Part shown: one piece after another, positions 1 to 64,000 of the stretch
Layout of the letters: each line of letters begins with the position of its first letter
Numbering within the stretch: position 1 is the first letter of the stretch
Virus genome (UHGV): UHGV-1579991
Length of the DNA stretch: 64,000 bases
Origin: a virus
Direction: 5' to 3' (one strand)
Program-made: the position numbers and the translations under genes
The notes under the pieces: generated by a model
The model's input: the letters and a program-made list of their open reading frames with translations, nothing else
Databases searched by the model: none
What the model was told of the DNA's origin: nothing

Positions 1-874
1 TCTTCAGTTTAAGCGGCAATTCTTTGAATGCATCCATTGCTTGGAACGACTGACAAATTTGCTCAGCTTTCTTGACATTAAGACCTCGCCAATCAGGTGT
101 AAGCCACTGAGCTGCAAGAATATATGTCTTTGCATTCATCAATGTGTCTTTGTCAAGTGTTCGCATGTACTCTGCAAAAACTTTGCCAACGCCGATTGTC
201 GATGGCTTGAGTACAAGTTCGCCATACGAACGAGTTTGAACTCGATAGCAGCCGGTTTCAGAATCAATGTACTTGTCCATTGACTCATCGGGCTCATCCC
301 AAGTCATGTTATCAGCAGTCAAGTCAAGCTTAAAATTATGCTTGCAAGTGCCTGATGAAATTTCCAGCGTAATTGGATTTGTCAGCTCAGAGTTCTCAGG
401 GAATGTGAGGTCGTGAATCAACATTATTAAGCGCCACTTGTCATGTTCGTATATATCATCAACTGACCAATGATTCATACCAGACTTGCTGACACATCGA
501 ACACATACCTTGACAATGTCGTTCAAATATGTTGCTGCTTCAGCTGGATTTGCATTGTCATCAAGATTTGACCAGTGACGAATTTCACCTGCTCGGCAAG
601 CTCGATAGATAATTTGCAAATCACTTGGGTACAGTCGGCCTTGCTTAGCAAGCTTCGTCATGTCAACATTGAACCAGCCAGTATCTGTAACTTCTGATTG
701 ACGCGCTCTTTCTGCAATGCGCTCTTGAGCTACTTCAGTTGCAGCGTCAATTGCGCTGTCATTGATTTTTGTAGCTGCTTCAGCTTCTTCTACTGCAGAT
801 GCAAGTGGATTGTTTCGACCTGCATTCTCACCACCATCTGCTGGAATGCTAAGACGTTTTCTTTCTTGTGGCAT
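1..874 (-). CDS. hypothetical protein, partial (ORF runs off the low-coordinate edge of the window; C-terminus missing)
   Basis: Hand translation of the minus strand from ATG at 874..872 (MPQERKRLSIPADGGENAGRNNPLASAVEEAEAATK...) stays open to position 1; in-frame stop immediately upstream at 911..913. Absent from the ORF track because no stop lies inside the window. Confidence 0.45.
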   Translation of the reverse strand, partial: MPQERKRLSIPADGGENAGRNNPLASAVEEAEAATKINDSAIDAATEVAQERIAERARQSEVTDTGWFNVDMTKLAKQGRLYPSDLQIIYRACRAGEIRHWSNLDDNANPAEAATYLNDIVKVCVRCVSKSGMNHWSVDDIYEHDKWRLIMLIHDLTFPENSELTNPITLEISSGTCKHNFKLDLTADNMTWDEPDESMDKYIDSETGCYRVQTRSYGELVLKPSTIGVGKVFAEYMRTLDKDTLMNAKTYILAAQWLTPDWRGLNVKKAEQICQSFQAMDAFKELPLKLK

Positions 875-947
875 ATTGTAATGTATTTGAATGGTTTTGT
901 TTTGTTTTTGCTATCGCATTTCAAAGACAAATGATATAATCATTTGT

Positions 948-2222
948 TTATATATTTGACAGCTGTTTGCGTTGCAAAATTGCATGACCGCAGTCATATA
1001 CTGCAACATAACCTGCATCAATCATCTCTTGCTCATTTTGTCCGCAGTCTTCAATATGTTCTTTTGTCTTTAAATGACACCAGTGTTTGCGAATTGTTGA
1101 CTTGTCATCTGACAGTTGCGGATTAAGTGCGAAGTTAGTTGAGTCTACTGGTTCACCTGCAAGATGCTTTCGAATGACATCAATGACTTCATTGTCATCC
1201 ATCCATTCGAATATTGTAATGCAAGTGTAGCCAAGCTTAAGAGCAAGCTGAGTTTTGTCGAAGTGATAGAATTTGCTAACATGCTTATTGTGTGTAGTAC
1301 GGCCAATTAAATATGCAAAACCATATGTTGAATTGTGTGACCAAGTTGGATTGATTTCAATCAATAATTTGCAATGTTCATTACTGTAATTGAGGTCATA
1401 TGACCATCGCTCAAGATTGACATCATCAAGCCCACAATCAATCCCAAGTTCTTGCAGCAATTTGTCATGCCACCAATGGTTTGCTCGTGATTTTACATGA
1501 CCTTGAGCATCACGACATTTAGCAGTCATACAAAAATATGGGACACCATAGCGTTGCATGTTAGTTGACGCAATTTTTTGCAAATCGCCTGCAGCAGACC
1601 CATATTTTTGTCGTTTTGTTGCAACTGCTACTGCAATATTGCCAAATTTGTTGCCATATCGTTTCTGTTTAGTTTCAAGTGCTTTGTCAATATTTATGAT
1701 GCCTCTTGTACCATGTTCTTTTTCACGTTTAGCTAAAATTGTTTGCATGTCGCCAAGTTTGTTGCCATATCGTTGCAATTTAGTTTCATGCATTTTTGCA
1801 ATATTTGTCCAACTATCACCATAATGTTGTCTATGTGTTGCAGCGCAACGTGCTTTGTCACCAAACATGTGTCCAAACTTTGCTAAACGACGCTCAACAA
1901 ATTTTTGCATGTCACCCATGCCATTACCATATCGTTTCTGCTTAGTTGCAACAGCCTTTTGCATATTGACACCTCGATAGCCATAACGCATTTCTATTGT
2001 TGTAGTAATTTTATCACTGATGACTTTTGATTGCTGAGCATACTCAAAACCATATTTACGCAAGCAGCCAATTCGCTTATTATATTTCAAACGAATTTTA
2101 CCATGTGATGTCTTCTTTGGGCCATACCATTCATATGGCGTTTCTGCAATCAATTTATCACGTTCAGCTTCAAGTTCTTTTATTCGAGCTTCAAGAGCTT
2201 CACCTATTAATTGTGTTGCCAT
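948..2222 (-). CDS. putative homing-endonuclease-like protein (paralog family, intact archetype)
   Basis: 424 aa ORF. N-terminal coiled-coil (EALEARIKELEAERD), array of K/R-YG-N-x-x-G-D-x-Q repeats, C-terminal nuclease-like region (WWHD...LIEINPTWSHN...GYTCITIFEW) and terminal VYDCGH motif. Family assignment is by motif only. Confidence 0.55.
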   Translation of the reverse strand: MATQLIGEALEARIKELEAERDKLIAETPYEWYGPKKTSHGKIRLKYNKRIGCLRKYGFEYAQQSKVISDKITTTIEMRYGYRGVNMQKAVATKQKRYGNGMGDMQKFVERRLAKFGHMFGDKARCAATHRQHYGDSWTNIAKMHETKLQRYGNKLGDMQTILAKREKEHGTRGIINIDKALETKQKRYGNKFGNIAVAVATKRQKYGSAAGDLQKIASTNMQRYGVPYFCMTAKCRDAQGHVKSRANHWWHDKLLQELGIDCGLDDVNLERWSYDLNYSNEHCKLLIEINPTWSHNSTYGFAYLIGRTTHNKHVSKFYHFDKTQLALKLGYTCITIFEWMDDNEVIDVIRKHLAGEPVDSTNFALNPQLSDDKSTIRKHWCHLKTKEHIEDCGQNEQEMIDAGYVAVYDCGHAILQRKQLSNI

Positions 2223-2281
2223 TATAAAATATTGAGATATTCAATATATGTACATATAATACGAATATTCAAATTAAACAT

Positions 2282-4273
2282 ATGTCTGAAGTTAAGCATC
2301 AAGTATATGACCCTGTAGCACAATTCAAATCTGCAGAAGAAAAGGAAGCTGCAAGAGTCGTGTGGTGTTCAGAAAGTGTGCGTCGTGCATATGCAGCAGT
2401 TGACCAAGGCCTGCCATTACGGTCGAATCCCTGGTTCTTTGGCAATATTGCATTGCGTAAGCCAGGACTATTGTATAGATACTCTGACGTAGAGCTACGT
2501 GAATGGCTTAGATGTGCTTATGATATACTGTACTTTGCCAACACATACGCTACACTCATGACACCTGCAGGTGTGCGAATGCATATTACGTTGCGACCAT
2601 ATCAGAAAAAAATGCTTCGTGCGTATCAAAAGCAAAAGTACATTATAAGTTTGTGTGGACGACAAATAGGCAAAACTACGACTGCTGCAATTTTCCTCGC
2701 TTGGGCTGTCATTTTCAATCGTGAGCTCAACATAGCAGTACTTGGCGACCGCTTGGCTACATCAAGTGAAAACCTGAACAAAACAAAAGACATCATAAAC
2801 AATCTGCCATTCTTTATGAAGCCTGGTGTGTTTGTTTGGAATGGTGGAATGGTCGCATTTGACAATGGCTGCAAAATTATCACAGGTACTGCTCAAAAGT
2901 CATCACTTGTCGGTAAAACAATTCACATCTTGTATCTTGATGAGCTCGCAATTCCGCCTGCTCAGCAATCAAAGACTCTTGTAGACTATGCATTGCCCAC
3001 AATTGCATCATTGCCAACTGGCAAAGTTATCGTAACATCTACGCCATCTGGTGATAATGTGTTCAAGACTTTGTGGCTTGGTGCAATTAACAAAACAAAT
3101 GGATTCTTTCCAATTCAAGTAAACTGGTGGGACATTCCAGGTCGTGATGAAAAGTGGAAAGCTGAACAAATTGCAATTCTTGGTGAAGATGCTTTCAATG
3201 AGCAATACAACTGCGTGTTCTTGTCAGGTGCAACGTCAATTTTCAATTCAAGAGCAATTGATGATATTGCAAGACGACAACAAAAGTATGAATTTGTTGC
3301 TGATGAGCGTCTTGAATCGCTGCTCAGATTTTTCATTGCTGATTCAGATGTTGGCACTGAACCTGAGCCGCATTCATTTATGACTTGGCGTGCAGATATT
3401 GACCCAGCGACACTCAAAAATGAAACATGTATCATCAACATCGACATCGCTGAAGGCTTATCTGGCGACTTTTCTGTCATACATGTGCATCGTATAGTTG
3501 ACATTGCAAAAGATGCTGAACTTGAACTTGATGCAAGCAATCTGTATGATATGTTTGACGATGACAAAAAATCATTGTTTGCAAAAGCAGTTGAAATGCA
3601 ACGTCAAATGTCGGCAACACAAGCTCAAGATGATGACGATGATGACGATGACGACTGGTTTGGCGCAGACGATGATGTTGCTCAAGGAGTCGATGCATAT
3701 CAAGATTATGCGAATGCTGCAGTAGAAGAGATTGGCTTGTGGCGCTCAAATGTGACGTCAATTAAAGTCATGGCTCTGTATTTGCAGTTCTTAATGACAT
3801 ATGTGTTTGACGCAAACAAAACAAAGATTATCTATGAACGCAACAAATATGGTGGAGAGTTTCGTTCATATTGTTTGTCTGAACGTGCACGCAATATTGC
3901 AATTGATGAAGAGAGCTTCGTAAGCTTCCAACGAACTCTTGGTTCAGAACAACTTGCACCAGGCTGTTCAATTACGCCTGGCACCAAACCAGTGTACGTA
4001 AGACAGCTCAAAGACCTTATTGAAACTGGCAAGATTCTTGAAAACAATGCAGATACGCAAAGAGAGCTTACATACTTTGGCGGTGTCAAAGGCAAGAATG
4101 GTCATGTGTCATATCAGGCATCACCAGGCTTCCATGATGACATTGCAATGACTCTTGTATCTCTTGCAGCATTTATGGACACTCGATGCAACGATTGGCT
4201 TGAACTGCTTGATGTGTTCTACAATGGCAGCAGTCAAACAAGTTCTGATGATGACGATGATGACTGGATTTGA
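2282..4273 (+). CDS. terL: terminase large subunit
   Basis: 663 aa ORF with Walker A-like P-loop (LCGRQIGKTTTAA) followed by a nuclease-type C-terminal half; contains poly-Asp tracts (DDDDDDDDDW and C-terminal DDDDDDWI). Confidence 0.8.
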   Translation: MSEVKHQVYDPVAQFKSAEEKEAARVVWCSESVRRAYAAVDQGLPLRSNPWFFGNIALRKPGLLYRYSDVELREWLRCAYDILYFANTYATLMTPAGVRMHITLRPYQKKMLRAYQKQKYIISLCGRQIGKTTTAAIFLAWAVIFNRELNIAVLGDRLATSSENLNKTKDIINNLPFFMKPGVFVWNGGMVAFDNGCKIITGTAQKSSLVGKTIHILYLDELAIPPAQQSKTLVDYALPTIASLPTGKVIVTSTPSGDNVFKTLWLGAINKTNGFFPIQVNWWDIPGRDEKWKAEQIAILGEDAFNEQYNCVFLSGATSIFNSRAIDDIARRQQKYEFVADERLESLLRFFIADSDVGTEPEPHSFMTWRADIDPATLKNETCIINIDIAEGLSGDFSVIHVHRIVDIAKDAELELDASNLYDMFDDDKKSLFAKAVEMQRQMSATQAQDDDDDDDDDWFGADDDVAQGVDAYQDYANAAVEEIGLWRSNVTSIKVMALYLQFLMTYVFDANKTKIIYERNKYGGEFRSYCLSERARNIAIDEESFVSFQRTLGSEQLAPGCSITPGTKPVYVRQLKDLIETGKILENNADTQRELTYFGGVKGKNGHVSYQASPGFHDDIAMTLVSLAAFMDTRCNDWLELLDVFYNGSSQTSSDDDDDDWI

Positions 4274-4280
4274 TTTGTGG

Positions 4281-4338
4281 CACATCATCACAAAACAAGC
4301 CAGCAGAATTGTCTGCTGGCTTGTTTTGTGATGATGTG
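4281..4338. terminator. 58-bp perfect palindrome (27-bp arms) between convergent terL and DHFR genes; putative bidirectional terminator
   Basis: cacatcatcacaaaacaagccagcaga / tctgctggcttgttttgtgatgatgtg are exact reverse complements; located between the stop of terL (4273) and the stop of the DHFR gene (4342). Confidence 0.5.
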
Positions 4339-4341
4339 CTG

Positions 4342-4845
4342 TCATCGTTTTCGATGGAAGACTTTGAATTTGTATCGTAACGTTCTGTCATTATCTGTGC
4401 ATGTGTATAGTGCAGACTCAGATTTTTTAGTCCACATTCGCCAATTGACTGCAGGAAATCGAACGTCGCCCTCAACATAATTGTCAATCATCGTCAAGTA
4501 CATTCTGTCTGCATAAATCATTGCTTCTTCAAACAACTTAGAACCGCCGATGATAAACATGTTAGACGCAAATGCAGACTTGCAATATGCTATTGCATTG
4601 GCTAGCGTGCTAAATACGAAATAGTCGCTTGTTGGCTGCAATGTAGAGCTTATAACAATGTTAATTCTGTCAGGCAAGGGTTTGCAATTCATCGACTCAA
4701 AAGTCTTACGACCCATGATGACAATGTGATTCTTTGTGAGTTTCTTGAAGTGCTGCAAGTCATATGGAATATGCCAGGGCAAATCACCATTGCGACCTAT
4801 GACATTGTTATTTGATACTGCTGCTATGATATTGATGTATTGCAT
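4342..4845 (-). CDS. folA: dihydrofolate reductase
   Basis: 167 aa; N-terminal DHFR signature IIAAVSNNNVIGRNGDLPWHIPYDLQHFKKLT...IVIMGRKTFES. Confidence 0.85.
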   Translation of the reverse strand: MQYINIIAAVSNNNVIGRNGDLPWHIPYDLQHFKKLTKNHIVIMGRKTFESMNCKPLPDRINIVISSTLQPTSDYFVFSTLANAIAYCKSAFASNMFIIGGSKLFEEAMIYADRMYLTMIDNYVEGDVRFPAVNWRMWTKKSESALYTCTDNDRTLRYKFKVFHRKR

Positions 4846-4860
4846 TGTTGATGAAGTTGT

Positions 4861-5172
4861 TTATAATGAGTCAGACACTACAGATGCATATTGCAAGACC
4901 TGTTTGCGAATATCACTGCCAATCAGTCGTTCATATTGCAGACGCAGTTCTGTAACTGTCATATTATCTGGCAGCTCTTTGACTTTGATAAAGATGCCTG
5001 CAGTGTCACCTTTAGCAATATAGCCTGTTTTCTCGCACATGTTACGCAAACAGTCAATATATGAATGTCGCTCAGATTTGACTGCACATAGCATTTGCTG
5101 CCTGCTAAATGACTCACCTACTGCAATGCTTGCAATGAATGACTTAAATGCATGCCAACGTGTCATTGTCAT
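4861..5172 (-). CDS. hypothetical protein
   Basis: 103 aa minus-strand ORF co-oriented and tightly packed with neighbours. Confidence 0.4.
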   Translation of the reverse strand: MTMTRWHAFKSFIASIAVGESFSRQQMLCAVKSERHSYIDCLRNMCEKTGYIAKGDTAGIFIKVKELPDNMTVTELRLQYERLIGSDIRKQVLQYASVVSDSL

Positions 5173-5627
5173 TACAGATTTGATTTGTATGTTTCACAGC
5201 GTTTCCAATCTGTTGCAGCTTTCAGACCCTTCAAGTATTCTACATACATTGGATGTTCCCATGCAGGGTCATCAGTTACAGCAACATAGCCTTTGCTATG
5301 CTTGTCTTTGTCAATAAGCATCTCTGCATATTTTGGCGCAAGCAGTCGTTTGTTTGCAGCCCAAGCAAAATGACATTTGATAAAGTGTCGCGTAATTCTT
5401 GTGTATGCCGCTTTGACAGACTTTAGCATATCAGGGTCTGCAATAACATCTGCCAAATTCTGTGGCGCTGCTGCAATGAAAACTGCTTCGCAGTCTTTAT
5501 GCTTTGCAGCTATTTGCTGCAATAAGTCTTTATGTGAATTGAGATGCAGAATTGTCGAACAAATGACTACAATGTCTGTTGCAGGTTCAATTCGTTTTGC
5601 TTGTTCTTTAAGAGATGGTTGTTCCAT
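5172..5627 (-). CDS. hypothetical protein
   Basis: 151 aa minus-strand ORF, abuts neighbouring genes. Confidence 0.45.
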   Translation of the reverse strand: MEQPSLKEQAKRIEPATDIVVICSTILHLNSHKDLLQQIAAKHKDCEAVFIAAAPQNLADVIADPDMLKSVKAAYTRITRHFIKCHFAWAANKRLLAPKYAEMLIDKDKHSKGYVAVTDDPAWEHPMYVEYLKGLKAATDWKRCETYKSNL

Positions 5628-5633
5628 GTTGTG

Positions 5634-5888
5634 TCAGATTTTGATATGTCGTAGCAAAATTTTATGCAAATTCAACAATGATTGCGCTGCATATGCTGGA
5701 TTTGGTTGAAGCTCTTTGCAGTTGTCGCATTTCAATGACTGCTCAGTTATTTGAGCATCTGTGTCAATGTTAATTGCAGTTTGACAAACTATGCATTGCC
5801 ATTTAAGCGTATGCGTATGTAAGTTGTCTACGAACAATGTAGAGCCAAACTTATCTTGCCAGTCTTCTGCGCATTTTGGATGAAACAT
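5634..5888 (-). CDS. hypothetical zinc-ribbon-like protein
   Basis: 84 aa ORF with paired Cys motifs (CAEDW...CIVCQ...CDNCK). Confidence 0.4.
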   Translation of the reverse strand: MFHPKCAEDWQDKFGSTLFVDNLHTHTLKWQCIVCQTAINIDTDAQITEQSLKCDNCKELQPNPAYAAQSLLNLHKILLRHIKI

Positions 5889-5892
5889 ATTG

Positions 5893-6900
5893 TTATGCGT
5901 TGTGAGCCCAGTTCAGCCAAACGTCATCTATTGACTGTGTAGTGTATTCACAATCATACAAGAAATTTACAAGAGCATCATAATTGCGTCTGCCCCACAA
6001 TTTGTGCTTCAAACTGCCGATTTCTTCGTCTTTCTTGTAATTGTTGTAGATTCGTTCAAGCATTGCTGAAGAGCCTGCTTTTGTGTCATATTCTGCCTCA
6101 AACAAACAGCCACAACTTGCTTTCTTTACAATTATGCGGTCATACATTGACACTACTGCTCTCAAAATGCTTTTTGACTGCAATCGTAACACATCAAGTT
6201 TATTGCATTGAGACTCCCATTTTTTGTACAATGTGTTGAATGATGGATTGTCAAGCAGCTTGTCTGCAATTGCGTATGCAAACGACATTGCATGCCAATC
6301 ATCTGTTCTGAAGTCCTCTGTGTTATGCTTATTGTAATATGCGCCAGTCGGTGCACAACCAATAAATGCTTCAAGTTGTCCAGCGTCATTTCGCAATATA
6401 CGCAATGAATGCTTATTAAAGAATGACACCCATATGCGATTATGCGCAACTATCACAGAATACTTGTTTTCACATTTTGCTGCAGCATCGCTTATTGAAC
6501 GACAATCAATCTGCTTGCAAATTGATGTTATGAATGCTGCAAACTCTTCATGCTTCTTGAGCTTGTTTTGCGTGACGTCATATAGATGCAACAAACCATT
6601 GACAACAGAGTCAAGCTTAGCTTCATCAGACTCAAAACTACCAAATGTTTCAAAGACTCGCATCTCTTTGTCAACAAGCATTTCTACGATTGCGTCAATA
6701 TCTTTGCTAAGCAGTGTTTTGGGTTCTAACGTTGCATGCATAAATGTCAATTGAAGCAGCGCATTCGCAGTTTGTTCAGACAGCACGTCATTTGCGCGCG
6801 CAATGTCGATTGCAGCTTTAAGTTCTGTTCGTTTGACTTCAAAATATCGTTGCAGCTGTAGTTTAAGTTGCTGAGAATAGACATTATTTGGTCTGAGCAT
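5893..6900 (-). CDS. hypothetical protein
   Basis: 335 aa minus-strand ORF; no motif recognised. Confidence 0.5.
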   Translation of the reverse strand: MLRPNNVYSQQLKLQLQRYFEVKRTELKAAIDIARANDVLSEQTANALLQLTFMHATLEPKTLLSKDIDAIVEMLVDKEMRVFETFGSFESDEAKLDSVVNGLLHLYDVTQNKLKKHEEFAAFITSICKQIDCRSISDAAAKCENKYSVIVAHNRIWVSFFNKHSLRILRNDAGQLEAFIGCAPTGAYYNKHNTEDFRTDDWHAMSFAYAIADKLLDNPSFNTLYKKWESQCNKLDVLRLQSKSILRAVVSMYDRIIVKKASCGCLFEAEYDTKAGSSAMLERIYNNYKKDEEIGSLKHKLWGRRNYDALVNFLYDCEYTTQSIDDVWLNWAHNA

Positions 6901-7003
6901 ATTTGGGATGGACTCTTACGTTTATTTAAGAATAAAGTACCACAAGTTGTCAAGTTTTGCTAACTTTGACGACTTGTGGTACGTCTGTTTTATGCATGCA
7001 CTG

Positions 7004-7372
7004 TTATTTGATTGCGCGTTCAAACATTCTGCAGCACCAGTCTTTATATGCTGGATTGCCCTTAACATCTGCTCGGAATGCACAGTTGATAAGAGTCTTC
7101 TCTTCATCAACAAAGCATGCATAACGACAGTTTGCACAGCAACGAGCATCTTCTTGCTTAGTACAGAATGCTGCACATGTCATGTCATCTTCTGTGTTGC
7201 GAATTGTTTTTGTTGGCGTGTATTCATAAGTGCACTGACAAATGCCATTATGTTCACGATGAAAGAAGCAATTTTTGCAAACATGCGCAACTTCTTCAAC
7301 TGGTGCTGATGCTGCATATGTTTGTTCTTGCTCTACTGCAGACTGTGCAGCAGCTTTAGTCTTTTTTGCCAT
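7004..7372 (-). CDS. cysteine-rich hypothetical protein (start placed at internal Met, MAKKTKAA)
   Basis: The track ORF 7004..7456 begins inside a tandem repeat, so its first 28 residues are a repeat artefact; ATG at 7372..7370 is the likely start. Product carries more than 12 Cys (CKNCFF...CQC...CAAFC...CCANC...CC). Confidence 0.45.
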   Translation of the reverse strand: MAKKTKAAAQSAVEQEQTYAASAPVEEVAHVCKNCFFHREHNGICQCTYEYTPTKTIRNTEDDMTCAAFCTKQEDARCCANCRYACFVDEEKTLINCAFRADVKGNPAYKDWCCRMFERAIK

Positions 7373-7397
7373 TGTATCAAATGTTTGTATTTGTAAG

Positions 7398-7473
7398 TTG
7401 TTTTGATGCAAAATGCAAAACAATATAAAATTGTTTTGATGCAAAATGCAAAACAATATAAAATTGTTTTGAT
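7398..7473. repeat. 33-bp tandem direct repeat (about 2.3 copies), each unit containing an 8-bp inverted repeat
   Basis: Unit ttgttttgatgcaaaatgcaaaacaatataaaa at 7398-7430 and 7431-7463, partial third copy to 7473; internal ttgttttg...caaaacaa inverted repeat. Lies between the ligase stop and the Cys-rich gene start. Confidence 0.7.
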
Positions 7474-7475
7474 AT

Positions 7476-9380
7476 CTACAAAGATTTGAACAATTCCTCG
7501 TATGTTACAATTTTCTTGCCTTTTGCAAGTGCTGCTTTCATTTTGTTCGACAGCTTGTTGACATCATTTGTGACAACATAGTCACATGCATCAATGTTTG
7601 CACCGACATCTTCAAGCTTACCATTTGCTGCATCAATAAATGCACCTTTTGTTGCCCAAGTAGGCTTAGGCGAGCCTGTCATGACAACCTTGATTGTGTT
7701 AGCATGCGCAGATGCTTCTTTATGCATTTCATTGAACATCACGAAGCATTGTGGAAAGCGCTTGAGTAATCTTTGTATGACATTCAACTTTATGAGCCTG
7801 TCAATTGGCTCCATGCTCAAGCCCTTAAAGTCATACTGGCAATTGCTAAAGTACGCAGACAACTGATATGCAGCTTTACCACCGAGACCAGGAATCTGCA
7901 TGCATTCAATGAAATGCGACAAGTGAATGCTACTGAAGCGTTCACGTAAGCCTGCAATGACTGTACGGTCATTTTTGCTGTTTGTGTCAAACTGCAGCAG
8001 CTCAAACAGTCGTTCATTGTCAACTTCTTGCACAATGCAGAACAAGTCTTCAATTGTGGGCGCATCAGAGAATGTCAACATGACATCAAGATTGTCTTGT
8101 GCAATAAGCAATGCTTCACAAATTTTCGTAGCATAAACCCAGCCAAGCCCATCAATATTAAGCTTGCAAACGCCTTTGATAAACCTCGTGCATCTTGCAA
8201 ATTCCTCAGGCATCATCAAGTGAATGCCATCGACATATGCATGTACAGGAATGTCAGCTTTGCTGCTATCACCAGGTTCAATACATTCTTGAATGTCTGG
8301 AATAATGTCACCGCCCTTTTCAATACGAACAAGAGCGCCTGGCCAAATACCATTTGCATGCAAAAAGCCATAGTGAAATGCTGAAGCTGCTTTTACTGTA
8401 GTGCCATCAAGCTCAACAGGCTCAAGTTCAACTCTCGGAAAAAGCTCACCATTGATTCGCTGACGCCAATCAATTCGAGTCACTCGAGTTACAGCAGACA
8501 TTGCGTCAAGCTTCAATGCAACCATGTTTGCATATTCTGCTGCATTTGCAAACTGCTGCTCAATCCACAAGTCATCTGCAAAAGGCTTGACTACAATGCC
8601 ATCAATGCGATATTTGAATTCTGAACGCCCATTGGCAATTTTTGTGCAAGTTTCTGCAAACTCATTGTAATCAGTGACTTCAAAGACTTCTGCAATGAAT
8701 TCTGCAGGCCAGCCAACTTTAGCAAGAGCATCTGCAGGATTGGTTTGCTCATATGTTTTGCCATCAAGTGTGTCAGTCAGCATGTATGCCATAGGGTCAA
8801 TGTCTTCCATGCCACACATGTCTAATGACTTCACAAATGCTGCAGCAGTATTGCGCTCATTTTTGTATTTGACAGAGCCATCAGCATTGAAATGATATTT
8901 TTGTGCAAAAATGTCTTTTGCAATGACAGCCTCAAAGCGAATTTGATATGGCTGTTCTGCTGCAGCAAGCTGCATCGGCACTTTGCCTGCTACAACAAAT
9001 TTGCGCGTGACATCATAGCCCGTATAGCCATCACCACGAGTAACAACTTTTAGCAATCTGCCATCAGTGTCGTAATGTGCTTCACAGCCCATGCCATCAT
9101 ACTTGTGCATAAGCAGCATTTCATGACCAACAATGTTGCACACAGTATCATGCAACGCAGTTGTAAACTGTGACTTTGTATGAATTGCAGCAAGACTCAA
9201 TGCAGGTGTAAGATGCTTAACTTCTTGTTTATTTGACTCTTCAAAGCGAATCTTATGTTTAATGTCGCTATTTGCAAGAAGCTGCTGTTCAAGAGCATCA
9301 AATGCCTCATCAGACATTATCGGATTGCCTGCATAATACGCAGCTATTGCGTCATGGTACATATTGAGTGTATCAGTCAT
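7476..9380 (-). CDS. ligA: NAD-dependent DNA ligase
   Basis: 634 aa; LigA-type N-terminus (YYAGNPIMSDEAFDALEQQL), adenylation KxDG motif (MHKYDGMG), C-terminal HhH-like region (GLGGKAAYQL). Confidence 0.75.
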   Translation of the reverse strand: MTDTLNMYHDAIAAYYAGNPIMSDEAFDALEQQLLANSDIKHKIRFEESNKQEVKHLTPALSLAAIHTKSQFTTALHDTVCNIVGHEMLLMHKYDGMGCEAHYDTDGRLLKVVTRGDGYTGYDVTRKFVVAGKVPMQLAAAEQPYQIRFEAVIAKDIFAQKYHFNADGSVKYKNERNTAAAFVKSLDMCGMEDIDPMAYMLTDTLDGKTYEQTNPADALAKVGWPAEFIAEVFEVTDYNEFAETCTKIANGRSEFKYRIDGIVVKPFADDLWIEQQFANAAEYANMVALKLDAMSAVTRVTRIDWRQRINGELFPRVELEPVELDGTTVKAASAFHYGFLHANGIWPGALVRIEKGGDIIPDIQECIEPGDSSKADIPVHAYVDGIHLMMPEEFARCTRFIKGVCKLNIDGLGWVYATKICEALLIAQDNLDVMLTFSDAPTIEDLFCIVQEVDNERLFELLQFDTNSKNDRTVIAGLRERFSSIHLSHFIECMQIPGLGGKAAYQLSAYFSNCQYDFKGLSMEPIDRLIKLNVIQRLLKRFPQCFVMFNEMHKEASAHANTIKVVMTGSPKPTWATKGAFIDAANGKLEDVGANIDACDYVVTNDVNKLSNKMKAALAKGKKIVTYEELFKSL

Positions 9381-9612
9381 CGTCTTCTTCTGTTAAATCA
9401 TTTTCTTCTACCAATGTGTCAGTTGTGTCAATATCTGGAAATTCGTAGTTGTTAGGTCGTTTTACGCTAATGTCATGCAAATGCTTCATAAGTTCATCAC
9501 GAGTCATAAAGAACGTGTTATTATTGTCATTTGCATACATTAAAGACTTTGCTGTAGATTCATATGTAGTTGCCGTGCACATATACAACGGCAAGCCATT
9601 CAGTGTTGGCAT
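9373..9612 (-). CDS. hypothetical protein (acidic C-terminus)
   Basis: 79 aa ORF, co-oriented, overlaps ligase start by 8 nt. Confidence 0.35.
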   Translation of the reverse strand: MPTLNGLPLYMCTATTYESTAKSLMYANDNNNTFFMTRDELMKHLHDISVKRPNNYEFPDIDTTDTLVEENDLTEEDDD

Positions 9613-9613
9613 T

Positions 9614-10057
9614 TCATTGCAATTGTTTTTGATACGCTATCAATTCATTAAGCAGTTCATCTGCATGACATTGAACAAGTAGTTGCCACGTTTTTGAATC
9701 AATGTCTTCAGTTTGCATGTACAAGTCTACTACTCGTTTGTCAAACTTGTTTATTGCATCTATAGTAGCATTACTTACAGGCTTGTCAACTTTCTTACCG
9801 CTGATAAAAGACCATTTTGGCTGTCTTGCATTACTAAGTTCTCTATGATAAGCATTCATAACTTGTGTCATGTCCATACCGAGTTTGTTGAATGCTTGAG
9901 CAATCTGCGGAAAGGCTATGGCAACATTGCGATTTGTCATGAATGCATTGTCTGCTTTTTGTTTTGCAGTCAACTTATCATAATCGCTATCACGAACATA
10001 CAGCAACTCCTTAAATTTGAAGAAGTCTACTTTTTGTGTGATGAATTGTTCTGCCAT
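9614..10057 (-). CDS. hypothetical protein
   Basis: 147 aa ORF; preceded by the recurring upstream motif ATACAAC-N11-ATTTGCA at about 10080-10110. Confidence 0.45.
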   Translation of the reverse strand: MAEQFITQKVDFFKFKELLYVRDSDYDKLTAKQKADNAFMTNRNVAIAFPQIAQAFNKLGMDMTQVMNAYHRELSNARQPKWSFISGKKVDKPVSNATIDAINKFDKRVVDLYMQTEDIDSKTWQLLVQCHADELLNELIAYQKQLQ

Positions 10058-10111
10058 TGAAGTTTATTGTTATATAGTGATATAATACAACAAAAATCTC
10101 AAATTTGCACA

Positions 10112-10621
10112 CTACGATGGCTTTTTGTCATCAAATTTGAAAATGACTGGCATTGCAGAATCAGGCTTTATGTCGCCTTTGTTAACTGCGTCATTTAAGC
10201 ATTCTACAATCTTTTTGCCAAGGTCTTTTACTTCTGCAGGAATTTTCTCGTATGGCACATTTGATGACAGTTGAAGCTCATTTTGCTGATGCTCGTTTTG
10301 TTGAAGCTCTGCTGTTTCAGATAGCTGCTTGTCAATTCGAGTAAACATCAATTCATCACGTGCATCAATAAATTCTTGAATTGCTTGCAGCTGCTCAATG
10401 CTGCATATGACAACACATTGCAATAAGTTTGATGCATCATAGAATGACATGCCAATAATTCGTGTAGTGTCACAATCGAATGCGCAATTGATGTCTTTCA
10501 ATGTGTCCATAAATGACATTGATAAGTCTTCAATGCCTGATACATCTGCAATGCTGAACACAAATTGTGTGCTGCCAACGCATTCATGCTCATCTGAAAA
10601 TATGAGCTTATCTACTGTCAT
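10112..10621 (-). CDS. hypothetical protein
   Basis: 169 aa ORF. Confidence 0.45.
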   Translation of the reverse strand: MTVDKLIFSDEHECVGSTQFVFSIADVSGIEDLSMSFMDTLKDINCAFDCDTTRIIGMSFYDASNLLQCVVICSIEQLQAIQEFIDARDELMFTRIDKQLSETAELQQNEHQQNELQLSSNVPYEKIPAEVKDLGKKIVECLNDAVNKGDIKPDSAMPVIFKFDDKKPS

Positions 10622-10833
10622 TTCGTAGTTGCTTTTGTGATGATGCCCTTTGCAAGCATCTTTTTGTATGTGTCATAGCCGATAATGTCAATTGTTGTGT
10701 CGTTTACTCGCCGAACAATCAACTCTGCTTTATCTGCAGCAGACATGATGTTATCTGCAGCTTCTTTGTTTGCAGTGATAGCAGACCATTTACCATTACC
10801 GAGCTTAGTTATGTTTGCTTTGATTGATGTCAT
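10618..10833 (-). CDS. hypothetical protein
   Basis: 71 aa ORF, overlaps neighbour by 4 nt (translational coupling pattern). Confidence 0.35.
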   Translation of the reverse strand: MTSIKANITKLGNGKWSAITANKEAADNIMSAADKAELIVRRVNDTTIDIIGYDTYKKMLAKGIITKATTK

Positions 10834-10838
10834 TGTTG

Positions 10839-12182
10839 TCAGAATTGAAACATGTTATTGATAAATGCGTCGCCAAACTGCGCATCTGCAGCTTTTGACG
10901 TTGTGTCATACGTTGCTGCATTGATGCCAAGTGCAGTTATTGTTGATTGCGCATCTACAAGTTCATACACTTTGCAGCTCGGCTTTGTAATGTCTGTAAA
11001 CGACATTGTGTACATGAAGTTTTCAAAGATATGTCTTGGTACTTCACGTGCATTCAAACATGCAAGTTGTCTATTTTCTGCAAATCGCGCCTTGAGCCAT
11101 TCAAAGTCATCTGCAGGTACTGAGTCAACATTCATGAATGTCTTATATGCTGCAGTCAAAAACATTGCAATGACTTCGTCATCATACAAATCTTCACCAA
11201 GCATATATCGCATGCCAGGTTCCAACTGTTTTGCATTGTTAGTTTCAATACCAAGAGACTTCAATGCATCGTAGATTTGGCCTACAGATAAATGCGACCA
11301 ATTGTTGCCACGTTTCTTGAGCTTGCCAAACAATTCTGGGATGTTGTCACCAGCATCACCAAGCACAATCTTGTAAAACAAGAAACTTGGCACATGTTCA
11401 TGAATCTCAGCATCAACATACTCAAGCAATGCTGCATATGGGTTGTCAAGAATACGTGTTTTAACTTGAGCACCAGCAAAGCTGTCGAAGATGCTGCCGC
11501 CGACATTCTGCGACTTTTCACCAGCAAGTTCTTTGATGTGTTCAAGCACAAACTTGTCGCCCATCAGTACTCGAGACTTCTGCCACCCATTTGCTTTGCA
11601 GCCATTTTTGATGATTGCATATGCTGAACATGCGCCAGTGTTTGTGTTGACACATACACATTGAGTCAAGTCTTTATCAGTGCCTTGATACAGCACATTG
11701 CGGCCTTTTGATGTTGCATATCTACTAAGCATGAAGATGACATCATCAGCCTCTGCTTCAGAAAGCTTGATGTGACGAATGCCATGTACTTCTTGCATCA
11801 ACTTAAGCCATTCAAAATATACACCATAAACTTTGAGCCAGTTGATTGTCTGGTCATACGTTCGAGTGCCTTTGTAACCAGCATCTTCACCTTGTTCAAA
11901 GCCTTCTCTTGTCAAATATTGATGCTTTGAGCGCCACAAATTCGACTTTTTGTCATCGACAGCAATAATGACATCATCAACGACATCTTCAAGTCTACGA
12001 AGCTCATTACAAAGGTCGAGCGTTAACTTGGATATCAAAGACAGTCTTGATGCATTCTCATTCTTTTCGAATGACAAGTCTGTACCTGATTTTGCTAATA
12101 CTGGCACTCTGCTCTTAACCCACCAGCTCCCGTCAATTACGTAAATGAACTTGTGATTATGAGTATTGTCAAGCTTTGTCAT
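10839..12182 (-). CDS. 5'-3' exonuclease / flap endonuclease (RNase H-like)
   Basis: 447 aa; FEN/5'-3' exonuclease-like motifs (IYVIDGSWW, GYKGTR, SEAEADDVIFMLS, QGTDKDLTQ). Confidence 0.65.
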   Translation of the reverse strand: MTKLDNTHNHKFIYVIDGSWWVKSRVPVLAKSGTDLSFEKNENASRLSLISKLTLDLCNELRRLEDVVDDVIIAVDDKKSNLWRSKHQYLTREGFEQGEDAGYKGTRTYDQTINWLKVYGVYFEWLKLMQEVHGIRHIKLSEAEADDVIFMLSRYATSKGRNVLYQGTDKDLTQCVCVNTNTGACSAYAIIKNGCKANGWQKSRVLMGDKFVLEHIKELAGEKSQNVGGSIFDSFAGAQVKTRILDNPYAALLEYVDAEIHEHVPSFLFYKIVLGDAGDNIPELFGKLKKRGNNWSHLSVGQIYDALKSLGIETNNAKQLEPGMRYMLGEDLYDDEVIAMFLTAAYKTFMNVDSVPADDFEWLKARFAENRQLACLNAREVPRHIFENFMYTMSFTDITKPSCKVYELVDAQSTITALGINAATYDTTSKAADAQFGDAFINNMFQF

Positions 12183-12538
12183 TGTCTGAATGCTTTTGCA
12201 ATTGCTGATGTTGAGAGCATTGGCACACTACCATTTTTGAAGCGAGGCTTTTTGTTTGACAACGACCACTTTTGCTTATGCCACTTTGAACAGCTTGTGC
12301 CACGATTTGTTACATCTGCGCCGGACCTTGAGCACTTGAGTCGGAAATCTTGTGCAGATGTGCCATGCTTCTTTATTGAATGTTGACAATTATAACAGCA
12401 TTTATCGTGTCGTTCTACTGGATATCTCATGTCATTCAATGATAAGTGTATGACCAACTTCTTTCGCAAATGATACAATGCAGCCAAACAATTGCGGGTC
12501 GCACCAAGGTTTGATGAACTGCTGCCACCAGTGAACAT
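12179..12538 (-). CDS. hypothetical Cys-rich protein (start uncertain)
   Basis: 119 aa track ORF overlapping the upstream gene by about 100 nt; a shorter product from an internal Met is more likely. Confidence 0.3.
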   Translation of the reverse strand: MFTGGSSSSNLGATRNCLAALYHLRKKLVIHLSLNDMRYPVERHDKCCYNCQHSIKKHGTSAQDFRLKCSRSGADVTNRGTSCSKWHKQKWSLSNKKPRFKNGSVPMLSTSAIAKAFRQ

Positions 12539-12899
12539 CAGATGACACCATCATTTCTTTGACAAGGTCTTCCTTTTCCCTGTCAAGATATGCAATATCA
12601 CCCAACGCAAACATTGACTTCAAGATATTATCATCACTCATGTCAAACTTGCCAAGCCCTTGTTCGTCAACTTTTCGTGCAACTTTGATTGCATCGGGCA
12701 GCTTACATGCGCCATTTGCGCACAAACATGCTGCAAGAATTACAAATGCAGGCTTCTTATCCTGTGCAAGTCTGTATGCCCAATTGCGTGTAGCAGGAAA
12801 GTTTGGCACTCTGATGTCTACACCTTGAGGCAGATTGGATTCTTTAACTGCTTTAAGCTTGGCATCACTGCCAACCATGCCCATCTTTATTTGTGTCAT
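12432..12899 (-). CDS. hypothetical protein
   Basis: 155 aa ORF. Confidence 0.45.
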   Translation of the reverse strand: MTQIKMGMVGSDAKLKAVKESNLPQGVDIRVPNFPATRNWAYRLAQDKKPAFVILAACLCANGACKLPDAIKVARKVDEQGLGKFDMSDDNILKSMFALGDIAYLDREKEDLVKEMMVSSDVHWWQQFIKPWCDPQLFGCIVSFAKEVGHTLIIE

Positions 12900-13026
12900 A
12901 TATCAATCTTGGTCAAGAAATTGTTCTTCGTCATTTGGTTGTTTCTTTGTCGACTCATCGACATTGTCTGCATCAAGCCACTTGTCATCTTGCTCGACTG
13001 TTCCAGTATCTGGTGTGTTCATATTG

Positions 13027-13422
13027 TTATCGGTTCTTTGAAAATGAAACTTGCGTTGATTGCTGTGGTCGAACATCAACAAACACTGAATCTACTGCGT
13101 CAAACTTAAGCGTAGCAAGTGAATCAATTGTTTGCCTTGCTTTTTGCAAATTGCGTGCTTTGATGCCTGATACTGTTGCAGATTTTTCAAGCAGATATGC
13201 ATCACGAGGCGTCCAGTAGCGAGCCTGCCAACGCATATGCATAGAGTCGACAACCAAATTTTCTGCTGCAGCATCAATAATTGCTGCAGTTGATTGCTGA
13301 GTTGCATCAAGTCGTTGCTGCAATACTGCTAATTGCTTTGTGTGCTGCTGTTGATGTTTGAATACTATGCTGATTGCTCCAAATAAGAGAAACCATGCAA
13401 TAAAACGCAAAAATGACTTCAT
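13027..13422 (-). CDS. hypothetical membrane-anchored or secreted protein
   Basis: 131 aa; hydrophobic N-terminus MKSFLRFIAWFLLFGAISIVF. Confidence 0.45.
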   Translation of the reverse strand: MKSFLRFIAWFLLFGAISIVFKHQQQHTKQLAVLQQRLDATQQSTAAIIDAAAENLVVDSMHMRWQARYWTPRDAYLLEKSATVSGIKARNLQKARQTIDSLATLKFDAVDSVFVDVRPQQSTQVSFSKNR

Positions 13423-14462
13423 GATTGCTGCACGAATTTTGAGAGCTCGAATGACAATGCGAGCATTGTTATGAATTGGTCAATTGACTGTTTAGACTCT
13501 ACACTGTATTTGTGAGCTGCAATGACAATGTCTCCAAGTCGTGCAACAAAACCAGGCGTATTCTTTGAGAGCTTTGCATAGCACCAATTTGCAAAGTCAG
13601 TTGAGAGAGCATTGATGACTTCAGTTTCACGACCTTTGTATTGTGACAATGTTTTGTAAAATTCACGCGGGTCTTTGCATGCGACAATGAAGTCATACAG
13701 TTCTTCAAACTTTGCTGACATGCCCTTTGTGACATGCTCAAGCGTTATATGACGCTCACCTTGATTGAAGACAAAGTAGCAAATGTTCAGAATTTTGCGG
13801 AAGTCTGGATAGTTATCTTGAATTAGCTTGATGAGCGCTTCTTTTTCAATGGTGCATTCATTTTCCTTCAAGATATTGTAGACGCGAACCATGCACTTCT
13901 TCATCAACTGTTCTGCAATATCATCAGAAAAGTCGAATGACAGCATTTTGAGACGAGATTGAGCAATTGATGCATCAATACGGTCTGGATAATTGCAAGT
14001 TGCAATGAAAAACGCAATGCCTGCAAACTCTTCAATGGTGCCTCGCAAAGCCATCTGGCTTTGTGTCGATAGATAATCCATTTCATCAAGCAGCACAACC
14101 TTTACGCCACTTGACGACAATGACATATGCTGACAGAATTCTGAAATTGTGTTGCGAACTGTGTCAATGCCAGAATTCTTTGAGCAGTTGATTTGCAGAA
14201 TTGAACGTCTATCAGTCCACTTCAATGCCAATGCTCTTGCTGCGGTTGTTTTTCCACTTCCTGGTGCTCCTGCGAACAAATAATTTTGCGGCTGACCATT
14301 AAATGCCGCAGCATAATCATCAGGCACAATTAACTCTTCGACTTTTGTTGGCCTGTAGCGTTCTAACCAAGTTCTATCTTTAAGGGATGCCATTTGTTGT
14401 TTGTTGATATATGTAAAAATATTGTACAACAATACTGTCATTTTTGCACAGCATGGCCGCAA
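13419..14462 (-). CDS. sliding-clamp loader subunit (AAA+ ATPase, RFC/gp44-like)
   Basis: 347 aa; Walker A (FAGAPGSGKTTAARALA), Walker B (VVLLDEMD), sensor-like SRL region. Confidence 0.7.
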   Translation of the reverse strand: MRPCCAKMTVLLYNIFTYINKQQMASLKDRTWLERYRPTKVEELIVPDDYAAAFNGQPQNYLFAGAPGSGKTTAARALALKWTDRRSILQINCSKNSGIDTVRNTISEFCQHMSLSSSGVKVVLLDEMDYLSTQSQMALRGTIEEFAGIAFFIATCNYPDRIDASIAQSRLKMLSFDFSDDIAEQLMKKCMVRVYNILKENECTIEKEALIKLIQDNYPDFRKILNICYFVFNQGERHITLEHVTKGMSAKFEELYDFIVACKDPREFYKTLSQYKGRETEVINALSTDFANWCYAKLSKNTPGFVARLGDIVIAAHKYSVESKQSIDQFITMLALSFELSKFVQQS

Positions 14463-15629
14463 TCGTACACAGGCACATAACCAGCGTCAAGCATTTGTTG
14501 TTCATCTACTTCTGCAGTATGCGCAGCATACAGTCGCTTCTTGTAATTCCACCAATGTTTTCTAATAGTCAATTTGTCATTGCATATGACAGGATTTTTT
14601 GACAAGTCTGTGCTATCTACACGTTCATTGCATAAATGCTGTCGTATGATTTCTACAACGTCATCAGGGTTATCCCAATCCCATATTGTAATGCATATGT
14701 AGCCTGCTGTAAGTGCTGCTTGAGTTTTTCTAAAATGTCTATCATTAGGAATTGGCAAATTGCGTTTAGATTTGCCAATTGCATATGCAAAGCCAAATGC
14801 AGCATTATGTGAAAACGATGGGTTGATTTCTATTAGTAGATGCTTATAATGCAAATCATAAGAAAATCTGCCAATATTGACATCATCAAATGTGCAATCA
14901 ATGTTAAGTCGTTGCAGCAAAAAATCATGCCACCAACGATTAACCGTTGTAATGGTGCGCCCATTAGCATGCCGACAACGCTCAGTCATAACAAACCAAG
15001 GTACACCATAGCGTTCAAGATTTGTTTGCATGCGTTTTGCAGTGCCACCATATTCATCACCGTATCGTAATCTGCGTGTATGAACTGCTTTTAATGGGTT
15101 GCCAGCAGAATTGCCATATCGTAGCATCTTTGTTTGCTGCGCTTTAGCAGTAATTACACCATGGTCAGGATAGTGTTCGCGTATTGTTTGCTGCACTTTA
15201 GTAGCATTCCATGTGCGATAGCCGTACTTGTGTAATTTTGTTTGCTGGGCTTTTTGCATGTTGTTATAATATGGGTCGCCATAGCGTTCTTCTTTAATTT
15301 TGCACATTAACTGTTGGTCGCCAAATGCATTGCCATATTTTGCAAGTTTTGTTGCCTTAAATTTAGTCATGTCGCCAAGCCCATTGCCATATCTTTCTCG
15401 TTTTGTTGCGACACCTTTGTTTGTAAATTCTTTTTAATTGCGCAGTGTTTTCAACACCATATTTACGCAAATTGCTTATACGACTGTTATATGTACGTTT
15501 GCAAATTGTGTATTGTGAGTAGCGTTTATGCTGAGGTCGTTCTTTAGACGCAGTTTGCAATATCACATCTCTTTCCTCTTCAAGTTCTTTTATGCGAGCT
15601 TCAAGAGCTTCTCCAGTTAATGGTTCCAT
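14438..15629 (-). pseudogene. frameshifted member of the homing-endonuclease-like paralog family
   Basis: Track ORFs 15363..15629 (coiled-coil N-terminus, LRKYGVENTAQLK) and 14438..15370 (YG repeats, nuclease-like domain, VYDCGH tail) are the two halves of one paralog in different frames. The second frame stays open upstream to 15433 (KEFTNKGVATKRERYGNGLGDM...), so the shift lies at the A5 run at plus 15429-15436. Confidence 0.6.
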
Positions 15630-15865
15630 ATGTCATTTGTGTAAATGTCAACAAAAATAGCGCAGCAGTGTAATCTCACGACTAACTGCTGCGCTTGAAC
15701 ATTGTGCTATGAAAGAATGACCATCCCAAACACCCAAACAAGCACAAATGTTCCGACACAAGAAAACGGAAGAACCCGAAAGAAGCGAGGAGCACGCTTT
15801 GTTTGTGACTGGATTATGTTATCAATGTATGTACTTATAGGGTGTTTGTTCGTGGGTTCTTGTCA

Positions 15866-18800
15866 TCAAAAGCCTCGATTCATCAGTTCATCAGCAAGTC
15901 GTTCAAGTTCAGTAGCAGCTTTTTGTCGCTTGGCTTCTCTTTCTGCTTCAACATCTGCTTTGCTTACTGGCGATTCCAAGTCTTTTGCAGGTGCATCTTC
16001 AATAACAGTCAAATTGTTGTCATCAAACTTGTTGTCAATGTCAACTCGTTTGAATGATATGATGCCTGATGACACCTGAGCTTCTACTTGTTGTTTGTCA
16101 AATACAAGACTACTAATCGTTGATTGCAGTTTTGTAGATGCCAGCAATCGTTCTGTGTTATCTGCAAAAATGTCATCAGTAAACAATACATGCAGCATTT
16201 GAGCAATCGAATCACGACTTCTGCTGTAGCCACTGTCAAATGCAGGCAACTGCTTAATTGCATAGATGTCGCCATCATGTACAGTAATTGCATTGAACAT
16301 GCGTCTTGCAATTGATGCCACCGAATCAAGTACATCTGGTGATTGCGGCGTGTAGCCTCGTGAATCAAAGTATATGAGTGCAGAGTTCTTAACAATTTGA
16401 TCGACTACTTCTGATGCAATTGAGACTGCATCTTTGCTGTTATTGAAGACATCATTTAGCATATATGACACAATCTTGATGTTCGACTCATGCATTGTGC
16501 CACTTGAGCCAGCATCAAATATTGACACTGCGTCTTTGATTGATTTGAGTCTTGCAAGTCGATACATGTCTTTGTTATCAATGACATACATATCGATAGT
16601 CTTCATAATTGTGTCGAACAAGTAATGATGCGATAGTGTTCGCAATGCATGTCGCCAATCATCAAATACTCGTCTGTCTTCTACAAGATATGCAAGCTTG
16701 CCATTTTTCTTGACAAGTTCAAATCTGTCTGATTCTTGAATTTGCTCTGCCGGCAAATTCATGATGACTTCGAATGTAGCCTGATTGACAAATGATGCAA
16801 ACATTTTGCCAATCTTGCTGTTCTTTTCTTGACGGTACTCTGCTCGAGCTTCTTTTGCAGCATTGAGAACTTGAGCAATCATCATGTCATCTGCAACAAC
16901 ATCTTGCACGACTTTGCATTCATAGCCATACGATGACAATGTGTTCTGAATGATGACAAGCTGAGTAGCCCATTGTCGCCATTTCTGCTCAAACATATTG
17001 AGCTTATACGCAGTCAAGTGAATCTTGATTTCACCTGTGTACGGGTCACGATAAAAGTACGGTGCATTGAATGCCCATTCAAAGAAATCAAAGAGACTTC
17101 TTGAGTCATTGCGCTTTGTCTGCATTTGCAAAATGTCCCAGAATGTCAACTTTTCAACATTTGTTAATGTCAAGTCAAGCTCATCATATGCAGTGATGTT
17201 TCGTGGGTCACCATTCGCTTTTGTCATACTGAAATACACATATGACTGAATGGATATTTTGCGAAGTCGTGAGTTGAACTGCTCAATTTCTTGACCAGTG
17301 AATGCCTCGTCATAAATGACATCGAATTCGTAGCTGTCATTGATATCAATGCCAACTGACAAGTAATTTGTGCAGAATAGCAGTTCAATATCACCGATTG
17401 TGCCAGATTCATTGATTGATTGAACAAAGTCATGCATTGCATTGTCACGCTTGTAGTACTTGACTTTTGGATTTCTGCCAAGCATCATTCGAACTGCACC
17501 AACAATTGCATGAGTAAATGCATCGCCTTTGTTTGTTGGGAACAGAATTCGTTTGCCTGCTTTAATTGCTGTTGAGATATGTGATGCAAGTTTTGTAATC
17601 TTGTCGCCGTCATGTTTGCAGCAGACAAATCTGACACCTTTGTTGTAATTAAGTGGCTTATCGCAGAATACGACAGTATCAAAATGACAGAACATGTGTT
17701 CAGCTACAGGTGTGCCTGTCATCAAAATGACTTTTGTCTGTAACTTTGTTAAGTTGTCAATCACATTTGCAGGTACAACATCACGATATGCAGACATTGT
17801 CAACAAGTGCGACTCGTCGACGACGACGTAGTCATATAAAATTGACACTTCCTCTGGGTCAGCTAATGTAAATTTATCGAATGTCAAAGCTACATTGACA
17901 TGCTTAGACAATTCAAGACCACGCTGACCAAATGAGCAATACATGCCAAGGTCTGACATCTCAATCTTTGATTGCAAGATTGATGTGTATGGTTCAATCA
18001 GCATGACTCGTTTTCCATCACGAGTAAGCTGTTTGATGAATTCTGTCTTGCCTGAACCTGGTCGTGCAATCAAATAGTTGATGCCAGTTACAAATGCTTC
18101 TTCAAGTTCATGCTTGTATGTCGACAAATACTCATTTTCTGCAAGTTTGAAGACATGCGTATGTCGAAGTTCAAAGTCTTTTTGCTGTGCAACTTTCGAC
18201 ATAATGTATTGACTGATTGCGTCTTCTGTATTGTGTTCAGCAATCAGTTCATTGACAGTTACAGACGACTTGTTAGCAAACTTGAATTTGAAGCCATGTT
18301 TTTCACGAAGTTCTTTGACAGATGACCATACACATGGACAAGTGCCTGCTGCATTACGTTCAACTGCAGACCTGAATGAGTTTGCCCAGCTGTTATGCTC
18401 TGCATTGAACTTTGGATTGCCCGAACACATTTGCAAGAACATTTGCAACACATGTTGATATTGTGCAGAAGTCGTTGATTGCAAATCATATAAAAATGCT
18501 AAAGTATATGCAAGTCTGTATCTACCAGTGTTATCGTAGTTTTGTGGAGTGATTGTGAGCATTGTGCCCTCTTCAATCATTGTGATGTCGTCACGTTGAG
18601 TAAAGACTTGCTCGCCGTCAGTCATTGCAGTCATATGAGACTTCGGTGCATAATCAAAACGACCACGAAGTCTATCAAACATTGTCTTCAGTTTGTCGAT
18701 GCAGAATTTTGCATCAACTGAAGCATAAATGCTAACATCAAACTCTGGTTGCTCAATGAATTGCGCGTTTTGATTGATGATGACATCTTTATCTCGTGCA

Positions 18801-19465
18801 ACAAATAGTGGCTGACTAATTTTGCAAACAGACGCATCAACTACTCGAGATTCAGACATTTGACCTGACTTTTCAAGTCGTCTTGACAATGTATTGTTGA
18901 CAGGATGCACTTCTCGAGCCATGTCATGATTGCCCTCTGATTCAAGCTGGTCACTCAGCAACACAAGGCATTTCCAAATGACATACAGTTTTGCCTCATA
19001 TGCATCAAGATATACTTTCTTTGCTGCAGAAGCATTTTCAGATGACACAAATACAGCATCTTCAGTTTGAATTGACAGAGGCTTTGAGATTGTATAGACG
19101 TGCAAGCCTGAACCAGAAGTCGACTTAAGCACAGCAACACACCACGGATATTTGCAAAGCATTGCAGCCAAACGTGGTTTAATGACTTCTACAAGTTCTT
19201 TTGAGTGAAAGTCCAAATCGACTGGCTGTAAGCCTGACCAAGTCAAGTAGTCATGAACTTGTTGTTTTGGTCGAGCAAACATTGTCGATTGCGACACAAA
19301 GGGACGATGCGCTTTATCTACTGTGTCAAGTGACTCATCATTTGCAACTTTCATGATGAGGTCATACAATGAAATTTGTTGCTTATTGACAGTGTCTTCT
19401 GTTTTACGAACACTGTCGCCCATCATGAACTTTATGCCACTGAGCAAATCTTTGACGTTTGACAT
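15866..19465 (-). CDS. putative DNA helicase (DExH box; possibly primase-helicase)
   Basis: Track ORF 15866..19561; start moved to ATG at 19465 (MSNVKDLLSG) to avoid overlap with the upstream gene. Walker A ARPGSGKTEF, Walker B/DExH VVVDESHLLT. Confidence 0.6.
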   Translation of the reverse strand: MSNVKDLLSGIKFMMGDSVRKTEDTVNKQQISLYDLIMKVANDESLDTVDKAHRPFVSQSTMFARPKQQVHDYLTWSGLQPVDLDFHSKELVEVIKPRLAAMLCKYPWCVAVLKSTSGSGLHVYTISKPLSIQTEDAVFVSSENASAAKKVYLDAYEAKLYVIWKCLVLLSDQLESEGNHDMAREVHPVNNTLSRRLEKSGQMSESRVVDASVCKISQPLFVARDKDVIINQNAQFIEQPEFDVSIYASVDAKFCIDKLKTMFDRLRGRFDYAPKSHMTAMTDGEQVFTQRDDITMIEEGTMLTITPQNYDNTGRYRLAYTLAFLYDLQSTTSAQYQHVLQMFLQMCSGNPKFNAEHNSWANSFRSAVERNAAGTCPCVWSSVKELREKHGFKFKFANKSSVTVNELIAEHNTEDAISQYIMSKVAQQKDFELRHTHVFKLAENEYLSTYKHELEEAFVTGINYLIARPGSGKTEFIKQLTRDGKRVMLIEPYTSILQSKIEMSDLGMYCSFGQRGLELSKHVNVALTFDKFTLADPEEVSILYDYVVVDESHLLTMSAYRDVVPANVIDNLTKLQTKVILMTGTPVAEHMFCHFDTVVFCDKPLNYNKGVRFVCCKHDGDKITKLASHISTAIKAGKRILFPTNKGDAFTHAIVGAVRMMLGRNPKVKYYKRDNAMHDFVQSINESGTIGDIELLFCTNYLSVGIDINDSYEFDVIYDEAFTGQEIEQFNSRLRKISIQSYVYFSMTKANGDPRNITAYDELDLTLTNVEKLTFWDILQMQTKRNDSRSLFDFFEWAFNAPYFYRDPYTGEIKIHLTAYKLNMFEQKWRQWATQLVIIQNTLSSYGYECKVVQDVVADDMMIAQVLNAAKEARAEYRQEKNSKIGKMFASFVNQATFEVIMNLPAEQIQESDRFELVKKNGKLAYLVEDRRVFDDWRHALRTLSHHYLFDTIMKTIDMYVIDNKDMYRLARLKSIKDAVSIFDAGSSGTMHESNIKIVSYMLNDVFNNSKDAVSIASEVVDQIVKNSALIYFDSRGYTPQSPDVLDSVASIARRMFNAITVHDGDIYAIKQLPAFDSGYSRSRDSIAQMLHVLFTDDIFADNTERLLASTKLQSTISSLVFDKQQVEAQVSSGIISFKRVDIDNKFDDNNLTVIEDAPAKDLESPVSKADVEAEREAKRQKAATELERLADELMNRGF

Positions 19466-19532
19466 ATTTTGTTGATGCTTTTGTTTGGTCAAAATTATAT
19501 TGAATATGATACAACACTTGTGACATTTTTGC

Positions 19533-20174
19533 TTAGAATGCGACACCGACATGTGCGCCAATCATAGCAGCTTTTGAGTCAACTTGCTTCATGCAGCCAG
19601 CATCAATACCGACACGCCATTGTAAACTACCTTTGCCAAATTGACGAGTGTATGACAGCCAATACATGTCAATTGATTGCTTGTCAAATGTGCCAAATGC
19701 ATAATGAAAGTCTACATTATTTCGTGGCGCATCATGGTCAATGACTTTAATTGTCGTAGTTTGCACTTCACGAATGACTGTGTCTGCTTTGAACATCAAA
19801 ACGTCCCAATCACGTTGCTTAATTGCGTTTTGTGTGACATAGTCTTTTATTGCTATTTGCAGTTTGTCTGACTTCAATGTGTCTGCGTACTCATATTGTG
19901 CAAAGTAGTCATTAACATAATGCATAAGCTTTGTTGTGTCAATGTCAACTACAAGAGTCGTGTCACAATACACTGGCACTGGTATTGTCTTGCCAGGTAT
20001 ATGAACTGTGTCGTGTTTAATGAATGTGTCAACTTTGACAATTGGCTCTGCATTTATAGCATCTTGATATGTTTGCCAGTCTTTTGGGCTGACAAAATGC
20101 CAATCTTTGAAAATCATGACAGCAGTCAATACAATGACTGCTGTCATGACTATGATTTTGAGTGTCTTCAACAT
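19533..20174 (-). CDS. hypothetical protein with N-terminal transmembrane segment
   Basis: 213 aa; N-terminus IIVMTAVIVLTAVMIF. Confidence 0.45.
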   Translation of the reverse strand: MLKTLKIIVMTAVIVLTAVMIFKDWHFVSPKDWQTYQDAINAEPIVKVDTFIKHDTVHIPGKTIPVPVYCDTTLVVDIDTTKLMHYVNDYFAQYEYADTLKSDKLQIAIKDYVTQNAIKQRDWDVLMFKADTVIREVQTTTIKVIDHDAPRNNVDFHYAFGTFDKQSIDMYWLSYTRQFGKGSLQWRVGIDAGCMKQVDSKAAMIGAHVGVAF

Positions 20175-20180
20175 GGTTGC

Positions 20181-21776
20181 TTATGCTTTTGCAGTTACAG
20201 ATGATAAGACAATTCGCTGTAGGAAATTGCCCGTAGTGTCCATGATGTCCCAAGTAGTACTTGAGCCCTCATTGTTTGACAATGTAAATCTGATGTAATT
20301 CGATGTTCTTGTCAATTCATCGCGAATGATATTGTTGCCTGAACGTGCAATGTAACTACCAAATTTCTGCAATGCAATTTGAGCATTGTCTGTGTCAAGC
20401 AATGCAATTGATATGTCTACAGAAGAGCCTTTTGGACAGTTAATTGTCTTGACAACGAACAATGATTGAGCATCATCATTTATCACAAGCTTGCTGATAA
20501 GCGTAGGCACTGGTCTGTCAATCTGCAAGACTCTATCTACGCCTGCTTTAGCATTGCCAATGACAGTCTTTTGATTGATAACTTTATGCACAATGTCATA
20601 TGATTCAAATTTGACTTGAGGCTTACGATGCCAGCAAAGCATTGCAATGTCGTCTTCAGACAGAATCAATTGCATTGAACGACTTATACGCACTTGTCCA
20701 AGAGTCGACACGTAATCAAGTACAGCAGTAACATACACAAGAGCCATTTTTGGCTTGTTATCTGGATTGTCATTATCTACAATGATGGGTGACCATTCAA
20801 CTGCTTGTGTCGCATTGTCAACATTTGCAAATTGCATATGTCGTATGCTTGAGTCTATGAGAGAGCCTTCTGCATTGTATGCTTGCAAGATGACGTCATA
20901 TGTTACATTCGCATCATCAATCAACTCAAGTCTTGAAATCCAATCTGACAATTGCATTGTGCGATGCTTCATCTGCATTTCAATACATGCAGGCGCGTAT
21001 TCGGATTCTTGTCTAAGTACTACATCTGCATACAAAGTCTCATCTTCATTGCCGGTCAACAGCAATGCTTGTTTGATTTCTCGAAGAGCAAACTGAGTAA
21101 ACGTTCTGACTGCACCAGATACAAGTGACTGCTCAAATGAATAGACTTTGTCATCATATACAAGGCCAATTTCTACATTGATATTTGATTGCAGTGCTCG
21201 TCTTGTAGATGTACCAAACACGAACTCACGAACTTTAGACATTTCGTCACTGTTCATTGAACACAAAAAGTCAATATCAACAATTTTGAATTCAATTTCA
21301 GTAGTGAATTGCTCATTGTCAATGACAACAATTTTGTTCTTGACAGGTGCAAACAATGAACGTGCTTTGATGTCAAGCAATGACATCAAACTGTATTTGA
21401 CATCATCAATGTCAATTGACAGTCTAAGCCAAACGCCAATGACATTTGATGCATAACGAAATCCGCTGACTGCGTATAATCTGCATGTTAGATATTGCAG
21501 TTTGTCAAGCGATGTCGTTTTATATGCTGAATCTGCAAAATTTGCAACAATTGTGTCTGTGTATGAGTCTGGTGTCAGATATGTCGGCACCTGATATGTA
21601 GTGTTTTGTGCAACTGAACTATATTCACGAACATTGTGTGTTTCTGCACCATCGGCATTCAATAAATGCACAACACCACCACTTGCAATCTTATGCAAGG
21701 GCACATCTGTCATATCATAGACACTTGAATCACCAATCTCAAGGGCAAAATCTTCAGTCAGTCTCAGTCGTTGCAT
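20181..21776 (-). CDS. hypothetical protein
   Basis: 531 aa ORF; no motif recognised. Confidence 0.5.
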   Translation of the reverse strand: MQRLRLTEDFALEIGDSSVYDMTDVPLHKIASGGVVHLLNADGAETHNVREYSSVAQNTTYQVPTYLTPDSYTDTIVANFADSAYKTTSLDKLQYLTCRLYAVSGFRYASNVIGVWLRLSIDIDDVKYSLMSLLDIKARSLFAPVKNKIVVIDNEQFTTEIEFKIVDIDFLCSMNSDEMSKVREFVFGTSTRRALQSNINVEIGLVYDDKVYSFEQSLVSGAVRTFTQFALREIKQALLLTGNEDETLYADVVLRQESEYAPACIEMQMKHRTMQLSDWISRLELIDDANVTYDVILQAYNAEGSLIDSSIRHMQFANVDNATQAVEWSPIIVDNDNPDNKPKMALVYVTAVLDYVSTLGQVRISRSMQLILSEDDIAMLCWHRKPQVKFESYDIVHKVINQKTVIGNAKAGVDRVLQIDRPVPTLISKLVINDDAQSLFVVKTINCPKGSSVDISIALLDTDNAQIALQKFGSYIARSGNNIIRDELTRTSNYIRFTLSNNEGSSTTWDIMDTTGNFLQRIVLSSVTAKA

Positions 21777-21842
21777 ATTGTCGAAATCTTGTTTGTGTTA
21801 TATGTACACAAAACTGCACCAGCAAAATTGCTGGTGCAGTCG

Positions 21843-22100
21843 TTAATTGTTGAGATACTGCTGAAGCTCGGCTTCTGTTGCAAGTCTACATTGCTTAATA
21901 TTGAACACTGTCATAATATGACAACTCTTGCATTTATGCCAAATTTCAGCAACAGCAGTTTGTGTGTTCTTTGGCAATGAGTGTCTGTACTTGACAATGT
22001 CTGTAGTACCGCAGCATTTACATGTGCCAAGCACTACATACAATTTTGAGTTAGTCGCGCTCAATTGTGACATGTCTAACTTCTGCTTCTTCATAGCCAT
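21843..22100 (-). CDS. hypothetical zinc-ribbon protein
   Basis: 85 aa; CKCCG...CKSCH Cys4 arrangement; overlaps the topoisomerase ORF by 50 nt. Confidence 0.35.
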   Translation of the reverse strand: MAMKKQKLDMSQLSATNSKLYVVLGTCKCCGTTDIVKYRHSLPKNTQTAVAEIWHKCKSCHIMTVFNIKQCRLATEAELQQYLNN

Positions 22101-23511
22101 GCTCTCTTAGCTTTTCAATGAGCGCTTCAACATCTGCTCGATAAGTATCGCGATTGTCGGAACGTTCAACTATTTTGTACTCTTTCTTAAGTTCTACAAT
22201 CTTTGCTTTAAGCTTTTTCTGTTCATCTTGAGTCAATCTGCTGACTGCAATTTCAAGAACTTTGTGATTGATTGAATGCTCATCAAGAATAGACTTGACT
22301 TGCTTAGTCGTCATTTTGTGCAGCACAATGACTTCGTCAAGCACAAGTTGAATGAACTTCATGATGTCTTCATACCACTGAATTGTAGTACGAATGTCTT
22401 CAAGTCGTTTTTGCTTGCGAATTTCATAGAATTGCAAACGCCACTCGACAAATCGCATAATGAGTGAACCGACTGTTTTGTATCGACGAATCTTGTCATC
22501 GAAGTCAATGACAGTCAAGTTGTCACGTTCAATTCTGCAGAACATTGCAAGAGTCCAGTATAATGAATCTTTTGCAAGCAACTCAGCAAGTTTTGCTTTC
22601 GTAAACTTTATCTCATACAGAATCTTGTCTTTGTGAGAGTAATTTGTCCATGCTTCAATAATGTCACGGTCAAGCAGCATATTGAGATGGTTTTCATAGC
22701 CATCGAATGTGTTGTTGTATGGGATTGCAGTTACATTGACTGTAGTGTCATCAACAACTTCCATTCGACCATGATGCTCATATACACCATTGACAAGTCG
22801 CCATTCTCCTTGCAAGCCTTTGACATATGGCGTAATTTTACGTTCAGAAATATCTTCGCCATCAAGAGCATCAATAACAGCATTGCAAACTTCAATTGGA
22901 TTACGATTGATAATTGTGCTTGAGTAGCCAACCGCAATGCCCATAATTGAATTTAGCAAAATTGTGGGCACAATTGGCAGATAAAATTGCGGCTCAACTT
23001 CAATGCCCTCTTGCCAACGATTTGTAAGCAACTCATTGTCTTTCATAAGCAACTCAAATGCATCTGACAATCGAACAAAGATGTATCGAGGCGCACCTGC
23101 ATATGGGCTATAGAACGTACCAAACTGGCCTTCACCAATAAAATATGGAATGTTCTGCTTAAAGTCCTGAGACATGATTGTGATATTGCCCTCAAGACTT
23201 GTCTGGCCGTGTTCGTAACCACCCTCTGCTTTTACATAGCCTGCAAATGCACCTACAGTTTGCTTAACGCCACCTTTAAGACGCTTGAGTGCAACATACA
23301 TGATTTTTCGTGCAGTAGGCTTAAAGCCATCACGAACATCAGGTATCGCACGTTCAAATGCTGTGTGTAATGCGTACTCTTTATATCGAGTATTCAAAAA
23401 TTCCGCAATGGAAATTTGAATATCTTGTTCTGTCAATGGTTCTGTGTAAACTTCTTGTTTTCGTCGTGCCATTGTAGCTAATTTGATTTTATTTCCTATA
23501 TTATTGTACAA
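22051..23511 (-). CDS. DNA topoisomerase II, DNA-breakage/reunion subunit (GyrA/gp52-like)
   Basis: 486 aa; GyrA/ParC-type N-terminus (FLNTRYKEYALHTAFERAIPDVRDGFKPTARKIMYVA). Confidence 0.75.
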   Translation of the reverse strand: MYNNIGNKIKLATMARRKQEVYTEPLTEQDIQISIAEFLNTRYKEYALHTAFERAIPDVRDGFKPTARKIMYVALKRLKGGVKQTVGAFAGYVKAEGGYEHGQTSLEGNITIMSQDFKQNIPYFIGEGQFGTFYSPYAGAPRYIFVRLSDAFELLMKDNELLTNRWQEGIEVEPQFYLPIVPTILLNSIMGIAVGYSSTIINRNPIEVCNAVIDALDGEDISERKITPYVKGLQGEWRLVNGVYEHHGRMEVVDDTTVNVTAIPYNNTFDGYENHLNMLLDRDIIEAWTNYSHKDKILYEIKFTKAKLAELLAKDSLYWTLAMFCRIERDNLTVIDFDDKIRRYKTVGSLIMRFVEWRLQFYEIRKQKRLEDIRTTIQWYEDIMKFIQLVLDEVIVLHKMTTKQVKSILDEHSINHKVLEIAVSRLTQDEQKKLKAKIVELKKEYKIVERSDNRDTYRADVEALIEKLREHGYEEAEVRHVTIERD

Positions 23512-23708
23512 CGATGTTGTTAGATTTGCATCATTTGAATATCTTCAAATCTGCAAAGCTGCGCAGTAGACTGAATACGGAATACTAAGAATACACCGCA
23601 ATCAGTGACACGTTTAACAAGTGCATCTTCATTTGTAGGCGTATACAGTACAACATCCCAAGGTTCGAGTTGTTTTGCTTCTTCTGCTGTCATATTTGTA
23701 GTAATGTT

Positions 23709-24677
23709 TTAGTCGAGCCAATGCAGCATATTCTCGTCATCAAAACGAGATTCAAGCTCTGCTGTCGTAATGAATGCAAGTTTGTTCAGCATATACTGCT
23801 GCAATTCACGTTTGCGAATTGATTCAAATCTGACAAATGTTTCAGGCACTTCAAGCTCACCATCAGCATCATATGTTGCAACAGAAGTGTCAACATTGAT
23901 GTTGTGAATCTTTTCGCATGACACTCTGTACTTTGTCAAGTCAAAGCCTGGTTTGCCATCATTACGAGGCAACAAACTCCACATAGCAAAGTTTTCTACA
24001 GCTTCAGCAACAAATGCAAGAGCTTCATGCATGTCAACACTGTAGTCTTCTATAAGATTTGCGTATAGTGTAGCTACAATGTTTTGATGTGTCGCAAGGT
24101 CAAGCTTATTGCTAATTGCATGCTCAAAAATGTCTTTGAAGTTCTCATACATAGTAAAGTTCTTCAAGACAAGTCGCTGTAATGCTGTGCGGTCTTCAAG
24201 AGCTGCATATGCAGTGTCATCATGCATTGCAGAAGCCGCTGCTTGCTGAGCATTCAGTACAACTGATACGTCATGAATGACAAATTTTGAGTCAATCAGC
24301 ACTGACACTGCAATAAACGGTGCAACAGACTTTGAGTCTTTTTGAGCAAAGTCAATCTCAATGTGAAATGAATTGCCTTGTCGCGATTGCACCGAATGAT
24401 AAATTTCATAGTCATTGACGTACAGCTTAAAGTGCTGCTTAATTGCGTCATTGACTGCATTGATGCCCGCATCATAAATGTTGCCAATCACTTCAAGTGC
24501 ACGAGTGTTAAGTGTATGTGCAAGAAATGCTACATTTTGATAGTTGACGAGTTTGTGAGACAAATCAGTCGTGTTGTTAAGTTGTCTCATCAAATCATGC
24601 AGTGCATCATATGACAGTTTGATGTCATCTAACGTGTTGCACTCATGTATTGCGTTAATTTGCTGTGTCAGAGTCAT
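23709..24677 (-). CDS. hypothetical protein
   Basis: 322 aa ORF. Confidence 0.5.
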   Translation of the reverse strand: MTLTQQINAIHECNTLDDIKLSYDALHDLMRQLNNTTDLSHKLVNYQNVAFLAHTLNTRALEVIGNIYDAGINAVNDAIKQHFKLYVNDYEIYHSVQSRQGNSFHIEIDFAQKDSKSVAPFIAVSVLIDSKFVIHDVSVVLNAQQAAASAMHDDTAYAALEDRTALQRLVLKNFTMYENFKDIFEHAISNKLDLATHQNIVATLYANLIEDYSVDMHEALAFVAEAVENFAMWSLLPRNDGKPGFDLTKYRVSCEKIHNINVDTSVATYDADGELEVPETFVRFESIRKRELQQYMLNKLAFITTAELESRFDDENMLHWLD

Positions 24678-24921
24678 TTTGTGTATGTTCTTGATTTGCT
24701 TGTTCTGCTAAGTTGTTTATGAATGCTTTGAGCAATTCAATGATTGTTGTTAGTAACTGAATTTGAAACAATACAATGCTAAACATGACAATTGCTACAA
24801 TGCAAATTGAAATGAAGAGCATATTGATGTCAAATTTGTTTGCTATCAATGTTTGCAGCCAAGTTATGACTGCAAACATTGAAATCAGTATGAATACTTT
24901 GTGCTGTGATAACGATTTCAT
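24655..24921 (-). CDS. hypothetical small membrane protein
   Basis: 88 aa; two hydrophobic segments (VFILISMFAVITWL, ICIVAIVMFSIVLF). Confidence 0.4.
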   Translation of the reverse strand: MKSLSQHKVFILISMFAVITWLQTLIANKFDINMLFISICIVAIVMFSIVLFQIQLLTTIIELLKAFINNLAEQANQEHTQNDSDTAN

Positions 24922-25637
24922 TTGAAATGTGCGGATGTCGGATTAGTGTCGGTCATTCTAATGTGCCAGTCATAAATGAACCATCTTGCGAGGTCATCAT
25001 TTTTGATGTTATGAGTTTTGACATACTGTTCAGGGCCTAATGCCTCGCCGGTTTCAGGATTGACTGCGAAGTGGGATTCATCTACATTAGTAGACTTGTT
25101 TTTGATGTTTGAGATTCGGAGCTTTGTATGCAGTTCAGTGCCATCAGATTGCAGTGTTTTGACATAGAATGCAGTTTTTGTCGTTGCTTCATTGTCAAGC
25201 CATACACCGAACTTAACTCCGTGCGATTTCCAGTATGCATTGTCAGCATCCCTGATTGCTTTGAAGTTCGGGTCATCAAGCCAAGGCTTGAAGACATATA
25301 CAGCATGTTGTTCCTTTCGAGTGATTTCGCCTTTGCCTTCACAAACTGTATGATACAGCCGCATTGCAGTTTCTTCATCGAAATAATAAGTCAGATTGCC
25401 TGGCTTATCGAATGTGCCAAACTGCTGACCATCGATTACGAGAATGAATGTGTAACGTGAATCCTTGAAGAACTCTACTCGTACAGGCTGTTTGTGCTGT
25501 CTGCTGTTAAGCAGTCTGTCAATTGTAATGACTGCCCAGTTGGTGCCTGTCTTTGTTTTGTTGCCGTGAAACAGTTCAGGATATGAAACTGTGTAAGGCA
25601 ATGCTTTGTACTTCCAATGTTCATTAAAACTTTTCAT
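24918..25637 (-). CDS. hypothetical protein
   Basis: 239 aa ORF; two copies of the upstream motif at 25700-25830. Confidence 0.5.
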   Translation of the reverse strand: MKSFNEHWKYKALPYTVSYPELFHGNKTKTGTNWAVITIDRLLNSRQHKQPVRVEFFKDSRYTFILVIDGQQFGTFDKPGNLTYYFDEETAMRLYHTVCEGKGEITRKEQHAVYVFKPWLDDPNFKAIRDADNAYWKSHGVKFGVWLDNEATTKTAFYVKTLQSDGTELHTKLRISNIKNKSTNVDESHFAVNPETGEALGPEQYVKTHNIKNDDLARWFIYDWHIRMTDTNPTSAHFK

Positions 25638-25900
25638 ATGTAGAGATTTTTGTAGTTTGTATCAATTGCATTCTATATCAATTGCATCTTGTATCAAATA
25701 CATTATATTGATATATGATAATTGTACTACAAAAATCCCAAATTTGCACACTTTGATAATCAAAAGTGCAAACAAAATTCAAAGTTATATTGTACATCAT
25801 AAAGTGCAAATTTGCACTTTATGATGCTGCAAAATGTTTGCATAAAAAAATAAGCAGCTTAGATTGCTAAGCTGCTGTCATTGTATGTATGCAGTCACTG

Positions 25901-26437
25901 TCATTTGTAGTGTTCAGTTATGTATGCAGAGCATAGCAAAACAACTGATACACAAATGACAATGTATGTTGGCGTAATCAGTGTCACATTGAATAACAAT
26001 GCAGTCAATGCGCATACTGTTACTGATATGAGTGTTGAAATGAATGCAGCATATGCACTAAACTTGCTTTTTAACAAACGTTCGATGATATATGTTGTCG
26101 CAACAGACAGTAAGACTACACATGCAAATAACAACAGCCAAGTTGAGTTTGACGTTGTCGGCTCTTCAATAAACTGCAATGTTGCTGATGGCACTTCAAT
26201 ATTGTTTGATGCTTGTAATGTGCCACTTGCAGCATCTGCGTACATCACAGTTAAGTAGTGTCGTTGAATTTCTGCTGCGTCTACTTTATAGATTCTATGC
26301 CATGCAACATCTGATATGATGTATGTTGCAGCCATAAATGCAGCAATGCATAGCATATAAGAGCCAAACTTTGCAATCGGTTTCATGCAAATATATTTTT
26401 GTTTGTATATGTACATAAAAGAGCAAGTTCTCCACAT
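25901..26437 (-). CDS. hypothetical multi-pass membrane protein
   Basis: 178 aa with several hydrophobic stretches. Confidence 0.45.
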   Translation of the reverse strand: MWRTCSFMYIYKQKYICMKPIAKFGSYMLCIAAFMAATYIISDVAWHRIYKVDAAEIQRHYLTVMYADAASGTLQASNNIEVPSATLQFIEEPTTSNSTWLLLFACVVLLSVATTYIIERLLKSKFSAYAAFISTLISVTVCALTALLFNVTLITPTYIVICVSVVLLCSAYITEHYK

Positions 26438-26764
26438 TGAGAACTTGCTCAGCTGACCTGTTACCAGGTGAAAGCGTGGTGCAGCACCTTGTGCTGCAAT
26501 GGCTATGCTGCCATCGCCATAACGGGCTGAGCATTGCCCAGCATCATTACACGACCAGCTGCATTAAGCGTACGCTTTGCTTTGTTGAAAAATTTGCCAG
26601 TTATCTGGTATCTGCACATCTATTCAAGCGACCTACTATGCAATCAAATGCCTGTCGAGCCCAATGTTTGAGCAGTTGTTTGTCAGATGCTCAGCTGACT
26701 GCAGTCTTTCTGAGTGTATCAAGTTCAGCGATTCTGCATCTTTGCTAAATGGCAATGGTTCAGG

Positions 26765-26800
26765 TGGACTCGCCGAGAATCGAACTCGGGTCTTACATAG
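26765..26800 (-). other. tRNA-like fragment (T-arm plus acceptor 3' strand only)
   Basis: Minus-strand read CCGAG-TTCGATT-CTCGG-CGAGTCC-A is a canonical T-arm plus acceptor 3' strand, but I could not find a matching 5' acceptor strand, D-arm or anticodon arm before the next tRNA. Confidence 0.3.
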
Positions 26801-26845
26801 CGCATCCTTGACTTGGTCCTGTAAACAGGGTTGTCAACATGCATT

Positions 26846-26916
26846 GCAATACGACAGGACTCGAACCTGCGACCTCGGATTGGACGTCCGCGCTCTTACC
26901 GCTGAGCTACGTATTC
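26846..26916 (-). tRNA. tRNA, anticodon uncertain (possibly Gly-UCC)
   Basis: Minus strand: acceptor GAATACG/CGTATTG (G1-G72 mismatch), D-arm GCTC-AGCGGTAA-GAGC, T-arm GCAGG-TTCGAGT-CCTGT; anticodon stem irregular (4 bp), loop CGTCCAA. Confidence 0.5.
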
Positions 26917-27009
26917 TTATCAATTGACTGCACTGCAATGCAATCAATCGTGCCAATGATATTTGACACGCATAATTGCAGTTATGCGTAACAATTCAAA
27001 TGTCATTTG

Positions 27010-27082
27010 AGCCAACTGCAGGAATCGAACCTGTAACCTGCTGAGTACAAATCAGCTGCTCTACCAATTGAGCTAAGTTGGC
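27010..27082 (-). tRNA. tRNA-Thr (anticodon UGU)
   Basis: Minus strand: acceptor GCCAACT/AGTTGGC, D-arm GCTC-AATTGGTA-GAGC, anticodon stem GCTGA/TCAGC with loop TTTGTAC, T-loop TTCGATT. Confidence 0.75.
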
Positions 27083-27164
27083 ATAAAGTCGTTGGGCCAT
27101 TGCAACCCAAACCTATCATCTTTGCCTAACCAAAGATGCAAGCGCTCTCTTACACCACGACTTG

Positions 27165-27235
27165 TAGCCGAACTTGGAGTCGAACCAAGCTTTCGAGAAT
27201 GAAAATCTCGCGTCCTAACCGATAGACGAAACGGC
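27165..27235 (-). tRNA. tRNA-Glu (anticodon UUC), non-canonical acceptor stem
   Basis: Minus strand: D-arm GTCT-ATCGGTTA-GGAC, anticodon stem CGAGA/TCTCG loop TTTTCAT, T-arm CTTGG-TTCGACT-CCAAG; acceptor GGCCGTT/TTCGGCT has two U-U mismatches at its base. Confidence 0.5.
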
Positions 27236-27419
27236 CAAGAGCAGTTCAAGTCTGCAGCATTGAACTGCGGAAACAATGCCTGTACGGGCAACCAATTGTG
27301 CAGATACAGCGACATTGCAAAATCACACCGAACCAAGTTTGTGGCTCTTCTGTCTCATAAAAACAAGTAATCATTACACTTGGCACCAATGATTTTGATG
27401 TAAAAATCGGTGTGTTACG

Positions 27420-27504
27420 CGGAGAGTAAGGGATTCGAACCCCTGGTACGTTGCCGTACAGTGGTTTTCAAGACCACCGCCATCGACCGCTCGGCCAACT
27501 CTCC
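27420..27504 (-). tRNA. tRNA-Ser (anticodon UGA), type II
   Basis: Minus strand: acceptor GGAGAGT/ACTCTCC, anticodon stem GTGGT/ACCAC loop CTTGAAA, 16-nt variable arm, T-arm AGGGG-TTCGAAT-CCCTT. Confidence 0.75.
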
Positions 27505-27697
27505 ATAAAACATTGCATAAGCATTCTTATCTCTTGATGAGGCCAAGTAGCTAATTTGGCAAGTTTGTTATATCTATCGTGACTGTTGCAGTTTGTTGTC
27601 ACTCAATACACAAAACTTTCGAACATTCATTGACAACACTGCAATATCGCTTTTTAAGCTCAGCCATCAATGTATTTATGCAATGTATAACAATTCG

Positions 27698-27779
27698 TAG
27701 CCAAACCGGGACTTGAACCCAGACTCCTAATGGAACAACATTTTGAGTGTTGCGTGTCTACCAATTCCACCATTTGGCC
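27698..27779 (-). tRNA. tRNA-Leu (anticodon CAA), type II
   Basis: Minus strand: acceptor GGCCAAA/TTTGGCT, anticodon stem CAACA/TGTTG loop CTCAAAA, 13-nt variable arm, T-arm CTGGG-TTCAAGT-CCCGG. Confidence 0.7.
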
Positions 27780-27876
27780 ATTTGCAAATGCAAGCTGTTT
27801 CACAACTGTTTGCATTTGCATTTGCATTGTTTAACACACTAAAATATGATTCATCTAATCAAAAACCAGAGAATTG

Positions 27877-27949
27877 TCGAGAATGTGCGATTTGAACGCC
27901 AATTATACGTCCCAAACGTATCGTGTTACCGGATTACACTACATTCTCG
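27877..27949 (-). tRNA. tRNA-Pro (anticodon UGG)
   Basis: Minus strand: acceptor CGAGAAT/ATTCTCG, anticodon stem ATACG/CGTAT loop TTTGGGA, T-loop TTCAAAT with a weak 3-bp T-stem. Confidence 0.6.
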
Positions 27950-27956
27950 TTAATTG

Positions 27957-28027
27957 TTGAACTGTCTGGACTCGAACCAGAAATATATCATCCAAAGTGA
28001 TATGTGTTACCATTACACCACAGCTCA
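27957..28027 (-). tRNA. tRNA-Gln (anticodon UUG)
   Basis: Minus strand: acceptor TGAGCTG/CAGTTCA (one G-U), D-arm GTG-TAATGGTAA-CAC, anticodon stem TATCA/TGATA loop CTTTGGA, T-arm TCTGG-TTCGAGT-CCAGA. Confidence 0.7.
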
Positions 28028-28132
28028 GTATATAATGTATGCTTGTGTTATTATGTATATTTGTTAGTAATTATATGAATAATATACTACATTTATTTAT
28101 GATTTGCACCATATACTGCAACTTTGTATCAC

Positions 28133-28495
28133 TTAATTGCACAATGTGACTCTGTCTTTAAGTTTATGCATGTGTAGCACGTTTGCAATATCTACTGGCA
28201 ACTTATATGACCCATCAGATATTGCAAATGCTGCAAGTTGCATAATCAAATCTGCATTGTCTGTAAGAACTTCTGCAAATTTACTGGCATCACAACATGC
28301 GTAATACTTGCGAATTGTTGCTGCTTGCTTTTGTATGATGACACGCACATATACAGTTTGAGCAATGACTGCGCGTCGTAAATCAACTTTGACAATACAC
28401 ATAGTGTCATCGTCGTCTTTCACGACATGTCGCCATACGCCGTCATTGCAAATGCCATGCTGTGCTATAAGTGTTTTAGTGATATCAGACATCAT
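28133..28495 (-). CDS. hypothetical protein
   Basis: 120 aa ORF immediately downstream (in transcript sense) of the tRNA array. Confidence 0.45.
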   Translation of the reverse strand: MMSDITKTLIAQHGICNDGVWRHVVKDDDDTMCIVKVDLRRAVIAQTVYVRVIIQKQAATIRKYYACCDASKFAEVLTDNADLIMQLAAFAISDGSYKLPVDIANVLHMHKLKDRVTLCN

Positions 28496-28540
28496 CTCTA
28501 CTCAAATATAATTTTTTGATAATAAAATTCCATACAAATA

Positions 28541-29038
28541 TCATTCGATGTTACCAGATAATATCCGAATGGCATCCAATGCATTTTCTCGTATCAAGCC
28601 AAACTTACCTATAACTTGAACAAAATGTTTGTCATTTTCAAATGTTGAGTCATCAAGAATGACATATTGTTTGATGTTATGTTTCTCAACAAGCGCAGGC
28701 ACTGCAGCAAATCTGTCATGAAAGCCCTCAGCATAAATTGATGGCAACAAATAGCCTGGCATATTGCGCTTAAGCCACATTATCTTGCAGTCATCAAGAA
28801 TAGCCCAACTGCTTATTAAGCATATTGCACCAACATCTGACATTTGACAAATGTATCTCAACCAGCCAACACAACGTTCATCGAACAATTGGCCAAACTC
28901 ATCTTTTGACTGCACATCCATGTTTGCACGATGCTTTGACATGTGCAACATATTGAGATTATCTTGGCTATTCAGAACACCATCAATGTCCAAGAATATC
29001 ACTTTGTCAGGCCAAATCACTTTGTTTGTTGTGTTCAT
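28541..29038 (-). CDS. HAD-superfamily hydrolase-like protein
   Basis: 165 aa; HAD motif I FLDIDGVLNS near the N-terminus and a C-terminal ILDDS acidic motif. Confidence 0.5.
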   Translation of the reverse strand: MNTTNKVIWPDKVIFLDIDGVLNSQDNLNMLHMSKHRANMDVQSKDEFGQLFDERCVGWLRYICQMSDVGAICLISSWAILDDCKIMWLKRNMPGYLLPSIYAEGFHDRFAAVPALVEKHNIKQYVILDDSTFENDKHFVQVIGKFGLIRENALDAIRILSGNIE

Positions 29039-29906
29039 GACGATGTTTTGTTATGTCTTCTACTGTTAGCTTGAGTTCAGGCCAAGTGTCAAACACTTTC
29101 TGCAGCTGCTCATCTGACTTGTTAAGAAGCTTCTTGTATATTGTGTGTATTGATTGATAATGAGCATCAAGAGCTTTGCCGATGTGCACAAACGGTATTT
29201 GCAAATGCACAATGCAATGCAGTATGAATGCTTGTTTACGAAGTCTTTGAACACCGCCATCCAAACGCCAAATTTGTAGTACACCTGCATTCAGTGCATC
29301 TTCATACAATGACTGTACAACTTGTATGTTATGTTCTGCTGTAGCACGTTTGTTATCGCGCTTTGCTGCTGCAAGCGACCTACGTGAATCTGGCATTGCT
29401 CTTGTGTGCTTAGTAGTCTGTACTGTGACATCATTGATATGACTATGAATGTTCTCAACATCAATGAATTCAGTACGATGTTCTTTTGCTGCAGTTTTTC
29501 GTCTGCCAAGTATATGTTTATCATACACTTGTTCTTGCAGTCGTTCAGACAACTCTGCTTGCAAATCTGCAACTTGTTTGCGTAATACAACATTCTGCGC
29601 AGATTGCTGTGCTGCAATATCTGCAACAGACATAATGTCAAAGACTGTGTTGAGCTGCAGCCATACATTATATGCGCATTCTACAATATGACGTTTGGCT
29701 GCATCAATTGTGGCAAATTGCTCACGAGTCTTAAATGCATCAAGCATTGTGCTTATGACATACACATGCTCACGTTGAATTATGGTGACATTGATGCTGC
29801 CAATGGTTGCAGTCCATTGCATTGGTGCAGATAACTGCACATTGACAGATGCATCGATAGACTTGCGCAATGAATCAAACATGGTTGCTTGGGGGTGGGT
29901 GGTCAT
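29007..29906 (-). CDS. hypothetical protein
   Basis: 299 aa ORF. Confidence 0.5.
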   Translation of the reverse strand: MTTHPQATMFDSLRKSIDASVNVQLSAPMQWTATIGSINVTIIQREHVYVISTMLDAFKTREQFATIDAAKRHIVECAYNVWLQLNTVFDIMSVADIAAQQSAQNVVLRKQVADLQAELSERLQEQVYDKHILGRRKTAAKEHRTEFIDVENIHSHINDVTVQTTKHTRAMPDSRRSLAAAKRDNKRATAEHNIQVVQSLYEDALNAGVLQIWRLDGGVQRLRKQAFILHCIVHLQIPFVHIGKALDAHYQSIHTIYKKLLNKSDEQLQKVFDTWPELKLTVEDITKHRHEHNKQSDLA

Positions 29907-30415
29907 TATAACATTACGAGTTGTTGACGTGCCTGCATCTGTTCAATGCAATCATCGCCTATTATGCACAAATACTGAGGCAGCTTATCAAGTGAAATGA
30001 GCGTGCAAATGTATGGGTCAAAGAACTTATTTGTTGATGCAAGCAAATCGTAAAATAGACATGCTTGTTCTGCGTCAAGTCGAGTAACAACAAGTCTATT
30101 GTATCCAGGCGCATCAAACCCGCATTTGAGCAAATGTCTACCGACATGTATGTCATTGCCCATTGTCAATGTGGCTGCAAGCATGCTGTCGCATTCTACT
30201 GCAGGTTCTGAGTAATGCCAGTTAATTGATGCATATGCAGTTAGCACATACATGCCAGCAGTCACATCCCATTCAGACTCTGCAATAATTGCCCATGTGC
30301 GCTTGCCATTATGTTCAATTTCGACAAAGTCACCTCTTGTGAATGAATCTACAAGCTTTGCAGTTATCAGATATTGCAGTTGTTCTGTGCTATTGTATTT
30401 GATGCAAGTTTTCAT
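29906..30415 (-). CDS. hypothetical protein
   Basis: 169 aa ORF. Confidence 0.45.
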   Translation of the reverse strand: MKTCIKYNSTEQLQYLITAKLVDSFTRGDFVEIEHNGKRTWAIIAESEWDVTAGMYVLTAYASINWHYSEPAVECDSMLAATLTMGNDIHVGRHLLKCGFDAPGYNRLVVTRLDAEQACLFYDLLASTNKFFDPYICTLISLDKLPQYLCIIGDDCIEQMQARQQLVML

Positions 30416-30710
30416 AATCTGTCAATATAAAACATCTAACAAGTTTTGAAACAAGTCGTCTATGACCCGTCTCAACTCGTATCATATGCTTGGTGAATAG
30501 TGGACCTGCTGCTGTAACACAATGTCTGTCAAGGGCATTTAGTACTTTGTTCATTGCAATCAATGGGTGCAAATGACTATTCGGCCAGCATTCTTCTGCA
30601 ATGTCTGTCAGAATGTCATCACCATATGACACAACTGAACATTTGTCTGCAATAAGATGCTTCTTAGCAATCTCTGCAACTTTTTGTGTAGAACAACGCA
30701 TAACAATCAA
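30390..30710 (-). CDS. hypothetical protein
   Basis: 106 aa ORF overlapping both neighbours by a few nt. Confidence 0.4.
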   Translation of the reverse strand: MIVMRCSTQKVAEIAKKHLIADKCSVVSYGDDILTDIAEECWPNSHLHPLIAMNKVLNALDRHCVTAAGPLFTKHMIRVETGHRRLVSKLVRCFILTDYENLHQIQ

Positions 30711-32803
30711 TCATCTGCAGCGTCACCATCGAAGCCCATGAGCACTTTGCGTACATGCGCATTGCCGCCGAGCCATGCATTGATTGCATCCCATGAGTCT
30801 TCTTTAGCGACTACTTGTTCGAGTACAGGTGCAGACATAATGTCTTCAAACTCTGTAGAAGTCAATGATGCAAGACCCTTCTTATGATTAACTTCCCAAT
30901 CTTTGCTGCCATTGAATTTGTCTGCGACTTTATTGTAGTCATCATAGAAGTAGAACTTTCGTTCTTCACCAGTTTTGCGATTGTTGCAGATGATGATTGG
31001 CGTGACTACATTATACACAAGACCCATGTCAAACAACTCAGGCCAGAACTTGTAGAAGAACAGCTGCAGCAATGATGAAATGCTGTAGCCATCAACATCT
31101 GCATCAGTCAAAATGCAAATCTTGCCATAGCGTAATTTGCGTGGGTCTGCTTTTTCATTGAATCGCAAACCAAGTGACTGCATCAAACCTGCAATTTCAG
31201 GCTTTTCTATGAGTTTCTTTGGATTGTCATAGTAGCAATTGCCAATTGACTTACCACGAATACAGTAGAAGCCTTGGGTCAATGCATTTCGATTGACTCG
31301 AATACCTTGTGATGCAGAATCACCTTCTACAATGAACAACATGCATTCATTACGATTTGTCTTTTGTGCAGCATCTACAAGCTTATTGACATGAAACTGC
31401 TTTGTCTTGACTTCAAGTTTCTTATTGAGCTCCTTGGCTTCTTTGGCTTTCTCTTTCTCTTCTTCAATCTGTTTCTTGATTTTGCAGTCCATCAAGATGC
31501 GGTCAAGAATTTCAGTTTTTGTCAAGTACTTCTTGAGCTTATCTGAAATGAGAATTGGGAAGCCGAACTTTTGCGTCTTTGTAGCCAATTTGTCTTTGAC
31601 CTGCGCATCGAATTCAGGATTAGGAATTTTCCACATTGACAAGATTGACATGTGCTTGAACACGTCTTTCTTTGCGGGTTCAAATCCATATTTGTTTTTG
31701 ATGTGGTCAATCAAAAAGTCTGCGCATACATTCGCGATGAAGTCCATATGCGTGCCATAGTCACATCGAATTGAATTGACTATTGCAAAGCTTTCAAAGA
31801 AGCCTGCTCTACTTGGGCCAATCTCGAAACTATAGTTCTCGTTTTCATCACCACGAAATTCTTTGGTGTGTTCCCACAAGTCTTTGTACTCCCAAAAGTG
31901 CTTGAACTTGAATTCATAGTTTTCGCCAGTAGCTTCATTGTGCCATTCAACTACAAGTGGATTGTTTACATCGCAGCCCATAACTGCGACTTCGATTGCT
32001 CGTGACAGCCACTTGTCTACAGTGTCATCTGGAATGTGGTCAAGCGGAGCTGCGTTAATCCACTCCCATCTGCCAAGGTCAAGATGAGCTTCGATGTATG
32101 TAAAATGTTCAGACTTACGGCATTTGCTGACTTTTGCCTCATCATGTCGCCCCATGTTGTCATACCAGCAAATTTCAAGTTTTTTGCCATCTTTTGCTGT
32201 AATGACTTTGAATGACTTAGACATCACATTGACAAGTGACGCGCCAAGACCATTTGTGCCAGACAATGCGCCGCGGTCAGCAACAAAATTTGAACCAGAC
32301 CTCAATGAGCCAAATACCATCTGCGGTATGTACTCATTGTACTCTGGATGCATCACTACAGGAATGCCACCGTTGTCCCATACTGCAAGCTTGCCTGTTT
32401 TTGGGTTGACTGTGACTGATATGCGATTGACGATGCTACTGTCATGTCGTTGTATGCTACGTTCATGTTCATCAAATGAGTTTGAAATTAACTCATTAAA
32501 CATAGTATTCAATGCAAGTGATTGATATGTTGTATAAACACGTCGAATTGGTCTTTCAGCGTCCTCATATGGACGATACAGCTCACATTCTTGTTCTGCA
32601 AGAAATTCAAGCGACCCTATGTACATACCAGGCTTCAGTAGACAATGTTCGCGCGTTGAAAGTTTTTTGAACTTTTCTGTCAGATTGTTTATGTCAGACA
32701 TGTCTGTAAATTGAGATGTTTGTATATGTATATTGTACAACAAGAATGCAAAACTTGCACTGAAAATATACACATTTTCACATAGCTGCAAGCATAATGC
32801 CAA
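30707..32803 (-). CDS. DNA topoisomerase II, ATPase/TOPRIM subunit (GyrB/gp39-like)
   Basis: 698 aa; GHKL-ATPase-like N-terminal half and TOPRIM signature (MLFIVEGDSASQ), then GRxxxxGK-type lysine-rich region. Confidence 0.8.
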   Translation of the reverse strand: MALCLQLCENVYIFSASFAFLLYNIHIQTSQFTDMSDINNLTEKFKKLSTREHCLLKPGMYIGSLEFLAEQECELYRPYEDAERPIRRVYTTYQSLALNTMFNELISNSFDEHERSIQRHDSSIVNRISVTVNPKTGKLAVWDNGGIPVVMHPEYNEYIPQMVFGSLRSGSNFVADRGALSGTNGLGASLVNVMSKSFKVITAKDGKKLEICWYDNMGRHDEAKVSKCRKSEHFTYIEAHLDLGRWEWINAAPLDHIPDDTVDKWLSRAIEVAVMGCDVNNPLVVEWHNEATGENYEFKFKHFWEYKDLWEHTKEFRGDENENYSFEIGPSRAGFFESFAIVNSIRCDYGTHMDFIANVCADFLIDHIKNKYGFEPAKKDVFKHMSILSMWKIPNPEFDAQVKDKLATKTQKFGFPILISDKLKKYLTKTEILDRILMDCKIKKQIEEEKEKAKEAKELNKKLEVKTKQFHVNKLVDAAQKTNRNECMLFIVEGDSASQGIRVNRNALTQGFYCIRGKSIGNCYYDNPKKLIEKPEIAGLMQSLGLRFNEKADPRKLRYGKICILTDADVDGYSISSLLQLFFYKFWPELFDMGLVYNVVTPIIICNNRKTGEERKFYFYDDYNKVADKFNGSKDWEVNHKKGLASLTSTEFEDIMSAPVLEQVVAKEDSWDAINAWLGGNAHVRKVLMGFDGDAADD

Positions 32804-32888
32804 GCACTACTGCAAGACATATCAAACCTATGCCAAGAACAATAAAGTCCAGCATAGAATAAGTGTCATTAGACTGTTTCATAAGTAA

Positions 32889-33815
32889 TTATCGCAATTG
32901 ATTCTTTGCAATGAATGCATTGATGTGCTCTGGCTTGCATACAGCACGATAGTAGAGTTCAAATACTCGTTTAGCAGATGGCAATTTGCATGCAGTCAAA
33001 TCTTTATCTTGCATTACAACACCAGTAATGTACTTAATGTCATGCAGCTCAATGTCTGAACAATGATGCTTTGCTGCAAACTCAAATGCTTGCTTAACAA
33101 TTTTTGAGCATTCTGCTGTAGTACATTGCTGAAATGCTGCACAAAACTCTGCATAAGTGCTGCAGTCATTTTGCAGATGTAATGCAACAGATGATTTCAA
33201 CATTGCTTCTGTTAAGTACTTTGGCAGCTTGCACAAAATTTTGACGTACTTGCACTTGTCATCTGTCACATGCACGTAGCCAGACACTGCAAGCATTCTA
33301 ACATATCGAACAAGTTCTCTATGCTGTAGTGCTGTGCGCAGTATGACATTGTTTTGCAGCAAAATCTCATTGTCAACTGTGCAGTTAAGTGGCAATGTGT
33401 TGTATGCTACTTTAAGATACGATAGCTTCGTTAATTGTTGTAAGCCATCATAGCCAACAAAATCTGCTGGCACAATCAGTGGCAGACTGCAAACGACTTG
33501 TCGATTATTTCTGTCAACAATTGTGATTGCTGGGTTTTGCAAGTCAAGCACAGATTTTGAACAAAACACTTGCATTGTGTCTTGAACTGTAACAAATCCG
33601 AAGTTCTTGCACAATTGCATATTGCATGTACGAGCTTCTGCTGCGCTAATTGTTGCAATGGGCAACTGTTTGTCGCTACACACATGCATCGGAGTTGGCC
33701 ATATTGGGTCAGCTCTCAATACAAGCACATGTTTGTTGCAGTCATATATTGCAGCAAAATCTGCAAGATTGCTGATGTATCTTAAAGTAGTGTTACAAAT
33801 CCCATTCATATGCAT
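32889..33815 (-). CDS. hypothetical protein (start moved to internal Met)
   Basis: Track ORF 32889..34007 overlaps the upstream gene by more than 200 nt; ATG at 33815 (MHMNGICNTT) leaves a 23-nt overlap. Confidence 0.4.
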   Translation of the reverse strand: MHMNGICNTTLRYISNLADFAAIYDCNKHVLVLRADPIWPTPMHVCSDKQLPIATISAAEARTCNMQLCKNFGFVTVQDTMQVFCSKSVLDLQNPAITIVDRNNRQVVCSLPLIVPADFVGYDGLQQLTKLSYLKVAYNTLPLNCTVDNEILLQNNVILRTALQHRELVRYVRMLAVSGYVHVTDDKCKYVKILCKLPKYLTEAMLKSSVALHLQNDCSTYAEFCAAFQQCTTAECSKIVKQAFEFAAKHHCSDIELHDIKYITGVVMQDKDLTACKLPSAKRVFELYYRAVCKPEHINAFIAKNQLR

Positions 33816-34626
33816 TGTCTTGTACAGGTCCGCTAATTTGAACATCGAGGCCAAAGCGCTCAAGATAGCCATCGCAGAAATCAAGCCCATATTTGTTGCA
33901 CTGTCTGAATGCATACTGGAACTTATCCAAGATTGCCCATAGATAAGGCTTCGAGCCCTCGGTGGGATATCCACCCTTTCTGTAATGCCACCAGCGCATG
34001 ATATCATGAAACTCCCAATCTTCTGCTTCGCATTCTACTGTAAAGCAGTCATGATATTTTGTCATCTGAGGCCAGAGCTCAGTGTTGATGCGCTGACGAG
34101 TTGCTGCACAGTCATCAAGCAACTCAAGAAACTCTTCAGGCGCATCAATCATGGGCAGATTTGCTTCATTGACATCGATTTCTGCATCATTCGACAGCAG
34201 CTTTGTGATACGACCATTGTGCTCTGCAATGTCTTCATAGACTTTTTTGCGCGTAGCATCCATAGTCGCAGTCCACTTCGTGCCCTCTTCAATTTTCGGA
34301 AGTTGCTTGTCTTTGTTTTCATTCCATTCAGGTGACTGGTCGAATATTGCCTTGCGACGAATATCGACAAGCTCCAAAAAGAAGGGCTTCGTCAACATAA
34401 CAGTATCACCCAGAATTTCTTTTGCTTGTTCAAAGCCCTCAATTTTGATTGAGTCTGCTGCAGCACAAATCTGCTCCTGAATTTTGTCTGCAGCTTCAAG
34501 AATGATGCGAGCTTTTGTTTTGATGTCGTAAGATGCAGAATGTAAGCCAAGCTGCTCTGCAATTTCTACGGAATTTTGAAGACGAGCCTGCATGGCTTCT
34601 TCATTGTTCTTCTTTCCTCGTGCCAT
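33793..34626 (-). CDS. hypothetical protein
   Basis: 277 aa ORF. Confidence 0.5.
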   Translation of the reverse strand: MARGKKNNEEAMQARLQNSVEIAEQLGLHSASYDIKTKARIILEAADKIQEQICAAADSIKIEGFEQAKEILGDTVMLTKPFFLELVDIRRKAIFDQSPEWNENKDKQLPKIEEGTKWTATMDATRKKVYEDIAEHNGRITKLLSNDAEIDVNEANLPMIDAPEEFLELLDDCAATRQRINTELWPQMTKYHDCFTVECEAEDWEFHDIMRWWHYRKGGYPTEGSKPYLWAILDKFQYAFRQCNKYGLDFCDGYLERFGLDVQISGPVQDNAYEWDL

Positions 34627-34641
34627 AATGTTATTGTTTTG

Positions 34642-34890
34642 CTATATGAGACTTGTTATGACTTCAAGCACATGTTCTTTTGAATAGCACTTATCAAACT
34701 TATGCTTGAAGTCAATTAGTGACTCAAGCTTTGTTAAGTACCATTGATTGTCATACTTGAACCAGACTCGAGCATTTGCCGAACATATTGCATGCATTGC
34801 AGCATTCTGGTCTTCTTCAGGATTACGCCACATAGACCCAAAGTGATATTGCAATGTAATGCCGCATTTATGAATTTCGTGCAATTTCAT
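34642..34890 (-). CDS. hypothetical protein
   Basis: 82 aa ORF. Confidence 0.4.
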   Translation of the reverse strand: MKLHEIHKCGITLQYHFGSMWRNPEEDQNAAMHAICSANARVWFKYDNQWYLTKLESLIDFKHKFDKCYSKEHVLEVITSLI

Positions 34891-34899
34891 GTGTACTTG

Positions 34900-35154
34900 C
34901 TAAAATGTTAACTGTAATGACTTGATATTGACGCATTCAATTTTTAACATGACAAGCTTATCATGTGCAGCCATTGCGTCATATTTGATGTTTGCAATTT
35001 CGAGCTTTTGTGCAATTTTGTATGCAGTGGCGCCATCAGTAGATATGCAGATGCAATTGCCAATGACAATATTTGCTGCATCTGTTATATTAACTTTGCA
35101 TGCATTATCATTGTTATCAATGACTTCTATGCATTTGATTGAGTTAAAGTCCAT
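34900..35154 (-). CDS. hypothetical protein
   Basis: 84 aa ORF; its start lies directly downstream of the promoter cassette at 35161-35230. Confidence 0.4.
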   Translation of the reverse strand: MDFNSIKCIEVIDNNDNACKVNITDAANIVIGNCICISTDGATAYKIAQKLEIANIKYDAMAAHDKLVMLKIECVNIKSLQLTF

Positions 35155-35160
35155 ATTGCA

Positions 35161-35230
35161 GAGGTTTAGTATATTTGACAGTATATTATTTATAGATATA
35201 TAATACTACATACTTGCAGATTTTGCACTT
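35161..35230 (-). promoter_or_regulatory. putative late-type promoter cassette (TATAAATA box on the minus strand)
   Basis: Minus-strand read GTGCAAAATCTGCAAGTATGTAGTATTATATATCTATAAATAATATAC...; shares the core attatttatagatatataatactac...attttgcac with 51127-51200; sits 10-70 nt upstream of the 34900..35154 start. Confidence 0.45.
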
Positions 35231-35361
35231 AGTTGATAAATAATTTATAAACATTTTCACAAACTTTTAACAGCTCTTTCGCTTATGAAAACTACTCAAC
35301 TCTGGTTTGAACGCCAGCAGTCAATCGCGGGGGGGCTCTTCGTGCTCCTGATTACATAGAT

Positions 35362-36054
35362 GTGCGGTTTACACTCGTAGATGATATGAGCATACCTTGT
35401 GCATATATGCCAAACATATATGTGTTTGCTGATGGCAATGAGTATGCAATATCTCCAATAGGTTCACAATCACTTGATTATGACGGCTCATGTATTGTAC
35501 GTATTACCAAGTCAGACTGGATTGAAATGTTTGGCGCTGGTGTTACACAAGGCAGACTTAAATTTGGCTATGGCACAAATGAGCTTGAATTTTGTGAATT
35601 GATAAGCGCTGCAACTGCTGAAGTCAAATTCGTTATTGGTTATGAACAAAGCCAGTCTGTCACTGCAACATTTAGTGATTTGCTGCATAATCCACTTGTC
35701 GCAACAAACAACAATTCTGCACAAGCAACAATTACATATACATTTAGTCATGCGACATTTAGAACAGCAGCATTTAAGATTATCGGTAATGTGACATTAT
35801 TACCAGGCGGTGATGTAAGTAACACAGCTACAATTCTTGCGCCTAATTATAGTACAACAATTAAGTACACTACGTCATCAACGCCAAAACTATTTGAGCA
35901 TTCAATGACATTTGAGCGTAACAATGAAATGCTTGAGTATGTTGGCACTGAAGTAGACAGACATGCGTATTGTCAAATGAGACGTAGAACTACGGGCTTA
36001 ACTGTATATTGTCATGTGTATATTGATGATAGCATGCTTAATATGATGAATTGA
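35362..36054 (+). CDS. hypothetical protein (GTG start)
   Basis: 230 aa plus-strand ORF beginning at GTG 35362; one of the few plus-strand genes, convergent with the large minus-strand gene. Confidence 0.45.
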   Translation: MRFTLVDDMSIPCAYMPNIYVFADGNEYAISPIGSQSLDYDGSCIVRITKSDWIEMFGAGVTQGRLKFGYGTNELEFCELISAATAEVKFVIGYEQSQSVTATFSDLLHNPLVATNNNSAQATITYTFSHATFRTAAFKIIGNVTLLPGGDVSNTATILAPNYSTTIKYTTSSTPKLFEHSMTFERNNEMLEYVGTEVDRHAYCQMRRRTTGLTVYCHVYIDDSMLNMMN

Positions 36055-36071
36055 TAGTTGTGTAACATTGC

Positions 36072-36117
36072 GCAAAAAGAAAGCCGAACTGAAATTCAGT
36101 TCGGCTTTCTTTTTGCA
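36072..36117. terminator. 46-bp perfect palindrome; putative bidirectional intrinsic terminator
   Basis: gcaaaaagaaagccgaactgaa / ttcagttcggctttctttttgc; T-run on the plus strand and A-run upstream (T-run on minus); lies between convergent genes 35362..36054 (+) and 36133..39339 (-). Confidence 0.6.
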
Positions 36118-36132
36118 TACGCTTATGCTATG

Positions 36133-39100
36133 TTAGAACAGAGCAATGATGTTGTCGACAAACATAAAGCATGCATGCAGCAATTCAGCTGTCGGCGTCA
36201 TCTCATATGCTTTGCCATCATACATGAATCGCACAGTGACAATTGGTGATACTTCGTCTTTGAATGCAAGCACTGGAATGTCTACGCCTGCAGTCAATTG
36301 CACTTCAACGTCCTTGTCAGCTGCTGCATCTTTAGCAATCACTGCGATATCTCGACAACGACCAGCAGCTACTGCATACCGAACATTTGTCAATGCTGCA
36401 GACATATCAACAAGAGCTTGCATAATTTGCTGTTGAGTAAATTGCTCGACTGACTTCTTTGCAGCCTTGACTGCTTCGATATCTTGCGTATTTGCAAGAA
36501 TCAATGCTACCACTGCAGGGTCAGAAGTAGTCCACCAACGGCCATCAATTGCAAGCCACAGTCGATTGCCATTGACGTCAATTGCATATGCATATTGAGT
36601 GTTTGGTGCCAATGTGACTTTTCGAGTGTTCTTTAAGAACTCTGCTGCATCAGGAGCTGCAACAATGTTCTTGACAAATGACGGCAGCATTTCAGCTTCA
36701 AATGTTTGTGTAGCTTCAAAGACACCGCCACGTGCATCGTCATCAATTCTGCCTGCAAAGCGTTTGCAGATTTGAATGATTGTAGCCATGCCTACTGTTG
36801 GAACGACTTGACGTTTCATTGCAGGCATTTGCAGAGGCATTGTATCTTGTGCAATGTACAATGATGCAACATCAACTGTGTCAAGTACTCGTACAATGTC
36901 AGCAGCGTCAACAATTACAAACCAGTCACCATCATGACAAACAATCAGTTGCTTGCTATCATTTGCGAATGTTAACAGCACTGCAACGTCATTTTTGATT
37001 GATATTGCAGGAATCCATGCTTGTTGCAGAGGTAAGTCAAGATTTGGTGTGCCGCATGGATAAAGCGCAGATGGCTGCATAATTGAGCGGCAATCAAAAC
37101 CTATTGAACTTACAAGCTGCAGAACTTCGCCACGAATGCAAGCATTACTTTGATTCTGTGTCATATCATATGCAAGCCAACTGCAAATTGCTTTGATTGA
37201 TGACACTGGAAATGCTATGCCAATTGTGCTGTATGCAATCTTGCCGTCTGCTGACAATGACTCATCAACTGCAATGCCAGCATCATTGAACAATGACATA
37301 TCAATTGAACAATGGAATTCGCCACCAGGCATTGGACCTGCAGCAATACCATAGCCAGGACCAAGTGACAGCCATTCTTTCATTGCATCTGAATTGTATG
37401 ACGAGAACTTGTACAACACATATGACTTATGCGGGTCACTAACTGACTTGCGAATCTCCATCTTGGCGCCTGCTTTCTTTGCAATTGCTTTGATGTTGTC
37501 AGCATGCTTCTTTGCCTCAGACTTGTCAAATTTGCCTTCATCAAGTTGAGCAATCTTGCCAAGCGCATAAGCAGTCCATGCAATTGACAATTGATTCAGT
37601 GCACCAACTTCTGACCACGACTTTTCTGCAAACCATGAGCCAAGACCAGATTTGTCAAGAGTTGCTTTGCGTTCAGCTTTTGTTGCAGCATCCCACCACT
37701 TGCCTGTTGCAGGCAACACAATGTCTTTGATTTGCTCCTTGCGAAGCTCATTGACGCCAATTTTGCCCTCATGAATATGCGCATTTGCATGATATGCTCT
37801 AAGAGCAGCCAATGCAGCATCATATGAGTCATAGTCTTGCGGCCAGAATTCCCCATTCTTGCCAATGATGCCCCATACGCCCTTTGACTTTTCTTGGATG
37901 ACAGAGTCTTTGTCACCAGCAGCTTCATTGACAAATGCAGTGTTAAGATATGCAATGACATGCTGAAGCTCTTTGTCGTCTGCAGACTCATTGACGTTCT
38001 TAGCGTAATCACCAAGAATTGATTCAACTTTGCCACGTAAATTGCTTGGCATATCATCAAGGTCAAGATTGCCATACTTCGTGACTTCTGGTTGAGACAA
38101 TCCAAGCAATTTCAACACCTTATCACGGTACTTGTTTGCGAGCTTCTTCCAAATCCAGCGGAATGTTACAGCGCCAATCAAGAATTTGATGAGGCCCTCA
38201 TCAAGTACATGTTGTTCACGCAAATATGCTGTAATGCATGAACGTTGACCATCAGTTAAGTCAACCCACATTTTATCAAGCAGTATTGAATCTGGGTTGC
38301 TTGCAATGCCAGCGCCACTGCGGTTGTACACATTCATTCTGTCAATTGCTGGTGTTGCGTCATTGTCCCACCAAGCTTGCGCATATGAACATCCAGCAGG
38401 ATTTGAGATTGCCTCATCAATGTACATGACATTGAAAATTTCGCAAAGACGCTTGCGACATTCAGGTGACATAACTTGCCATTGTGTTGCAATTTTGTCT
38501 TCTGACCACTGCAACAGCATGTCTGCAAATTCTTTACCTGCACATTGCTCAACTGCGCCATGTTTCGAACGCCAATAATTGTCAGGCTCAATCTGCGCAA
38601 TTGCATGAACAAATGAAGTCAGATTGTATGACGCAGATTCGCAAATGCAATGCTGTTCAATGTAGCTACGAACAGCAAGTGCAGTGTCTTCCGGCAAGTT
38701 GCTATATGGTGACTCATAGATGTTTGCTTGCTGATTGAGCATATGTGGAGCGACTTCTGCAATGATTTGTTTGCGAACATTCAATGGCCATGCATTCCAC
38801 GAAGATTCCACAGATTCATCAAGATGCATACCAATTGCATCCATAACTGCATCAGCATCTTTGCCCGACAGTTCGTCAAACAATTTGTCTACTACTGCAG
38901 CGTCATATCGCAAATTTGGCTGAGCTTTTGCAAGAGCATCCATCATTGCTTTGCGTTCTTGTTTTGACGCATTGTTCCATGTGCCAGCATACAATTCTGC
39001 TGTCGCGCTTTCACAAACAATATCTGCAGTAGCATATGCTTGCTTCATAATGTCCATGAAGATTGACTTCATTTTTGGATGCATCACATGATACTTTTCA

Positions 39101-39339
39101 TTGTAAATGTCAAGTGTGCCATAGACATCTTTCAATGGTCTAATGCTTTCTGATGAGCCGAATGATGGCTTCAAAATTGAATTGCATACACGTTCAACGG
39201 TGCCACGCATAAACTTGACATCACTTCGCTTGTCACTGATAGACATAAATGCATCAATGACAGACTTGATGGTGTCATCTGCGGCTTCATTAACAAAGCC
39301 TACTGGTCGACCGCCAAACTTGTTTGTTTGTGTTGTCAT
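36133..39339 (-). CDS. large hypothetical protein (1068 aa)
   Basis: Long uninterrupted minus-strand ORF; no polymerase, ATPase or other catalytic motif recognised by eye. Confidence 0.55.
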   Translation of the reverse strand: MTTQTNKFGGRPVGFVNEAADDTIKSVIDAFMSISDKRSDVKFMRGTVERVCNSILKPSFGSSESIRPLKDVYGTLDIYNEKYHVMHPKMKSIFMDIMKQAYATADIVCESATAELYAGTWNNASKQERKAMMDALAKAQPNLRYDAAVVDKLFDELSGKDADAVMDAIGMHLDESVESSWNAWPLNVRKQIIAEVAPHMLNQQANIYESPYSNLPEDTALAVRSYIEQHCICESASYNLTSFVHAIAQIEPDNYWRSKHGAVEQCAGKEFADMLLQWSEDKIATQWQVMSPECRKRLCEIFNVMYIDEAISNPAGCSYAQAWWDNDATPAIDRMNVYNRSGAGIASNPDSILLDKMWVDLTDGQRSCITAYLREQHVLDEGLIKFLIGAVTFRWIWKKLANKYRDKVLKLLGLSQPEVTKYGNLDLDDMPSNLRGKVESILGDYAKNVNESADDKELQHVIAYLNTAFVNEAAGDKDSVIQEKSKGVWGIIGKNGEFWPQDYDSYDAALAALRAYHANAHIHEGKIGVNELRKEQIKDIVLPATGKWWDAATKAERKATLDKSGLGSWFAEKSWSEVGALNQLSIAWTAYALGKIAQLDEGKFDKSEAKKHADNIKAIAKKAGAKMEIRKSVSDPHKSYVLYKFSSYNSDAMKEWLSLGPGYGIAAGPMPGGEFHCSIDMSLFNDAGIAVDESLSADGKIAYSTIGIAFPVSSIKAICSWLAYDMTQNQSNACIRGEVLQLVSSIGFDCRSIMQPSALYPCGTPNLDLPLQQAWIPAISIKNDVAVLLTFANDSKQLIVCHDGDWFVIVDAADIVRVLDTVDVASLYIAQDTMPLQMPAMKRQVVPTVGMATIIQICKRFAGRIDDDARGGVFEATQTFEAEMLPSFVKNIVAAPDAAEFLKNTRKVTLAPNTQYAYAIDVNGNRLWLAIDGRWWTTSDPAVVALILANTQDIEAVKAAKKSVEQFTQQQIMQALVDMSAALTNVRYAVAAGRCRDIAVIAKDAAADKDVEVQLTAGVDIPVLAFKDEVSPIVTVRFMYDGKAYEMTPTAELLHACFMFVDNIIALF

Positions 39340-39452
39340 ATATCAACTATTTTGATTGTCAATCAATTGATTTGTTTGTTATATGTATGCAACAATGCAA
39401 AATGAACCTGCAAATTTCTTCGCAGGTTCATTTTTGTATGCATCATGCAGCA

Positions 39453-42400
39453 TCAATTACATGCTGAATGTCCGCAGTTGGTGCATCGAACACAGCCGTC
39501 AAACTTGACCATGTCACCACCGCATTCAGGACACTTTGCATACATCTTTGAGCCATCTTGAATGTGTAGTTTCAATGCGCGACCAATTGCTTTGCAGAAT
39601 GTGCCAACAGATGCAAAGCTTTTTGCAGTTTGGTCGACAATTTCACCAAGGTCGATGCCATTGCGAAGCATCGTTGAGTACAGTCGAGTAATTGTTTGCT
39701 GCTCATCTGAACCAAGACGTTCTGAGATATTGTCATAGTGTTGCAAGAATGACAAATTATCACCAAGCTTGTAGTGCTTCTTATCAGTCTTTGTGATTGT
39801 CGTTTGTTCAATGCCTTGCAACTTGTCAAATTCGTCTTTGTCAAGTTCAAATGCAAAGATTTCATAGGGTCGACCATCATCACAACCTACAAGAATACAC
39901 CACTTACGCTTATACACTGATACACAATACACTGCAGCAGGCAATACAGGTTTTCGTTTTGAGCGATGACCAGACTGCAAGACATGCGACTTATCCTTAG
40001 ACTGCTTATCATCTTTTACGAGAACACCTGCACGTGAGCCATCTCGATAAATTGTGCAACCCTTGCAGCCAGATTTCCATGCAGTCAGATAAATTTCACG
40101 AACAAGCTCTTTTGTTGCAGAGTTTGGAATATTGACTGTTACAGAAATTGATGAGTCAATGTACTTTTGCAACGCGCCTTGCAGTTTAACCTTGCCAATC
40201 CAGTCAACATCTTCAGTAGTTGCCTTATAGTATGGTGATTGAACAAGCAATTCATCAATGACTGCTTGCGAAGCATTTGACAACCAAGCTTTGATACGAG
40301 ACATTTCTGCTTCTGACCATTCAATGCCAGTATCTTTGACAAGGGTGAATTTGTCATCACCAAGCTGCACTCGTTTGCAAATCCACTGCATCAATGGGTA
40401 GTGAACTACAGCGTATTCAATGAACTTGTCACCAGTAGTCTCATCAATGAAGTTGATGTCTGCTTCATTATCAACTGCAGTAGGCTTTCGACGACGTTTG
40501 TGCAGTGGCATAAAAACAGGTTCAATGCCAGAAGTTGTCTGAGTCATCAAAGCTGTGGTGCCAGTTGGCGCAATTGTTGTTGTGTTGATGTTTCGACGAC
40601 CAAATTGTTGATAAGTTGTGATGTGCTCATCATCAATCAGTTCAGATAACATACGCTGAATGAACTTTGACTGCACATCTGTGTCATAGTCGAATATTGC
40701 AAATGAGCCACGAATCTCTGCCAAGTCAATTGACGCTTCATAAGTCGCCTTTACAAGCCATTGTTGCATAGTGACTGCGAAGTCAATTGACTCTTGTGAA
40801 CCATAGCGCAAGCCAAGCATTGCCATTGCATCGCCAAGTGCAAGAAAGCCCATGCCATATCGACGAGTATTTGTCAATTTGTCATAGACTTTATGCCACA
40901 AGTCAAGCTCAGTTTTCTTAATGTCAAATGATTCTTTGTCTGATTCAACCTTTGCAATGATTCGTTGAACTGCTTCAATTTCAAGCTGCACAAGGTCATC
41001 CATGATGACTGCACAGTCATATGTATCTTTGTAGAATGCTTCAAAGTCAAATGATGCATCAGCAGTCCAAGGATTAAGCACATATGCAGTCAAATTGCGA
41101 TGTGATAAAATGCAGCTTGCATATGCTGCAAGAGGCTGTTCACCGCACTGCCTGTTGTTTACAAATACTTGCATATGTCTGTCATTTGTATCATTGACAG
41201 CGTCAAATGACCCTACAAAAAAGTTGTGATAATCATCTACAGTGCCATTATACACATCTTCTACACCATCAAGTTCAACAGTGTGTACCCTATGATTGTA
41301 GTAATCTGCAAACTGCTTAAACTTTCTGTATGACGCATGAATAGCAGCGTCAACATTGTTAGATTTGCATTCATTTGCAAATTCTTCATAATTTGGTCGT
41401 TTGCCAAGTTTTTGCTTTGCTGCAGTATATACAAGCACTTGTTCTTTAGACCATTTTGCTTGCTGAGCTGCGTGGCCGCATTCGGCAGAACAATATGCAA
41501 CTTCTCTATAAAACCAGTGCGCCCAAAATTCAGAGCCGCAATGTTCGCAAATACGTTTAACATACACTTGTTTGTCAACAAATTTAGTGTCATAGCCCAT
41601 ATTGCGAACTTTAATTGCTGTTGCTATGCATCTGCTATCAATGCCAACTAAATCAGGATATTTAACATTAGCGCGCGTTGCACAATGACTTAAAAATGCA
41701 TCAATAGAGCCAAATGTTTCTACTAATTTATTGTACCTGTAGCCAGACCATGCAACAGTATTATTGCCTGGCGCATAGCGCATATAGTATTCTAATTCTT
41801 TGCGACTAAGGCCTCTTCCAACTTTTGCAGTGCATTGCGTAACATAGTCTACAATTGATTGCACAGTTGTATCAATATCATATCTGCCATTACGTTCACC
41901 AGAAGTAGATGCACTCATTTTAGCAGAATACTGTGCAAAACGTTCTGCATTTGCTTTAATTTTGTATATTGGATTGTTAGTGCCTCTACGTTCAAGTGCA
42001 TGTAATGCATCATGCTCTTTTTTGCTTAGTACTTGTAAGTTATTTGGGTCATTGTTTAATGAATTGCCATCGATATGATGCACTACTGTGTGTGTAGCAT
42101 CAAACTGTTCAGCATGACAGTATTCTGCTATTAAACGATGCTCAAACTTATATACACCATTATTCAACACTGCATAATATGGTGCAGATTTGCTATTTGT
42201 TTGATAGCTAAGCACTTCATCAAATGAACATTGTTGTCTTGCAATAATTGCTAAGCTATCACCATGCTGTAATTGTCGTGCTTCTTTGTATGTGCCATCT
42301 GTTAACTTAAACTTGTGATTACCTGTGCAACGAATAACATCACCAGAATCAAGTGTAACTTTGTATATTTGCACATTTGAGCCTGTTTTGCGTGGATGCC

Positions 42401-43439
42401 GCATTTTGCGTACAACTACATTATTGTTGTCATCATAGCAATACACATTAACATCATCGCCAATATCTGCAAGTTCACGTATTGTCATTGTTTGTCTGCC
42501 ATCAGCAAGCATAACTTTAGTGCTGCCAACAATGCATGGATTTGTTGAGCGCTCTTCATACATTTTACCGTATGCTTTCGAGTTCGACTCTTCCATAATG
42601 CGGTCCCAAAAGAACACGCCGGGTTCTGCAGATGCCCATACATTGTCAACAATTTTGTCAAATAATGCTTTTGCATCTGATGTCTTATGCAGCTCTTGGC
42701 CATCAGAGCCACGCCAAATATGTTCAAACTGCTGTTCTGCAAGCACTGCACGCATAAATGCATCAGTAAGCTTGATGGAAATGTTTGCACCTGTGATTTT
42801 TGTCAAGTCTTTTTTTGCGTCAATGAACTTATCTGCATCAGGATGCTCAATTGACAATGACAACATCAATGCGCCACGCCTGCCATTTTGTGCAACTTCT
42901 TTTGTCGATGTTGAAAAGCGTTCCATAAATGACACGACACCAGACGTCGTAATAGCACTGTTATGTACTTCTACGCCTTCTGGGCGAATATGCGACAAAT
43001 CATGGCCAACACCACCACGACGTTTCATCAACTGAACTTGCTCTTCATCTGTTTTGAAGATGCCGCCATATGAATCTGCATCATTGCCTATTACATAGCA
43101 ATTTGACATTGATGTGTAACCGCCAAGACCGATACCAGCCATTGGAGAACCACCAAGTACAAATCGCTTAAATGGCTCAAGCAAATATGCAAGTCGCTCT
43201 TTTGACAATACACGTTTGCCTGTCTGTTCTTCAAATTGTGATTCTATACGGTCAAATTCATTGACCCAGCGCTCATGCATATCAGACAATGAGTGTTCAT
43301 ACAAATTGTCTTTGTCATGATGCAAGTATTTTGACATGCATATGTCAGCAGCCATTGAGTCGCCCGTAAATTCATGCGTCAGTGTAGTGTGCACTTCAGC
43401 ATATTCAGGCGACCCAATTTGAATGGGACGTTTTGTCAT
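39453..43439 (-). CDS. nrdJ: ribonucleotide reductase, class II (NrdJ)-like, intein-containing precursor
   Basis: Track ORF 39453..43499; likely start at ATG 43439 (MTKRPIQIG). Exteins reconstitute the RNR active-site motif NP-CGEQPL...AYASC; C-terminal Cys-rich zinc-ribbon-like tail. Class assignment is tentative. Confidence 0.7.
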   Translation of the reverse strand: MTKRPIQIGSPEYAEVHTTLTHEFTGDSMAADICMSKYLHHDKDNLYEHSLSDMHERWVNEFDRIESQFEEQTGKRVLSKERLAYLLEPFKRFVLGGSPMAGIGLGGYTSMSNCYVIGNDADSYGGIFKTDEEQVQLMKRRGGVGHDLSHIRPEGVEVHNSAITTSGVVSFMERFSTSTKEVAQNGRRGALMLSLSIEHPDADKFIDAKKDLTKITGANISIKLTDAFMRAVLAEQQFEHIWRGSDGQELHKTSDAKALFDKIVDNVWASAEPGVFFWDRIMEESNSKAYGKMYEERSTNPCIVGSTKVMLADGRQTMTIRELADIGDDVNVYCYDDNNNVVVRKMRHPRKTGSNVQIYKVTLDSGDVIRCTGNHKFKLTDGTYKEARQLQHGDSLAIIARQQCSFDEVLSYQTNSKSAPYYAVLNNGVYKFEHRLIAEYCHAEQFDATHTVVHHIDGNSLNNDPNNLQVLSKKEHDALHALERRGTNNPIYKIKANAERFAQYSAKMSASTSGERNGRYDIDTTVQSIVDYVTQCTAKVGRGLSRKELEYYMRYAPGNNTVAWSGYRYNKLVETFGSIDAFLSHCATRANVKYPDLVGIDSRCIATAIKVRNMGYDTKFVDKQVYVKRICEHCGSEFWAHWFYREVAYCSAECGHAAQQAKWSKEQVLVYTAAKQKLGKRPNYEEFANECKSNNVDAAIHASYRKFKQFADYYNHRVHTVELDGVEDVYNGTVDDYHNFFVGSFDAVNDTNDRHMQVFVNNRQCGEQPLAAYASCILSHRNLTAYVLNPWTADASFDFEAFYKDTYDCAVIMDDLVQLEIEAVQRIIAKVESDKESFDIKKTELDLWHKVYDKLTNTRRYGMGFLALGDAMAMLGLRYGSQESIDFAVTMQQWLVKATYEASIDLAEIRGSFAIFDYDTDVQSKFIQRMLSELIDDEHITTYQQFGRRNINTTTIAPTGTTALMTQTTSGIEPVFMPLHKRRRKPTAVDNEADINFIDETTGDKFIEYAVVHYPLMQWICKRVQLGDDKFTLVKDTGIEWSEAEMSRIKAWLSNASQAVIDELLVQSPYYKATTEDVDWIGKVKLQGALQKYIDSSISVTVNIPNSATKELVREIYLTAWKSGCKGCTIYRDGSRAGVLVKDDKQSKDKSHVLQSGHRSKRKPVLPAAVYCVSVYKRKWCILVGCDDGRPYEIFAFELDKDEFDKLQGIEQTTITKTDKKHYKLGDNLSFLQHYDNISERLGSDEQQTITRLYSTMLRNGIDLGEIVDQTAKSFASVGTFCKAIGRALKLHIQDGSKMYAKCPECGGDMVKFDGCVRCTNCGHSACN
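41148..42536 (-). mobile_element. intein (Hint domain plus HNH homing-endonuclease domain) inside the RNR gene
   Basis: In-frame 463-aa insertion from Cys at 42536 (CIVGSTKVMLADG) to ...VFVNNRQ at 41148, followed by the +1 Cys of CGEQPL. Contains HNH motif HHIDGNSLNNDPNNLQVLSKKEHDALH and intein block-F-like VYNGTVDDYHNFFVG. Confidence 0.75.
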
Positions 43440-43504
43440 TGTAACAGTGCATTTAAGTGTTTTAACAGTTTTATGTATAAATTGTACAACAATGGGCAAA
43501 ATTT

Positions 43505-43558
43505 TGCATCAACTCAAAACAGCCAAGCAATTCATTGCTTGGCTGTTTTGAGTTGATG
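43505..43558. terminator. 54-bp palindrome (26-bp arms); putative terminator or operator immediately upstream of the RNR gene
   Basis: gcatcaactcaaaacagccaagcaat / attgcttggctgttttgagttgatgc are exact reverse complements, separated by 2 nt; between the stop of 43565..43870 and the RNR start. Confidence 0.5.
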
Positions 43559-43564
43559 CTGCGC

Positions 43565-43870
43565 TTAGTATTGCTTGTATTGTATCTGCATTGCATCATA
43601 CAAAAGCAGTCGAACATCTTTGTTCATTGTAAGCTTTGACATTGTAGTTTCATGTTTGTCTTTGCCAATGTTAAAATTTACAATGGTGCTACCTACTGCA
43701 GACATCAATTGCAGAAAATTCAACTTTGTCATTGCTTTGCCATTATAACGTATCTGCTGTTGTTTGATAAGTTCGTCCATGTAGTCAAACAGCTGCCAAT
43801 TTTCTACATTGTTAGCTTTGACCGCTAATTCAAGTGTTTGACGATACTTGCTAAGCTTGTTTGTTGCCAT
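43565..43870 (-). CDS. hypothetical protein
   Basis: 101 aa ORF. Confidence 0.45.
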   Translation of the reverse strand: MATNKLSKYRQTLELAVKANNVENWQLFDYMDELIKQQQIRYNGKAMTKLNFLQLMSAVGSTIVNFNIGKDKHETTMSKLTMNKDVRLLLYDAMQIQYKQY

Positions 43871-43886
43871 AGTGCATAGTATTTAG

Positions 43887-44348
43887 TTATTGTGCTTTTG
43901 CTTGTGCAGTGTAATAAGTGATTGCATCAATGTAAGGTAGTTCTTTAGACATTAGCCAATCAATGCCAAATACTGTATCTTGGCGAAATCTTCGTTGTGC
44001 AATCATTTGAACTTCGATTGGCATATCTACGTCCTTGCCAAATCTGATTGTATTTGCAAGTTCTGTGATTGCATATCTGAGAATTTTATCGGTACTCATT
44101 GTTAAGGTGCTTTCCGGCAATTGCCAATAACGTTCTTGGAATGCTCGATTTGCTGAGTAAGTCCAAAGTTCAAGTCTTGCATTTCTGCAATCATATGAAA
44201 CAATCAGACTTAATCCTTTTGTCCAGCAATGTGCTATCTTAATGATTGGCTTGTCATCATTGATAGATGACATTGCTTGCAGTTTTTCGAAATCTTTAAC
44301 ATATCTGTTATCATTCGAAAGCTGTTCCATTATTTCACCGTAAGTCAT
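43887..44348 (-). CDS. hypothetical protein (start at MTYGEIMEQ)
   Basis: Track ORF 43887..44426 begins inside the upstream motif region; ATG at 44348 is preceded by the leader AACCTCTACTACA, identical to the leader of 50253..51125. Confidence 0.45.
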   Translation of the reverse strand: MTYGEIMEQLSNDNRYVKDFEKLQAMSSINDDKPIIKIAHCWTKGLSLIVSYDCRNARLELWTYSANRAFQERYWQLPESTLTMSTDKILRYAITELANTIRFGKDVDMPIEVQMIAQRRFRQDTVFGIDWLMSKELPYIDAITYYTAQAKAQ

Positions 44349-44540
44349 TGTAGTAGAGGTTAAAATATATTGATATATAATAATTATACTACAAAGTTGC
44401 CAGATTTGCACCAGAATGTATAACAAGTTTGCATAAAAAAGTTTTTACATAAAATGGCAAACAAAAAACAAGCAGACTGCAATTGCAGCCTGCTTGCGCC
44501 AAAACAGAAAAAGATGATAACTTAACCCAAAAACCTAACT

Positions 44541-46082
44541 TTATCTACTTGCAGAATCTCGCATTGAAATCATAACTTGCTCTTGAATTGATATAGGTAT
44601 GATGTTGAAGTCTGACACTTCAGCAACGTCATCAACATCAAGAGCTCTCAATGTATCTGTGTCACAGCAAGTCACAATGATTGACTTGCGAACATACTCA
44701 TCAGCAACATTCCACAGCAGCTGACAAATTGCCCTATTATCAAGACAAATTTCATTGACTGTGCGAACAAGACTATACCATGCAGTCACATTATTGCGCT
44801 TCAGAGTTTCAAGCATATATCGTGCAAGCCCAAAACCTGCTACATATGACCCAGTCTGCTTATTGAATGACTCAATTGCGTATGCATCAAACAATGCTTC
44901 TGTCATCAAAGGCATTGCTGCAGTCATTCTGTAGTATCGATAGTCAACACATACAATCAACCAGTTAACATATGAATTGACTGCATATGCATGTGCCTTG
45001 AAGCCAAGGTCATTCAAGATTGTGCAGATGGCATTGTAAGTCGATTCATCAGCATTGCCAAAGTTTGCAAGCAGCTTAACTTTAAGAATGTCTTCGCCAA
45101 TTGCATTTCTTGTAGCAGTGAATGATGGCATGCATGCAAAGCTTCTTTTGCAGATGTCTGTGATAAGTTGCTGTGCGTCATTTACAAGCTGTCTTGCAGC
45201 TTCAGCACGTTTTTCAGACTGTGCTTGATATTTTGGCCGCAACTGTGATGAGCCAGTTGCAGCGCCATATCGCATAGCAGCTTGCCAGTCCTTGAGATTA
45301 TTTTGCAATTCACGAACATAGTCTGCAGCAACAATTGCAGATGGAGTTCTTTGTTGCTCGATTAGTTTGTTGATGTTTGCAAGCACATCTGATGCAAACA
45401 TATCTTTTGGCTTGACTCTTGCAATTTCAGCAAGCACTGCCGGTACACGAGCAATACCGCGAGGTTCATTTGAAACTACTACTGCATAGTCTACAAGCGC
45501 CTCACATACAAGCTGCTCATCAACAAAGTACTCAGGATTCTGCACAGCATCTTCAACAACTGCAATCAATGTTGCTCTACGATTGCTGTCAGGTTTGTTG
45601 CCAAACAGCTCAATGTACAGCATGTCTGCTTGCTGATCTGTCATTGAACCTGCGATGTCAATTGTCTTTGCAAGTTTGTTAAGCAGTTCAGCTTGCTTAC
45701 TTGACAATCTGACTTTGTATGACGACTCTACGGCTTCTTTGACTGCTTTGAGTTTTCTGTCAATGTCAAGGCTGCTTTCATTGACATTCATGCCGACAAT
45801 GCCTGCAGCATCAGTATTAAATTGCTCAACAGTTTCTGCTGCAGTTATTGGCAATGACACAATAGATTGTTTTGCATTTGCTGCAAGCTGATTGAGTCGA
45901 GTGACTGCTTCAGAATCTTGCGCAACTGCAAGATATCTTACGCACAGCTCATCAATCTGTGAAAGATAACTTTGGGTCATGTTTATTGAAAAATTGTTGT
46001 TTCTTGACGAATAGCTGTTGGATGCAATTTGCGGAAACACTTCGACATTTCTAAGTTCCGATGATGACAACAATGTTTCCAT
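44541..46082 (-). CDS. hypothetical protein
   Basis: 513 aa ORF. Confidence 0.5.
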   Translation of the reverse strand: METLLSSSELRNVEVFPQIASNSYSSRNNNFSINMTQSYLSQIDELCVRYLAVAQDSEAVTRLNQLAANAKQSIVSLPITAAETVEQFNTDAAGIVGMNVNESSLDIDRKLKAVKEAVESSYKVRLSSKQAELLNKLAKTIDIAGSMTDQQADMLYIELFGNKPDSNRRATLIAVVEDAVQNPEYFVDEQLVCEALVDYAVVVSNEPRGIARVPAVLAEIARVKPKDMFASDVLANINKLIEQQRTPSAIVAADYVRELQNNLKDWQAAMRYGAATGSSQLRPKYQAQSEKRAEAARQLVNDAQQLITDICKRSFACMPSFTATRNAIGEDILKVKLLANFGNADESTYNAICTILNDLGFKAHAYAVNSYVNWLIVCVDYRYYRMTAAMPLMTEALFDAYAIESFNKQTGSYVAGFGLARYMLETLKRNNVTAWYSLVRTVNEICLDNRAICQLLWNVADEYVRKSIIVTCCDTDTLRALDVDDVAEVSDFNIIPISIQEQVMISMRDSASR

Positions 46083-46094
46083 GTGATATGTATT

Positions 46095-46700
46095 TTAGCC
46101 TGCAAACTCATTGATTTTTAGGTCATTTGTCGTAACTGCAAAGCAATCAATGTGCAGCCATGTGACGTCTTTTTCTATACGACAACGATGCGGCAATTCA
46201 TCTGCATGTTCTTTAATGAGCTTTCGCATTTCTGCAGCAGTCATATCTGCAGACTGACAATCAATTGCTGCACCATTACAATGAGCACTCAAATAAAGCT
46301 TGTTTGCAAGTGTCTTGTCTTTTGGGATTTGACAGATATTGCATCGTAAGCCCCGTTGACTCATTGTGCCACCTTTAGCCCAATTATTGACACACAACGG
46401 AACTTTCAGCACAAACTTGCGTAATGCAAGCAGCAAGTCAAGCAGTTCTCTGTCAAGAAACTGCCAAGAATTATCGCCAAACTTGTCATAGCAATGTTTG
46501 CATACAAGTTCTTTTATGCTGAAGTACTGCTTAAGCTCTGCAATAACAGAGTCTCTTGAAGCACTTGCAATATCTGCAATGTTAGTTATGCTGTTGTTGC
46601 TGTTCATGTTGTCTGTCAAGTTCTTTGCATTTGCACTCATTTCGTTCACCCATGACTTTTGTAATGCCTGCAGTTGCAAACATGCCTGCGACTGCACCAA
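46095..46700 (-). CDS. putative endolysin, peptidase M15-like (zinc D-Ala-D-Ala carboxypeptidase / L-Ala-D-Glu peptidase fold)
   Basis: 201 aa; SxHxxGxAxD motif (LSAHCNGAAIDC) and downstream His (WLHID); true start may be an internal Met. Overlaps the holin-like ORF. Confidence 0.6.
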   Translation of the reverse strand: MVQSQACLQLQALQKSWVNEMSANAKNLTDNMNSNNSITNIADIASASRDSVIAELKQYFSIKELVCKHCYDKFGDNSWQFLDRELLDLLLALRKFVLKVPLCVNNWAKGGTMSQRGLRCNICQIPKDKTLANKLYLSAHCNGAAIDCQSADMTAAEMRKLIKEHADELPHRCRIEKDVTWLHIDCFAVTTNDLKINEFAG

Positions 46701-46890
46701 TTATGCCTGCAACTGCGCCAAGCTGTTCAGTTGTTTTACCAGTTGCTACGACTTCCCATATGATAGCAAAACAAACAACGAGCAATATAAAGATGCCTAT
46801 AAAAGTCACAGCTACAACAAAAAATGATTTGACTGACACACCTGTGTCATTCGTCACTAAGTTGCGCATTGTAAATTTGTTGTTATTCAT
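46582..46890 (-). CDS. holin-like small membrane protein
   Basis: 102 aa; two hydrophobic helices (FFVVAVTFIGIFILLVVCFAIIW, AVAGIIGAVAGMFATAGI) and a charged C-terminus; 3' end overlaps the endolysin start. Confidence 0.45.
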   Translation of the reverse strand: MNNNKFTMRNLVTNDTGVSVKSFFVVAVTFIGIFILLVVCFAIIWEVVATGKTTEQLGAVAGIIGAVAGMFATAGITKVMGERNECKCKELDRQHEQQQQHN

Positions 46891-47050
46891 AGGGATGGCG
46901 AACTGTACACATTGTACACATTGTACACACTTATATTGTATGTGTTTGTATATGTATTTTAACAGGCATTAGCAAACAATACAAAAATGCAAAATGAAAG
47001 TGGCTCAGATGTATATCTGGGCCACTTTCATTTGTCATATACGTTGTCTA

Positions 47051-48706
47051 TTATGCAAGCAATGTTTGCAGCATGTAGCAGCCTTTTGCATATGCGACAA
47101 TTGCTTTTGCAGGGTTGTTCTTGATGTATGCAGGCAACTTGAGCCAAATCAATGCCACAAGCACTTTCTGTCGCAGCGTCAAATCAAGTTCATCAATGTT
47201 GTAGCCAATGACTTTTGCTCTGACGTCGCCATCAACATAATCGAATTGCTGATATGCTGACTGATTGAATACATCATAGCCAGACAAACCATATGCAAAC
47301 TTTGCAATGTCATAATCGATGTCACCTGTCATCTTAACGTCACCAAAGTAGCCTCTGGGGTCAATGAACATGCATTTTGATGAATCTGCACTGAACATTG
47401 TATTTGACGTATTCGGGTCACCATGAATGAATGACCAATTTTCGCATGCATAGTCAATTGAATCTTCTTGTGACAAGAAGAATCTTAACTTGCTCATCAG
47501 TTCATCGAATGGCATCAATGCAATACCATTGAATGATTCGATGCCTGCTACAAGTGACTTGACTTCAGCATATCTTGCAATAGTAGTCTCAATGTACTCT
47601 TTGCGCATTGCGTCAATCATTTGCTGTCTGCTAACTGGCCAAATCTCGTCATTGTCAAGATTGCTTGCATGCAATTCATTGATTGACTGCTTGAATGTCG
47701 TCATGCAGCCACGTGCAATTGTAGCATATCTACGCTCAATATCAACTTTGTTGAGGAACTGATGTACAGTCACTCCGTTAATTTTCGACATTTTGATGAA
47801 GTCTTCACCAGTTTCAAATATCGATGGAATGACTGTCGATTCTGCATTCATAGCATGACGATACCATTCTTGTTCTTTCTGAATGAGTGCCAAACCACGA
47901 GCATTTGTAGCAGATTTCGTAACAATATCGCCATCAATGCTAATGCTATTGAAATACCGTACTTCATTATCACGTGCAGCCTTGACTGCTTCACTGACAA
48001 ATGCTCCGCGTTCGCCATATGAATGACAGCCAGCAATTTCATATCTGTCTACAAATGTAACGTTGGTCATTAAATCAGCAAAATCAGCATTGTTATCATT
48101 ATGCTGCATATCAATGACATTGTTATGAAACGCTGCAGGTACATAATATGCGCCAACAATGCCACTATGATATGTAGACTCATACAAATGGTCGAGCACA
48201 TATGCTTCTGCATCTGCATAAGACCCTACTTTGTAGAATGCATCAGTAGGAATGAGATGCAGTCTGCAATCAATGTCATTTGACGTGCAGCAAGTTATGC
48301 AGCCAGTTTTGAATTTGTCAAGTGGCAATTTAATGTCACCAAGCCATACGTCAGACCAGTGATAGAATACATTGCAGCCACCAATGTTGTTAGCAACATA
48401 CAGTGCTACATCTGCGCATGCTTTTGCTGAGCCATCAGCTTTGTCATGCACAATAGTTGACAATTTGATATCTGGTGCAAATGCTGCAGCATGTTCATGA
48501 ATCATTGCTGCATGAGTGTCATTTGCACATGCAACAATGACTTCATCAAACTGTCGAGCATAGGATGTCAAAATTTTTGCGAGCACGGTTTGTTTGCCCG
48601 CATTTACAAGAGTTTTAGGGATGTAATTGTTGCCAGTCATTGTTGACATGCGAGTGCCCAAACCACATGCAATGATTGCTAACACATTTGGATATTGATG
48701 AGACAT
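47051..48706 (-). CDS. bifunctional sugar-1-phosphate nucleotidyltransferase / kinase (APH or choline-kinase-like) fusion
   Basis: Start placed at internal Met (MSHQYPNVLAIIACGLGTRM). N-terminal NTP-transferase G-x-G-T-R motif; C-terminal kinase Brenner motif FIHGDPNTSN and FIDPRG. Confidence 0.6.
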   Translation of the reverse strand: MSHQYPNVLAIIACGLGTRMSTMTGNNYIPKTLVNAGKQTVLAKILTSYARQFDEVIVACANDTHAAMIHEHAAAFAPDIKLSTIVHDKADGSAKACADVALYVANNIGGCNVFYHWSDVWLGDIKLPLDKFKTGCITCCTSNDIDCRLHLIPTDAFYKVGSYADAEAYVLDHLYESTYHSGIVGAYYVPAAFHNNVIDMQHNDNNADFADLMTNVTFVDRYEIAGCHSYGERGAFVSEAVKAARDNEVRYFNSISIDGDIVTKSATNARGLALIQKEQEWYRHAMNAESTVIPSIFETGEDFIKMSKINGVTVHQFLNKVDIERRYATIARGCMTTFKQSINELHASNLDNDEIWPVSRQQMIDAMRKEYIETTIARYAEVKSLVAGIESFNGIALMPFDELMSKLRFFLSQEDSIDYACENWSFIHGDPNTSNTMFSADSSKCMFIDPRGYFGDVKMTGDIDYDIAKFAYGLSGYDVFNQSAYQQFDYVDGDVRAKVIGYNIDELDLTLRQKVLVALIWLKLPAYIKNNPAKAIVAYAKGCYMLQTLLA

Positions 48707-48749
48707 TGTGTAGTGTTGTTTATATGAGAATATTGTACAATATGCATTG

Positions 48750-49007
48750 CTATTTTGCAAGATGACAATGCTTACGCCATACTGCAATTTCAACATCTGT
48801 AGCAAAATCAAAGTGCAAGCCATGCAATTGTTTCATGCCATATTGACGTCTTGCAATATACTTATTGCCAACTCGCTCAACAACGGAACCAATTTCTACT
48901 ACATTTTTAGAATGTCGTGGCTCATGTAATGGCACTCTGAATATGTATCTGCCATCTAATGTTGACATTATGTCACCATTATCAATTATGCCTGTTTGCC
49001 TGCTCAT
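48750..49007 (-). CDS. hypothetical protein
   Basis: 85 aa ORF. Confidence 0.35.
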   Translation of the reverse strand: MSRQTGIIDNGDIMSTLDGRYIFRVPLHEPRHSKNVVEIGSVVERVGNKYIARRQYGMKQLHGLHFDFATDVEIAVWRKHCHLAK

Positions 49008-49022
49008 TGTTAAAGCATCAAG

Positions 49023-49697
49023 TCATTTTTGAATGCCTACAAGTTCTGCAACAATTCTATTGTATGCTAATAAGTGCTTAGTTGCGTCATCAAGCAGCTT
49101 GTTAAATTCAAGATACTGCTGCAGCACTTTGTCATTATGCAATGACTGCTCAAGCGCAGCATAATCACCTGCAAACGGGCGATTCATTGACAGGCCAAAG
49201 TTCTTCGCACATTTAGCATAAAATGCATTGTACTCTGCAGCATCAATTGGTGTCGCGTCATGCGCATTAAGCGCACTTTTACTGAGCAATGGAATGCTGA
49301 GTTTTCTGCAACGAGTAAACTCATCTTTGTCGACATACAGCACAGAACAACGAACCACATGGTCTTCTGCATTCATGCCACCTGTCAACAAATCCATTTC
49401 CCAATCGAAGCAAATGTTGTAGATGTACAGCATCACAGTTCGATGCTTGTTATCAACAAACTTCCAATATCGAGACTTTTTGCAGATAGCTTTGATATGC
49501 TGCAAGTCATGCATAAACTTATCATGCGATATCGCATCAAAGCGAGGCAATGATTTGTTGTCAATGAATGCGTTTGCTGCATCTGCACAACGTTTGAATT
49601 CTGCTTGATGCATATTCAGCTCTTCTATGCGCTTTGCTACAAGCGCTTCATATTCTGCTTTTGCAAGAGCAAGTCTTGCTTCATACAAACTTTGCAT
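49023..49697 (-). CDS. hypothetical protein
   Basis: 224 aa ORF. Confidence 0.45.
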   Translation of the reverse strand: MQSLYEARLALAKAEYEALVAKRIEELNMHQAEFKRCADAANAFIDNKSLPRFDAISHDKFMHDLQHIKAICKKSRYWKFVDNKHRTVMLYIYNICFDWEMDLLTGGMNAEDHVVRCSVLYVDKDEFTRCRKLSIPLLSKSALNAHDATPIDAAEYNAFYAKCAKNFGLSMNRPFAGDYAALEQSLHNDKVLQQYLEFNKLLDDATKHLLAYNRIVAELVGIQK

Positions 49698-49722
49698 ATT
49701 TGTGTATGTTTATGAGTTTCTG

Positions 49723-50178
49723 TTAAAATTTGCCATCTGCTACTTGAAAGCATCGATAGCCAAGCTCTCGCCATTTAGCGACCATGGAATCGCGGTCTTC
49801 AAGCACAAATGCAATTTGTTGCAGTTCGTCTTCAGACAATGCTTCTACAAGCAATTCAGGTTTGACAAGCGTATCATGACGTTTATCACCATCTTTTCGC
49901 ATAAGAATTTGCGGATTAACGATTCTGTAATCTGTATGCTGTGCAAGCCAAACTTCTGTCATTTGTCTGCAGCTTTCACGACGGCCTGTGCAGAATATGA
50001 TTCTATAGCCAACTTGCTGCAAATCGCAAAGCAAGTCAAGCACAGTCATAATAGGCTTGTCTTCATAACAGTGTGCATAAAATGCATCCCAATCTTTGTT
50101 TTGCTGTTGAAGATATTTTAGACGGTCGCCAACTTTTGAAATTGTTCCGTCAATGTCGCATATGATGATATTTGCCAT
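49723..50178 (-). CDS. HAD-superfamily phosphatase
   Basis: 151 aa; HAD motif I IICDIDGTIS at the N-terminus, motif II-like FCTGRRE, motif III/IV-like RKDGDKRHD. Confidence 0.55.
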   Translation of the reverse strand: MANIIICDIDGTISKVGDRLKYLQQQNKDWDAFYAHCYEDKPIMTVLDLLCDLQQVGYRIIFCTGRRESCRQMTEVWLAQHTDYRIVNPQILMRKDGDKRHDTLVKPELLVEALSEDELQQIAFVLEDRDSMVAKWRELGYRCFQVADGKF

Positions 50179-50196
50179 GATGTGTATGCTTATGAA

Positions 50197-50222
50197 AGGA
50201 AGAGCTCAATTGAGCTCTTCCT
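50197..50222. terminator. 26-bp perfect palindrome; putative terminator
   Basis: aggaagagctcaattgagctcttcct; between the start of 49723..50178 and the stop of 50253..51125; shares the AGCTCAATTGAGCT core with the palindrome at 54522-54549. Confidence 0.5.
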
Positions 50223-50252
50223 GATAGTCAACTTGATAAACCTCTACGAAAA

Positions 50253-51125
50253 TCAAGCTTGACTACTTTTGTTGATTACGAGATACTTGTATCGTTCTTT
50301 GATTGTGATGTTCTTTGATTTTGCCGCCTCGATTTCTTTGCGTTCCTTGGAGGAATAGTTGAACTTAATGTAGTCGGAGAACAATTCGGGCTTATCTGCT
50401 ACTTCATTGTTCTTGACTTCTTTTACAAGAGTTTGCTGAAACTCATTGATTGTAGTGAAACCAAGGAATGACTGGAACTTGTTAAGCGGAAACAGCTTAT
50501 CTGTGTTGTCCTCGAATGTCGGGAATTCGTCGGAATACGTAATTTCGATTTGGTCTACGAAATATCTAAGTTTTTCCCAAGGTTCCTTGCCAATGAGGAG
50601 AATGTTCTGATGGTCAAGTTTTTCCTCGAACATTTCCAGGAGACATTCGTATGATTTTACGAGACGAACTCCAGGATATGTAATTGATGCAATTGAACGA
50701 GGTTTGTGAGTCGTCTTGACTTCTTTATTGTATGTTTCCTCGTCGATGCAATAGATGTATCGCTTGACCTTGTCGTATTCTTTCGGAAGATAGTTGTTGT
50801 CAAGGAATTGCTTGTCAACTACAATGAAACTGAAAGGATAGAGTTCATTGAATCGTTGACGAAGCTGTTCTGTTGCAAGGAAGAAATGCGAGCCATCTTT
50901 TGCTGCAAATTCCATATTTGAATTGCATCCTGCATATGCAATGTATCTGTTTCGCTTCCATTTGAGGAATCGACTTACCAGGTTCTTTTCGAAGATGTCC
51001 TTGTATTTGAAGTAGGTGTCCCAGTACTCCTTAACAATTCCATCTTGCATTTTTCTTGACAATTTTGAATTGTCTACCGGCCTATCAGTAAAAACTGATG
51101 GTTTGTTTGCGTTGTATAATCCCAT
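50253..51125 (-). CDS. hypothetical protein (compositionally distinct)
   Basis: 290 aa ORF; codon usage looks richer in G/C-ending codons than its neighbours (judged by eye); preceded by the promoter cassette and the leader AACCTCTACTACA-ATG. Confidence 0.5.
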   Translation of the reverse strand: MGLYNANKPSVFTDRPVDNSKLSRKMQDGIVKEYWDTYFKYKDIFEKNLVSRFLKWKRNRYIAYAGCNSNMEFAAKDGSHFFLATEQLRQRFNELYPFSFIVVDKQFLDNNYLPKEYDKVKRYIYCIDEETYNKEVKTTHKPRSIASITYPGVRLVKSYECLLEMFEEKLDHQNILLIGKEPWEKLRYFVDQIEITYSDEFPTFEDNTDKLFPLNKFQSFLGFTTINEFQQTLVKEVKNNEVADKPELFSDYIKFNYSSKERKEIEAAKSKNITIKERYKYLVINKSSQA

Positions 51126-51126
51126 T

Positions 51127-51200
51127 GTAGTAGAGGTTTGTTAATTTATTATTTATAGATATATAATACTACGACAATGCAAATTTTGCACTGTCGTAGC
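51127..51200 (-). promoter_or_regulatory. putative late-type promoter cassette (TATAAATA box on the minus strand), duplicate of 35161-35230
   Basis: Minus-strand read GTGCAAAATTTGCATTGTCGTAGTATTATATATCTATAAATAATAAATTAACAAACCTCTACTACA-ATG; shares the core attatttatagatatataatactac with 35183-35208. Confidence 0.5.
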
Positions 51201-51220
51201 ATAAAAGTTTACACATTTTT

Positions 51221-51559
51221 TTACAAATGCGAGAACAACTTATTCGTAACTCGTTCAATTGCAAATTCAACACCATATTGCAACAACTGTTCAGTGCTAA
51301 ATGCTTTTGCTGCATGCGCAGGCGCAATATGCTTTGTCTGTGCATACAAAGTCCAAGTATCAGTTGGCCTGTCATAAGTAACTGTCAGTCTGTATGTTTG
51401 CAACACAAACTCTTGACTAAAGTATTCTCTTCGCCAAAACTCTGGTTCTGCAATATGCAAATCAAGCCAAGCAAACTCAAACAGAATTTGTTTAAGTTGA
51501 CGTTGATGCTTACGTTCAGCACGATATGTGCCACTAAACAGATACTTGATGATGTTCAT
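51221..51559 (-). CDS. hypothetical protein
   Basis: 112 aa ORF. Confidence 0.4.
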   Translation of the reverse strand: MNIIKYLFSGTYRAERKHQRQLKQILFEFAWLDLHIAEPEFWRREYFSQEFVLQTYRLTVTYDRPTDTWTLYAQTKHIAPAHAAKAFSTEQLLQYGVEFAIERVTNKLFSHL

Positions 51560-51578
51560 TTATTTAAGTTTTGTGTTA

Positions 51579-52565
51579 TTATACTACAGCAGACAATTGT
51601 TGCAATGTTGACTGCATAACGTCATCAGTTACAAATAATTCGTTTTCAGTGAACACATAAAATTTTAAGCCATGTTGTTTTGCATATTGCACTGCTGCAG
51701 TAGATTTTTTACGTACTGCATCACAAAATGCATATGCACATGGCTTAATTTCTATTAGCAATCCATATGTAGGCAAATAGAAATCTACAATGTATTTATG
51801 ATGCCCATTGTATGGCACTGCAACAGTTTCATATTCATATTGAATGCCAAGACGTTCTAATGTCAATACAAAATGAGTTTCATAACTACTGCGTGTATGC
51901 AATTGCGTTGGCATTGCAATAGAATGACATTTTACACACTGCTGAACAAGTACTAATGCGCGTTTGCCCTTACCACAGTTTTGCATTTTGCCATTTTGCA
52001 TTGCTCGTGCAACACCTGCAGCAACGTGCATAGCAAATGATGGGTCTTCTTTATATTTTCGTCGTAACCCTGCAGATACACGAGACTTAAAGTCTGGGTC
52101 TTCTGCATAGCGTCTGTTCAAACCAGCAGTTACTCGTTGGCTAAATGTCGGGTCATTCACTACAGCAACCATTGCTTTTCGCGTGCCAATTGACACATTT
52201 TTACATCGAGTTTCATCTCGCCATACTTTAGACATAGATGCTGTCCAGCGTTTAACATATTCAGGGTCATCAAACGCATGTTTTGCGCGACAGCATTTAC
52301 AAACATTATTAAAGTAGCCATATCTAATGCCTATGTATGCTATAGCAGCCCCACAATATTTGCAATGTTTTGCTGCGTCATCATACAATAGATATTTGTC
52401 ATAGTAGTCTTGTTCATGCATATTAACAGATTGTAATGCTCTGCGTATTGTGCATGATGTACACCATTTGTTAAGCTCTGGTACATAATACTCATAACGT
52501 TGCTGCCCCTTTGGTGTTATTCGTGCAAGTCTTTTATATTCCGGATGATATGTAGGATTTTTCAT
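51579..52565 (-). CDS. homing-endonuclease-like paralog (divergent N-terminus)
   Basis: 328 aa; C-terminal nuclease-like domain (YIVDFYLPTYGLLIEIKP) as in the other paralogs; N-terminal Cys-rich region with repeated DPxFKxRVxAGLxRxY motifs. Confidence 0.45.
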   Translation of the reverse strand: MKNPTYHPEYKRLARITPKGQQRYEYYVPELNKWCTSCTIRRALQSVNMHEQDYYDKYLLYDDAAKHCKYCGAAIAYIGIRYGYFNNVCKCCRAKHAFDDPEYVKRWTASMSKVWRDETRCKNVSIGTRKAMVAVVNDPTFSQRVTAGLNRRYAEDPDFKSRVSAGLRRKYKEDPSFAMHVAAGVARAMQNGKMQNCGKGKRALVLVQQCVKCHSIAMPTQLHTRSSYETHFVLTLERLGIQYEYETVAVPYNGHHKYIVDFYLPTYGLLIEIKPCAYAFCDAVRKKSTAAVQYAKQHGLKFYVFTENELFVTDDVMQSTLQQLSAVV

Positions 52566-52659
52566 AGAATATGTATATGCACGTTATGCACCAGGATGCA
52601 CAAACAAAAACTCACAGTAACTATGTATAGTTACTGTGAGTTATCACAACATGCTTTAA

Positions 52660-53382
52660 TTAGTTATCATGCACAGCAGCTATATAACGGCCTTGCGAAT
52701 CCAAATGAATCGCAGTTTGCATTGTAATTTCTGGCTGCGCTTTGTTGTGTTGTTGCTCTGCATCATATTCACGTCGCAACCCACCATTCGGATGACATAG
52801 GTAAAACCTATCAAAATCTGTACCCAACTGTTCAGCGACAGACAGCATAATATTGTCGCCTACAAGCTGAGATGCTAGCAGAGAATTTGTTGGGATTCGT
52901 GGATTGCGTGAGTCCTCGTCAATTGCTGGCAATGATACAAGCAAGTCTGCCCAAGCATTCATATCAGTGACCTTGCCACCGGCAAAGTTGATGCCAATGA
53001 TTTGACAATTCGGTGCAAGCAATTCACGATGTTCACGAAGATATGTCATTGCAGTTGCAAGTTCAGATGTGTTGCCAGTTTTGCTGAATGCTACAATAAC
53101 ATCGTTGTTTCGAATCATGCCAAAGTCACCATGCATTGCATGCACTGCATCAAAGAATGATGCGTTCAATGACAAGCAATAACATGTTGCAGCAAGTTTT
53201 TCACAGCAATGCACATTTTTGCCGATGCCAGTGAACAACACTTTGCCATCAGACTTCAATGCATTTGCAATGATATCTGCTGCAATGCCAAGAACATCAT
53301 ATTGCGCATCTGAAATGTTGTTGTGCCATGCTACAAGCGATTCAACTGATGCAGCAATGCCTTTGTGTACAAGTGTTTTCAT
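52660..53382 (-). CDS. SIS-domain sugar-phosphate isomerase (KpsF/GutQ arabinose-5-phosphate isomerase-like)
   Basis: 240 aa; SIS signatures VLFTGIGKN, HAMHGDFGMI and FSKTGNTSEL. Confidence 0.65.
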   Translation of the reverse strand: MKTLVHKGIAASVESLVAWHNNISDAQYDVLGIAADIIANALKSDGKVLFTGIGKNVHCCEKLAATCYCLSLNASFFDAVHAMHGDFGMIRNNDVIVAFSKTGNTSELATAMTYLREHRELLAPNCQIIGINFAGGKVTDMNAWADLLVSLPAIDEDSRNPRIPTNSLLASQLVGDNIMLSVAEQLGTDFDRFYLCHPNGGLRREYDAEQQHNKAQPEITMQTAIHLDSQGRYIAAVHDN

Positions 53383-53400
53383 TTTGTGATGTTTGAAGGT

Positions 53401-54081
53401 TCAAAAAAACTTAAGTTTTGATAGCATTTCAGTGTCTTGTTCTGTGTTGATGCCAAGCTCTTGCATGACATCAAGCAATGCAGACCATAATTGCTCATAT
53501 GATTTGCCGCTGTTCATAACAACAGCGTCAACAAACAACTCGTCGATATATTGTTCACTTGAATGATTGATGCTTTGCTTGACATCGTCATTGATAATTT
53601 TAATGAGTTTGAAGCCTCTTGAACGCAATGCGGTCGCTTCATTTGGATATCGACAATCGCCAACACAAATAAGAGCTTCATTATGACAATTGTCAAGTCG
53701 ATACAGCAAACTGTTTACAAAGAAGTCTTCACCATACAGTTTCTTGAGCGCATCTGAAACATCAAGATGCACATTGCGAATCGATGAACCTGCAAACTCT
53801 ACAAAGTGTTTCTGTTTGAATGCATTGTTATGCAAGTCTTGCAAATTGTAGCCCAGTGTACTTGCAATAAATGCTTTCAGTGGCTTTGCAAAGCACTCAT
53901 ATGCAAGATTGCAGCCACATGACCAGTATGGATTCGCTTCAATTTGCTGTAAAGTTGATGTGTAAATGCCATCAACTACAGTGAACTTGCATTTAGTCAT
54001 GACTCGAATCATCGCCCAAGCCAAATCTTTGCCTACGCCTGCATGACCAACAAGCGCAATTTTTGTTATGTCATCATTCAT
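53401..54081 (-). CDS. deoxynucleoside monophosphate kinase (T4 gp1-like)
   Basis: 226 aa; P-loop-like LVGHAGVGKD and VGDCRYPNE motif resembling the RFxNE element of phage dNMP kinases. Confidence 0.5.
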   Translation of the reverse strand: MNDDITKIALVGHAGVGKDLAWAMIRVMTKCKFTVVDGIYTSTLQQIEANPYWSCGCNLAYECFAKPLKAFIASTLGYNLQDLHNNAFKQKHFVEFAGSSIRNVHLDVSDALKKLYGEDFFVNSLLYRLDNCHNEALICVGDCRYPNEATALRSRGFKLIKIINDDVKQSINHSSEQYIDELFVDAVVMNSGKSYEQLWSALLDVMQELGINTEQDTEMLSKLKFF

Positions 54082-54463
54082 TGCACCACTGTTTAAGAGT
54101 CACAAAATTGTTGAAGTCTGCATAAAAGTCATCGCCACCGTTAAGCATTGCGACATTCTCAAGTTCATTGAGAATGATTTGCTTATCAATGACTATTGCA
54201 AGAGCGTCAAAGTCTTCTTTTGATTGCAAGTCAAGTAGCACAGGATGACCTTTGAGTCTTGTAGTTAATGTTGCTGGCAGTCTATGCACAGACTTCTTTT
54301 TCTTTGACTGCGTAGGATGTTTTGAGCGCTTTCTTGTAGCAGTCAGCTGAATATCATAATCAATTTCAAGCAAACCTGCATCTTGCATTACAAAATTGAG
54401 ATTAACATGCACAGGATGCTTTTGCTGAATGTCTATGAATTCTTGTAATTTGTCGTTTATCAT
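54074..54463 (-). CDS. hypothetical protein (start at MINDKLQEF)
   Basis: Track ORF 54074..54556 would read through the palindrome at 54522-54549; ATG at 54463 is more plausible. Confidence 0.4.
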   Translation of the reverse strand: MINDKLQEFIDIQQKHPVHVNLNFVMQDAGLLEIDYDIQLTATRKRSKHPTQSKKKKSVHRLPATLTTRLKGHPVLLDLQSKEDFDALAIVIDKQIILNELENVAMLNGGDDFYADFNNFVTLKQWCNE

Positions 54464-54521
54464 TTGAAATGCATTTGTATATGATAATTGTACCACGCAT
54501 GCATCAACTTTGCACACAAAA

Positions 54522-54549
54522 CAAGACCAGCTCAATTGAGCTGGTCTTG
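54522..54549. terminator. 28-bp perfect palindrome; putative terminator
   Basis: caagaccagctcaattgagctggtcttg; directly downstream (transcript sense) of 54568..55140; CAATTG centre as at 50197-50222. Confidence 0.5.
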
Positions 54550-54567
54550 CGGTCATATGTAGACTTC

Positions 54568-55140
54568 TTAAAATTTGGATAGACTCGTAGTATCAAGCGA
54601 TGCAATTGAATCAATGCGCAAAGAATCTGCTATAGGTGCGCAATCATCAATTGGGTGACTTGCAGGCTTAACTTTGAGCATATACATTCTGCAATTGCCA
54701 ATATCTATAAGGGAACCAGAACGTGTCATATAATCACAGCCCAAAATGCCAACGACTTCATGACCAAGTGCTTTGCTAAGCTGAACTAAAATAGGTGAAA
54801 TATCATCAATAAACATATCCAACTGTACAGAGCCATTTGCGATAGTAATATCTGCGTCTATTGCATGAGATACTTGAAGAGCCCCTGTAACATATGATAA
54901 TCGCTTAACTGAACGCTCTTTGCCAACCATGTCATGAGTAGCAACAAATGTGCTATCAATCAATGACAATGACGCGCCAGTATCAAGCAAAAGCCATGCA
55001 TCGACACCATTGACATTTGCATGCACAAATGGCAGGCTCTTCAAAACAATTGGTGACTGTGATTGCTGCAATGCTTCATTGCACATTGTCAGCGTCATAA
55101 TCGCAAGTAGCGATATGAGAAACAATTTGAATGCTTTCAT
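54568..55140 (-). CDS. secreted retropepsin-like aspartic protease
   Basis: 190 aa; N-terminal signal-peptide-like hydrophobic segment (LFLISLLAIMTLTM), catalytic D-T-G-A-S (LLLDTGASLSLIDS) and downstream GILGCDYM motif. Confidence 0.5.
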   Translation of the reverse strand: MKAFKLFLISLLAIMTLTMCNEALQQSQSPIVLKSLPFVHANVNGVDAWLLLDTGASLSLIDSTFVATHDMVGKERSVKRLSYVTGALQVSHAIDADITIANGSVQLDMFIDDISPILVQLSKALGHEVVGILGCDYMTRSGSLIDIGNCRMYMLKVKPASHPIDDCAPIADSLRIDSIASLDTTSLSKF

Positions 55141-55154
55141 AAGGCTACTCTGCT

Positions 55155-57104
55155 TTAGTCATTTGCTTTAGTTGCTTGCATCAGTTCAGCAAAGCTTACA
55201 GTGTAAGCGTCTTCGCCAACGGTCACGTATGCAGCATTGACATTTGAGTCATTGCCTGTGTATGTAACCAAGGTGCCTGCAGGAATTTCCACACCGTCAA
55301 TGGTTCGCATCGAATTGACAAGCTTGTATGTCTTGTTATCTTCGAAGTTCTCATTGACATATGCAGCAGCAATCATTGTTGAACGCTTACGAGATTCATT
55401 GATGAAACTTGCGCCAACAAGTTCTGACAACTTCTTCTTTGTTACAGCAGAGCATTTGTCATATGCAATGTCAATTGCGAGGTCTACATCACCAAGTTCC
55501 TTTGCAATGAGTTCATCAATCTGAGACAGCTTCTTGTCATCTTTGACAGCGACAAAATTCATTGCAAACTTGCGAGCGTTGTCTGACAATGATTCATCAA
55601 TGTTCCACTGTTTCATCAATGTCTGCTTCAGTACCTTGTCAAGTTCCGACCAGTCCTTATCTGCAAGAGTAGTTGCATCAAAGTCTTCATTGCTGAACTG
55701 CTTCAGCACTTTGACTTTGTCATCATGTGACAATGCAGCCCACTTGTTTGCAGCCTCTTCAGCAGATTCAAGCAAAGGCTTGATTGCATCTTTGAGTTCT
55801 TGCGGCCAAGTTTCAGGCGCTTTGAGCAGCATCTCAGATGAGTTGTACTCAAGCATGTCAGTCATGATTGCAAGCTTAACATTGTTAGCTTTCTCCTCGG
55901 GTGACAGAGCTTTGAACTTTTCAGCCCAGTCTTCAGATTCAGTTACAATTGACACTGGTTTTGCAAAACCAGCAACAAAGACAAGCTTATACATGATATT
56001 CGTCATGAATGAGCAAACTGCATCAATGTCTGACTGTGTTGCTGCAGATTGAGCATCACGAATGTTGAGCAATGCCTGACGAAGAGACATAATGCCTACA
56101 ACAGGGTCAGACCATGTCAACACAACAGAGCTGTCAATTGTGATACCCTTGTCGAATCGCATATTTTCTGCAATACGGTCAGCAAGTTCAGGCAGTTCAG
56201 TGTAGTACTGCTCAAGTGCTGCATGTGTAGCAGGAATCGAAACTTTTGCAGCATCAAATGGGTTGTTGATGTGCATAACATGTGCAGTTTGAATTGACTG
56301 CATCAGCATCGACACTACTGCAGATTCTATTGCAACATCATCTGCAGCAGCTTCATCAAGATTTGCAAGTTTTAGCAATGTCTTTTTGTCTGCATCTGAC
56401 AATCGCAGCCAAATGTATTCCCATTGACTGTTTGCATCATAGCCACGGTCAGTAGCAAACTTGGTGAGTTCTGCAGATTTCTTTGCTGCGTCATCGTCAT
56501 CAAGCCAATCCAAGAATGCTTTCAGTTTGTCGTCAAATGCTTCATTAACAAATGACGCCATTGCATTTTGCAGCAAATATTGATGGTCTCGTACTGGCGA
56601 CTCAACAATTTCAAAGCCTTCAAGAGACTTTGGCGAGTCAGTTGCTGAACCAGCTTCAAGACACTTCTTTGATGCATTGTCAATGACAAACCACATCTTT
56701 TGTGCTTTGAGTGCAATGTAAGTCTTGTCTTTTGATTGCTGAACAGTCATGTTGTCAAGAGCCAATGCACTGATTGGCAAATTCTTGACTGCTGACTTGT
56801 CAAGTGCTTCATTGACTGCTACATTGTCATCACTCATTAACTGAGTATTTGCAGCAAATGTTGCAGAATCAATGTTAAGCTCTTTGCCATCAGGCATAGA
56901 GAACTTAACTGCATCTGCAACATCAAGCACTTGTACCATGGTACCTGCTTCGACTTTGTCATCACCAACAGCGAACTCAGTTACAACCTGATATGCCTTG
57001 TTAGCTTCAACAGTTTCAACAGACTCCATAATGAACTTTGCTGTACTGCAAGAGATTTTGTGCTTTTTCATGTTCATGTATGAATTTGAGTGTTTGTTGT
57101 TCAT
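55155..57104 (-). CDS. hypothetical acidic protein (649 aa)
   Basis: Long minus-strand ORF rich in Asp/Glu/Ala; no catalytic motif recognised; possibly structural or scaffold. Confidence 0.5.
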   Translation of the reverse strand: MNNKHSNSYMNMKKHKISCSTAKFIMESVETVEANKAYQVVTEFAVGDDKVEAGTMVQVLDVADAVKFSMPDGKELNIDSATFAANTQLMSDDNVAVNEALDKSAVKNLPISALALDNMTVQQSKDKTYIALKAQKMWFVIDNASKKCLEAGSATDSPKSLEGFEIVESPVRDHQYLLQNAMASFVNEAFDDKLKAFLDWLDDDDAAKKSAELTKFATDRGYDANSQWEYIWLRLSDADKKTLLKLANLDEAAADDVAIESAVVSMLMQSIQTAHVMHINNPFDAAKVSIPATHAALEQYYTELPELADRIAENMRFDKGITIDSSVVLTWSDPVVGIMSLRQALLNIRDAQSAATQSDIDAVCSFMTNIMYKLVFVAGFAKPVSIVTESEDWAEKFKALSPEEKANNVKLAIMTDMLEYNSSEMLLKAPETWPQELKDAIKPLLESAEEAANKWAALSHDDKVKVLKQFSNEDFDATTLADKDWSELDKVLKQTLMKQWNIDESLSDNARKFAMNFVAVKDDKKLSQIDELIAKELGDVDLAIDIAYDKCSAVTKKKLSELVGASFINESRKRSTMIAAAYVNENFEDNKTYKLVNSMRTIDGVEIPAGTLVTYTGNDSNVNAAYVTVGEDAYTVSFAELMQATKAND

Positions 57105-57354
57105 ATGATATGATATATATCAAGTGCAGCAATTGAACAGATTGCAAAAACAATGCTCAGACTTTACAGTCTGAGCATTGAACGACTAAATTGTACATCT
57201 TCCACAATGATATAGAATCATTGTTAATATTGTATTGATATTGTACAACATGCATTGCATATTTGCAATGATACAACATGCAAAATGCACTTGCACTTTG
57301 ATGCAAAGTACTGCGTACACAACATGCATTGCATATTTGCATTTTGACGCAATG

Positions 57355-58425
57355 TCATTGTTGTTTATGCCAGCCATATGATGCCTGACCAGCATCATAC
57401 ACTTCTACAAAACCATGGTCGTACATAAAATCTTCATTACGAGTGCCCTTGCCACCATTAGTGCCAAGAATACGGTCTGCACCATGCATAAGTAGCATGT
57501 TATTTGTGACATGTTGCTTTGTCAGCATATTGAACCAGTGTTTGCTATATGACAAACCAAGACCATCAAAGCCCAGCTTTGTGTACACACCACCGTCAAA
57601 CTTGCTTAAATCACAATATGATAACACAGATTCAGGGTCATATGTCTTGATAAAGTGCTTAAAGATTCGTTCAGCACCACCAACAACTTTGGTTGCTGCA
57701 CAAAGACGTAGCAATTCATATTGATAGCGCTTATTGTATCGTGGACGACCAAATGTCATAAGTTGATGAATGACATAACCACCAAGCAACTCAAGTGGAT
57801 GACCTTCAATCAACGCAAGATTGATAAAATTGCCTGAGCACTTGCCTTGCAAATGATGTTCAATCAAAAATTGATTTGCAGTATACTTGTCAATTTCAAC
57901 AACTTTAAGCTTGCGAGCATATACAATCTTTGATTTGTCTACGATTTGATGCTTGATGTGATTGATAACTTTCTTGGCGTCATCCCAATCCCACACATGA
58001 ATACAATGAAAGCCTGCAGCTTTTGCAATGTCTGTTTTCTTTGCATGAACATCACAAGGCAAATGTGCATCTTTTGCATCATGCATAAACAAGTGCTCAA
58101 ATGAATGCGTACTGTTATGCGAAAATGCAGGATTGATGTTAATGACAATATTGTCATGTCGAAAATCGAAGACTTCATCACCAATGACAAAGTTGCGCTC
58201 AAAATCTATACCGACATGTTTGAGCAACACTTGATGCCACACGTCTTTATAGGCTGATTCAAGCTTGCTTAGCTCATCACAGTTTGCAATGTTTTTGTAA
58301 CGTTGAATAGCAGCATCAAAGTCAAGATTGACTTCAGCGTAGTCTGCATTTTTATCATAGTGAAATTTTGAGCTCATGCGTATAATTTTGTGTATATAAT
58401 TATTGTACAACATGCAAATGCACAT
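57355..58425 (-). CDS. homing-endonuclease-like paralog (nuclease-like domain N-terminal)
   Basis: 356 aa; N-terminal IVININPAFSHN...GFHCIHVWDWDD nuclease-like domain and C-terminal FVEVYDAGQ tail homologous to the family VYDCGH motif. Confidence 0.5.
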   Translation of the reverse strand: MCICMLYNNYIHKIIRMSSKFHYDKNADYAEVNLDFDAAIQRYKNIANCDELSKLESAYKDVWHQVLLKHVGIDFERNFVIGDEVFDFRHDNIVININPAFSHNSTHSFEHLFMHDAKDAHLPCDVHAKKTDIAKAAGFHCIHVWDWDDAKKVINHIKHQIVDKSKIVYARKLKVVEIDKYTANQFLIEHHLQGKCSGNFINLALIEGHPLELLGGYVIHQLMTFGRPRYNKRYQYELLRLCAATKVVGGAERIFKHFIKTYDPESVLSYCDLSKFDGGVYTKLGFDGLGLSYSKHWFNMLTKQHVTNNMLLMHGADRILGTNGGKGTRNEDFMYDHGFVEVYDAGQASYGWHKQQ

Positions 58426-58468
58426 TGCATTTGATACAACATACAGTATAAGTTTGCTTTTGACAGAC

Positions 58469-59530
58469 TTATTTTGTATTGCTACGCGTCATTGTTAAAT
58501 GACCGCAATCATACACATCAACTTCTGTTTTGCCAAGCATACATGTATGACAATTTATTTTGAAATCTGCTGCAGTGTAATCAGGATAGTTTAGCGGAGA
58601 TTCTTTTGACAAATCAATTTCAATTGTGTCAGTAGTTTTAAGTTGTTCAGTGCCTGCAATGATATCTGCAATAAGATTGATAACTTCTTCTTGTGAATCC
58701 CAATCAAACACAGTTATGCAACGATAGCCTGCATCAAGTGCAAGTTTTGTTTTGTTGTAATGGTATTGAGCACCAATAACATTGTTGTCTTTTGCTCGAC
58801 CAGTTAAATATGCAAAACTAACAGTGCAGTTGTGCGTAACTGTTGGACAAATTTCTATAAGTAACTTTGCAGGCTCATACTGCAAATCATATGTTTGATT
58901 ATTGATGTTAAACTCGTACTGTGTATCAATTGCCAACTGTCGTAATAACGCATCATGCCACATCATATTACATTTAGAAATTGTTTTGGATGACAATCTG
59001 CATTGCGGCAATTGACATGGCCAATCTACGCCGTACATTTGTTGTGTTGTTTGACGCATTTTGTTAACATCACCAAAATGATTGCCATATCGATGCTCTT
59101 TGGTTTTAAGCGACTGCTCAATATTGACATTGCCTACACAACCATAACGTTCAAGTTTTGTTGCAGCAGTTTTGCTAACATCACCATGCCCATTGCCAAA
59201 TTTGGCGACTTTAGTTGCAAGTATTTTATGACTTGGGCCAAATGCATTGCCATACAATTCTTGTTTAGTCGCAAGCATTTTGTCGATATTACAACCAGCG
59301 CCATAAGTGTTATGCATAGTTTGCATACGTTGTCGAATAAATTTTGGCACAGATAAAGGACTTTCTACACCATATTTGCGTAAGCAACTGATTTTGCATG
59401 CGTACTTTTGCTTGATGACAGAATGTGCATTTCGACGTCCTATGTAAGTGTTTTCTGATGTAGCAGCAAGCTCTGCATCTCTAAGAACTTCAAGTGCAGC
59501 AATTCGTGCTTCAATTTCTTCAGATGTCAT
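58469..59530 (-). CDS. homing-endonuclease-like paralog
   Basis: 353 aa; coiled-coil N-terminus (EIEARIAALEVLRD), YG-x-x-x-G-D repeats, LIEICPTVTHN...GYRCITVFDWD nuclease-like domain, VYDCGH tail. Confidence 0.55.
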   Translation of the reverse strand: MTSEEIEARIAALEVLRDAELAATSENTYIGRRNAHSVIKQKYACKISCLRKYGVESPLSVPKFIRQRMQTMHNTYGAGCNIDKMLATKQELYGNAFGPSHKILATKVAKFGNGHGDVSKTAATKLERYGCVGNVNIEQSLKTKEHRYGNHFGDVNKMRQTTQQMYGVDWPCQLPQCRLSSKTISKCNMMWHDALLRQLAIDTQYEFNINNQTYDLQYEPAKLLIEICPTVTHNCTVSFAYLTGRAKDNNVIGAQYHYNKTKLALDAGYRCITVFDWDSQEEVINLIADIIAGTEQLKTTDTIEIDLSKESPLNYPDYTAADFKINCHTCMLGKTEVDVYDCGHLTMTRSNTK

Positions 59531-59610
59531 TTTTTATCATATTGATAATTGTACAACATGCAAATGGCGTTTGCATTTGATGCAACAATGACTTAGCTTG
59601 TACAGTTTGC

Positions 59611-59647
59611 AAAAAAGAACCGCTTGCAATCTAATTGCAAGCGGTTC
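59611..59647 (-). terminator. intrinsic terminator downstream of the putative capsid gene
   Basis: aaaaaa-gaaccgcttgcaat-cta-attgcaagcggttc: 14-bp perfect stem, 3-nt loop, followed on the minus strand by a T6 run. Confidence 0.65.
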
Positions 59648-59876
59648 AATGAATACGTTTGTCAGAAACTGTCAATGGTGCAATCGCTTGAAGAGTTAGC
59701 TGAACAACTTGTTGATGCGATTGCTGCATTGGTGACTACCAAGCAGCCCATTGAACATTGGATTCGACATCAACGTCTTTGTGGTTGTTGTTAAACTCCC
59801 CAAGCCAGCAAGTATCATTTAGCAAGTTTCCAAACTTAACGTACTTGTCGTTCCCCGGCTTGGGTGGCGCAGGTTG

Positions 59877-61592
59877 TCAAATCCAGCCGTAGTCGCTGTG
59901 GATAGCGAAGGTGAGGTAAGCCAACTCGGGATACATACCCGTCTCCGCGAGAGCGTAATCCGACTCAATCAGCAACTTAGGCGCTGCTGTACCTTCGGCT
60001 GTTAATTCCACACTTGATGCAAGGTCATATGGCATGAATACGCATCCCTGGTTGACATTCTCTACGTCAACGCCGTCAGCAGTTTTGTTCGTACGAAGAA
60101 CGAGAACAGTGTTATCGTTCAGCGGCTGCTTAGGATTGCAATAGATTTTAATGCCAGCAAGGTCACCTGCATAATACAGGTTCTTGTTGTCCTGTACCAG
60201 CGTATTGTCAAGAGCTGCAACAAAGTTCTTCTGAGCCTTAATTGCAACCAAGGCAATCGTATTGACCACGGCAGCATCACCGGCACCGAAACGCGACAGG
60301 TTGCCAATGATTGCCGAAGCAGCCAGGATACGAGTTGCGATACGAGCCTGACGGGTAATCTGGTTCTCAGCCGAGCTGTTCGATTCAGCGTTCGGAACCA
60401 TACCGAATTCAGCCGTACGGTCTACACCCATCTTGTCGACAAATGCAGGAGCCTGGAATTCTGAGAATGCCTTGGCGGTTGAACCAGCGTAGCCAATGTA
60501 CAAGTTCAGGTTGTAGCCCTGAGCAGCCAACAGCTGAGCATGTGTCGTAACACCAAGTGCACGCATGCGCTTCAGACCATTGTCGTTAATTGACTGCGTG
60601 ATTTCATTCTGCATTGCATTCTTGATGATTGCAACTGCATCCAAACCGCGAGCACGGAGGTCCTTAACCTGTCGACGAGTCAGAGCACCCCAAGTCTGGT
60701 ACGTCTTAACTTCGATAGCCTTTGAGAAGGTGCGGAGCTCCAGCATGTTCGGGTTGCCAGCCTCAGCCTCAGAACGAGACATTGGGTTGCCGTCAATGTC
60801 ATCCATTGCAGCGAAGCCGTGGATGTGTTCGTCACCAGCCGAAACCAGGTCGAACATAACCTCAGTCATGCCAGTCAGCATGTCAGTTACAGCACCTGCA
60901 GCGTCAACCGAGTAGATTTTCGATGCAGCCATTGCAACATCAGCCAACGACTTGTCAGGAGCAACTGTCATTGCGCCACCTGCGCCTACAGTGTACACGC
61001 CCTCATTGCGAACTACGAGGTAGCCTGCAACACGCGATACCTGTACAAACGTTACCTTGGCAGCAAGCTCACCGGCAGCTGAACCGCCGATGTACAGAAC
61101 TTGACCCTTCTTGAGGCCATGAACCATTGTCTGCGAAGCAACATTGTACAACTCCTTCCACTTGATGAGGAAGTAACGAGGACCCTTGGCTGCATTCAAC
61201 TTGCCACCGCCATATACGTAGTCTACATAGTCCAGCTGAACCAGCGGGCTGTAAACAGGAATGGTCGGGAGCAGGTCGAACAGAATCGTGTTGGCTGCGA
61301 TGTTCATGTTCAGAGCCAGAACATTGGCAGCTACATCTATTGAACCACGCTTACGCGACGGGTCATGGAACTGTGCTTGCGTACCTGGGTCAGCAGGGAA
61401 AGCGACCGGACCTACGCCATTGAGATTCTGCGAATACGTCGACTCAAACGACTCGTTCATATACTGAACGTTCTGAGCGATTGATGCGAGCAGATACTTC
61501 TTAGCGGGCGAGAGCTTGGAGTCAAACGACTCATCAAGAACAGGACCCCACTTTTTCAGCAATGCATCAATCTGTGTACGTTTTGCGTTCAT
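59877..61592 (-). CDS. putative major capsid protein
   Basis: 571 aa ORF in a locally GC-richer stretch with distinct codon usage (highly expressed gene signature, judged by eye), followed by a strong intrinsic terminator; no catalytic motifs. Functional call is inference, not a recognised motif. Confidence 0.4.
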   Translation of the reverse strand: MNAKRTQIDALLKKWGPVLDESFDSKLSPAKKYLLASIAQNVQYMNESFESTYSQNLNGVGPVAFPADPGTQAQFHDPSRKRGSIDVAANVLALNMNIAANTILFDLLPTIPVYSPLVQLDYVDYVYGGGKLNAAKGPRYFLIKWKELYNVASQTMVHGLKKGQVLYIGGSAAGELAAKVTFVQVSRVAGYLVVRNEGVYTVGAGGAMTVAPDKSLADVAMAASKIYSVDAAGAVTDMLTGMTEVMFDLVSAGDEHIHGFAAMDDIDGNPMSRSEAEAGNPNMLELRTFSKAIEVKTYQTWGALTRRQVKDLRARGLDAVAIIKNAMQNEITQSINDNGLKRMRALGVTTHAQLLAAQGYNLNLYIGYAGSTAKAFSEFQAPAFVDKMGVDRTAEFGMVPNAESNSSAENQITRQARIATRILAASAIIGNLSRFGAGDAAVVNTIALVAIKAQKNFVAALDNTLVQDNKNLYYAGDLAGIKIYCNPKQPLNDNTVLVLRTNKTADGVDVENVNQGCVFMPYDLASSVELTAEGTAAPKLLIESDYALAETGMYPELAYLTFAIHSDYGWI

Positions 61593-61680
61593 GATTGAAT
61601 TTGTTTGTTATTGAAAGTGAAACATATATTTCTGTATAATATGTATAGAACTACTGACATTGATTGAATTGTGAAAATGG

Positions 61681-62970
61681 TCATTTTTCAATCTTTTTGA
61701 GCAATGCATGACCGCAATCATAGACTTCGACGAAGCCTGAAGCAATCAATGAGTCAACATCTATAGAAGACGTTCGTATAATATGTTCGTGTGTCTTGAT
61801 ATTGTATAGATGACACTGAACCCATGTTTTGACGACTTCATAATTTGGATACAATCGAGGGTCTTCTTTTGACAAATCAAGTTCTATGACATCATCAGTT
61901 TTGAGCTGCTCAGTTTTGTTTATGACATCTCTAATGTGCAGCAACATATCATATCTACAATCCCAGTCAAATATTGTTATACATCGATAGCCATTGCGTG
62001 CTGCAACATCTGTTTTGAATTTGTGAGCATACGCAGGTTTGGCGTCATTATCAACAGAATGCCCAGTTATGTAACCAAAGCCCTTTGTTGCATTGTGTGT
62101 AACAGTTGGATTGATTTCAATTACAACAGCATCTTTTCGCAAATCATATAACAAGTTCTCAATAGGATGCTCAGTAACAAAATCAAGATTGCAAGAATGT
62201 TTCAAATCCCATTGCCACGACATATTGATGTTTGATGTCAACCTTGCAGATGCTTGCGGCAATTGCAATGCATGTTCTACACCATAGCGTTCACGTAATG
62301 TTGCATGAGCCTTTTGCATATTTTGCATTGCTGGACCCCAATGCTTAAATTTTGTTGCATTTATCTTCGCAATTTTGTCTGGCAGCTTATTTGTACTATC
62401 TACACCATATTTAATAAGACAGCTGATGCGAATATTGTATTGTCGTTTTATTCGAGAATGTGATGTAGCACATCTACTAAATCGTTCAAATGGTGTTGAT
62501 GCAATCAATGCATCTCGTTCTGACTCAAGAGCTTTGACATGTTCAAGCACTTCTGCTGGCACATTATCATAGTCAATCACATATTGCTGACGTGGTTGCG
62601 TTACATGAGTTTTGCCATATGTCTTAAGCTTATTGATTTGCATGCTATACTTTCTGCGTATATGTGGATGTCTTGATGCATCAGATTGCGCAATTTCATG
62701 CTCTCGTTGCTCTTCAAGTTTAGCTATTTGCTCAACAATAGCTGGTTCAATGTCTGGTTTGTCTGATATGACTATACTTTTAAGCTCATCAAGACGTTTG
62801 TTTAGATATTTGACACGTCTTGTGTATGTTATCTTTGCAACTTGATGGTTTGTATGATGCTTACCTACTTGCTGTTCTGGTTGATTCAGCGTGTCATCAA
62901 GGCGTTGCTTAGCGAGCTCAAATTCATTATCAAGCCATGCTTTGTGTGTGTCAAATTCGTCTTGTGTCAT
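61681..62970 (-). CDS. homing-endonuclease-like paralog
   Basis: 429 aa; coiled-coil region, YG repeats, VVIEINPTVTHN...GYRCITIFDWD nuclease-like domain, FVEVYDCGHA tail. Confidence 0.55.
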   Translation of the reverse strand: MTQDEFDTHKAWLDNEFELAKQRLDDTLNQPEQQVGKHHTNHQVAKITYTRRVKYLNKRLDELKSIVISDKPDIEPAIVEQIAKLEEQREHEIAQSDASRHPHIRRKYSMQINKLKTYGKTHVTQPRQQYVIDYDNVPAEVLEHVKALESERDALIASTPFERFSRCATSHSRIKRQYNIRISCLIKYGVDSTNKLPDKIAKINATKFKHWGPAMQNMQKAHATLRERYGVEHALQLPQASARLTSNINMSWQWDLKHSCNLDFVTEHPIENLLYDLRKDAVVIEINPTVTHNATKGFGYITGHSVDNDAKPAYAHKFKTDVAARNGYRCITIFDWDCRYDMLLHIRDVINKTEQLKTDDVIELDLSKEDPRLYPNYEVVKTWVQCHLYNIKTHEHIIRTSSIDVDSLIASGFVEVYDCGHALLKKIEK

Positions 62971-63095
62971 ATGTGTAGTACCTGATTAATCATGTTATAT
63001 ATCATATGACTGCTAACTACTTTGCACACAACAAAAAGAAGCCAAGTCATTTTGACTTGGCTTCAAATTATTCTAACTTATTGATAGTTAATAAG

Positions 63096-63671
63096 TTAAA
63101 ATTGAGAACCTACAACGCGTGGCACTGCAAGTTCGCTGGTAAGAACGACTTGACAAGTGTAAATGTCGTCACTATTCTTGTCATGTGAATCAACTGCGCT
63201 GATAGGACCCTTAGGAAATCCATTCTTGTACGACGTTACTCTCCAGGCTGTTCCAACCTGATTATTTTCAACGAGAATCCAAGAACCCACATAGCCCTTC
63301 TTGAGACCCATGGCTCCCGTGAGAGGATTCCTGCGTTTCGCATTCCAACTTTGGAAAGCATTGTAAATCACAGGGTCATTGGTGTCTGGTCCATGCAAGT
63401 TCAGATTCATTGTGATAGTCAGGTTGTGAATGTTGCTGACTGTCAATGCTGAGAACTGACGAGACTGATTTTGCGCAACTTTTTGTGAAACCACATCAGG
63501 TGCATTGTCAAGTGTGCCCAAACCTGAAATTGACTGAATTTGCTCATCAATTGTATCTGGAATCACAACGCCTGCAGGTGGCATAAGTGTGAGCTCGAAC
63601 AATGAACTGAACACGGGTTCAGCATATTCGGCAGTCACTTCGCTGTTTTTGATATGCGGTAACTTCGGCAT
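63096..63671 (-). CDS. hypothetical protein (possibly structural)
   Basis: 191 aa ORF adjacent to the putative capsid region. Confidence 0.45.
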   Translation of the reverse strand: MPKLPHIKNSEVTAEYAEPVFSSLFELTLMPPAGVVIPDTIDEQIQSISGLGTLDNAPDVVSQKVAQNQSRQFSALTVSNIHNLTITMNLNLHGPDTNDPVIYNAFQSWNAKRRNPLTGAMGLKKGYVGSWILVENNQVGTAWRVTSYKNGFPKGPISAVDSHDKNSDDIYTCQVVLTSELAVPRVVGSQF

Positions 63672-63704
63672 GATTGTAATGTTTGTTAAATTGTTCTTGT
63701 TTTG

Positions 63705-64000
63705 TTATGCGTCATCGTACAGTGAATGACTTATCGTCATCTTCTGTAGTAGTTGGGTCATCAATTACATCGTGGCCAATACCTGACATGGGCTCTGGCT
63801 CAGGTTCCGGTTCTGGTTCCGGTTCTGGTTCCGGTTCTGGTTCCGGTTCTGGTTCCGGTTCTGGTTCCGGTTCTGGCTTTGGCTCCGGCTTAGGCTCTGG
63901 CTTAGGCTCTGGCTCAGGTTCCGGCTCAGGTTCCGGTTCTGGTTCCGGTTCTGGTTCCGGTTCTGGTTCCGGTTCTGGTTCCGGTTCTGGTTCCGGTTCT
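63705..64000 (-). CDS. hypothetical protein with (Glu-Pro)n / (Lys-Pro)n dipeptide-repeat region, partial (N-terminus beyond window)
   Basis: Minus-strand frame is open from the window edge to stop TGA at 63707..63705; ggttccggttct repeats translate as EPEPEP...EPKPEPKP, ending ...[29 protein letters not shown]. Confidence 0.5.

Follow-up and report, generated by a model that had tools for sequence, protein, structure and literature searches.

Within the 64,000-nucleotide stretch of DNA analysed here (the window), a minus-strand gene encodes a 190-residue protein that is supported, by family, motifs and predicted fold, as a retropepsin-type aspartic protease of clan AA. The reading that we consider probable is that of an exported, likely lipid-anchored, homodimeric enzyme, which would cut host envelope proteins during infection and would not serve capsid maturation. 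The ORF, whose end coordinate includes the stop codon, begins with ATG according to the ORF list and translation; its limits in the original prediction were exact, the coding strand being minus (Table 1). The reading frame is real and under strong purifying selection, with 31 synonymous and 2 non-synonymous differences from the close relatives L001-L004.

Table 1. Coordinates of the protease gene, of its predicted parts and of neighbouring features in the window
Feature	Position	Strand	Remarks
Retropepsin-like aspartic protease, pre-protein	54568..55140	-	Complete ORF, 190 aa plus stop; PF13650 above gathering cut-off; dN/dS 0.02-0.03 against L001-L004
Putative signal peptide, codons 1-20	55081..55140	-	MKAFK n-region (positive), LFLISLLAIMTLTM h-region, lipobox-like L-T-M-C20 at the end; hydropathy and AlphaFold2 helix 2-24
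Predicted retropepsin fold, codons 27-157	54670..55062	-	Single-lobe beta-barrel; AlphaFold2 and Foldseek
D-T-G-A-S catalytic motif, codons 53-57	54970..54984	-	Asp53 is the predicted catalytic residue; family conservation
G-I-L-G-C-D, codons 131-136	54733..54750	-	Second retropepsin signature, hydrophobic-hydrophobic-Gly-x-Asp; equivalent of the retroviral GRD/GRN motif
Disordered C-terminal tail, codons 158-190	54571..54669	-	pLDDT < 50; specific to the closest relatives
Intrinsic terminator directly 3' of the protease gene	54521..54550	-	13-bp stem, AATT loop, TTTTGTGTG tail
Gene of a 649-aa protein, upstream	55155..57104	-	14 nt from the protease start; pair conserved in L005, L027, L029 and L030
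Terminator-like hairpin upstream of the 649-aa gene	57151..57180	-	13-bp stem then TTTTTG; 5' boundary of the two-gene unit
Major capsid protein, gp23-type	59877..61592	-	Pfam Gp23
Holin-like gene and endolysin	46095..46890		7.7 kb from the protease gene

The protein matches the Pfam family PF13650 (Asp_protease_2) with 29.0 bits (E 1.8e-6) for a gathering cut-off of 24.3 bits, over profile positions 1-89 of 90. RVP, RVP_2 and gag-asp_proteas score slightly under their own cut-offs, and the closest relatives carry a precomputed PF13650 assignment. Searched alone against PDB sequences with phmmer, the protein returned noise only; a profile made from the family alignment was needed to retrieve FIV protease (E 8.5e-10) and ApRick/APRc (E 6e-7), as well as HIV-1 PR, ASPRV1 and DDI1. 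In this profile search, DTGAS is aligned with FLLDTGADIT of FIV protease. The AlphaFold2 model has a mean pLDDT of 80, with 104 residues at 90 or above; the means of 10-residue blocks lie between 84 and 97 across residues 31-150, except at a flap-like hairpin (residues 81-90, mean 65). Foldseek relates the model with a probability of 1.00 to DDI1 RVP, EIAV PR, HIV-1 PR and APRc (5c9f), the target-normalised TM score being 0.77 for EIAV PR (rmsd 2.2 A) and 0.70-0.79 for HIV-1 PR; an extra helix is modelled at residues 115-125. The original prediction had proposed a clan AA retropepsin from the DTGAS and GILGCD motifs, and had named an HMM search and a structure prediction as means of checking it. 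The first passed the Pfam threshold and the second gave a retropepsin fold, so that HMM, profile search, conserved motifs and predicted fold all agree with that assignment. Because of the Pfam match, the invariance of the motifs, the profile matches, the modelled fold and the dN/dS ratio, the two motifs are not considered fortuitous.

The catalytic motif follows hydrophobic residues (L50-L-L-D53-T-G-A-S57) and the second signature reads in full V129-V-G-I-L-G-C-D136, with a helix modelled directly after it (residues 135-141). In the 101-sequence family alignment, D53, G55 and G131 are invariant and T54, I132, G134 and D146 are conserved in at least 90% of the sequences; in a 21-sequence alignment (A2), G131, G134 and D136 are invariant. 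At the flap position, a beta-hairpin is predicted (residues 74-100), the turn of which is the low-confidence block; the protein has Y-V-T-G86-A there, where many relatives have GIGG, and this degenerate flap counts against the preferred reading. The C-terminal tail is missing from orthologues that are 29-33% identical and carries an internal 5-residue deletion in L004. A conserved C135-C150 disulfide was considered and rejected, since C150 is not conserved beyond the closest relatives. Two DTG motifs, 130-160 residues apart, are found in 30 of the 47 family members of 260-400 residues, which was counted in favour of the two-lobe or homodimer logic of the family.

Other family searches were less productive. 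No prohead protease family (S77 gp21-type, S78, U9, U35) matched the protease in Pfam, PHROG or NCBIfam. PHROGs hold no family for it, phrog_21241 ('protease') being touched weakly by 4 of 21 relatives. PADLOC gave a weak match to the candidate defence component PDC-M08B (positions 26-124 of a 127-position profile, E 1.5e-5), which probably reflects the mere sharing of a retropepsin fold; neither of the flanking genes matched a PADLOC model.

The N-terminus has the features of an export signal. The 14-residue hydrophobic core, within the 7-22 residues expected of a lipoprotein h-region and with an 11-residue Kyte-Doolittle mean of up to 2.65, is followed by Cys20, which is invariant across the nine-member clade, and lies in a helix modelled over residues 2-24. 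A strict lipobox is defined as [LVI][ASTVI][GAS]-Cys closing the h-region. The window protein, with the non-canonical Met at -1, fails this PROSITE-style pattern; three clade members pass it (LYAC, IIAC, VVAC). The versions of other, unrelated phages carry canonical lipoboxes (LYSC, SVSC, LISC), and the syntenic L029 orthologue shows, as read by eye, a canonical-looking SIAC. The signal-peptide-like N-terminus of the original prediction was thus recovered, with n-region, h-region and Cys20, and can be refined, from the invariance of Cys20 and the lipoboxes of relatives, toward a lipoprotein signal. This type of signal is probable rather than a plain secretion one; cleavage by signal peptidase I, or an uncleaved anchor, is a possible substitute for lipidation. 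More broadly, a hydrophobic N-terminus is present in 74% of the 208 single-domain proteins of the family. Among the homologues of other phages, some are soluble and some are anchored by a transmembrane segment with the domain probably facing the cytoplasm. Given these differing topologies, no single target compartment is conserved in the family, which counts against the preferred reading. The possibility that 'C-N-E-A' after Cys20 is an S77 cleavage site, the N-terminus being a capsid-targeting sequence, was rejected: the segment is far too hydrophobic, and the motif lacks conservation, P0003 and P0004 having CHD and CHE, and others CKQ and CNK.

The phage setting of the window is confirmed. 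Near-identical viral contigs of 175 kb are present in IMG/VR, and the major capsid protein (MCP) is 37% identical to that of Chryseobacterium phage MA9V-2 and 36% to that of Sphingomonas phage PAU. The source is a jumbo phage of the PAU/MA9V-like group, probably infecting Bacteroidota. This host is suggested by the hosts of the MCP relatives, which are mostly Bacteroidota, by the scarcity of Shine-Dalgarno-like motifs (upstream of only 1 of 45 genes) and by the named cellular homologues of the protease, which come from Bacteroidota (Pontibacter, Ekhidna). About 4 kb past the window end, at L020:2006-6205, a protease of the T4 gp21 type (Peptidase_S77) is fused to a long scaffold-like region. 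Beside the holin-like gene and endolysin of the window, no spanin is recognisable.

In three sublineages of this phage group, the gene order MCP, variable homing endonucleases, 649-aa protein, protease and terminator is conserved. The MCPs of these sublineages are 74-76% identical, and the protease orthologues, at 29-33% identity, keep every motif. The family was reached only by an exhaustive profile search, a word-indexed search with the single protein giving 4 close relatives. Identity to any cellular member found does not exceed 33%; among 185,579 representative prokaryotic genomes, the clade with the LGCD motif has two weak matches (26-30% identity, both on MAG contigs) and no close relative. 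In 50,697 phage records, no match was found to the 5 kb around the gene (megablast) or to the protease or its 649-aa neighbour (tblastn), and the protease clade thus appears absent from deposited phages. The cultured relatives MA9V, PAU and PTm1 show no homologue detectable by tblastn. Scans of IMG/VR with P0006, P0008 and P0009 were empty; their contexts were recovered by a metagenome scan. The 4931-residue P0007, with 22 matching stretches, was rejected as a homologue, since its cadherin/VCBS-like repeats pair with the low-complexity disordered tail and not with the protease domain.

Independent occurrences of the family were noted in several phage groups that are not related to each other. 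A 33%-identical homologue, P0016, is located at a prophage edge, directly beside a lysozyme-holin cassette and transcribed opposite to the late and lysis genes; moron genes, which are accessory additions to a phage genome, are typically placed and oriented in this manner. In five other phage contexts, the homologue stands among replication or nucleotide-metabolism genes and not among lysis genes. Early host-takeover and exclusion genes usually sit in such surroundings. In Bacteroidota chromosomes, protease homologues are grouped with a two-component system and a galactose-binding-like protein in a conserved cassette.

The protease gene and the 649-aa gene are probably co-transcribed, to judge from the 14-nt spacing and from the terminators that flank the pair (57180-57151 and 54550-54521). 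The RNA of the downstream terminator has a predicted folding energy of -32.3 kcal/mol (z = -5.4), and L027, a divergent relative, has at the same position a terminator whose sequence differs. The 649-aa protein has four hydrophobic-N-E-[ASGN] sites for 0.25 expected (P about 1e-4), as well as sub-threshold matches to DUF5856 and phrog_858; it is a probable head protein and a probable substrate of the S77 protease. As the protease is the last gene in a unit with a probable head protein, late expression can be expected. A functional partnership of the two proteins was not adopted, as the entire 15-kb region is syntenic among relatives.

From these data, the following course of events can be proposed. 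The protease gene would come last in a short transcription unit that includes its upstream neighbour. The N-terminal signal would direct the pre-protein to the Sec pathway, and the exported protein would probably be acylated on Cys20, tethering it to a membrane where it may face the periplasm or the cell surface. As family membership suggests, two copies of the single-lobe domain of ~130 residues would associate, each contributing its Asp53 to a single active site in the manner of HIV protease. The dimer would then cleave one or more host envelope proteins. In the role that we prefer, this remodelling of the envelope would block adsorption or entry of further phage, by receptor destruction or superinfection exclusion; help in the breakdown of the outer membrane at lysis would be the main alternative. 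An accessory, envelope-directed role is suggested by the prophage-edge placement of P0016, by the copies found in replication modules and by the weak PDC-M08B similarity. It should, however, be noted that a late unit shared with a probable head protein is no less compatible with a role at lysis than with exclusion.

In the lysis scheme, a late, exported, lipid-anchored protease would cut ties between outer membrane and cell wall, or proteins that stabilise the outer membrane, thereby doing a spanin-like job or favouring progeny release. The timing expected from the transcription unit, the lipoprotein-like N-terminus, the lack of a recognisable spanin adjacent to the holin-like/endolysin pair and the direct contact of P0016 with a prophage lysozyme-holin cassette are in its favour. 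Nevertheless, the gene stands 7.7 kb from the holin-endolysin pair without forming a co-oriented cassette, the prophage copy is transcribed opposite to the lysis genes, the five other phage contexts are those of replication or nucleotide-metabolism genes, and some homologues lack the export signal. Moreover, o-spanins are very small, proline-rich lipoproteins nested in or beside the i-spanin gene; the window protein has no such features, with 190 residues, an enzyme fold and no nested or adjacent i-spanin gene. A lysis accessory is considered rather unlikely. Maturation of the virion is the least probable of the explanations considered. Processing of head or other virion proteins by the aspartic protease could be imagined from the position of the gene, 4.7 kb downstream of the MCP gene, and from its probable co-transcription with a protein bearing prohead-protease-type cleavage motifs. 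Yet the hydrophobic-N-E motifs suit cleavage with glutamate at P1, as is the case for T4 gp21, and not retropepsin preferences; the protease matches no PHROG head family, and the tblastn searches of cultured MA9V, PAU and PTm1 gave no homologue. The export-type or membrane N-terminus would take the enzyme out of the cytoplasm, the site of prohead assembly, so that an exported enzyme could not reach the proheads, and a separate gene of this phage already encodes a gp21-type S77 protease in fusion with a scaffold-like region. The original statement that the protein is not the standard prohead protease is strengthened by that separate fusion gene; of the targets proposed with it, host envelope proteins are still plausible, and virion maturation is unlikely in view of the N-terminus and of the S77 protease.

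Two other explanations do without a proteolytic role in infection. The retropepsin fold might be a binding module with which an envelope lipoprotein masks a receptor or channel, or obstructs it as the T5 lipoprotein Llp does FhuA, proteolysis being irrelevant. The window protein would be a small exported phage lipoprotein, the degenerate flap would fit such a use, and APRc reportedly has a non-proteolytic, Ig-binding role, as the title of one paper (PMC8649778) puts it. This is judged improbable: D53, T54, G55 and GILGxD are invariant in orthologues that are otherwise 29-33% identical, and these positions are conserved across the 101 family members, as would be expected only where catalysis matters. 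Slightly less probable again is that the gene is a passenger, that is, a cellular Bacteroidota retropepsin lipoprotein acquired by the phage and without a role in infection. The chromosomal homologues, with their conserved cassette, make an origin of this kind conceivable. However, strong purifying selection, a fixed position kept in three sublineages, the paucity of LGCD-clade matches in the representative prokaryotic genomes, none of them close, and the independent recurrence of the family in unrelated phage groups argue against it.

Annotations of retropepsin-like 'aspartyl protease' genes already exist for crAss-like phages and for others (BFVD), which makes the find less unusual than the original prediction implied. 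The window gene is a well-supported annotation within a class that databases label 'aspartyl protease', and not a new type of system. In the literature, we found no functional study of phage or jumbo-phage retropepsins, of PF13650 in phages or of the crAss aspartyl protease. Bacteroidota phages dominate the human gut virome and, to our knowledge, a role has been assigned to only a minority of their accessory genes; likewise, we are aware of little knowledge of classical spanins and exclusion systems in Bacteroidota. The presence of an envelope-directed retropepsin under purifying selection in several lineages would imply that phages gain from cutting a host envelope protein. If the substrate were identified, a phage receptor could come to light, or a mechanism of exclusion or lysis specific to Bacteroidota, and the large bacterial family PF13650 would gain its first biological function. 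A broader proposal, which is tentative and which we regard as rather unlikely, is that exported or membrane-tethered retropepsins form a widespread class of effectors in Bacteroidota phages, spanning jumbo PAU/MA9V-like phages, crAss-like phages, contigs of megaphage size and prophages, that remove host surface or periplasmic proteins by proteolysis. If so, the targets might be, for instance, the phage's own receptor, TonB-dependent transporters or components of the type IX secretion system; competitor phages would be excluded, progeny would not be lost on cell debris, or the outer membrane would be breached. This would be the first enzymatic, protease-based mechanism of superinfection exclusion or receptor destruction described for tailed phages.

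Among known systems, the bacterial proteases of PF13650 ('retropepsin-like aspartic protease' of NCBI) resemble the window protein in their HMM score above the cut-off, DTGAS, the hydrophobic-hydrophobic-G-x-D motif and a single lobe of ~130 residues. Most of them have an N-terminal signal or anchor, and the nearest named homologues are from Bacteroidota. Unlike them, the window protein is phage-encoded, at most 33% identical, and has the clade-specific LGCD and a disordered C-terminal tail of 33 residues; moreover, the cellular context of a two-component system and a galactose-binding-like protein is missing around its gene. The domains of HIV-1, FIV, EIAV, DDI1 and ASPRV1 have in common with it the fold, DTGA, a GRD-like motif and a flap-like hairpin, which in the window protein is predicted with low confidence at its turn. 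In contrast to the retroviral, DDI1 and ASPRV1 proteins, it is linked to no polyprotein, reverse transcriptase or ubiquitin-like domain, is predicted to be exported and has no GIGG flap.

Phages and prophages are known to send proteins to the Gram-negative envelope, as exemplified by T5 Llp, lambdoid Cor, the Rz1 o-spanin and OmpT of the cryptic prophage DLP12, and proteins of this type mostly function in superinfection exclusion, in lysis or in lysogenic conversion. None of these four has kinship with the window protein in sequence or fold; Llp, Cor and Rz1 are non-enzymes and OmpT is a beta-barrel omptin of family A26, not a retropepsin. Closer are the crAss-like 'aspartyl protease' or 'retropepsin-like protein' entries (PhiCrAssBcn, Kehishuvirus, cr128_1, cr111_1) and the BFVD proteins of uncultured Myoviridae and Siphoviridae, which have the same fold and belong to the same family. 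In the structural comparison with BFVD, phage proteins ranked first (E 5e-11 to 9e-8), and the family member P0243, retrieved by the A2 profile, has by tblastn crAss-like relatives annotated 'aspartyl protease'. These too are membrane-associated proteins of Bacteroidota phages. However, they have no direct BLAST similarity to the window protein (tblastn, 50,697 phage records), which also matches no PHROG family. In the crAss-like protein, NRRK comes after a transmembrane helix that looks uncleaved, an arrangement suggestive of a cytoplasm-facing domain; the N-terminus of the window protein is of signal or lipoprotein type. The crAss-like gene belongs to the replication module, and the window gene stands downstream of the head genes.

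APRc (RC1339), the outer-membrane retropepsin of Rickettsia conorii, dimerises, processes itself and cleaves surface autotransporters in vitro (PMC4140852), its substrate in vivo being disputed (PMC10414592). APRc (PDB 5c9f) is a retropepsin of the bacterial envelope, as the window protein is predicted to be, and in both the domain has one lobe and the active-site motif is DTG. With a profile E-value ranking below those of the retroviral proteases and about 15% identity in the structural alignment, relatedness between the two is at clan level only. They also differ in that APRc is described as membrane-embedded, when a single hydrophobic stretch, N-terminal and closed by Cys, is present in the window protein, and in that the gene of APRc is chromosomal, in an intracellular pathogen, when the window gene is carried by a phage. 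APRc nevertheless offers a precedent and, thereby, a working model for how an envelope retropepsin may act.

The original prediction placed a retropepsin-like aspartic protease with DTGAS and GILGCD motifs in this region, leaving its strand unsaid. The gene is a complete minus-strand ORF (see the table), and the plus strand of the same interval offers nothing beyond ORFs of 44 and 73 codons. The translation, which begins MKAFK-LFLISLLAIMTLTM-C20-NEALQQ, contains both motifs as D53-T-G-A-S57 and G131-I-L-G-C-D136. In a Pfam search, the protein matches PF13650 (Asp_protease_2) at 29.0 bits (E 1.8e-6; gathering cut-off 24.3 bits), and RVP, RVP_2 and gag-asp_proteas score slightly short of their own cut-offs. 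Searched exhaustively with a profile, a set of 1.84 billion representative proteins yielded 433 relatives at E up to 1e-3, most of them 130-190 aa long; a subset of about 300-350 aa carries two profile matches per protein. D53, G55 and G131 are unchanged throughout a 101-sequence family alignment, and T54, I132, G134 and D146 are conserved at 90% or more. Against PDB sequences, the profile built from this alignment matches FIV protease (E 8.5e-10), the Rickettsia protease ApRick/APRc (E 6e-7), HIV-1 protease, human ASPRV1 and DDI1, with DTGA aligned over DTGA and the GIGG flap of the family over the retroviral flap.

The AlphaFold2 model derived from the same 101 sequences has a mean pLDDT of 80, with 10-residue block means of 84-97 across residues 31-150, except 65 at residues 81-90. 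It shows a helix at N-terminal residues 2-24 and a disordered tail (residues 158-190). The top Foldseek matches in the PDB are exclusively retropepsin-type structures: DDI1 RVP domains, EIAV PR (rmsd 2.2 A, TM-target 0.77), APRc (5c9f) and numerous entries for HIV-1 PR, with TM-target 0.70-0.79. Because the PF13650 score, motif conservation, PDB profile matches, model and Foldseek results agree on a retropepsin, a chance motif on another fold can be set aside. The protein is a divergent, lipoprotein-type newcomer to the known PF13650 retropepsin-like protease family. A match to a giant adhesin-like repeat protein (P0007, 4931 aa; E 1e-24) was rejected as a low-complexity artefact, 22 of its repeats aligning solely to the disordered tail of the protease (residues 134-181; compare 'DAPIAVDDTATA...SLVANDTD'); this case is a warning for automated family assignment.

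The predicted signal-peptide-like N-terminus is borne out by a classical export-type n-region and h-region, closed by a Cys that is unchanged throughout the nine-member clade. The window protein has an L-T-M-C box, whose Met at -1 fails the PROSITE-style lipobox pattern; clade members P0004 (LYAC), P0008 (IIAC) and P0009 (VVAC) pass it. The syntenic orthologue of contigs L029/L030 has a canonical-looking SIAC, and LYSC, SVSC and LISC boxes occur on retropepsin genes of unrelated phage contigs. In a set of 208 single-domain members of the family, the N-terminus is hydrophobic in 74% and a strict lipobox is present in 19%. Judged from these sequence features, export of the protease is very likely and its lipidation reasonably probable.

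Coordinates of the features discussed
Feature	Position	Strand	Remarks
Protease ORF, complete	54568..55140	minus	ATG start, 190 codons, stop within coordinates
Hairpin + T-run terminator	54550-54521	minus	18 nt past protease stop; 13-bp stem, -32.3 kcal/mol, z = -5.4
649-aa gene	55155..57104	minus	stop 14 nt before protease start
Hairpin + T-run terminator	57180-57151	minus	before 649-aa gene
Hairpin + T-run terminator	59647-59617	minus	after MCP
15-mer TGCATGTTGTACAAT, three exact copies	57240-57254, 58402-58416, 59548-59562	minus	
Homing-endonuclease-like genes	58469..59530, 57355..58425		
Major capsid protein (MCP), gp23-type	59877..61592	minus	Pfam Gp23 match
1399-aa S77 protease-scaffold fusion	L020:2006-6205		~4-8 kb beyond window position 64000; T4 gp21-like domain + scaffold-like region
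Lysis pair	46095..46890	minus	102-aa holin-like protein (two hydrophobic helices), then endolysin (phrog_894)
Endonuclease-like gene, 328 aa	51579..52565	minus	weak TnsA / endonuclease I / Holliday-junction resolvase matches
SIS-domain protein	52660..53382	minus	PHROG family 'arabinose 5-phosphate isomerase'; 1.2 kb downstream of protease
Ribonucleotide reductase large subunit	39453..43499	minus	1348 aa; HNH-endonuclease matches, residues ~438-744
1068-aa protein	36133..39339	minus	three hydrophobic-N-E-[A/S/G/N] motifs
Seven-tRNA cluster	26412..28027	minus	Gly, Thr, Glu, Ser, Leu, Pro, Gln
ARAGORN starred 'tmRNA*'	26412-26854		overlaps ORF 25901..26437; artefact possible

The MCP is 37% identical to that of Chryseobacterium phage MA9V-2, 36% to that of Sphingomonas phage PAU and 34% to those of Tenacibaculum phages, all jumbo phages above 210 kb. 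Near-identical IMG/VR contigs measure 175 kb, and divergent relatives are found on human gut metagenome contigs. The window also encodes seven tRNAs, ribonucleotide reductase (RNR), polynucleotide kinase and dNMP kinase; with the MCP and the lysis pair, these identify it as phage DNA. Within the 20 nt before each start, only 1 of 45 minus-strand genes has a Shine-Dalgarno-like motif (AGGA, GGAG or GAGG), and the leaders of these genes are A-rich. Shine-Dalgarno-poor, A-rich leaders are typical of Bacteroidota and their phages; the hosts of most MCP relatives point the same way, as do the named cellular homologues, which come from Bacteroidota. Arabinose 5-phosphate isomerase belongs to the KDO/LPS precursor pathway, and the SIS-domain gene is an auxiliary metabolic gene that fits a Gram-negative host. 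The HNH stretch of the RNR large subunit probably represents an intein or a homing endonuclease inserted there; an unrelated phage contig (L007) also has an RNR that appears interrupted. In the near-identical copies L001 and L002, a gene of about 113 aa replaces the 328-aa endonuclease-like gene, a further mobile insertion polymorphism.

All genes in the protease neighbourhood lie on the minus strand. Three sublineages (the window group, L005/L027 and L029/L030) share the gene order MCP, variable homing endonucleases, 649-aa homologue, protease, at identities of 74-76% for the MCP, 29-33% for the protease and 30-39% for the 649-aa protein. Since synteny covers the entire 15-kb region, the adjacency of the 649-aa gene and the protease is not taken as a sign of a functional link. 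The three terminators in the table are strong. In the divergent relative L027, the protease is likewise followed at this position by a terminator, unrelated in sequence, and the MCP is followed by one as well. The stretch that separates the MCP from the 649-aa gene contains no homing-endonuclease gene in L005, one in L027 and two in L029/L030. Two copies of the 15-mer fall immediately upstream of the endonuclease-like genes or inside their annotated 5' end; the third comes after the second of these genes. The repeat resembles a promoter or mobility signal travelling with the endonuclease cassettes.

The 649-aa protein contains four hydrophobic-N-E-[ASGN] sites (0.25 expected, P about 1e-4). 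The shorter hydrophobic-N-E form is found at nine places in the S77 protease-scaffold protein; the MCP has one, near its N-terminus (YMNE-S, residues 44-48). These motifs are probably cleavage sites of the prohead protease of this phage group, marking head components; so read, they would place the 649-aa protein in the head, and the two-gene unit with the protease would probably be late. Two such sites are also seen in a 513-aa protein whose gene follows the lysis pair.

Phage occurrence of retropepsin-like proteases is already known through database annotations. For the window protein itself, tblastn against 50,697 deposited phage genomes gave nothing, and the PHROGs included no family for it. 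Lipoprotein-type versions lie on IMG/VR contigs of 143 kb (by RNR) and 675 kb (near topoisomerase IB), and a third by a helicase; a gut crAss-like contig has a version without signal, adjoining DNA polymerase A. With the latter protein, tblastn retrieved 51 phage records, chiefly crAss-like Bacteroides phages; among the 12 matches listed, all but two ('hypothetical protein') are annotated 'aspartyl protease'. In the PhiCrAssBcn2 copy, NRRK comes after an N-terminal TM helix. Phage proteins give the best structural matches in BFVD: two are named 'Retropepsin-like protein [CrAss-like virus]' and 'Aspartyl protease [uncultured phage cr111_1]', and a Myoviridae entry (E 5e-11) is another. The homologue P0016 (33% identical) sits at a Bacteroidota prophage edge, beside lysozyme-holin genes and transcribed oppositely. 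Cellular homologues in Pontibacter sp. G13 (L013:5177-7565) and a second, 4-Mb genome (L014:5204-7475) belong to a conserved cassette of histidine kinase, OmpR-type response regulator, retropepsin-like protein and a protein of 326-352 aa that faintly matches galactose-binding domains. This cassette may be an envelope-related regulon, a possible hint at the cellular function of the family. A weak PADLOC match to PDC-M08B, a candidate anti-phage defence component (E 1.5e-5, nearly full profile length), suggests that retropepsin-like proteins are found in predicted bacterial defence loci too. A literature search for phage members of the family found no functional study.

In the best-supported account, the pre-protein would be exported and probably acylated at Cys20, and the single-lobe domain would pair into a dimer, as the fold requires (30 of 47 longer family members instead have two DTG lobes within one chain); the dimer would then cut one or more host envelope proteins. 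The favoured role is envelope remodelling that keeps further phages from adsorbing or entering, through receptor destruction or superinfection exclusion. This is preferred because the family turns up among unrelated phages in the manner of a mobile accessory gene, its homologues are often placed in early or replication modules and in one case at the edge of a prophage, and the catalytic residues are strictly kept while the remaining protein diverges fast. A non-catalytic binding role of the fold is unlikely. So is a passenger gene: synonymous and non-synonymous differences number 31 and 2 against L001 and L002, 12 and 1 against L003, and 23 and 3 against L004 (dN/dS = 0.02-0.03 for these near-identical metagenomic copies; about 0.1 against relatives of 73% and 64% identity), a pattern that marks the ORF as a working gene. 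The L004 tail is shortened by a 5-residue deletion, consistent with its being disordered.

The main rival to envelope remodelling is a role of the exported protease at the lysis stage, which would fit its probable late transcription unit and the lack of any evident spanin-like gene beside the holin-like gene and endolysin. Virion maturation, put forward in the original prediction as a possible target, is unlikely. The N-terminus of the 1399-aa protein resembles Peptidase_S77 (E 8.6e-5, below threshold), and 250 residues of the protein align at 33% identity (E 1e-32) with the MA9V-2 protein of 1207 aa annotated 'prohead core protein serine protease'; its scaffold-like region is very long and acidic. 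The phage thus has the expected T4-type maturation enzyme, and proheads, being cytoplasmic, are in any case beyond the reach of an exported retropepsin, so the view that it is not a standard prohead protease stands. The 1399-aa fusion gene is followed by a 973-aa ORF with a weak tail-sheath C-terminal match.

Taken together, the initial observation is confirmed and its interpretation supported. The protease deserves modest follow-up, substrate first; it does not represent a new type of system. The nearest characterised analogue of the proposed envelope retropepsin is APRc, an outer-membrane retropepsin that dimerises, autoprocesses and cleaves surface autotransporters in vitro (PMC4140852), and whose in vivo substrate is contested (PMC10414592).

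Follow-up and report, generated by a model that had tools for sequence, protein, structure and literature searches.

Hef-type homing-endonuclease homologues beside the major capsid gene of an uncultured human-gut phage

Free-standing endonucleases of the Hef type are known from the T4-related phage U5 and, as Hef-like enzymes, from Campylobacter, Vibrio, Klebsiella and Dickeya phages, where they lie beside conserved genes and can be present in many copies per genome. The paper in which Hef was described, that of Sandegren et al. in 2005, reportedly gives as the finding in its title that one endonuclease gene was replaced by another at the same site. In phage LIMEstone1, Hef-like genes adjoin structural genes (PMC3296691). 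Hef-type enzymes belong to a Vsr-like endonuclease family named EDxHD (PMC3239194), the prototype of which, I-Bth0305I (PDB 3r3p), is encoded within an intron and carries NUMOD2/HTH DNA-binding modules. Endonuclease genes of other types bracket capsid genes and other essential phage genes in "HEG islands" (Barth et al. 2023, PMC10448857), and T4 segD is located between genes 23 and 24 (PMC2988022). A REase-superfamily nuclease paired with a GNAT domain resembling phage Mu Mom (PDB 8bv8) has been described in the Mom-REase fusions of jumbo phages, for which the published interpretation is restriction with self-protection (Iyer et al. 2021, PMC7824862).

The window analysed here, a 64,000-nt stretch of the UHGV virus genome UHGV-1579991, represents a phage genome of approximately 175 kb from human-gut metagenomes, in which a capsid gene and adjacent nuclease genes occupy positions 57355-62970. 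The four open reading frames listed here by the first-pass annotation were all recovered, with their boundaries unchanged save for the start of the outermost one; they and the elements between them are all on the minus strand. In the direction of transcription, a terminator-like hairpin with a 12-bp stem and T-run (63038..63064) ends the gene at 63671..63096 and forms the upstream edge of the slot holding HEG-C (61681..62970), which encodes a predicted Hef-type protein of 429 aa directly upstream of the major capsid protein gene (59877..61592). This hairpin is kept in the sister contigs L002 and L003, and the L002 sequence departs approximately 20 nt beyond it. Past the capsid gene lies HEG-B (58469..59530), encoding a predicted 353-aa Hef-type protein, preceded by a 43-nt TGCA-rich promoter-like element (59545..59587) that ends ...TTTGCATGTTGTACAAT. 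The next gene, HEG-A, encodes a Hef-like protein without DUF7487 repeats and had been annotated as 57355-58425; the reading frame is real, and its start is more likely at 58377 (57355..58377; 340 aa), since the metagenome gene call uses this position and a second copy of the 43-nt element, 86% identical to the first, covers 58399..58441. Both elements are putative promoters and resemble motifs ahead of DNA-metabolism genes, and a comparison across clades of the region upstream of the capsid gene was uninformative as to promoters. Three degenerate copies of the element with no open reading frame behind them follow (57240..57355), and a terminator-like hairpin with a 13-bp stem and T-run (57151..57180) closes the HEG-B/HEG-A block ahead of the gene at 57104..55155.

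The three reading frames flanking the capsid gene have a common Vsr-fold nuclease core. HEG-B and HEG-C align with 31% identity over 372 aa (E 4e-47), and the match of HEG-A to each of them, at 30% identity, is confined to a core of some 130-158 aa (E 1e-19 and 6e-16). The paralogy proposed earlier thus holds in protein alignments, with five copies in the window rather than three, as a fourth paralogue, HEG-D (948..2222, minus strand; 424 aa), faces the gene for the large terminase (2282-4273) head-to-head and a fifth, HEG-E (14438..15629, minus strand), sits immediately upstream of that for the clamp loader (13419-14441) and consists of two overlapping open reading frames, owing to a frameshift or assembly error. 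The genes are free-standing, in contrast to the intron-encoded I-Bth0305I, and occupy intergenic slots beside conserved genes, three of them at the capsid gene. Most copies consist of DUF7487 helical repeats, in place of the NUMOD2/HTH modules of I-Bth0305I, joined to the Vsr-fold nuclease; HEG-B and HEG-C both end in a short beta C-terminus, and HEG-C additionally begins with a coiled-coil N-terminus. Some relatives of the family bear NUMOD3 or HTH modules.

A tblastn search with HEG-A matched 341 phage records, and most of the best 40 of these 341 carry an annotation as a Hef-like or putative homing endonuclease; among them, at E 1e-19 to 3e-25, are Hef34 of Campylobacter phage NCTC12673 and, in Vibrio and Campylobacter phages, genes named Hef-like homing endonuclease. 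PHROG 3339, homing endonuclease, was matched at 1.3e-41. Searched against PDB sequences, the capsid protein, HEG-A, HEG-C and the family profile gave no meaningful match, to 3r3p or otherwise, and fold comparison was therefore used, in which the catalytic domain adopts the Vsr-like nuclease fold of I-Bth0305I. The D-to-H spacing is 18 residues here and 17 in I-Bth0305I (D196-H213), a spacing by which the catalytic residues may tentatively be equated. Together, the GenBank annotations of the tblastn matches, the shared Vsr/I-Bth0305I fold and the published placement of Hef in the EDxHD lineage support the assignment of the flanking genes as Hef-type homing-endonuclease homologues. HEG-B, HEG-C and HEG-D possess all family-invariant residues (D215, E226, H233, H257, K260 and W277 in HEG-B numbering), and HEG-B and HEG-C look catalytically intact. 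Identity to the Hef-like enzymes of the phages matched by HEG-A is 27-30% (E down to 3e-25), and each Campylobacter phage record contains 9-11 places that match. The relatives are nevertheless distant: no phage isolate gave a close match, and a megablast search of 57000-63700 against 50,697 phage records returned none. They also differ in architecture from the known Hef enzymes, as HEG-B, HEG-C, HEG-D and HEG-E lack the Mom-like C-terminal domain, and two acidic residues that are otherwise conserved, along with the repeats, are missing from HEG-A.

HEG-A stands apart from the other copies. Its core carries E62N and E80N substitutions at near-invariant positions that are Glu in 36 of 39 relatives, and the N-terminal DUF7487 (DNA-binding) repeats are missing. 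Its C-terminus is an intact domain of GNAT fold, with helices at 292-304 and 314-320 in the model, that is closest in sequence to Mom. In Mom itself, momylation depends on an HTH-like insertion. HEG-A and most of at least 718 homologues thereby show the nuclease and Mom-like GNAT pairing of the jumbo-phage Mom-REase fusions, with the difference that in HEG-A the nuclease site is altered and Mom activity is putative. The protein is 98% identical in L002, L003 and L012, and is fixed in the lineage, with a pN/pS of 0.03-0.04 that indicates strong purifying selection. Given the missing repeats, the Asn residues at two Glu positions, the fixation, the intact GNAT domain and the strength of selection, HEG-A may no longer act as a nuclease; it has probably lost this activity and probably persists as a stable resident, no longer invading actively.

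The gene at 59877-61592, earlier proposed as a putative capsid gene, encodes a 571-aa gp23-type major capsid protein. It matches Pfam Gp23 (PF07068; 43.2 bits, cut-off 24.4) and PHROG 138, major head protein (1.3e-15). Aligned with the proteins annotated as major capsid protein in Chryseobacterium phage MA9V-2, Sphingomonas phage PAU and Tenacibaculum phage PTm1, it shows 34-37% identity, the alignments covering 93-100% of its length. A prohead-protease-like gene is found upstream on the source scaffold. The capsid gene forms its own predicted transcription unit, closed by a strong predicted terminator. This stem-loop (59611..59647, minus strand), whose strength had already been remarked upon, lies 229 nt past the capsid stop codon and combines a 14-bp stem containing seven G-C pairs, a 3-nt loop and T6, the G+C-rich stem-loop and downstream U-run expected of an intrinsic, factor-independent terminator. 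A scan of 10 kb placed it at 59617-59647 and found 18 terminator-like sites in all (shuffles 8.8±2.2), of which it is the best. Its sequence is identical in L002 and L003, and equivalent terminators are present behind the capsid gene in L004, L007, L009 and L014; in the 74-76% relatives examined (L004, L007 and L014) the terminator is near the capsid stop codon, 32 nt past it in L004. The intervening 229-nt 3′ untranslated region is structured (RNA fold z = -5.55 over 59600-59880) and includes a long hairpin just past the stop codon (59799..59864, minus strand). Rfam searches of the whole window at the gathering threshold found tRNAs only, leaving the capsid 3′ region unmatched, and at a permissive threshold returned a single chance-level miRNA match within 57000-63200.

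Synteny with related contigs supports the first-pass proposal that nuclease genes have repeatedly invaded the space around the capsid gene, as these genes are swapped, truncated or absent from one contig to the next. This applies to the upstream slot and to downstream slot 1; HEG-A, which that proposal had included, is the fixed and probably inactive exception. The cluster at 99% capsid identity has 35 member sequences. Where the capsid proteins of contigs are 99% identical, the slot upstream is filled by HEG-C, a 463-aa paralogue of 29% identity that takes its place in L002, or a 612-aa chimera in L012 and L013, and downstream slot 1 contains HEG-B, an allele of 57% identity or a 447-aa paralogue of 38% identity. 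The break-points match the ends of the reading frames, the first 5 and last 22 codons of the upstream one being common to its alleles. A relative at 86% carries a single 605-aa Hef, and those at 74-76% carry other versions, including one on the opposite strand and one that is 5′-deleted; one contig of this group, L014, has no such gene on either side of the capsid gene. In the distant MA9V-2, a nuclease whose C-terminal region is weakly similar directly follows the capsid gene. No clear co-conversion tracts were seen in the capsid gene beside the swapped cassettes: when the window, L002 and L003 are compared per 100 nt, differences are scattered and show no gradient away from the junctions, the two end bins of the profile being alignment-edge artefacts. 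The pN/pS values of the three capsid-flanking nuclease genes are 0.03-0.09 (0.09 for HEG-C), representing purifying selection as strong as that on neighbouring phage genes. Such selection exceeds what would be expected for a purely parasitic, decaying element.

We consider it probable that the capsid gene is bracketed by free-standing Hef-type homing-endonuclease cassettes that turn over at its edges. By analogy with known phage homing endonucleases of the free-standing kind, the enzyme would act during mixed infection on a genome without that cassette, cutting at a site within the conserved gene next door or close to it, and recombinational repair would then copy the cassette, with some flanking DNA, into the broken genome. 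Being essential and conserved, the capsid gene would offer safe and recurring landing sites at its edges, at which different family members may have arrived, displaced each other, recombined into chimeras and decayed. The arrangement is like that of the HEG islands and T4 segD, with a capsid gene that has endonuclease genes to either side and with domain shuffling among paralogues, here in the form of the 612-aa chimera. It differs in that the nucleases of those systems are of the T5orf172, IPA-HNH or GIY-YIG type, and those described here are Vsr-fold, Hef-type proteins. HEG islands also exchange essential cargo between less similar phages, whereas there is no sign of recent exchange of the capsid gene here.

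The possibility that the capsid gene was recently acquired, perhaps as HEG-island cargo of the flanking nucleases, arises from its composition, which had been noted by eye as unlike that of its surroundings and is indeed far from uniform when measured. With a GC content of 0.512 and a GC3 of 0.544, as compared to 0.353±0.047 (range 0.249-0.457) for the 44 other open reading frames (z = 4.1), it deviates in composition more than any other of the 45, and codon choice is very different (CAG 91% vs 32%, AAG 83% vs 41%, CGT 75% vs 29%, TCG 53% vs 8%). GC changes sharply at both borders of the gene, and identity to L004 is 74% for the capsid protein but only 30-35% for flanking proteins, as might be expected of a transferred gene. 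However, the diverged L004 capsid gene is likewise elevated in GC3 (0.48 vs 0.31-0.40), and the bias takes the form typical of translational selection, with NNC preferred over NNT, CGT and CTG favoured, and rare codons avoided. Synonymous sites between the two clades are also near saturation (49% identical codons vs 42% expected), so the high identity of the capsid protein reflects constraint rather than recent transfer; the pN/pS of the capsid gene is 0.04. Acquisition is therefore extremely improbable, and recent horizontal transfer of the capsid gene was rejected on the L004 GC3 and the synonymous near-saturation. The odd composition is a conserved codon bias kept by selection, which says nothing about the nucleases; the jump at the borders results from this bias and is sharpened by the low-end GC3 of four of the five nuclease genes. 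The extreme bias fits very high expression of the capsid gene.

The nuclease genes themselves could instead be weapons of the restriction-modification type, in which the Mom-like GNAT domain would modify the phage's own adenines and the REase-fold nuclease, fused to it or encoded next to it, would attack unmodified DNA of the host or of competitor phages, HEG-B and HEG-A forming a split nuclease and protection pair. This was already put forward for the jumbo-phage fusions (PMC7824862) and is consistent with the fixation and constraint of HEG-A, with the match of 17 of 39 family members to PHROG 1384, Mom-like DNA modification protein, and with invariant polar residues that are far more numerous in the GNAT domain than in the nuclease domain. 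Residues needed for Mom function include R111, D149, R151 and S124 (PMC13219725) as well as Y149 (PMC7261163), numbered Y159 in the 241-aa Mu record. In a statistically weak hhalign alignment (E 0.037, probability 1.4%), R111, D149 and this tyrosine stand opposite the family-invariant R224, D256 and Y265, and S124 and R151 have no clear counterpart in HEG-A. The Mom-like domain is, however, absent from four of the five paralogues in the window, fast allelic turnover in fixed intergenic slots beside core genes is a signature of homing and not of a housekeeping modification system, and PADLOC gave no match, with NCBIfam likewise yielding nothing useful for the nuclease genes. A weapon of this kind is unlikely, and it and homing are not mutually exclusive. 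Hef-type elements could also be self-protecting, the Mom-like domain modifying one or more adenines of the element's own recognition site, with the activities split in this phage between HEG-B as the nuclease and HEG-A as a protective or otherwise domesticated DNA-modifying partner; this we hold to be quite unlikely. HEG-B does have the repeats and an intact nuclease, and HEG-A is fixed, constrained and apparently nuclease-dead with its Mom-like domain intact. Were self-protection true, the carrier genome would be immune and unmodified competitor genomes would be cut. A further reading, in which the paralogues form an ordinary phage gene family that has expanded and serves a host-beneficial role, for instance as regulators or as recombination/repair nucleases, and in which variation between strains stems from diversifying selection or recombination, is very improbable. 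The low pN/pS of all copies, the promoter-like elements that HEG-A and HEG-B have of their own and the fixation of HEG-A would suit such a family, but slot occupants are only 29-57% identical where flanks are 95-99% identical, so that divergence in place is impossible. The relative with no copy and that with a 5′-deleted copy also speak against it, as do the annotation of the homologues as homing endonucleases and the report of U5 Hef as one in the literature.

Turnover of homing-endonuclease cassettes remains the preferred explanation, and the locus is a clear but ordinary case of selfish nuclease genes settled by an essential gene. It leaves current understanding unchanged, as there is already ample documentation of endonuclease genes next to those for capsid, terminase and replication proteins, and provides a clean natural case of such turnover from a human-gut phage that is uncultured. 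With two slots by the capsid gene, three paralogues for each in near-identical genomes, and chimeric, truncated and empty states in addition, it is a possible population-genetic data set on competition for landing sites. The same protein family also has two interpretations in the literature, as Hef-like homing endonuclease and as Mom-REase fusion, and HEG-A, naturally altered in its nuclease with the Mom-like domain intact, could help to tell the two activities apart.

The window is a section of a 108-kb scaffold in the ENA metagenome assembly ERZ28658723; the sister contigs (175 kb each) come from IMG/VR, and the more distant relatives from human-gut assemblies. Nearly all genes, including every feature in the following series, lie on the minus strand. 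In transcription order, a gene of unknown function (63671..63096, 191 aa) and a terminator-like hairpin (63064..63038) are followed by HEG-C (62970..61681), a Hef-type homing-endonuclease-like ORF that directly precedes the capsid gene (61592..59877, 571-aa product). A structured untranslated stretch of 229 nt (59648-59876) separates the capsid stop codon from a terminator with a 14-bp stem (59647..59617), beyond which lie the similar ORFs HEG-B (59530..58469) and HEG-A (58377..57355), three orphan copies of a promoter-like repeat (57240-57355), and a terminator (57180..57151) preceding a DUF5856 protein gene (55155-57104, 649 aa) outside the nuclease block. All elements of the arrangement described in the first-pass annotation, two paralogs downstream and one upstream of a putative capsid gene, are thus present. 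DNA homology with sister contig L002 is broken at 56539-56359 inside the DUF5856 gene, between neighbours that are 95-99% identical, and the L002 counterpart (12506-14257) is shorter and only 77% identical; this comparison points to a variable internal segment. At the other end of the region, upstream of gene 63671..63096, a tandem array of the GGTTCC hexamer with strong AT skew and no called gene (about 33 copies; 12-nt unit GGTTCCGGTTCT) occupies 63803-64000 and continues past the window end.

The putative assignment of 59877-61592 as the major capsid gene is upheld by several matches. The product scores 43.2 bits with Pfam Gp23, above the threshold of 24.4, and matches the PHROG major-head family. 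Over 93-100% of its length it is 34-37% identical to the proteins annotated as major capsid in phages MA9V-2, PAU, and PTm1; identity to their Lak phage counterparts is about 28%. Its composition, previously judged by eye to differ from its surroundings, is indeed deviant and not uniform with the region: GC3 is 0.544, the highest among 45 ORFs analysed in the window (others 0.353±0.047, z = 4.1). Codon choice is strongly unlike that of other genes, favouring NNC over NNT (0.67 vs 0.39) together with CGT, CTG, CAG, and AAG. The visible composition step is made sharper by the low GC3 of four of the five nuclease genes in the window, which rank in the bottom fifth of the ORFs (0.26-0.31), HEG-A being mid-range at 0.34.

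Phage tRNAs are commonly thought to serve late structural genes; the capsid gene displays the opposite, specifically avoiding the seven codons cognate to the phage's own tRNAs (Gly-UCC, Thr-UGU, Glu-UUC, Ser-UGA, Leu-CAA, Pro-UGG, and Gln-UUG; cluster 26846-28027), which make up a fraction of 0.168 compared with 0.451±0.056 in the 44 other ORFs. Beside these tRNA genes, ARAGORN predicts an asterisk-flagged tmRNA-like gene (26412-26854, minus strand), where Rfam at gathering threshold detects no tmRNA. The capsid gene of the distant relative L004, whose protein is 74% identical, is likewise GC3-enriched relative to its own neighbours despite near-saturated synonymous sites between the two genes. 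It follows that the bias is long-standing and has been maintained, as would be expected if translational selection acts on the gene with the highest expression, and these same two observations rule out recent transfer as its source.

The stem-loop and T-run terminator noted after the capsid gene has an identical sequence in two sister contigs. L004, L007, and L009 show the same order of capsid gene, terminator, and endonuclease slot, and in the examined relatives with 74-76% identical capsid proteins the terminator lies near the capsid stop codon (32 nt after it in L004). The 229-nt stretch preceding it in the window is GC-rich (about 48%) and strongly structured (z = -5.55), with no match in Rfam. 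A 56-codon ORF with a TTG start (59624-59794) is found here on the strand opposite to the capsid gene.

The three flanking nuclease-like ORFs are paralogous as proposed, but the family in the window numbers five. HEG-B and HEG-C share 31% identity over almost their whole length (E 4e-47), and HEG-A has in common with them only a core of about 130-158 aa. Searching the window with all three proteins by tblastn identified HEG-D (948-2222), head-to-head with the large terminase gene, and the Hef-like HEG-E (14438-15629, minus strand), directly upstream of the clamp loader gene. A frameshift splits the latter into ORFs of 88 and 310 aa; the reading frame changes near 15414-15421, within the repeats, and the gene may be a true pseudogene or the split an artefact of assembly. 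Family-invariant residues are all kept in HEG-B, HEG-C, and HEG-D. By tblastn, HEG-A matched 341 phage records; among the 40 top-ranked records listed, most carry the label "Hef-like" or "putative homing endonuclease", and a single Campylobacter phage record contains as many as 11 matching places. Its metagenomic homologues exceed 718; most of the 120 homologues listed are about 500 aa with N-terminal DUF7487 repeats, and a few carry NUMOD3 or HTH modules. Elsewhere in the window, the ribonucleotide reductase large-subunit ORF (39453-43439, minus strand, 1328 aa) has HNH-endonuclease PHROG matches at residues of about 418-510, between two reductase segments, which suggests an intein containing an HNH homing endonuclease.

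The principal finding is that occupancy of the intergenic slots beside the capsid gene varies even among contigs with 99% identical capsid proteins and flanks 95-99% identical in DNA. HEG-C fills the upstream slot in the window, L003, and L010. L002 has in its place a 463-aa paralogue that shares only 29% identity with HEG-C, and L012 and L013 have a 612-aa chimera, to which HEG-C aligns at 92% through its first 230 aa and at 54% through its C-terminal half. These alleles have their first 5 and last 22 codons in common and differ in the interior. The first downstream slot contains HEG-B in the window and L002, an allele with its 5′ two-thirds replaced (57% identity overall) in L003, and a 447-aa paralogue (38%) in L012 and L013. 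Homology break-points match the ORF limits, and no co-conversion gradient was found in the capsid gene beside swapped cassettes.

Among more divergent phages, a relative with an 86% identical capsid protein carries a single 605-aa Hef that combines the repeats and the nuclease with a Mom-like domain (Mom being a DNA-modifying protein of phage Mu with a GNAT fold). Among the relatives with 74-76% identical capsid proteins, L007 and L008 encode a 427-aa version on the downstream side only, and L004 has the same gene with 140 5′ codons, and thereby the nuclease motifs, deleted. In L015 and L016 the upstream copy is on the opposite strand and a second copy lies downstream, and L014 (179 kb) retains the terminator with an empty slot, no such gene or detectable remnant being found. 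In the distant phage MA9V-2, a nuclease gene directly follows the capsid gene, its C-terminal region weakly resembling that of HEG-A (E 2e-5). Upstream of the L004 capsid gene (7790-7960) are two copies, about 80 nt apart, of a roughly 45-nt motif (…GTCAAATTTTGTGTCATTCTGCCGACTGCCACAAAATA…) that is absent from the window.

A 43-nt TGCA-rich element ending in TTTGCATGTTGTACAAT, found in the 99% clade only, precedes HEG-B (59545-59587, minus strand) and HEG-A (58399-58441, minus strand) in copies 86% identical; the orphan copies after HEG-A are degenerate and ORF-less. Related TTGTACAAT motifs lie just upstream of three start codons, those of two topoisomerase II subunit genes and of ORF 24918-25637. 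The element may act as an early/middle promoter and also as a site at which recombination adds or removes cassettes.

The slot patterns are those expected if homing-endonuclease cassettes had inserted repeatedly and independently, replaced one another, recombined, and decayed. They support the earlier suggestion that selfish nuclease genes repeatedly invaded the space around the capsid gene. Direct precedents exist in T4 segD, located between genes 23 and 24 according to reviews that also name nrdB as the target of both hef and mobE (PMC2988022), and in "HEG islands" bracketing capsid and terminase genes (PMC10448857).

A purely parasitic picture, however, does not fit the absence of a co-conversion gradient, the traits of HEG-A, or the low pN/pS between the window and sister contigs: 0.04 for the capsid gene, 0.03-0.04 for HEG-A (50 synonymous and 6 non-synonymous differences from the L003 copy), 0.04 for HEG-B, and 0.09 for HEG-C. 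Such values indicate that the nuclease genes are kept by selection, on the element or on the phage. HEG-A lacks the repeat region and carries Asn at two positions that are Glu in 36 of 39 sampled relatives (E62N and E80N); the L002 and L003 copies of HEG-A have the same two substitutions. Of the 39 family members, 17 match the PHROG "Mom-like DNA modification protein", and residues reportedly required for Mom function align weakly with residues invariant in this family. Jumbo-phage fusions of Mom to a restriction-endonuclease-fold nuclease have been noted before and read as restriction-plus-protection modules (PMC7824862). HEG-A also occupies the second downstream slot at 98% identity in all four contigs covering it. 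Since its nuclease site is altered, its Mom-like domain intact, and the gene fixed in the lineage, HEG-A is most economically read as a resident no longer homing. The GNAT domain may be the reason for its retention, or the gene may be mobilised in trans; such trans-homing by a defunct endonuclease gene has been reported for T4 mobE and I-TevIII (PMC2790892).

The system is an uncultured example of a well-known arrangement in which free-standing Hef-type homing endonucleases lie beside core phage genes. Most useful in it are the multi-allelic slots and the combination in HEG-A of an altered nuclease with an intact Mom-like domain.
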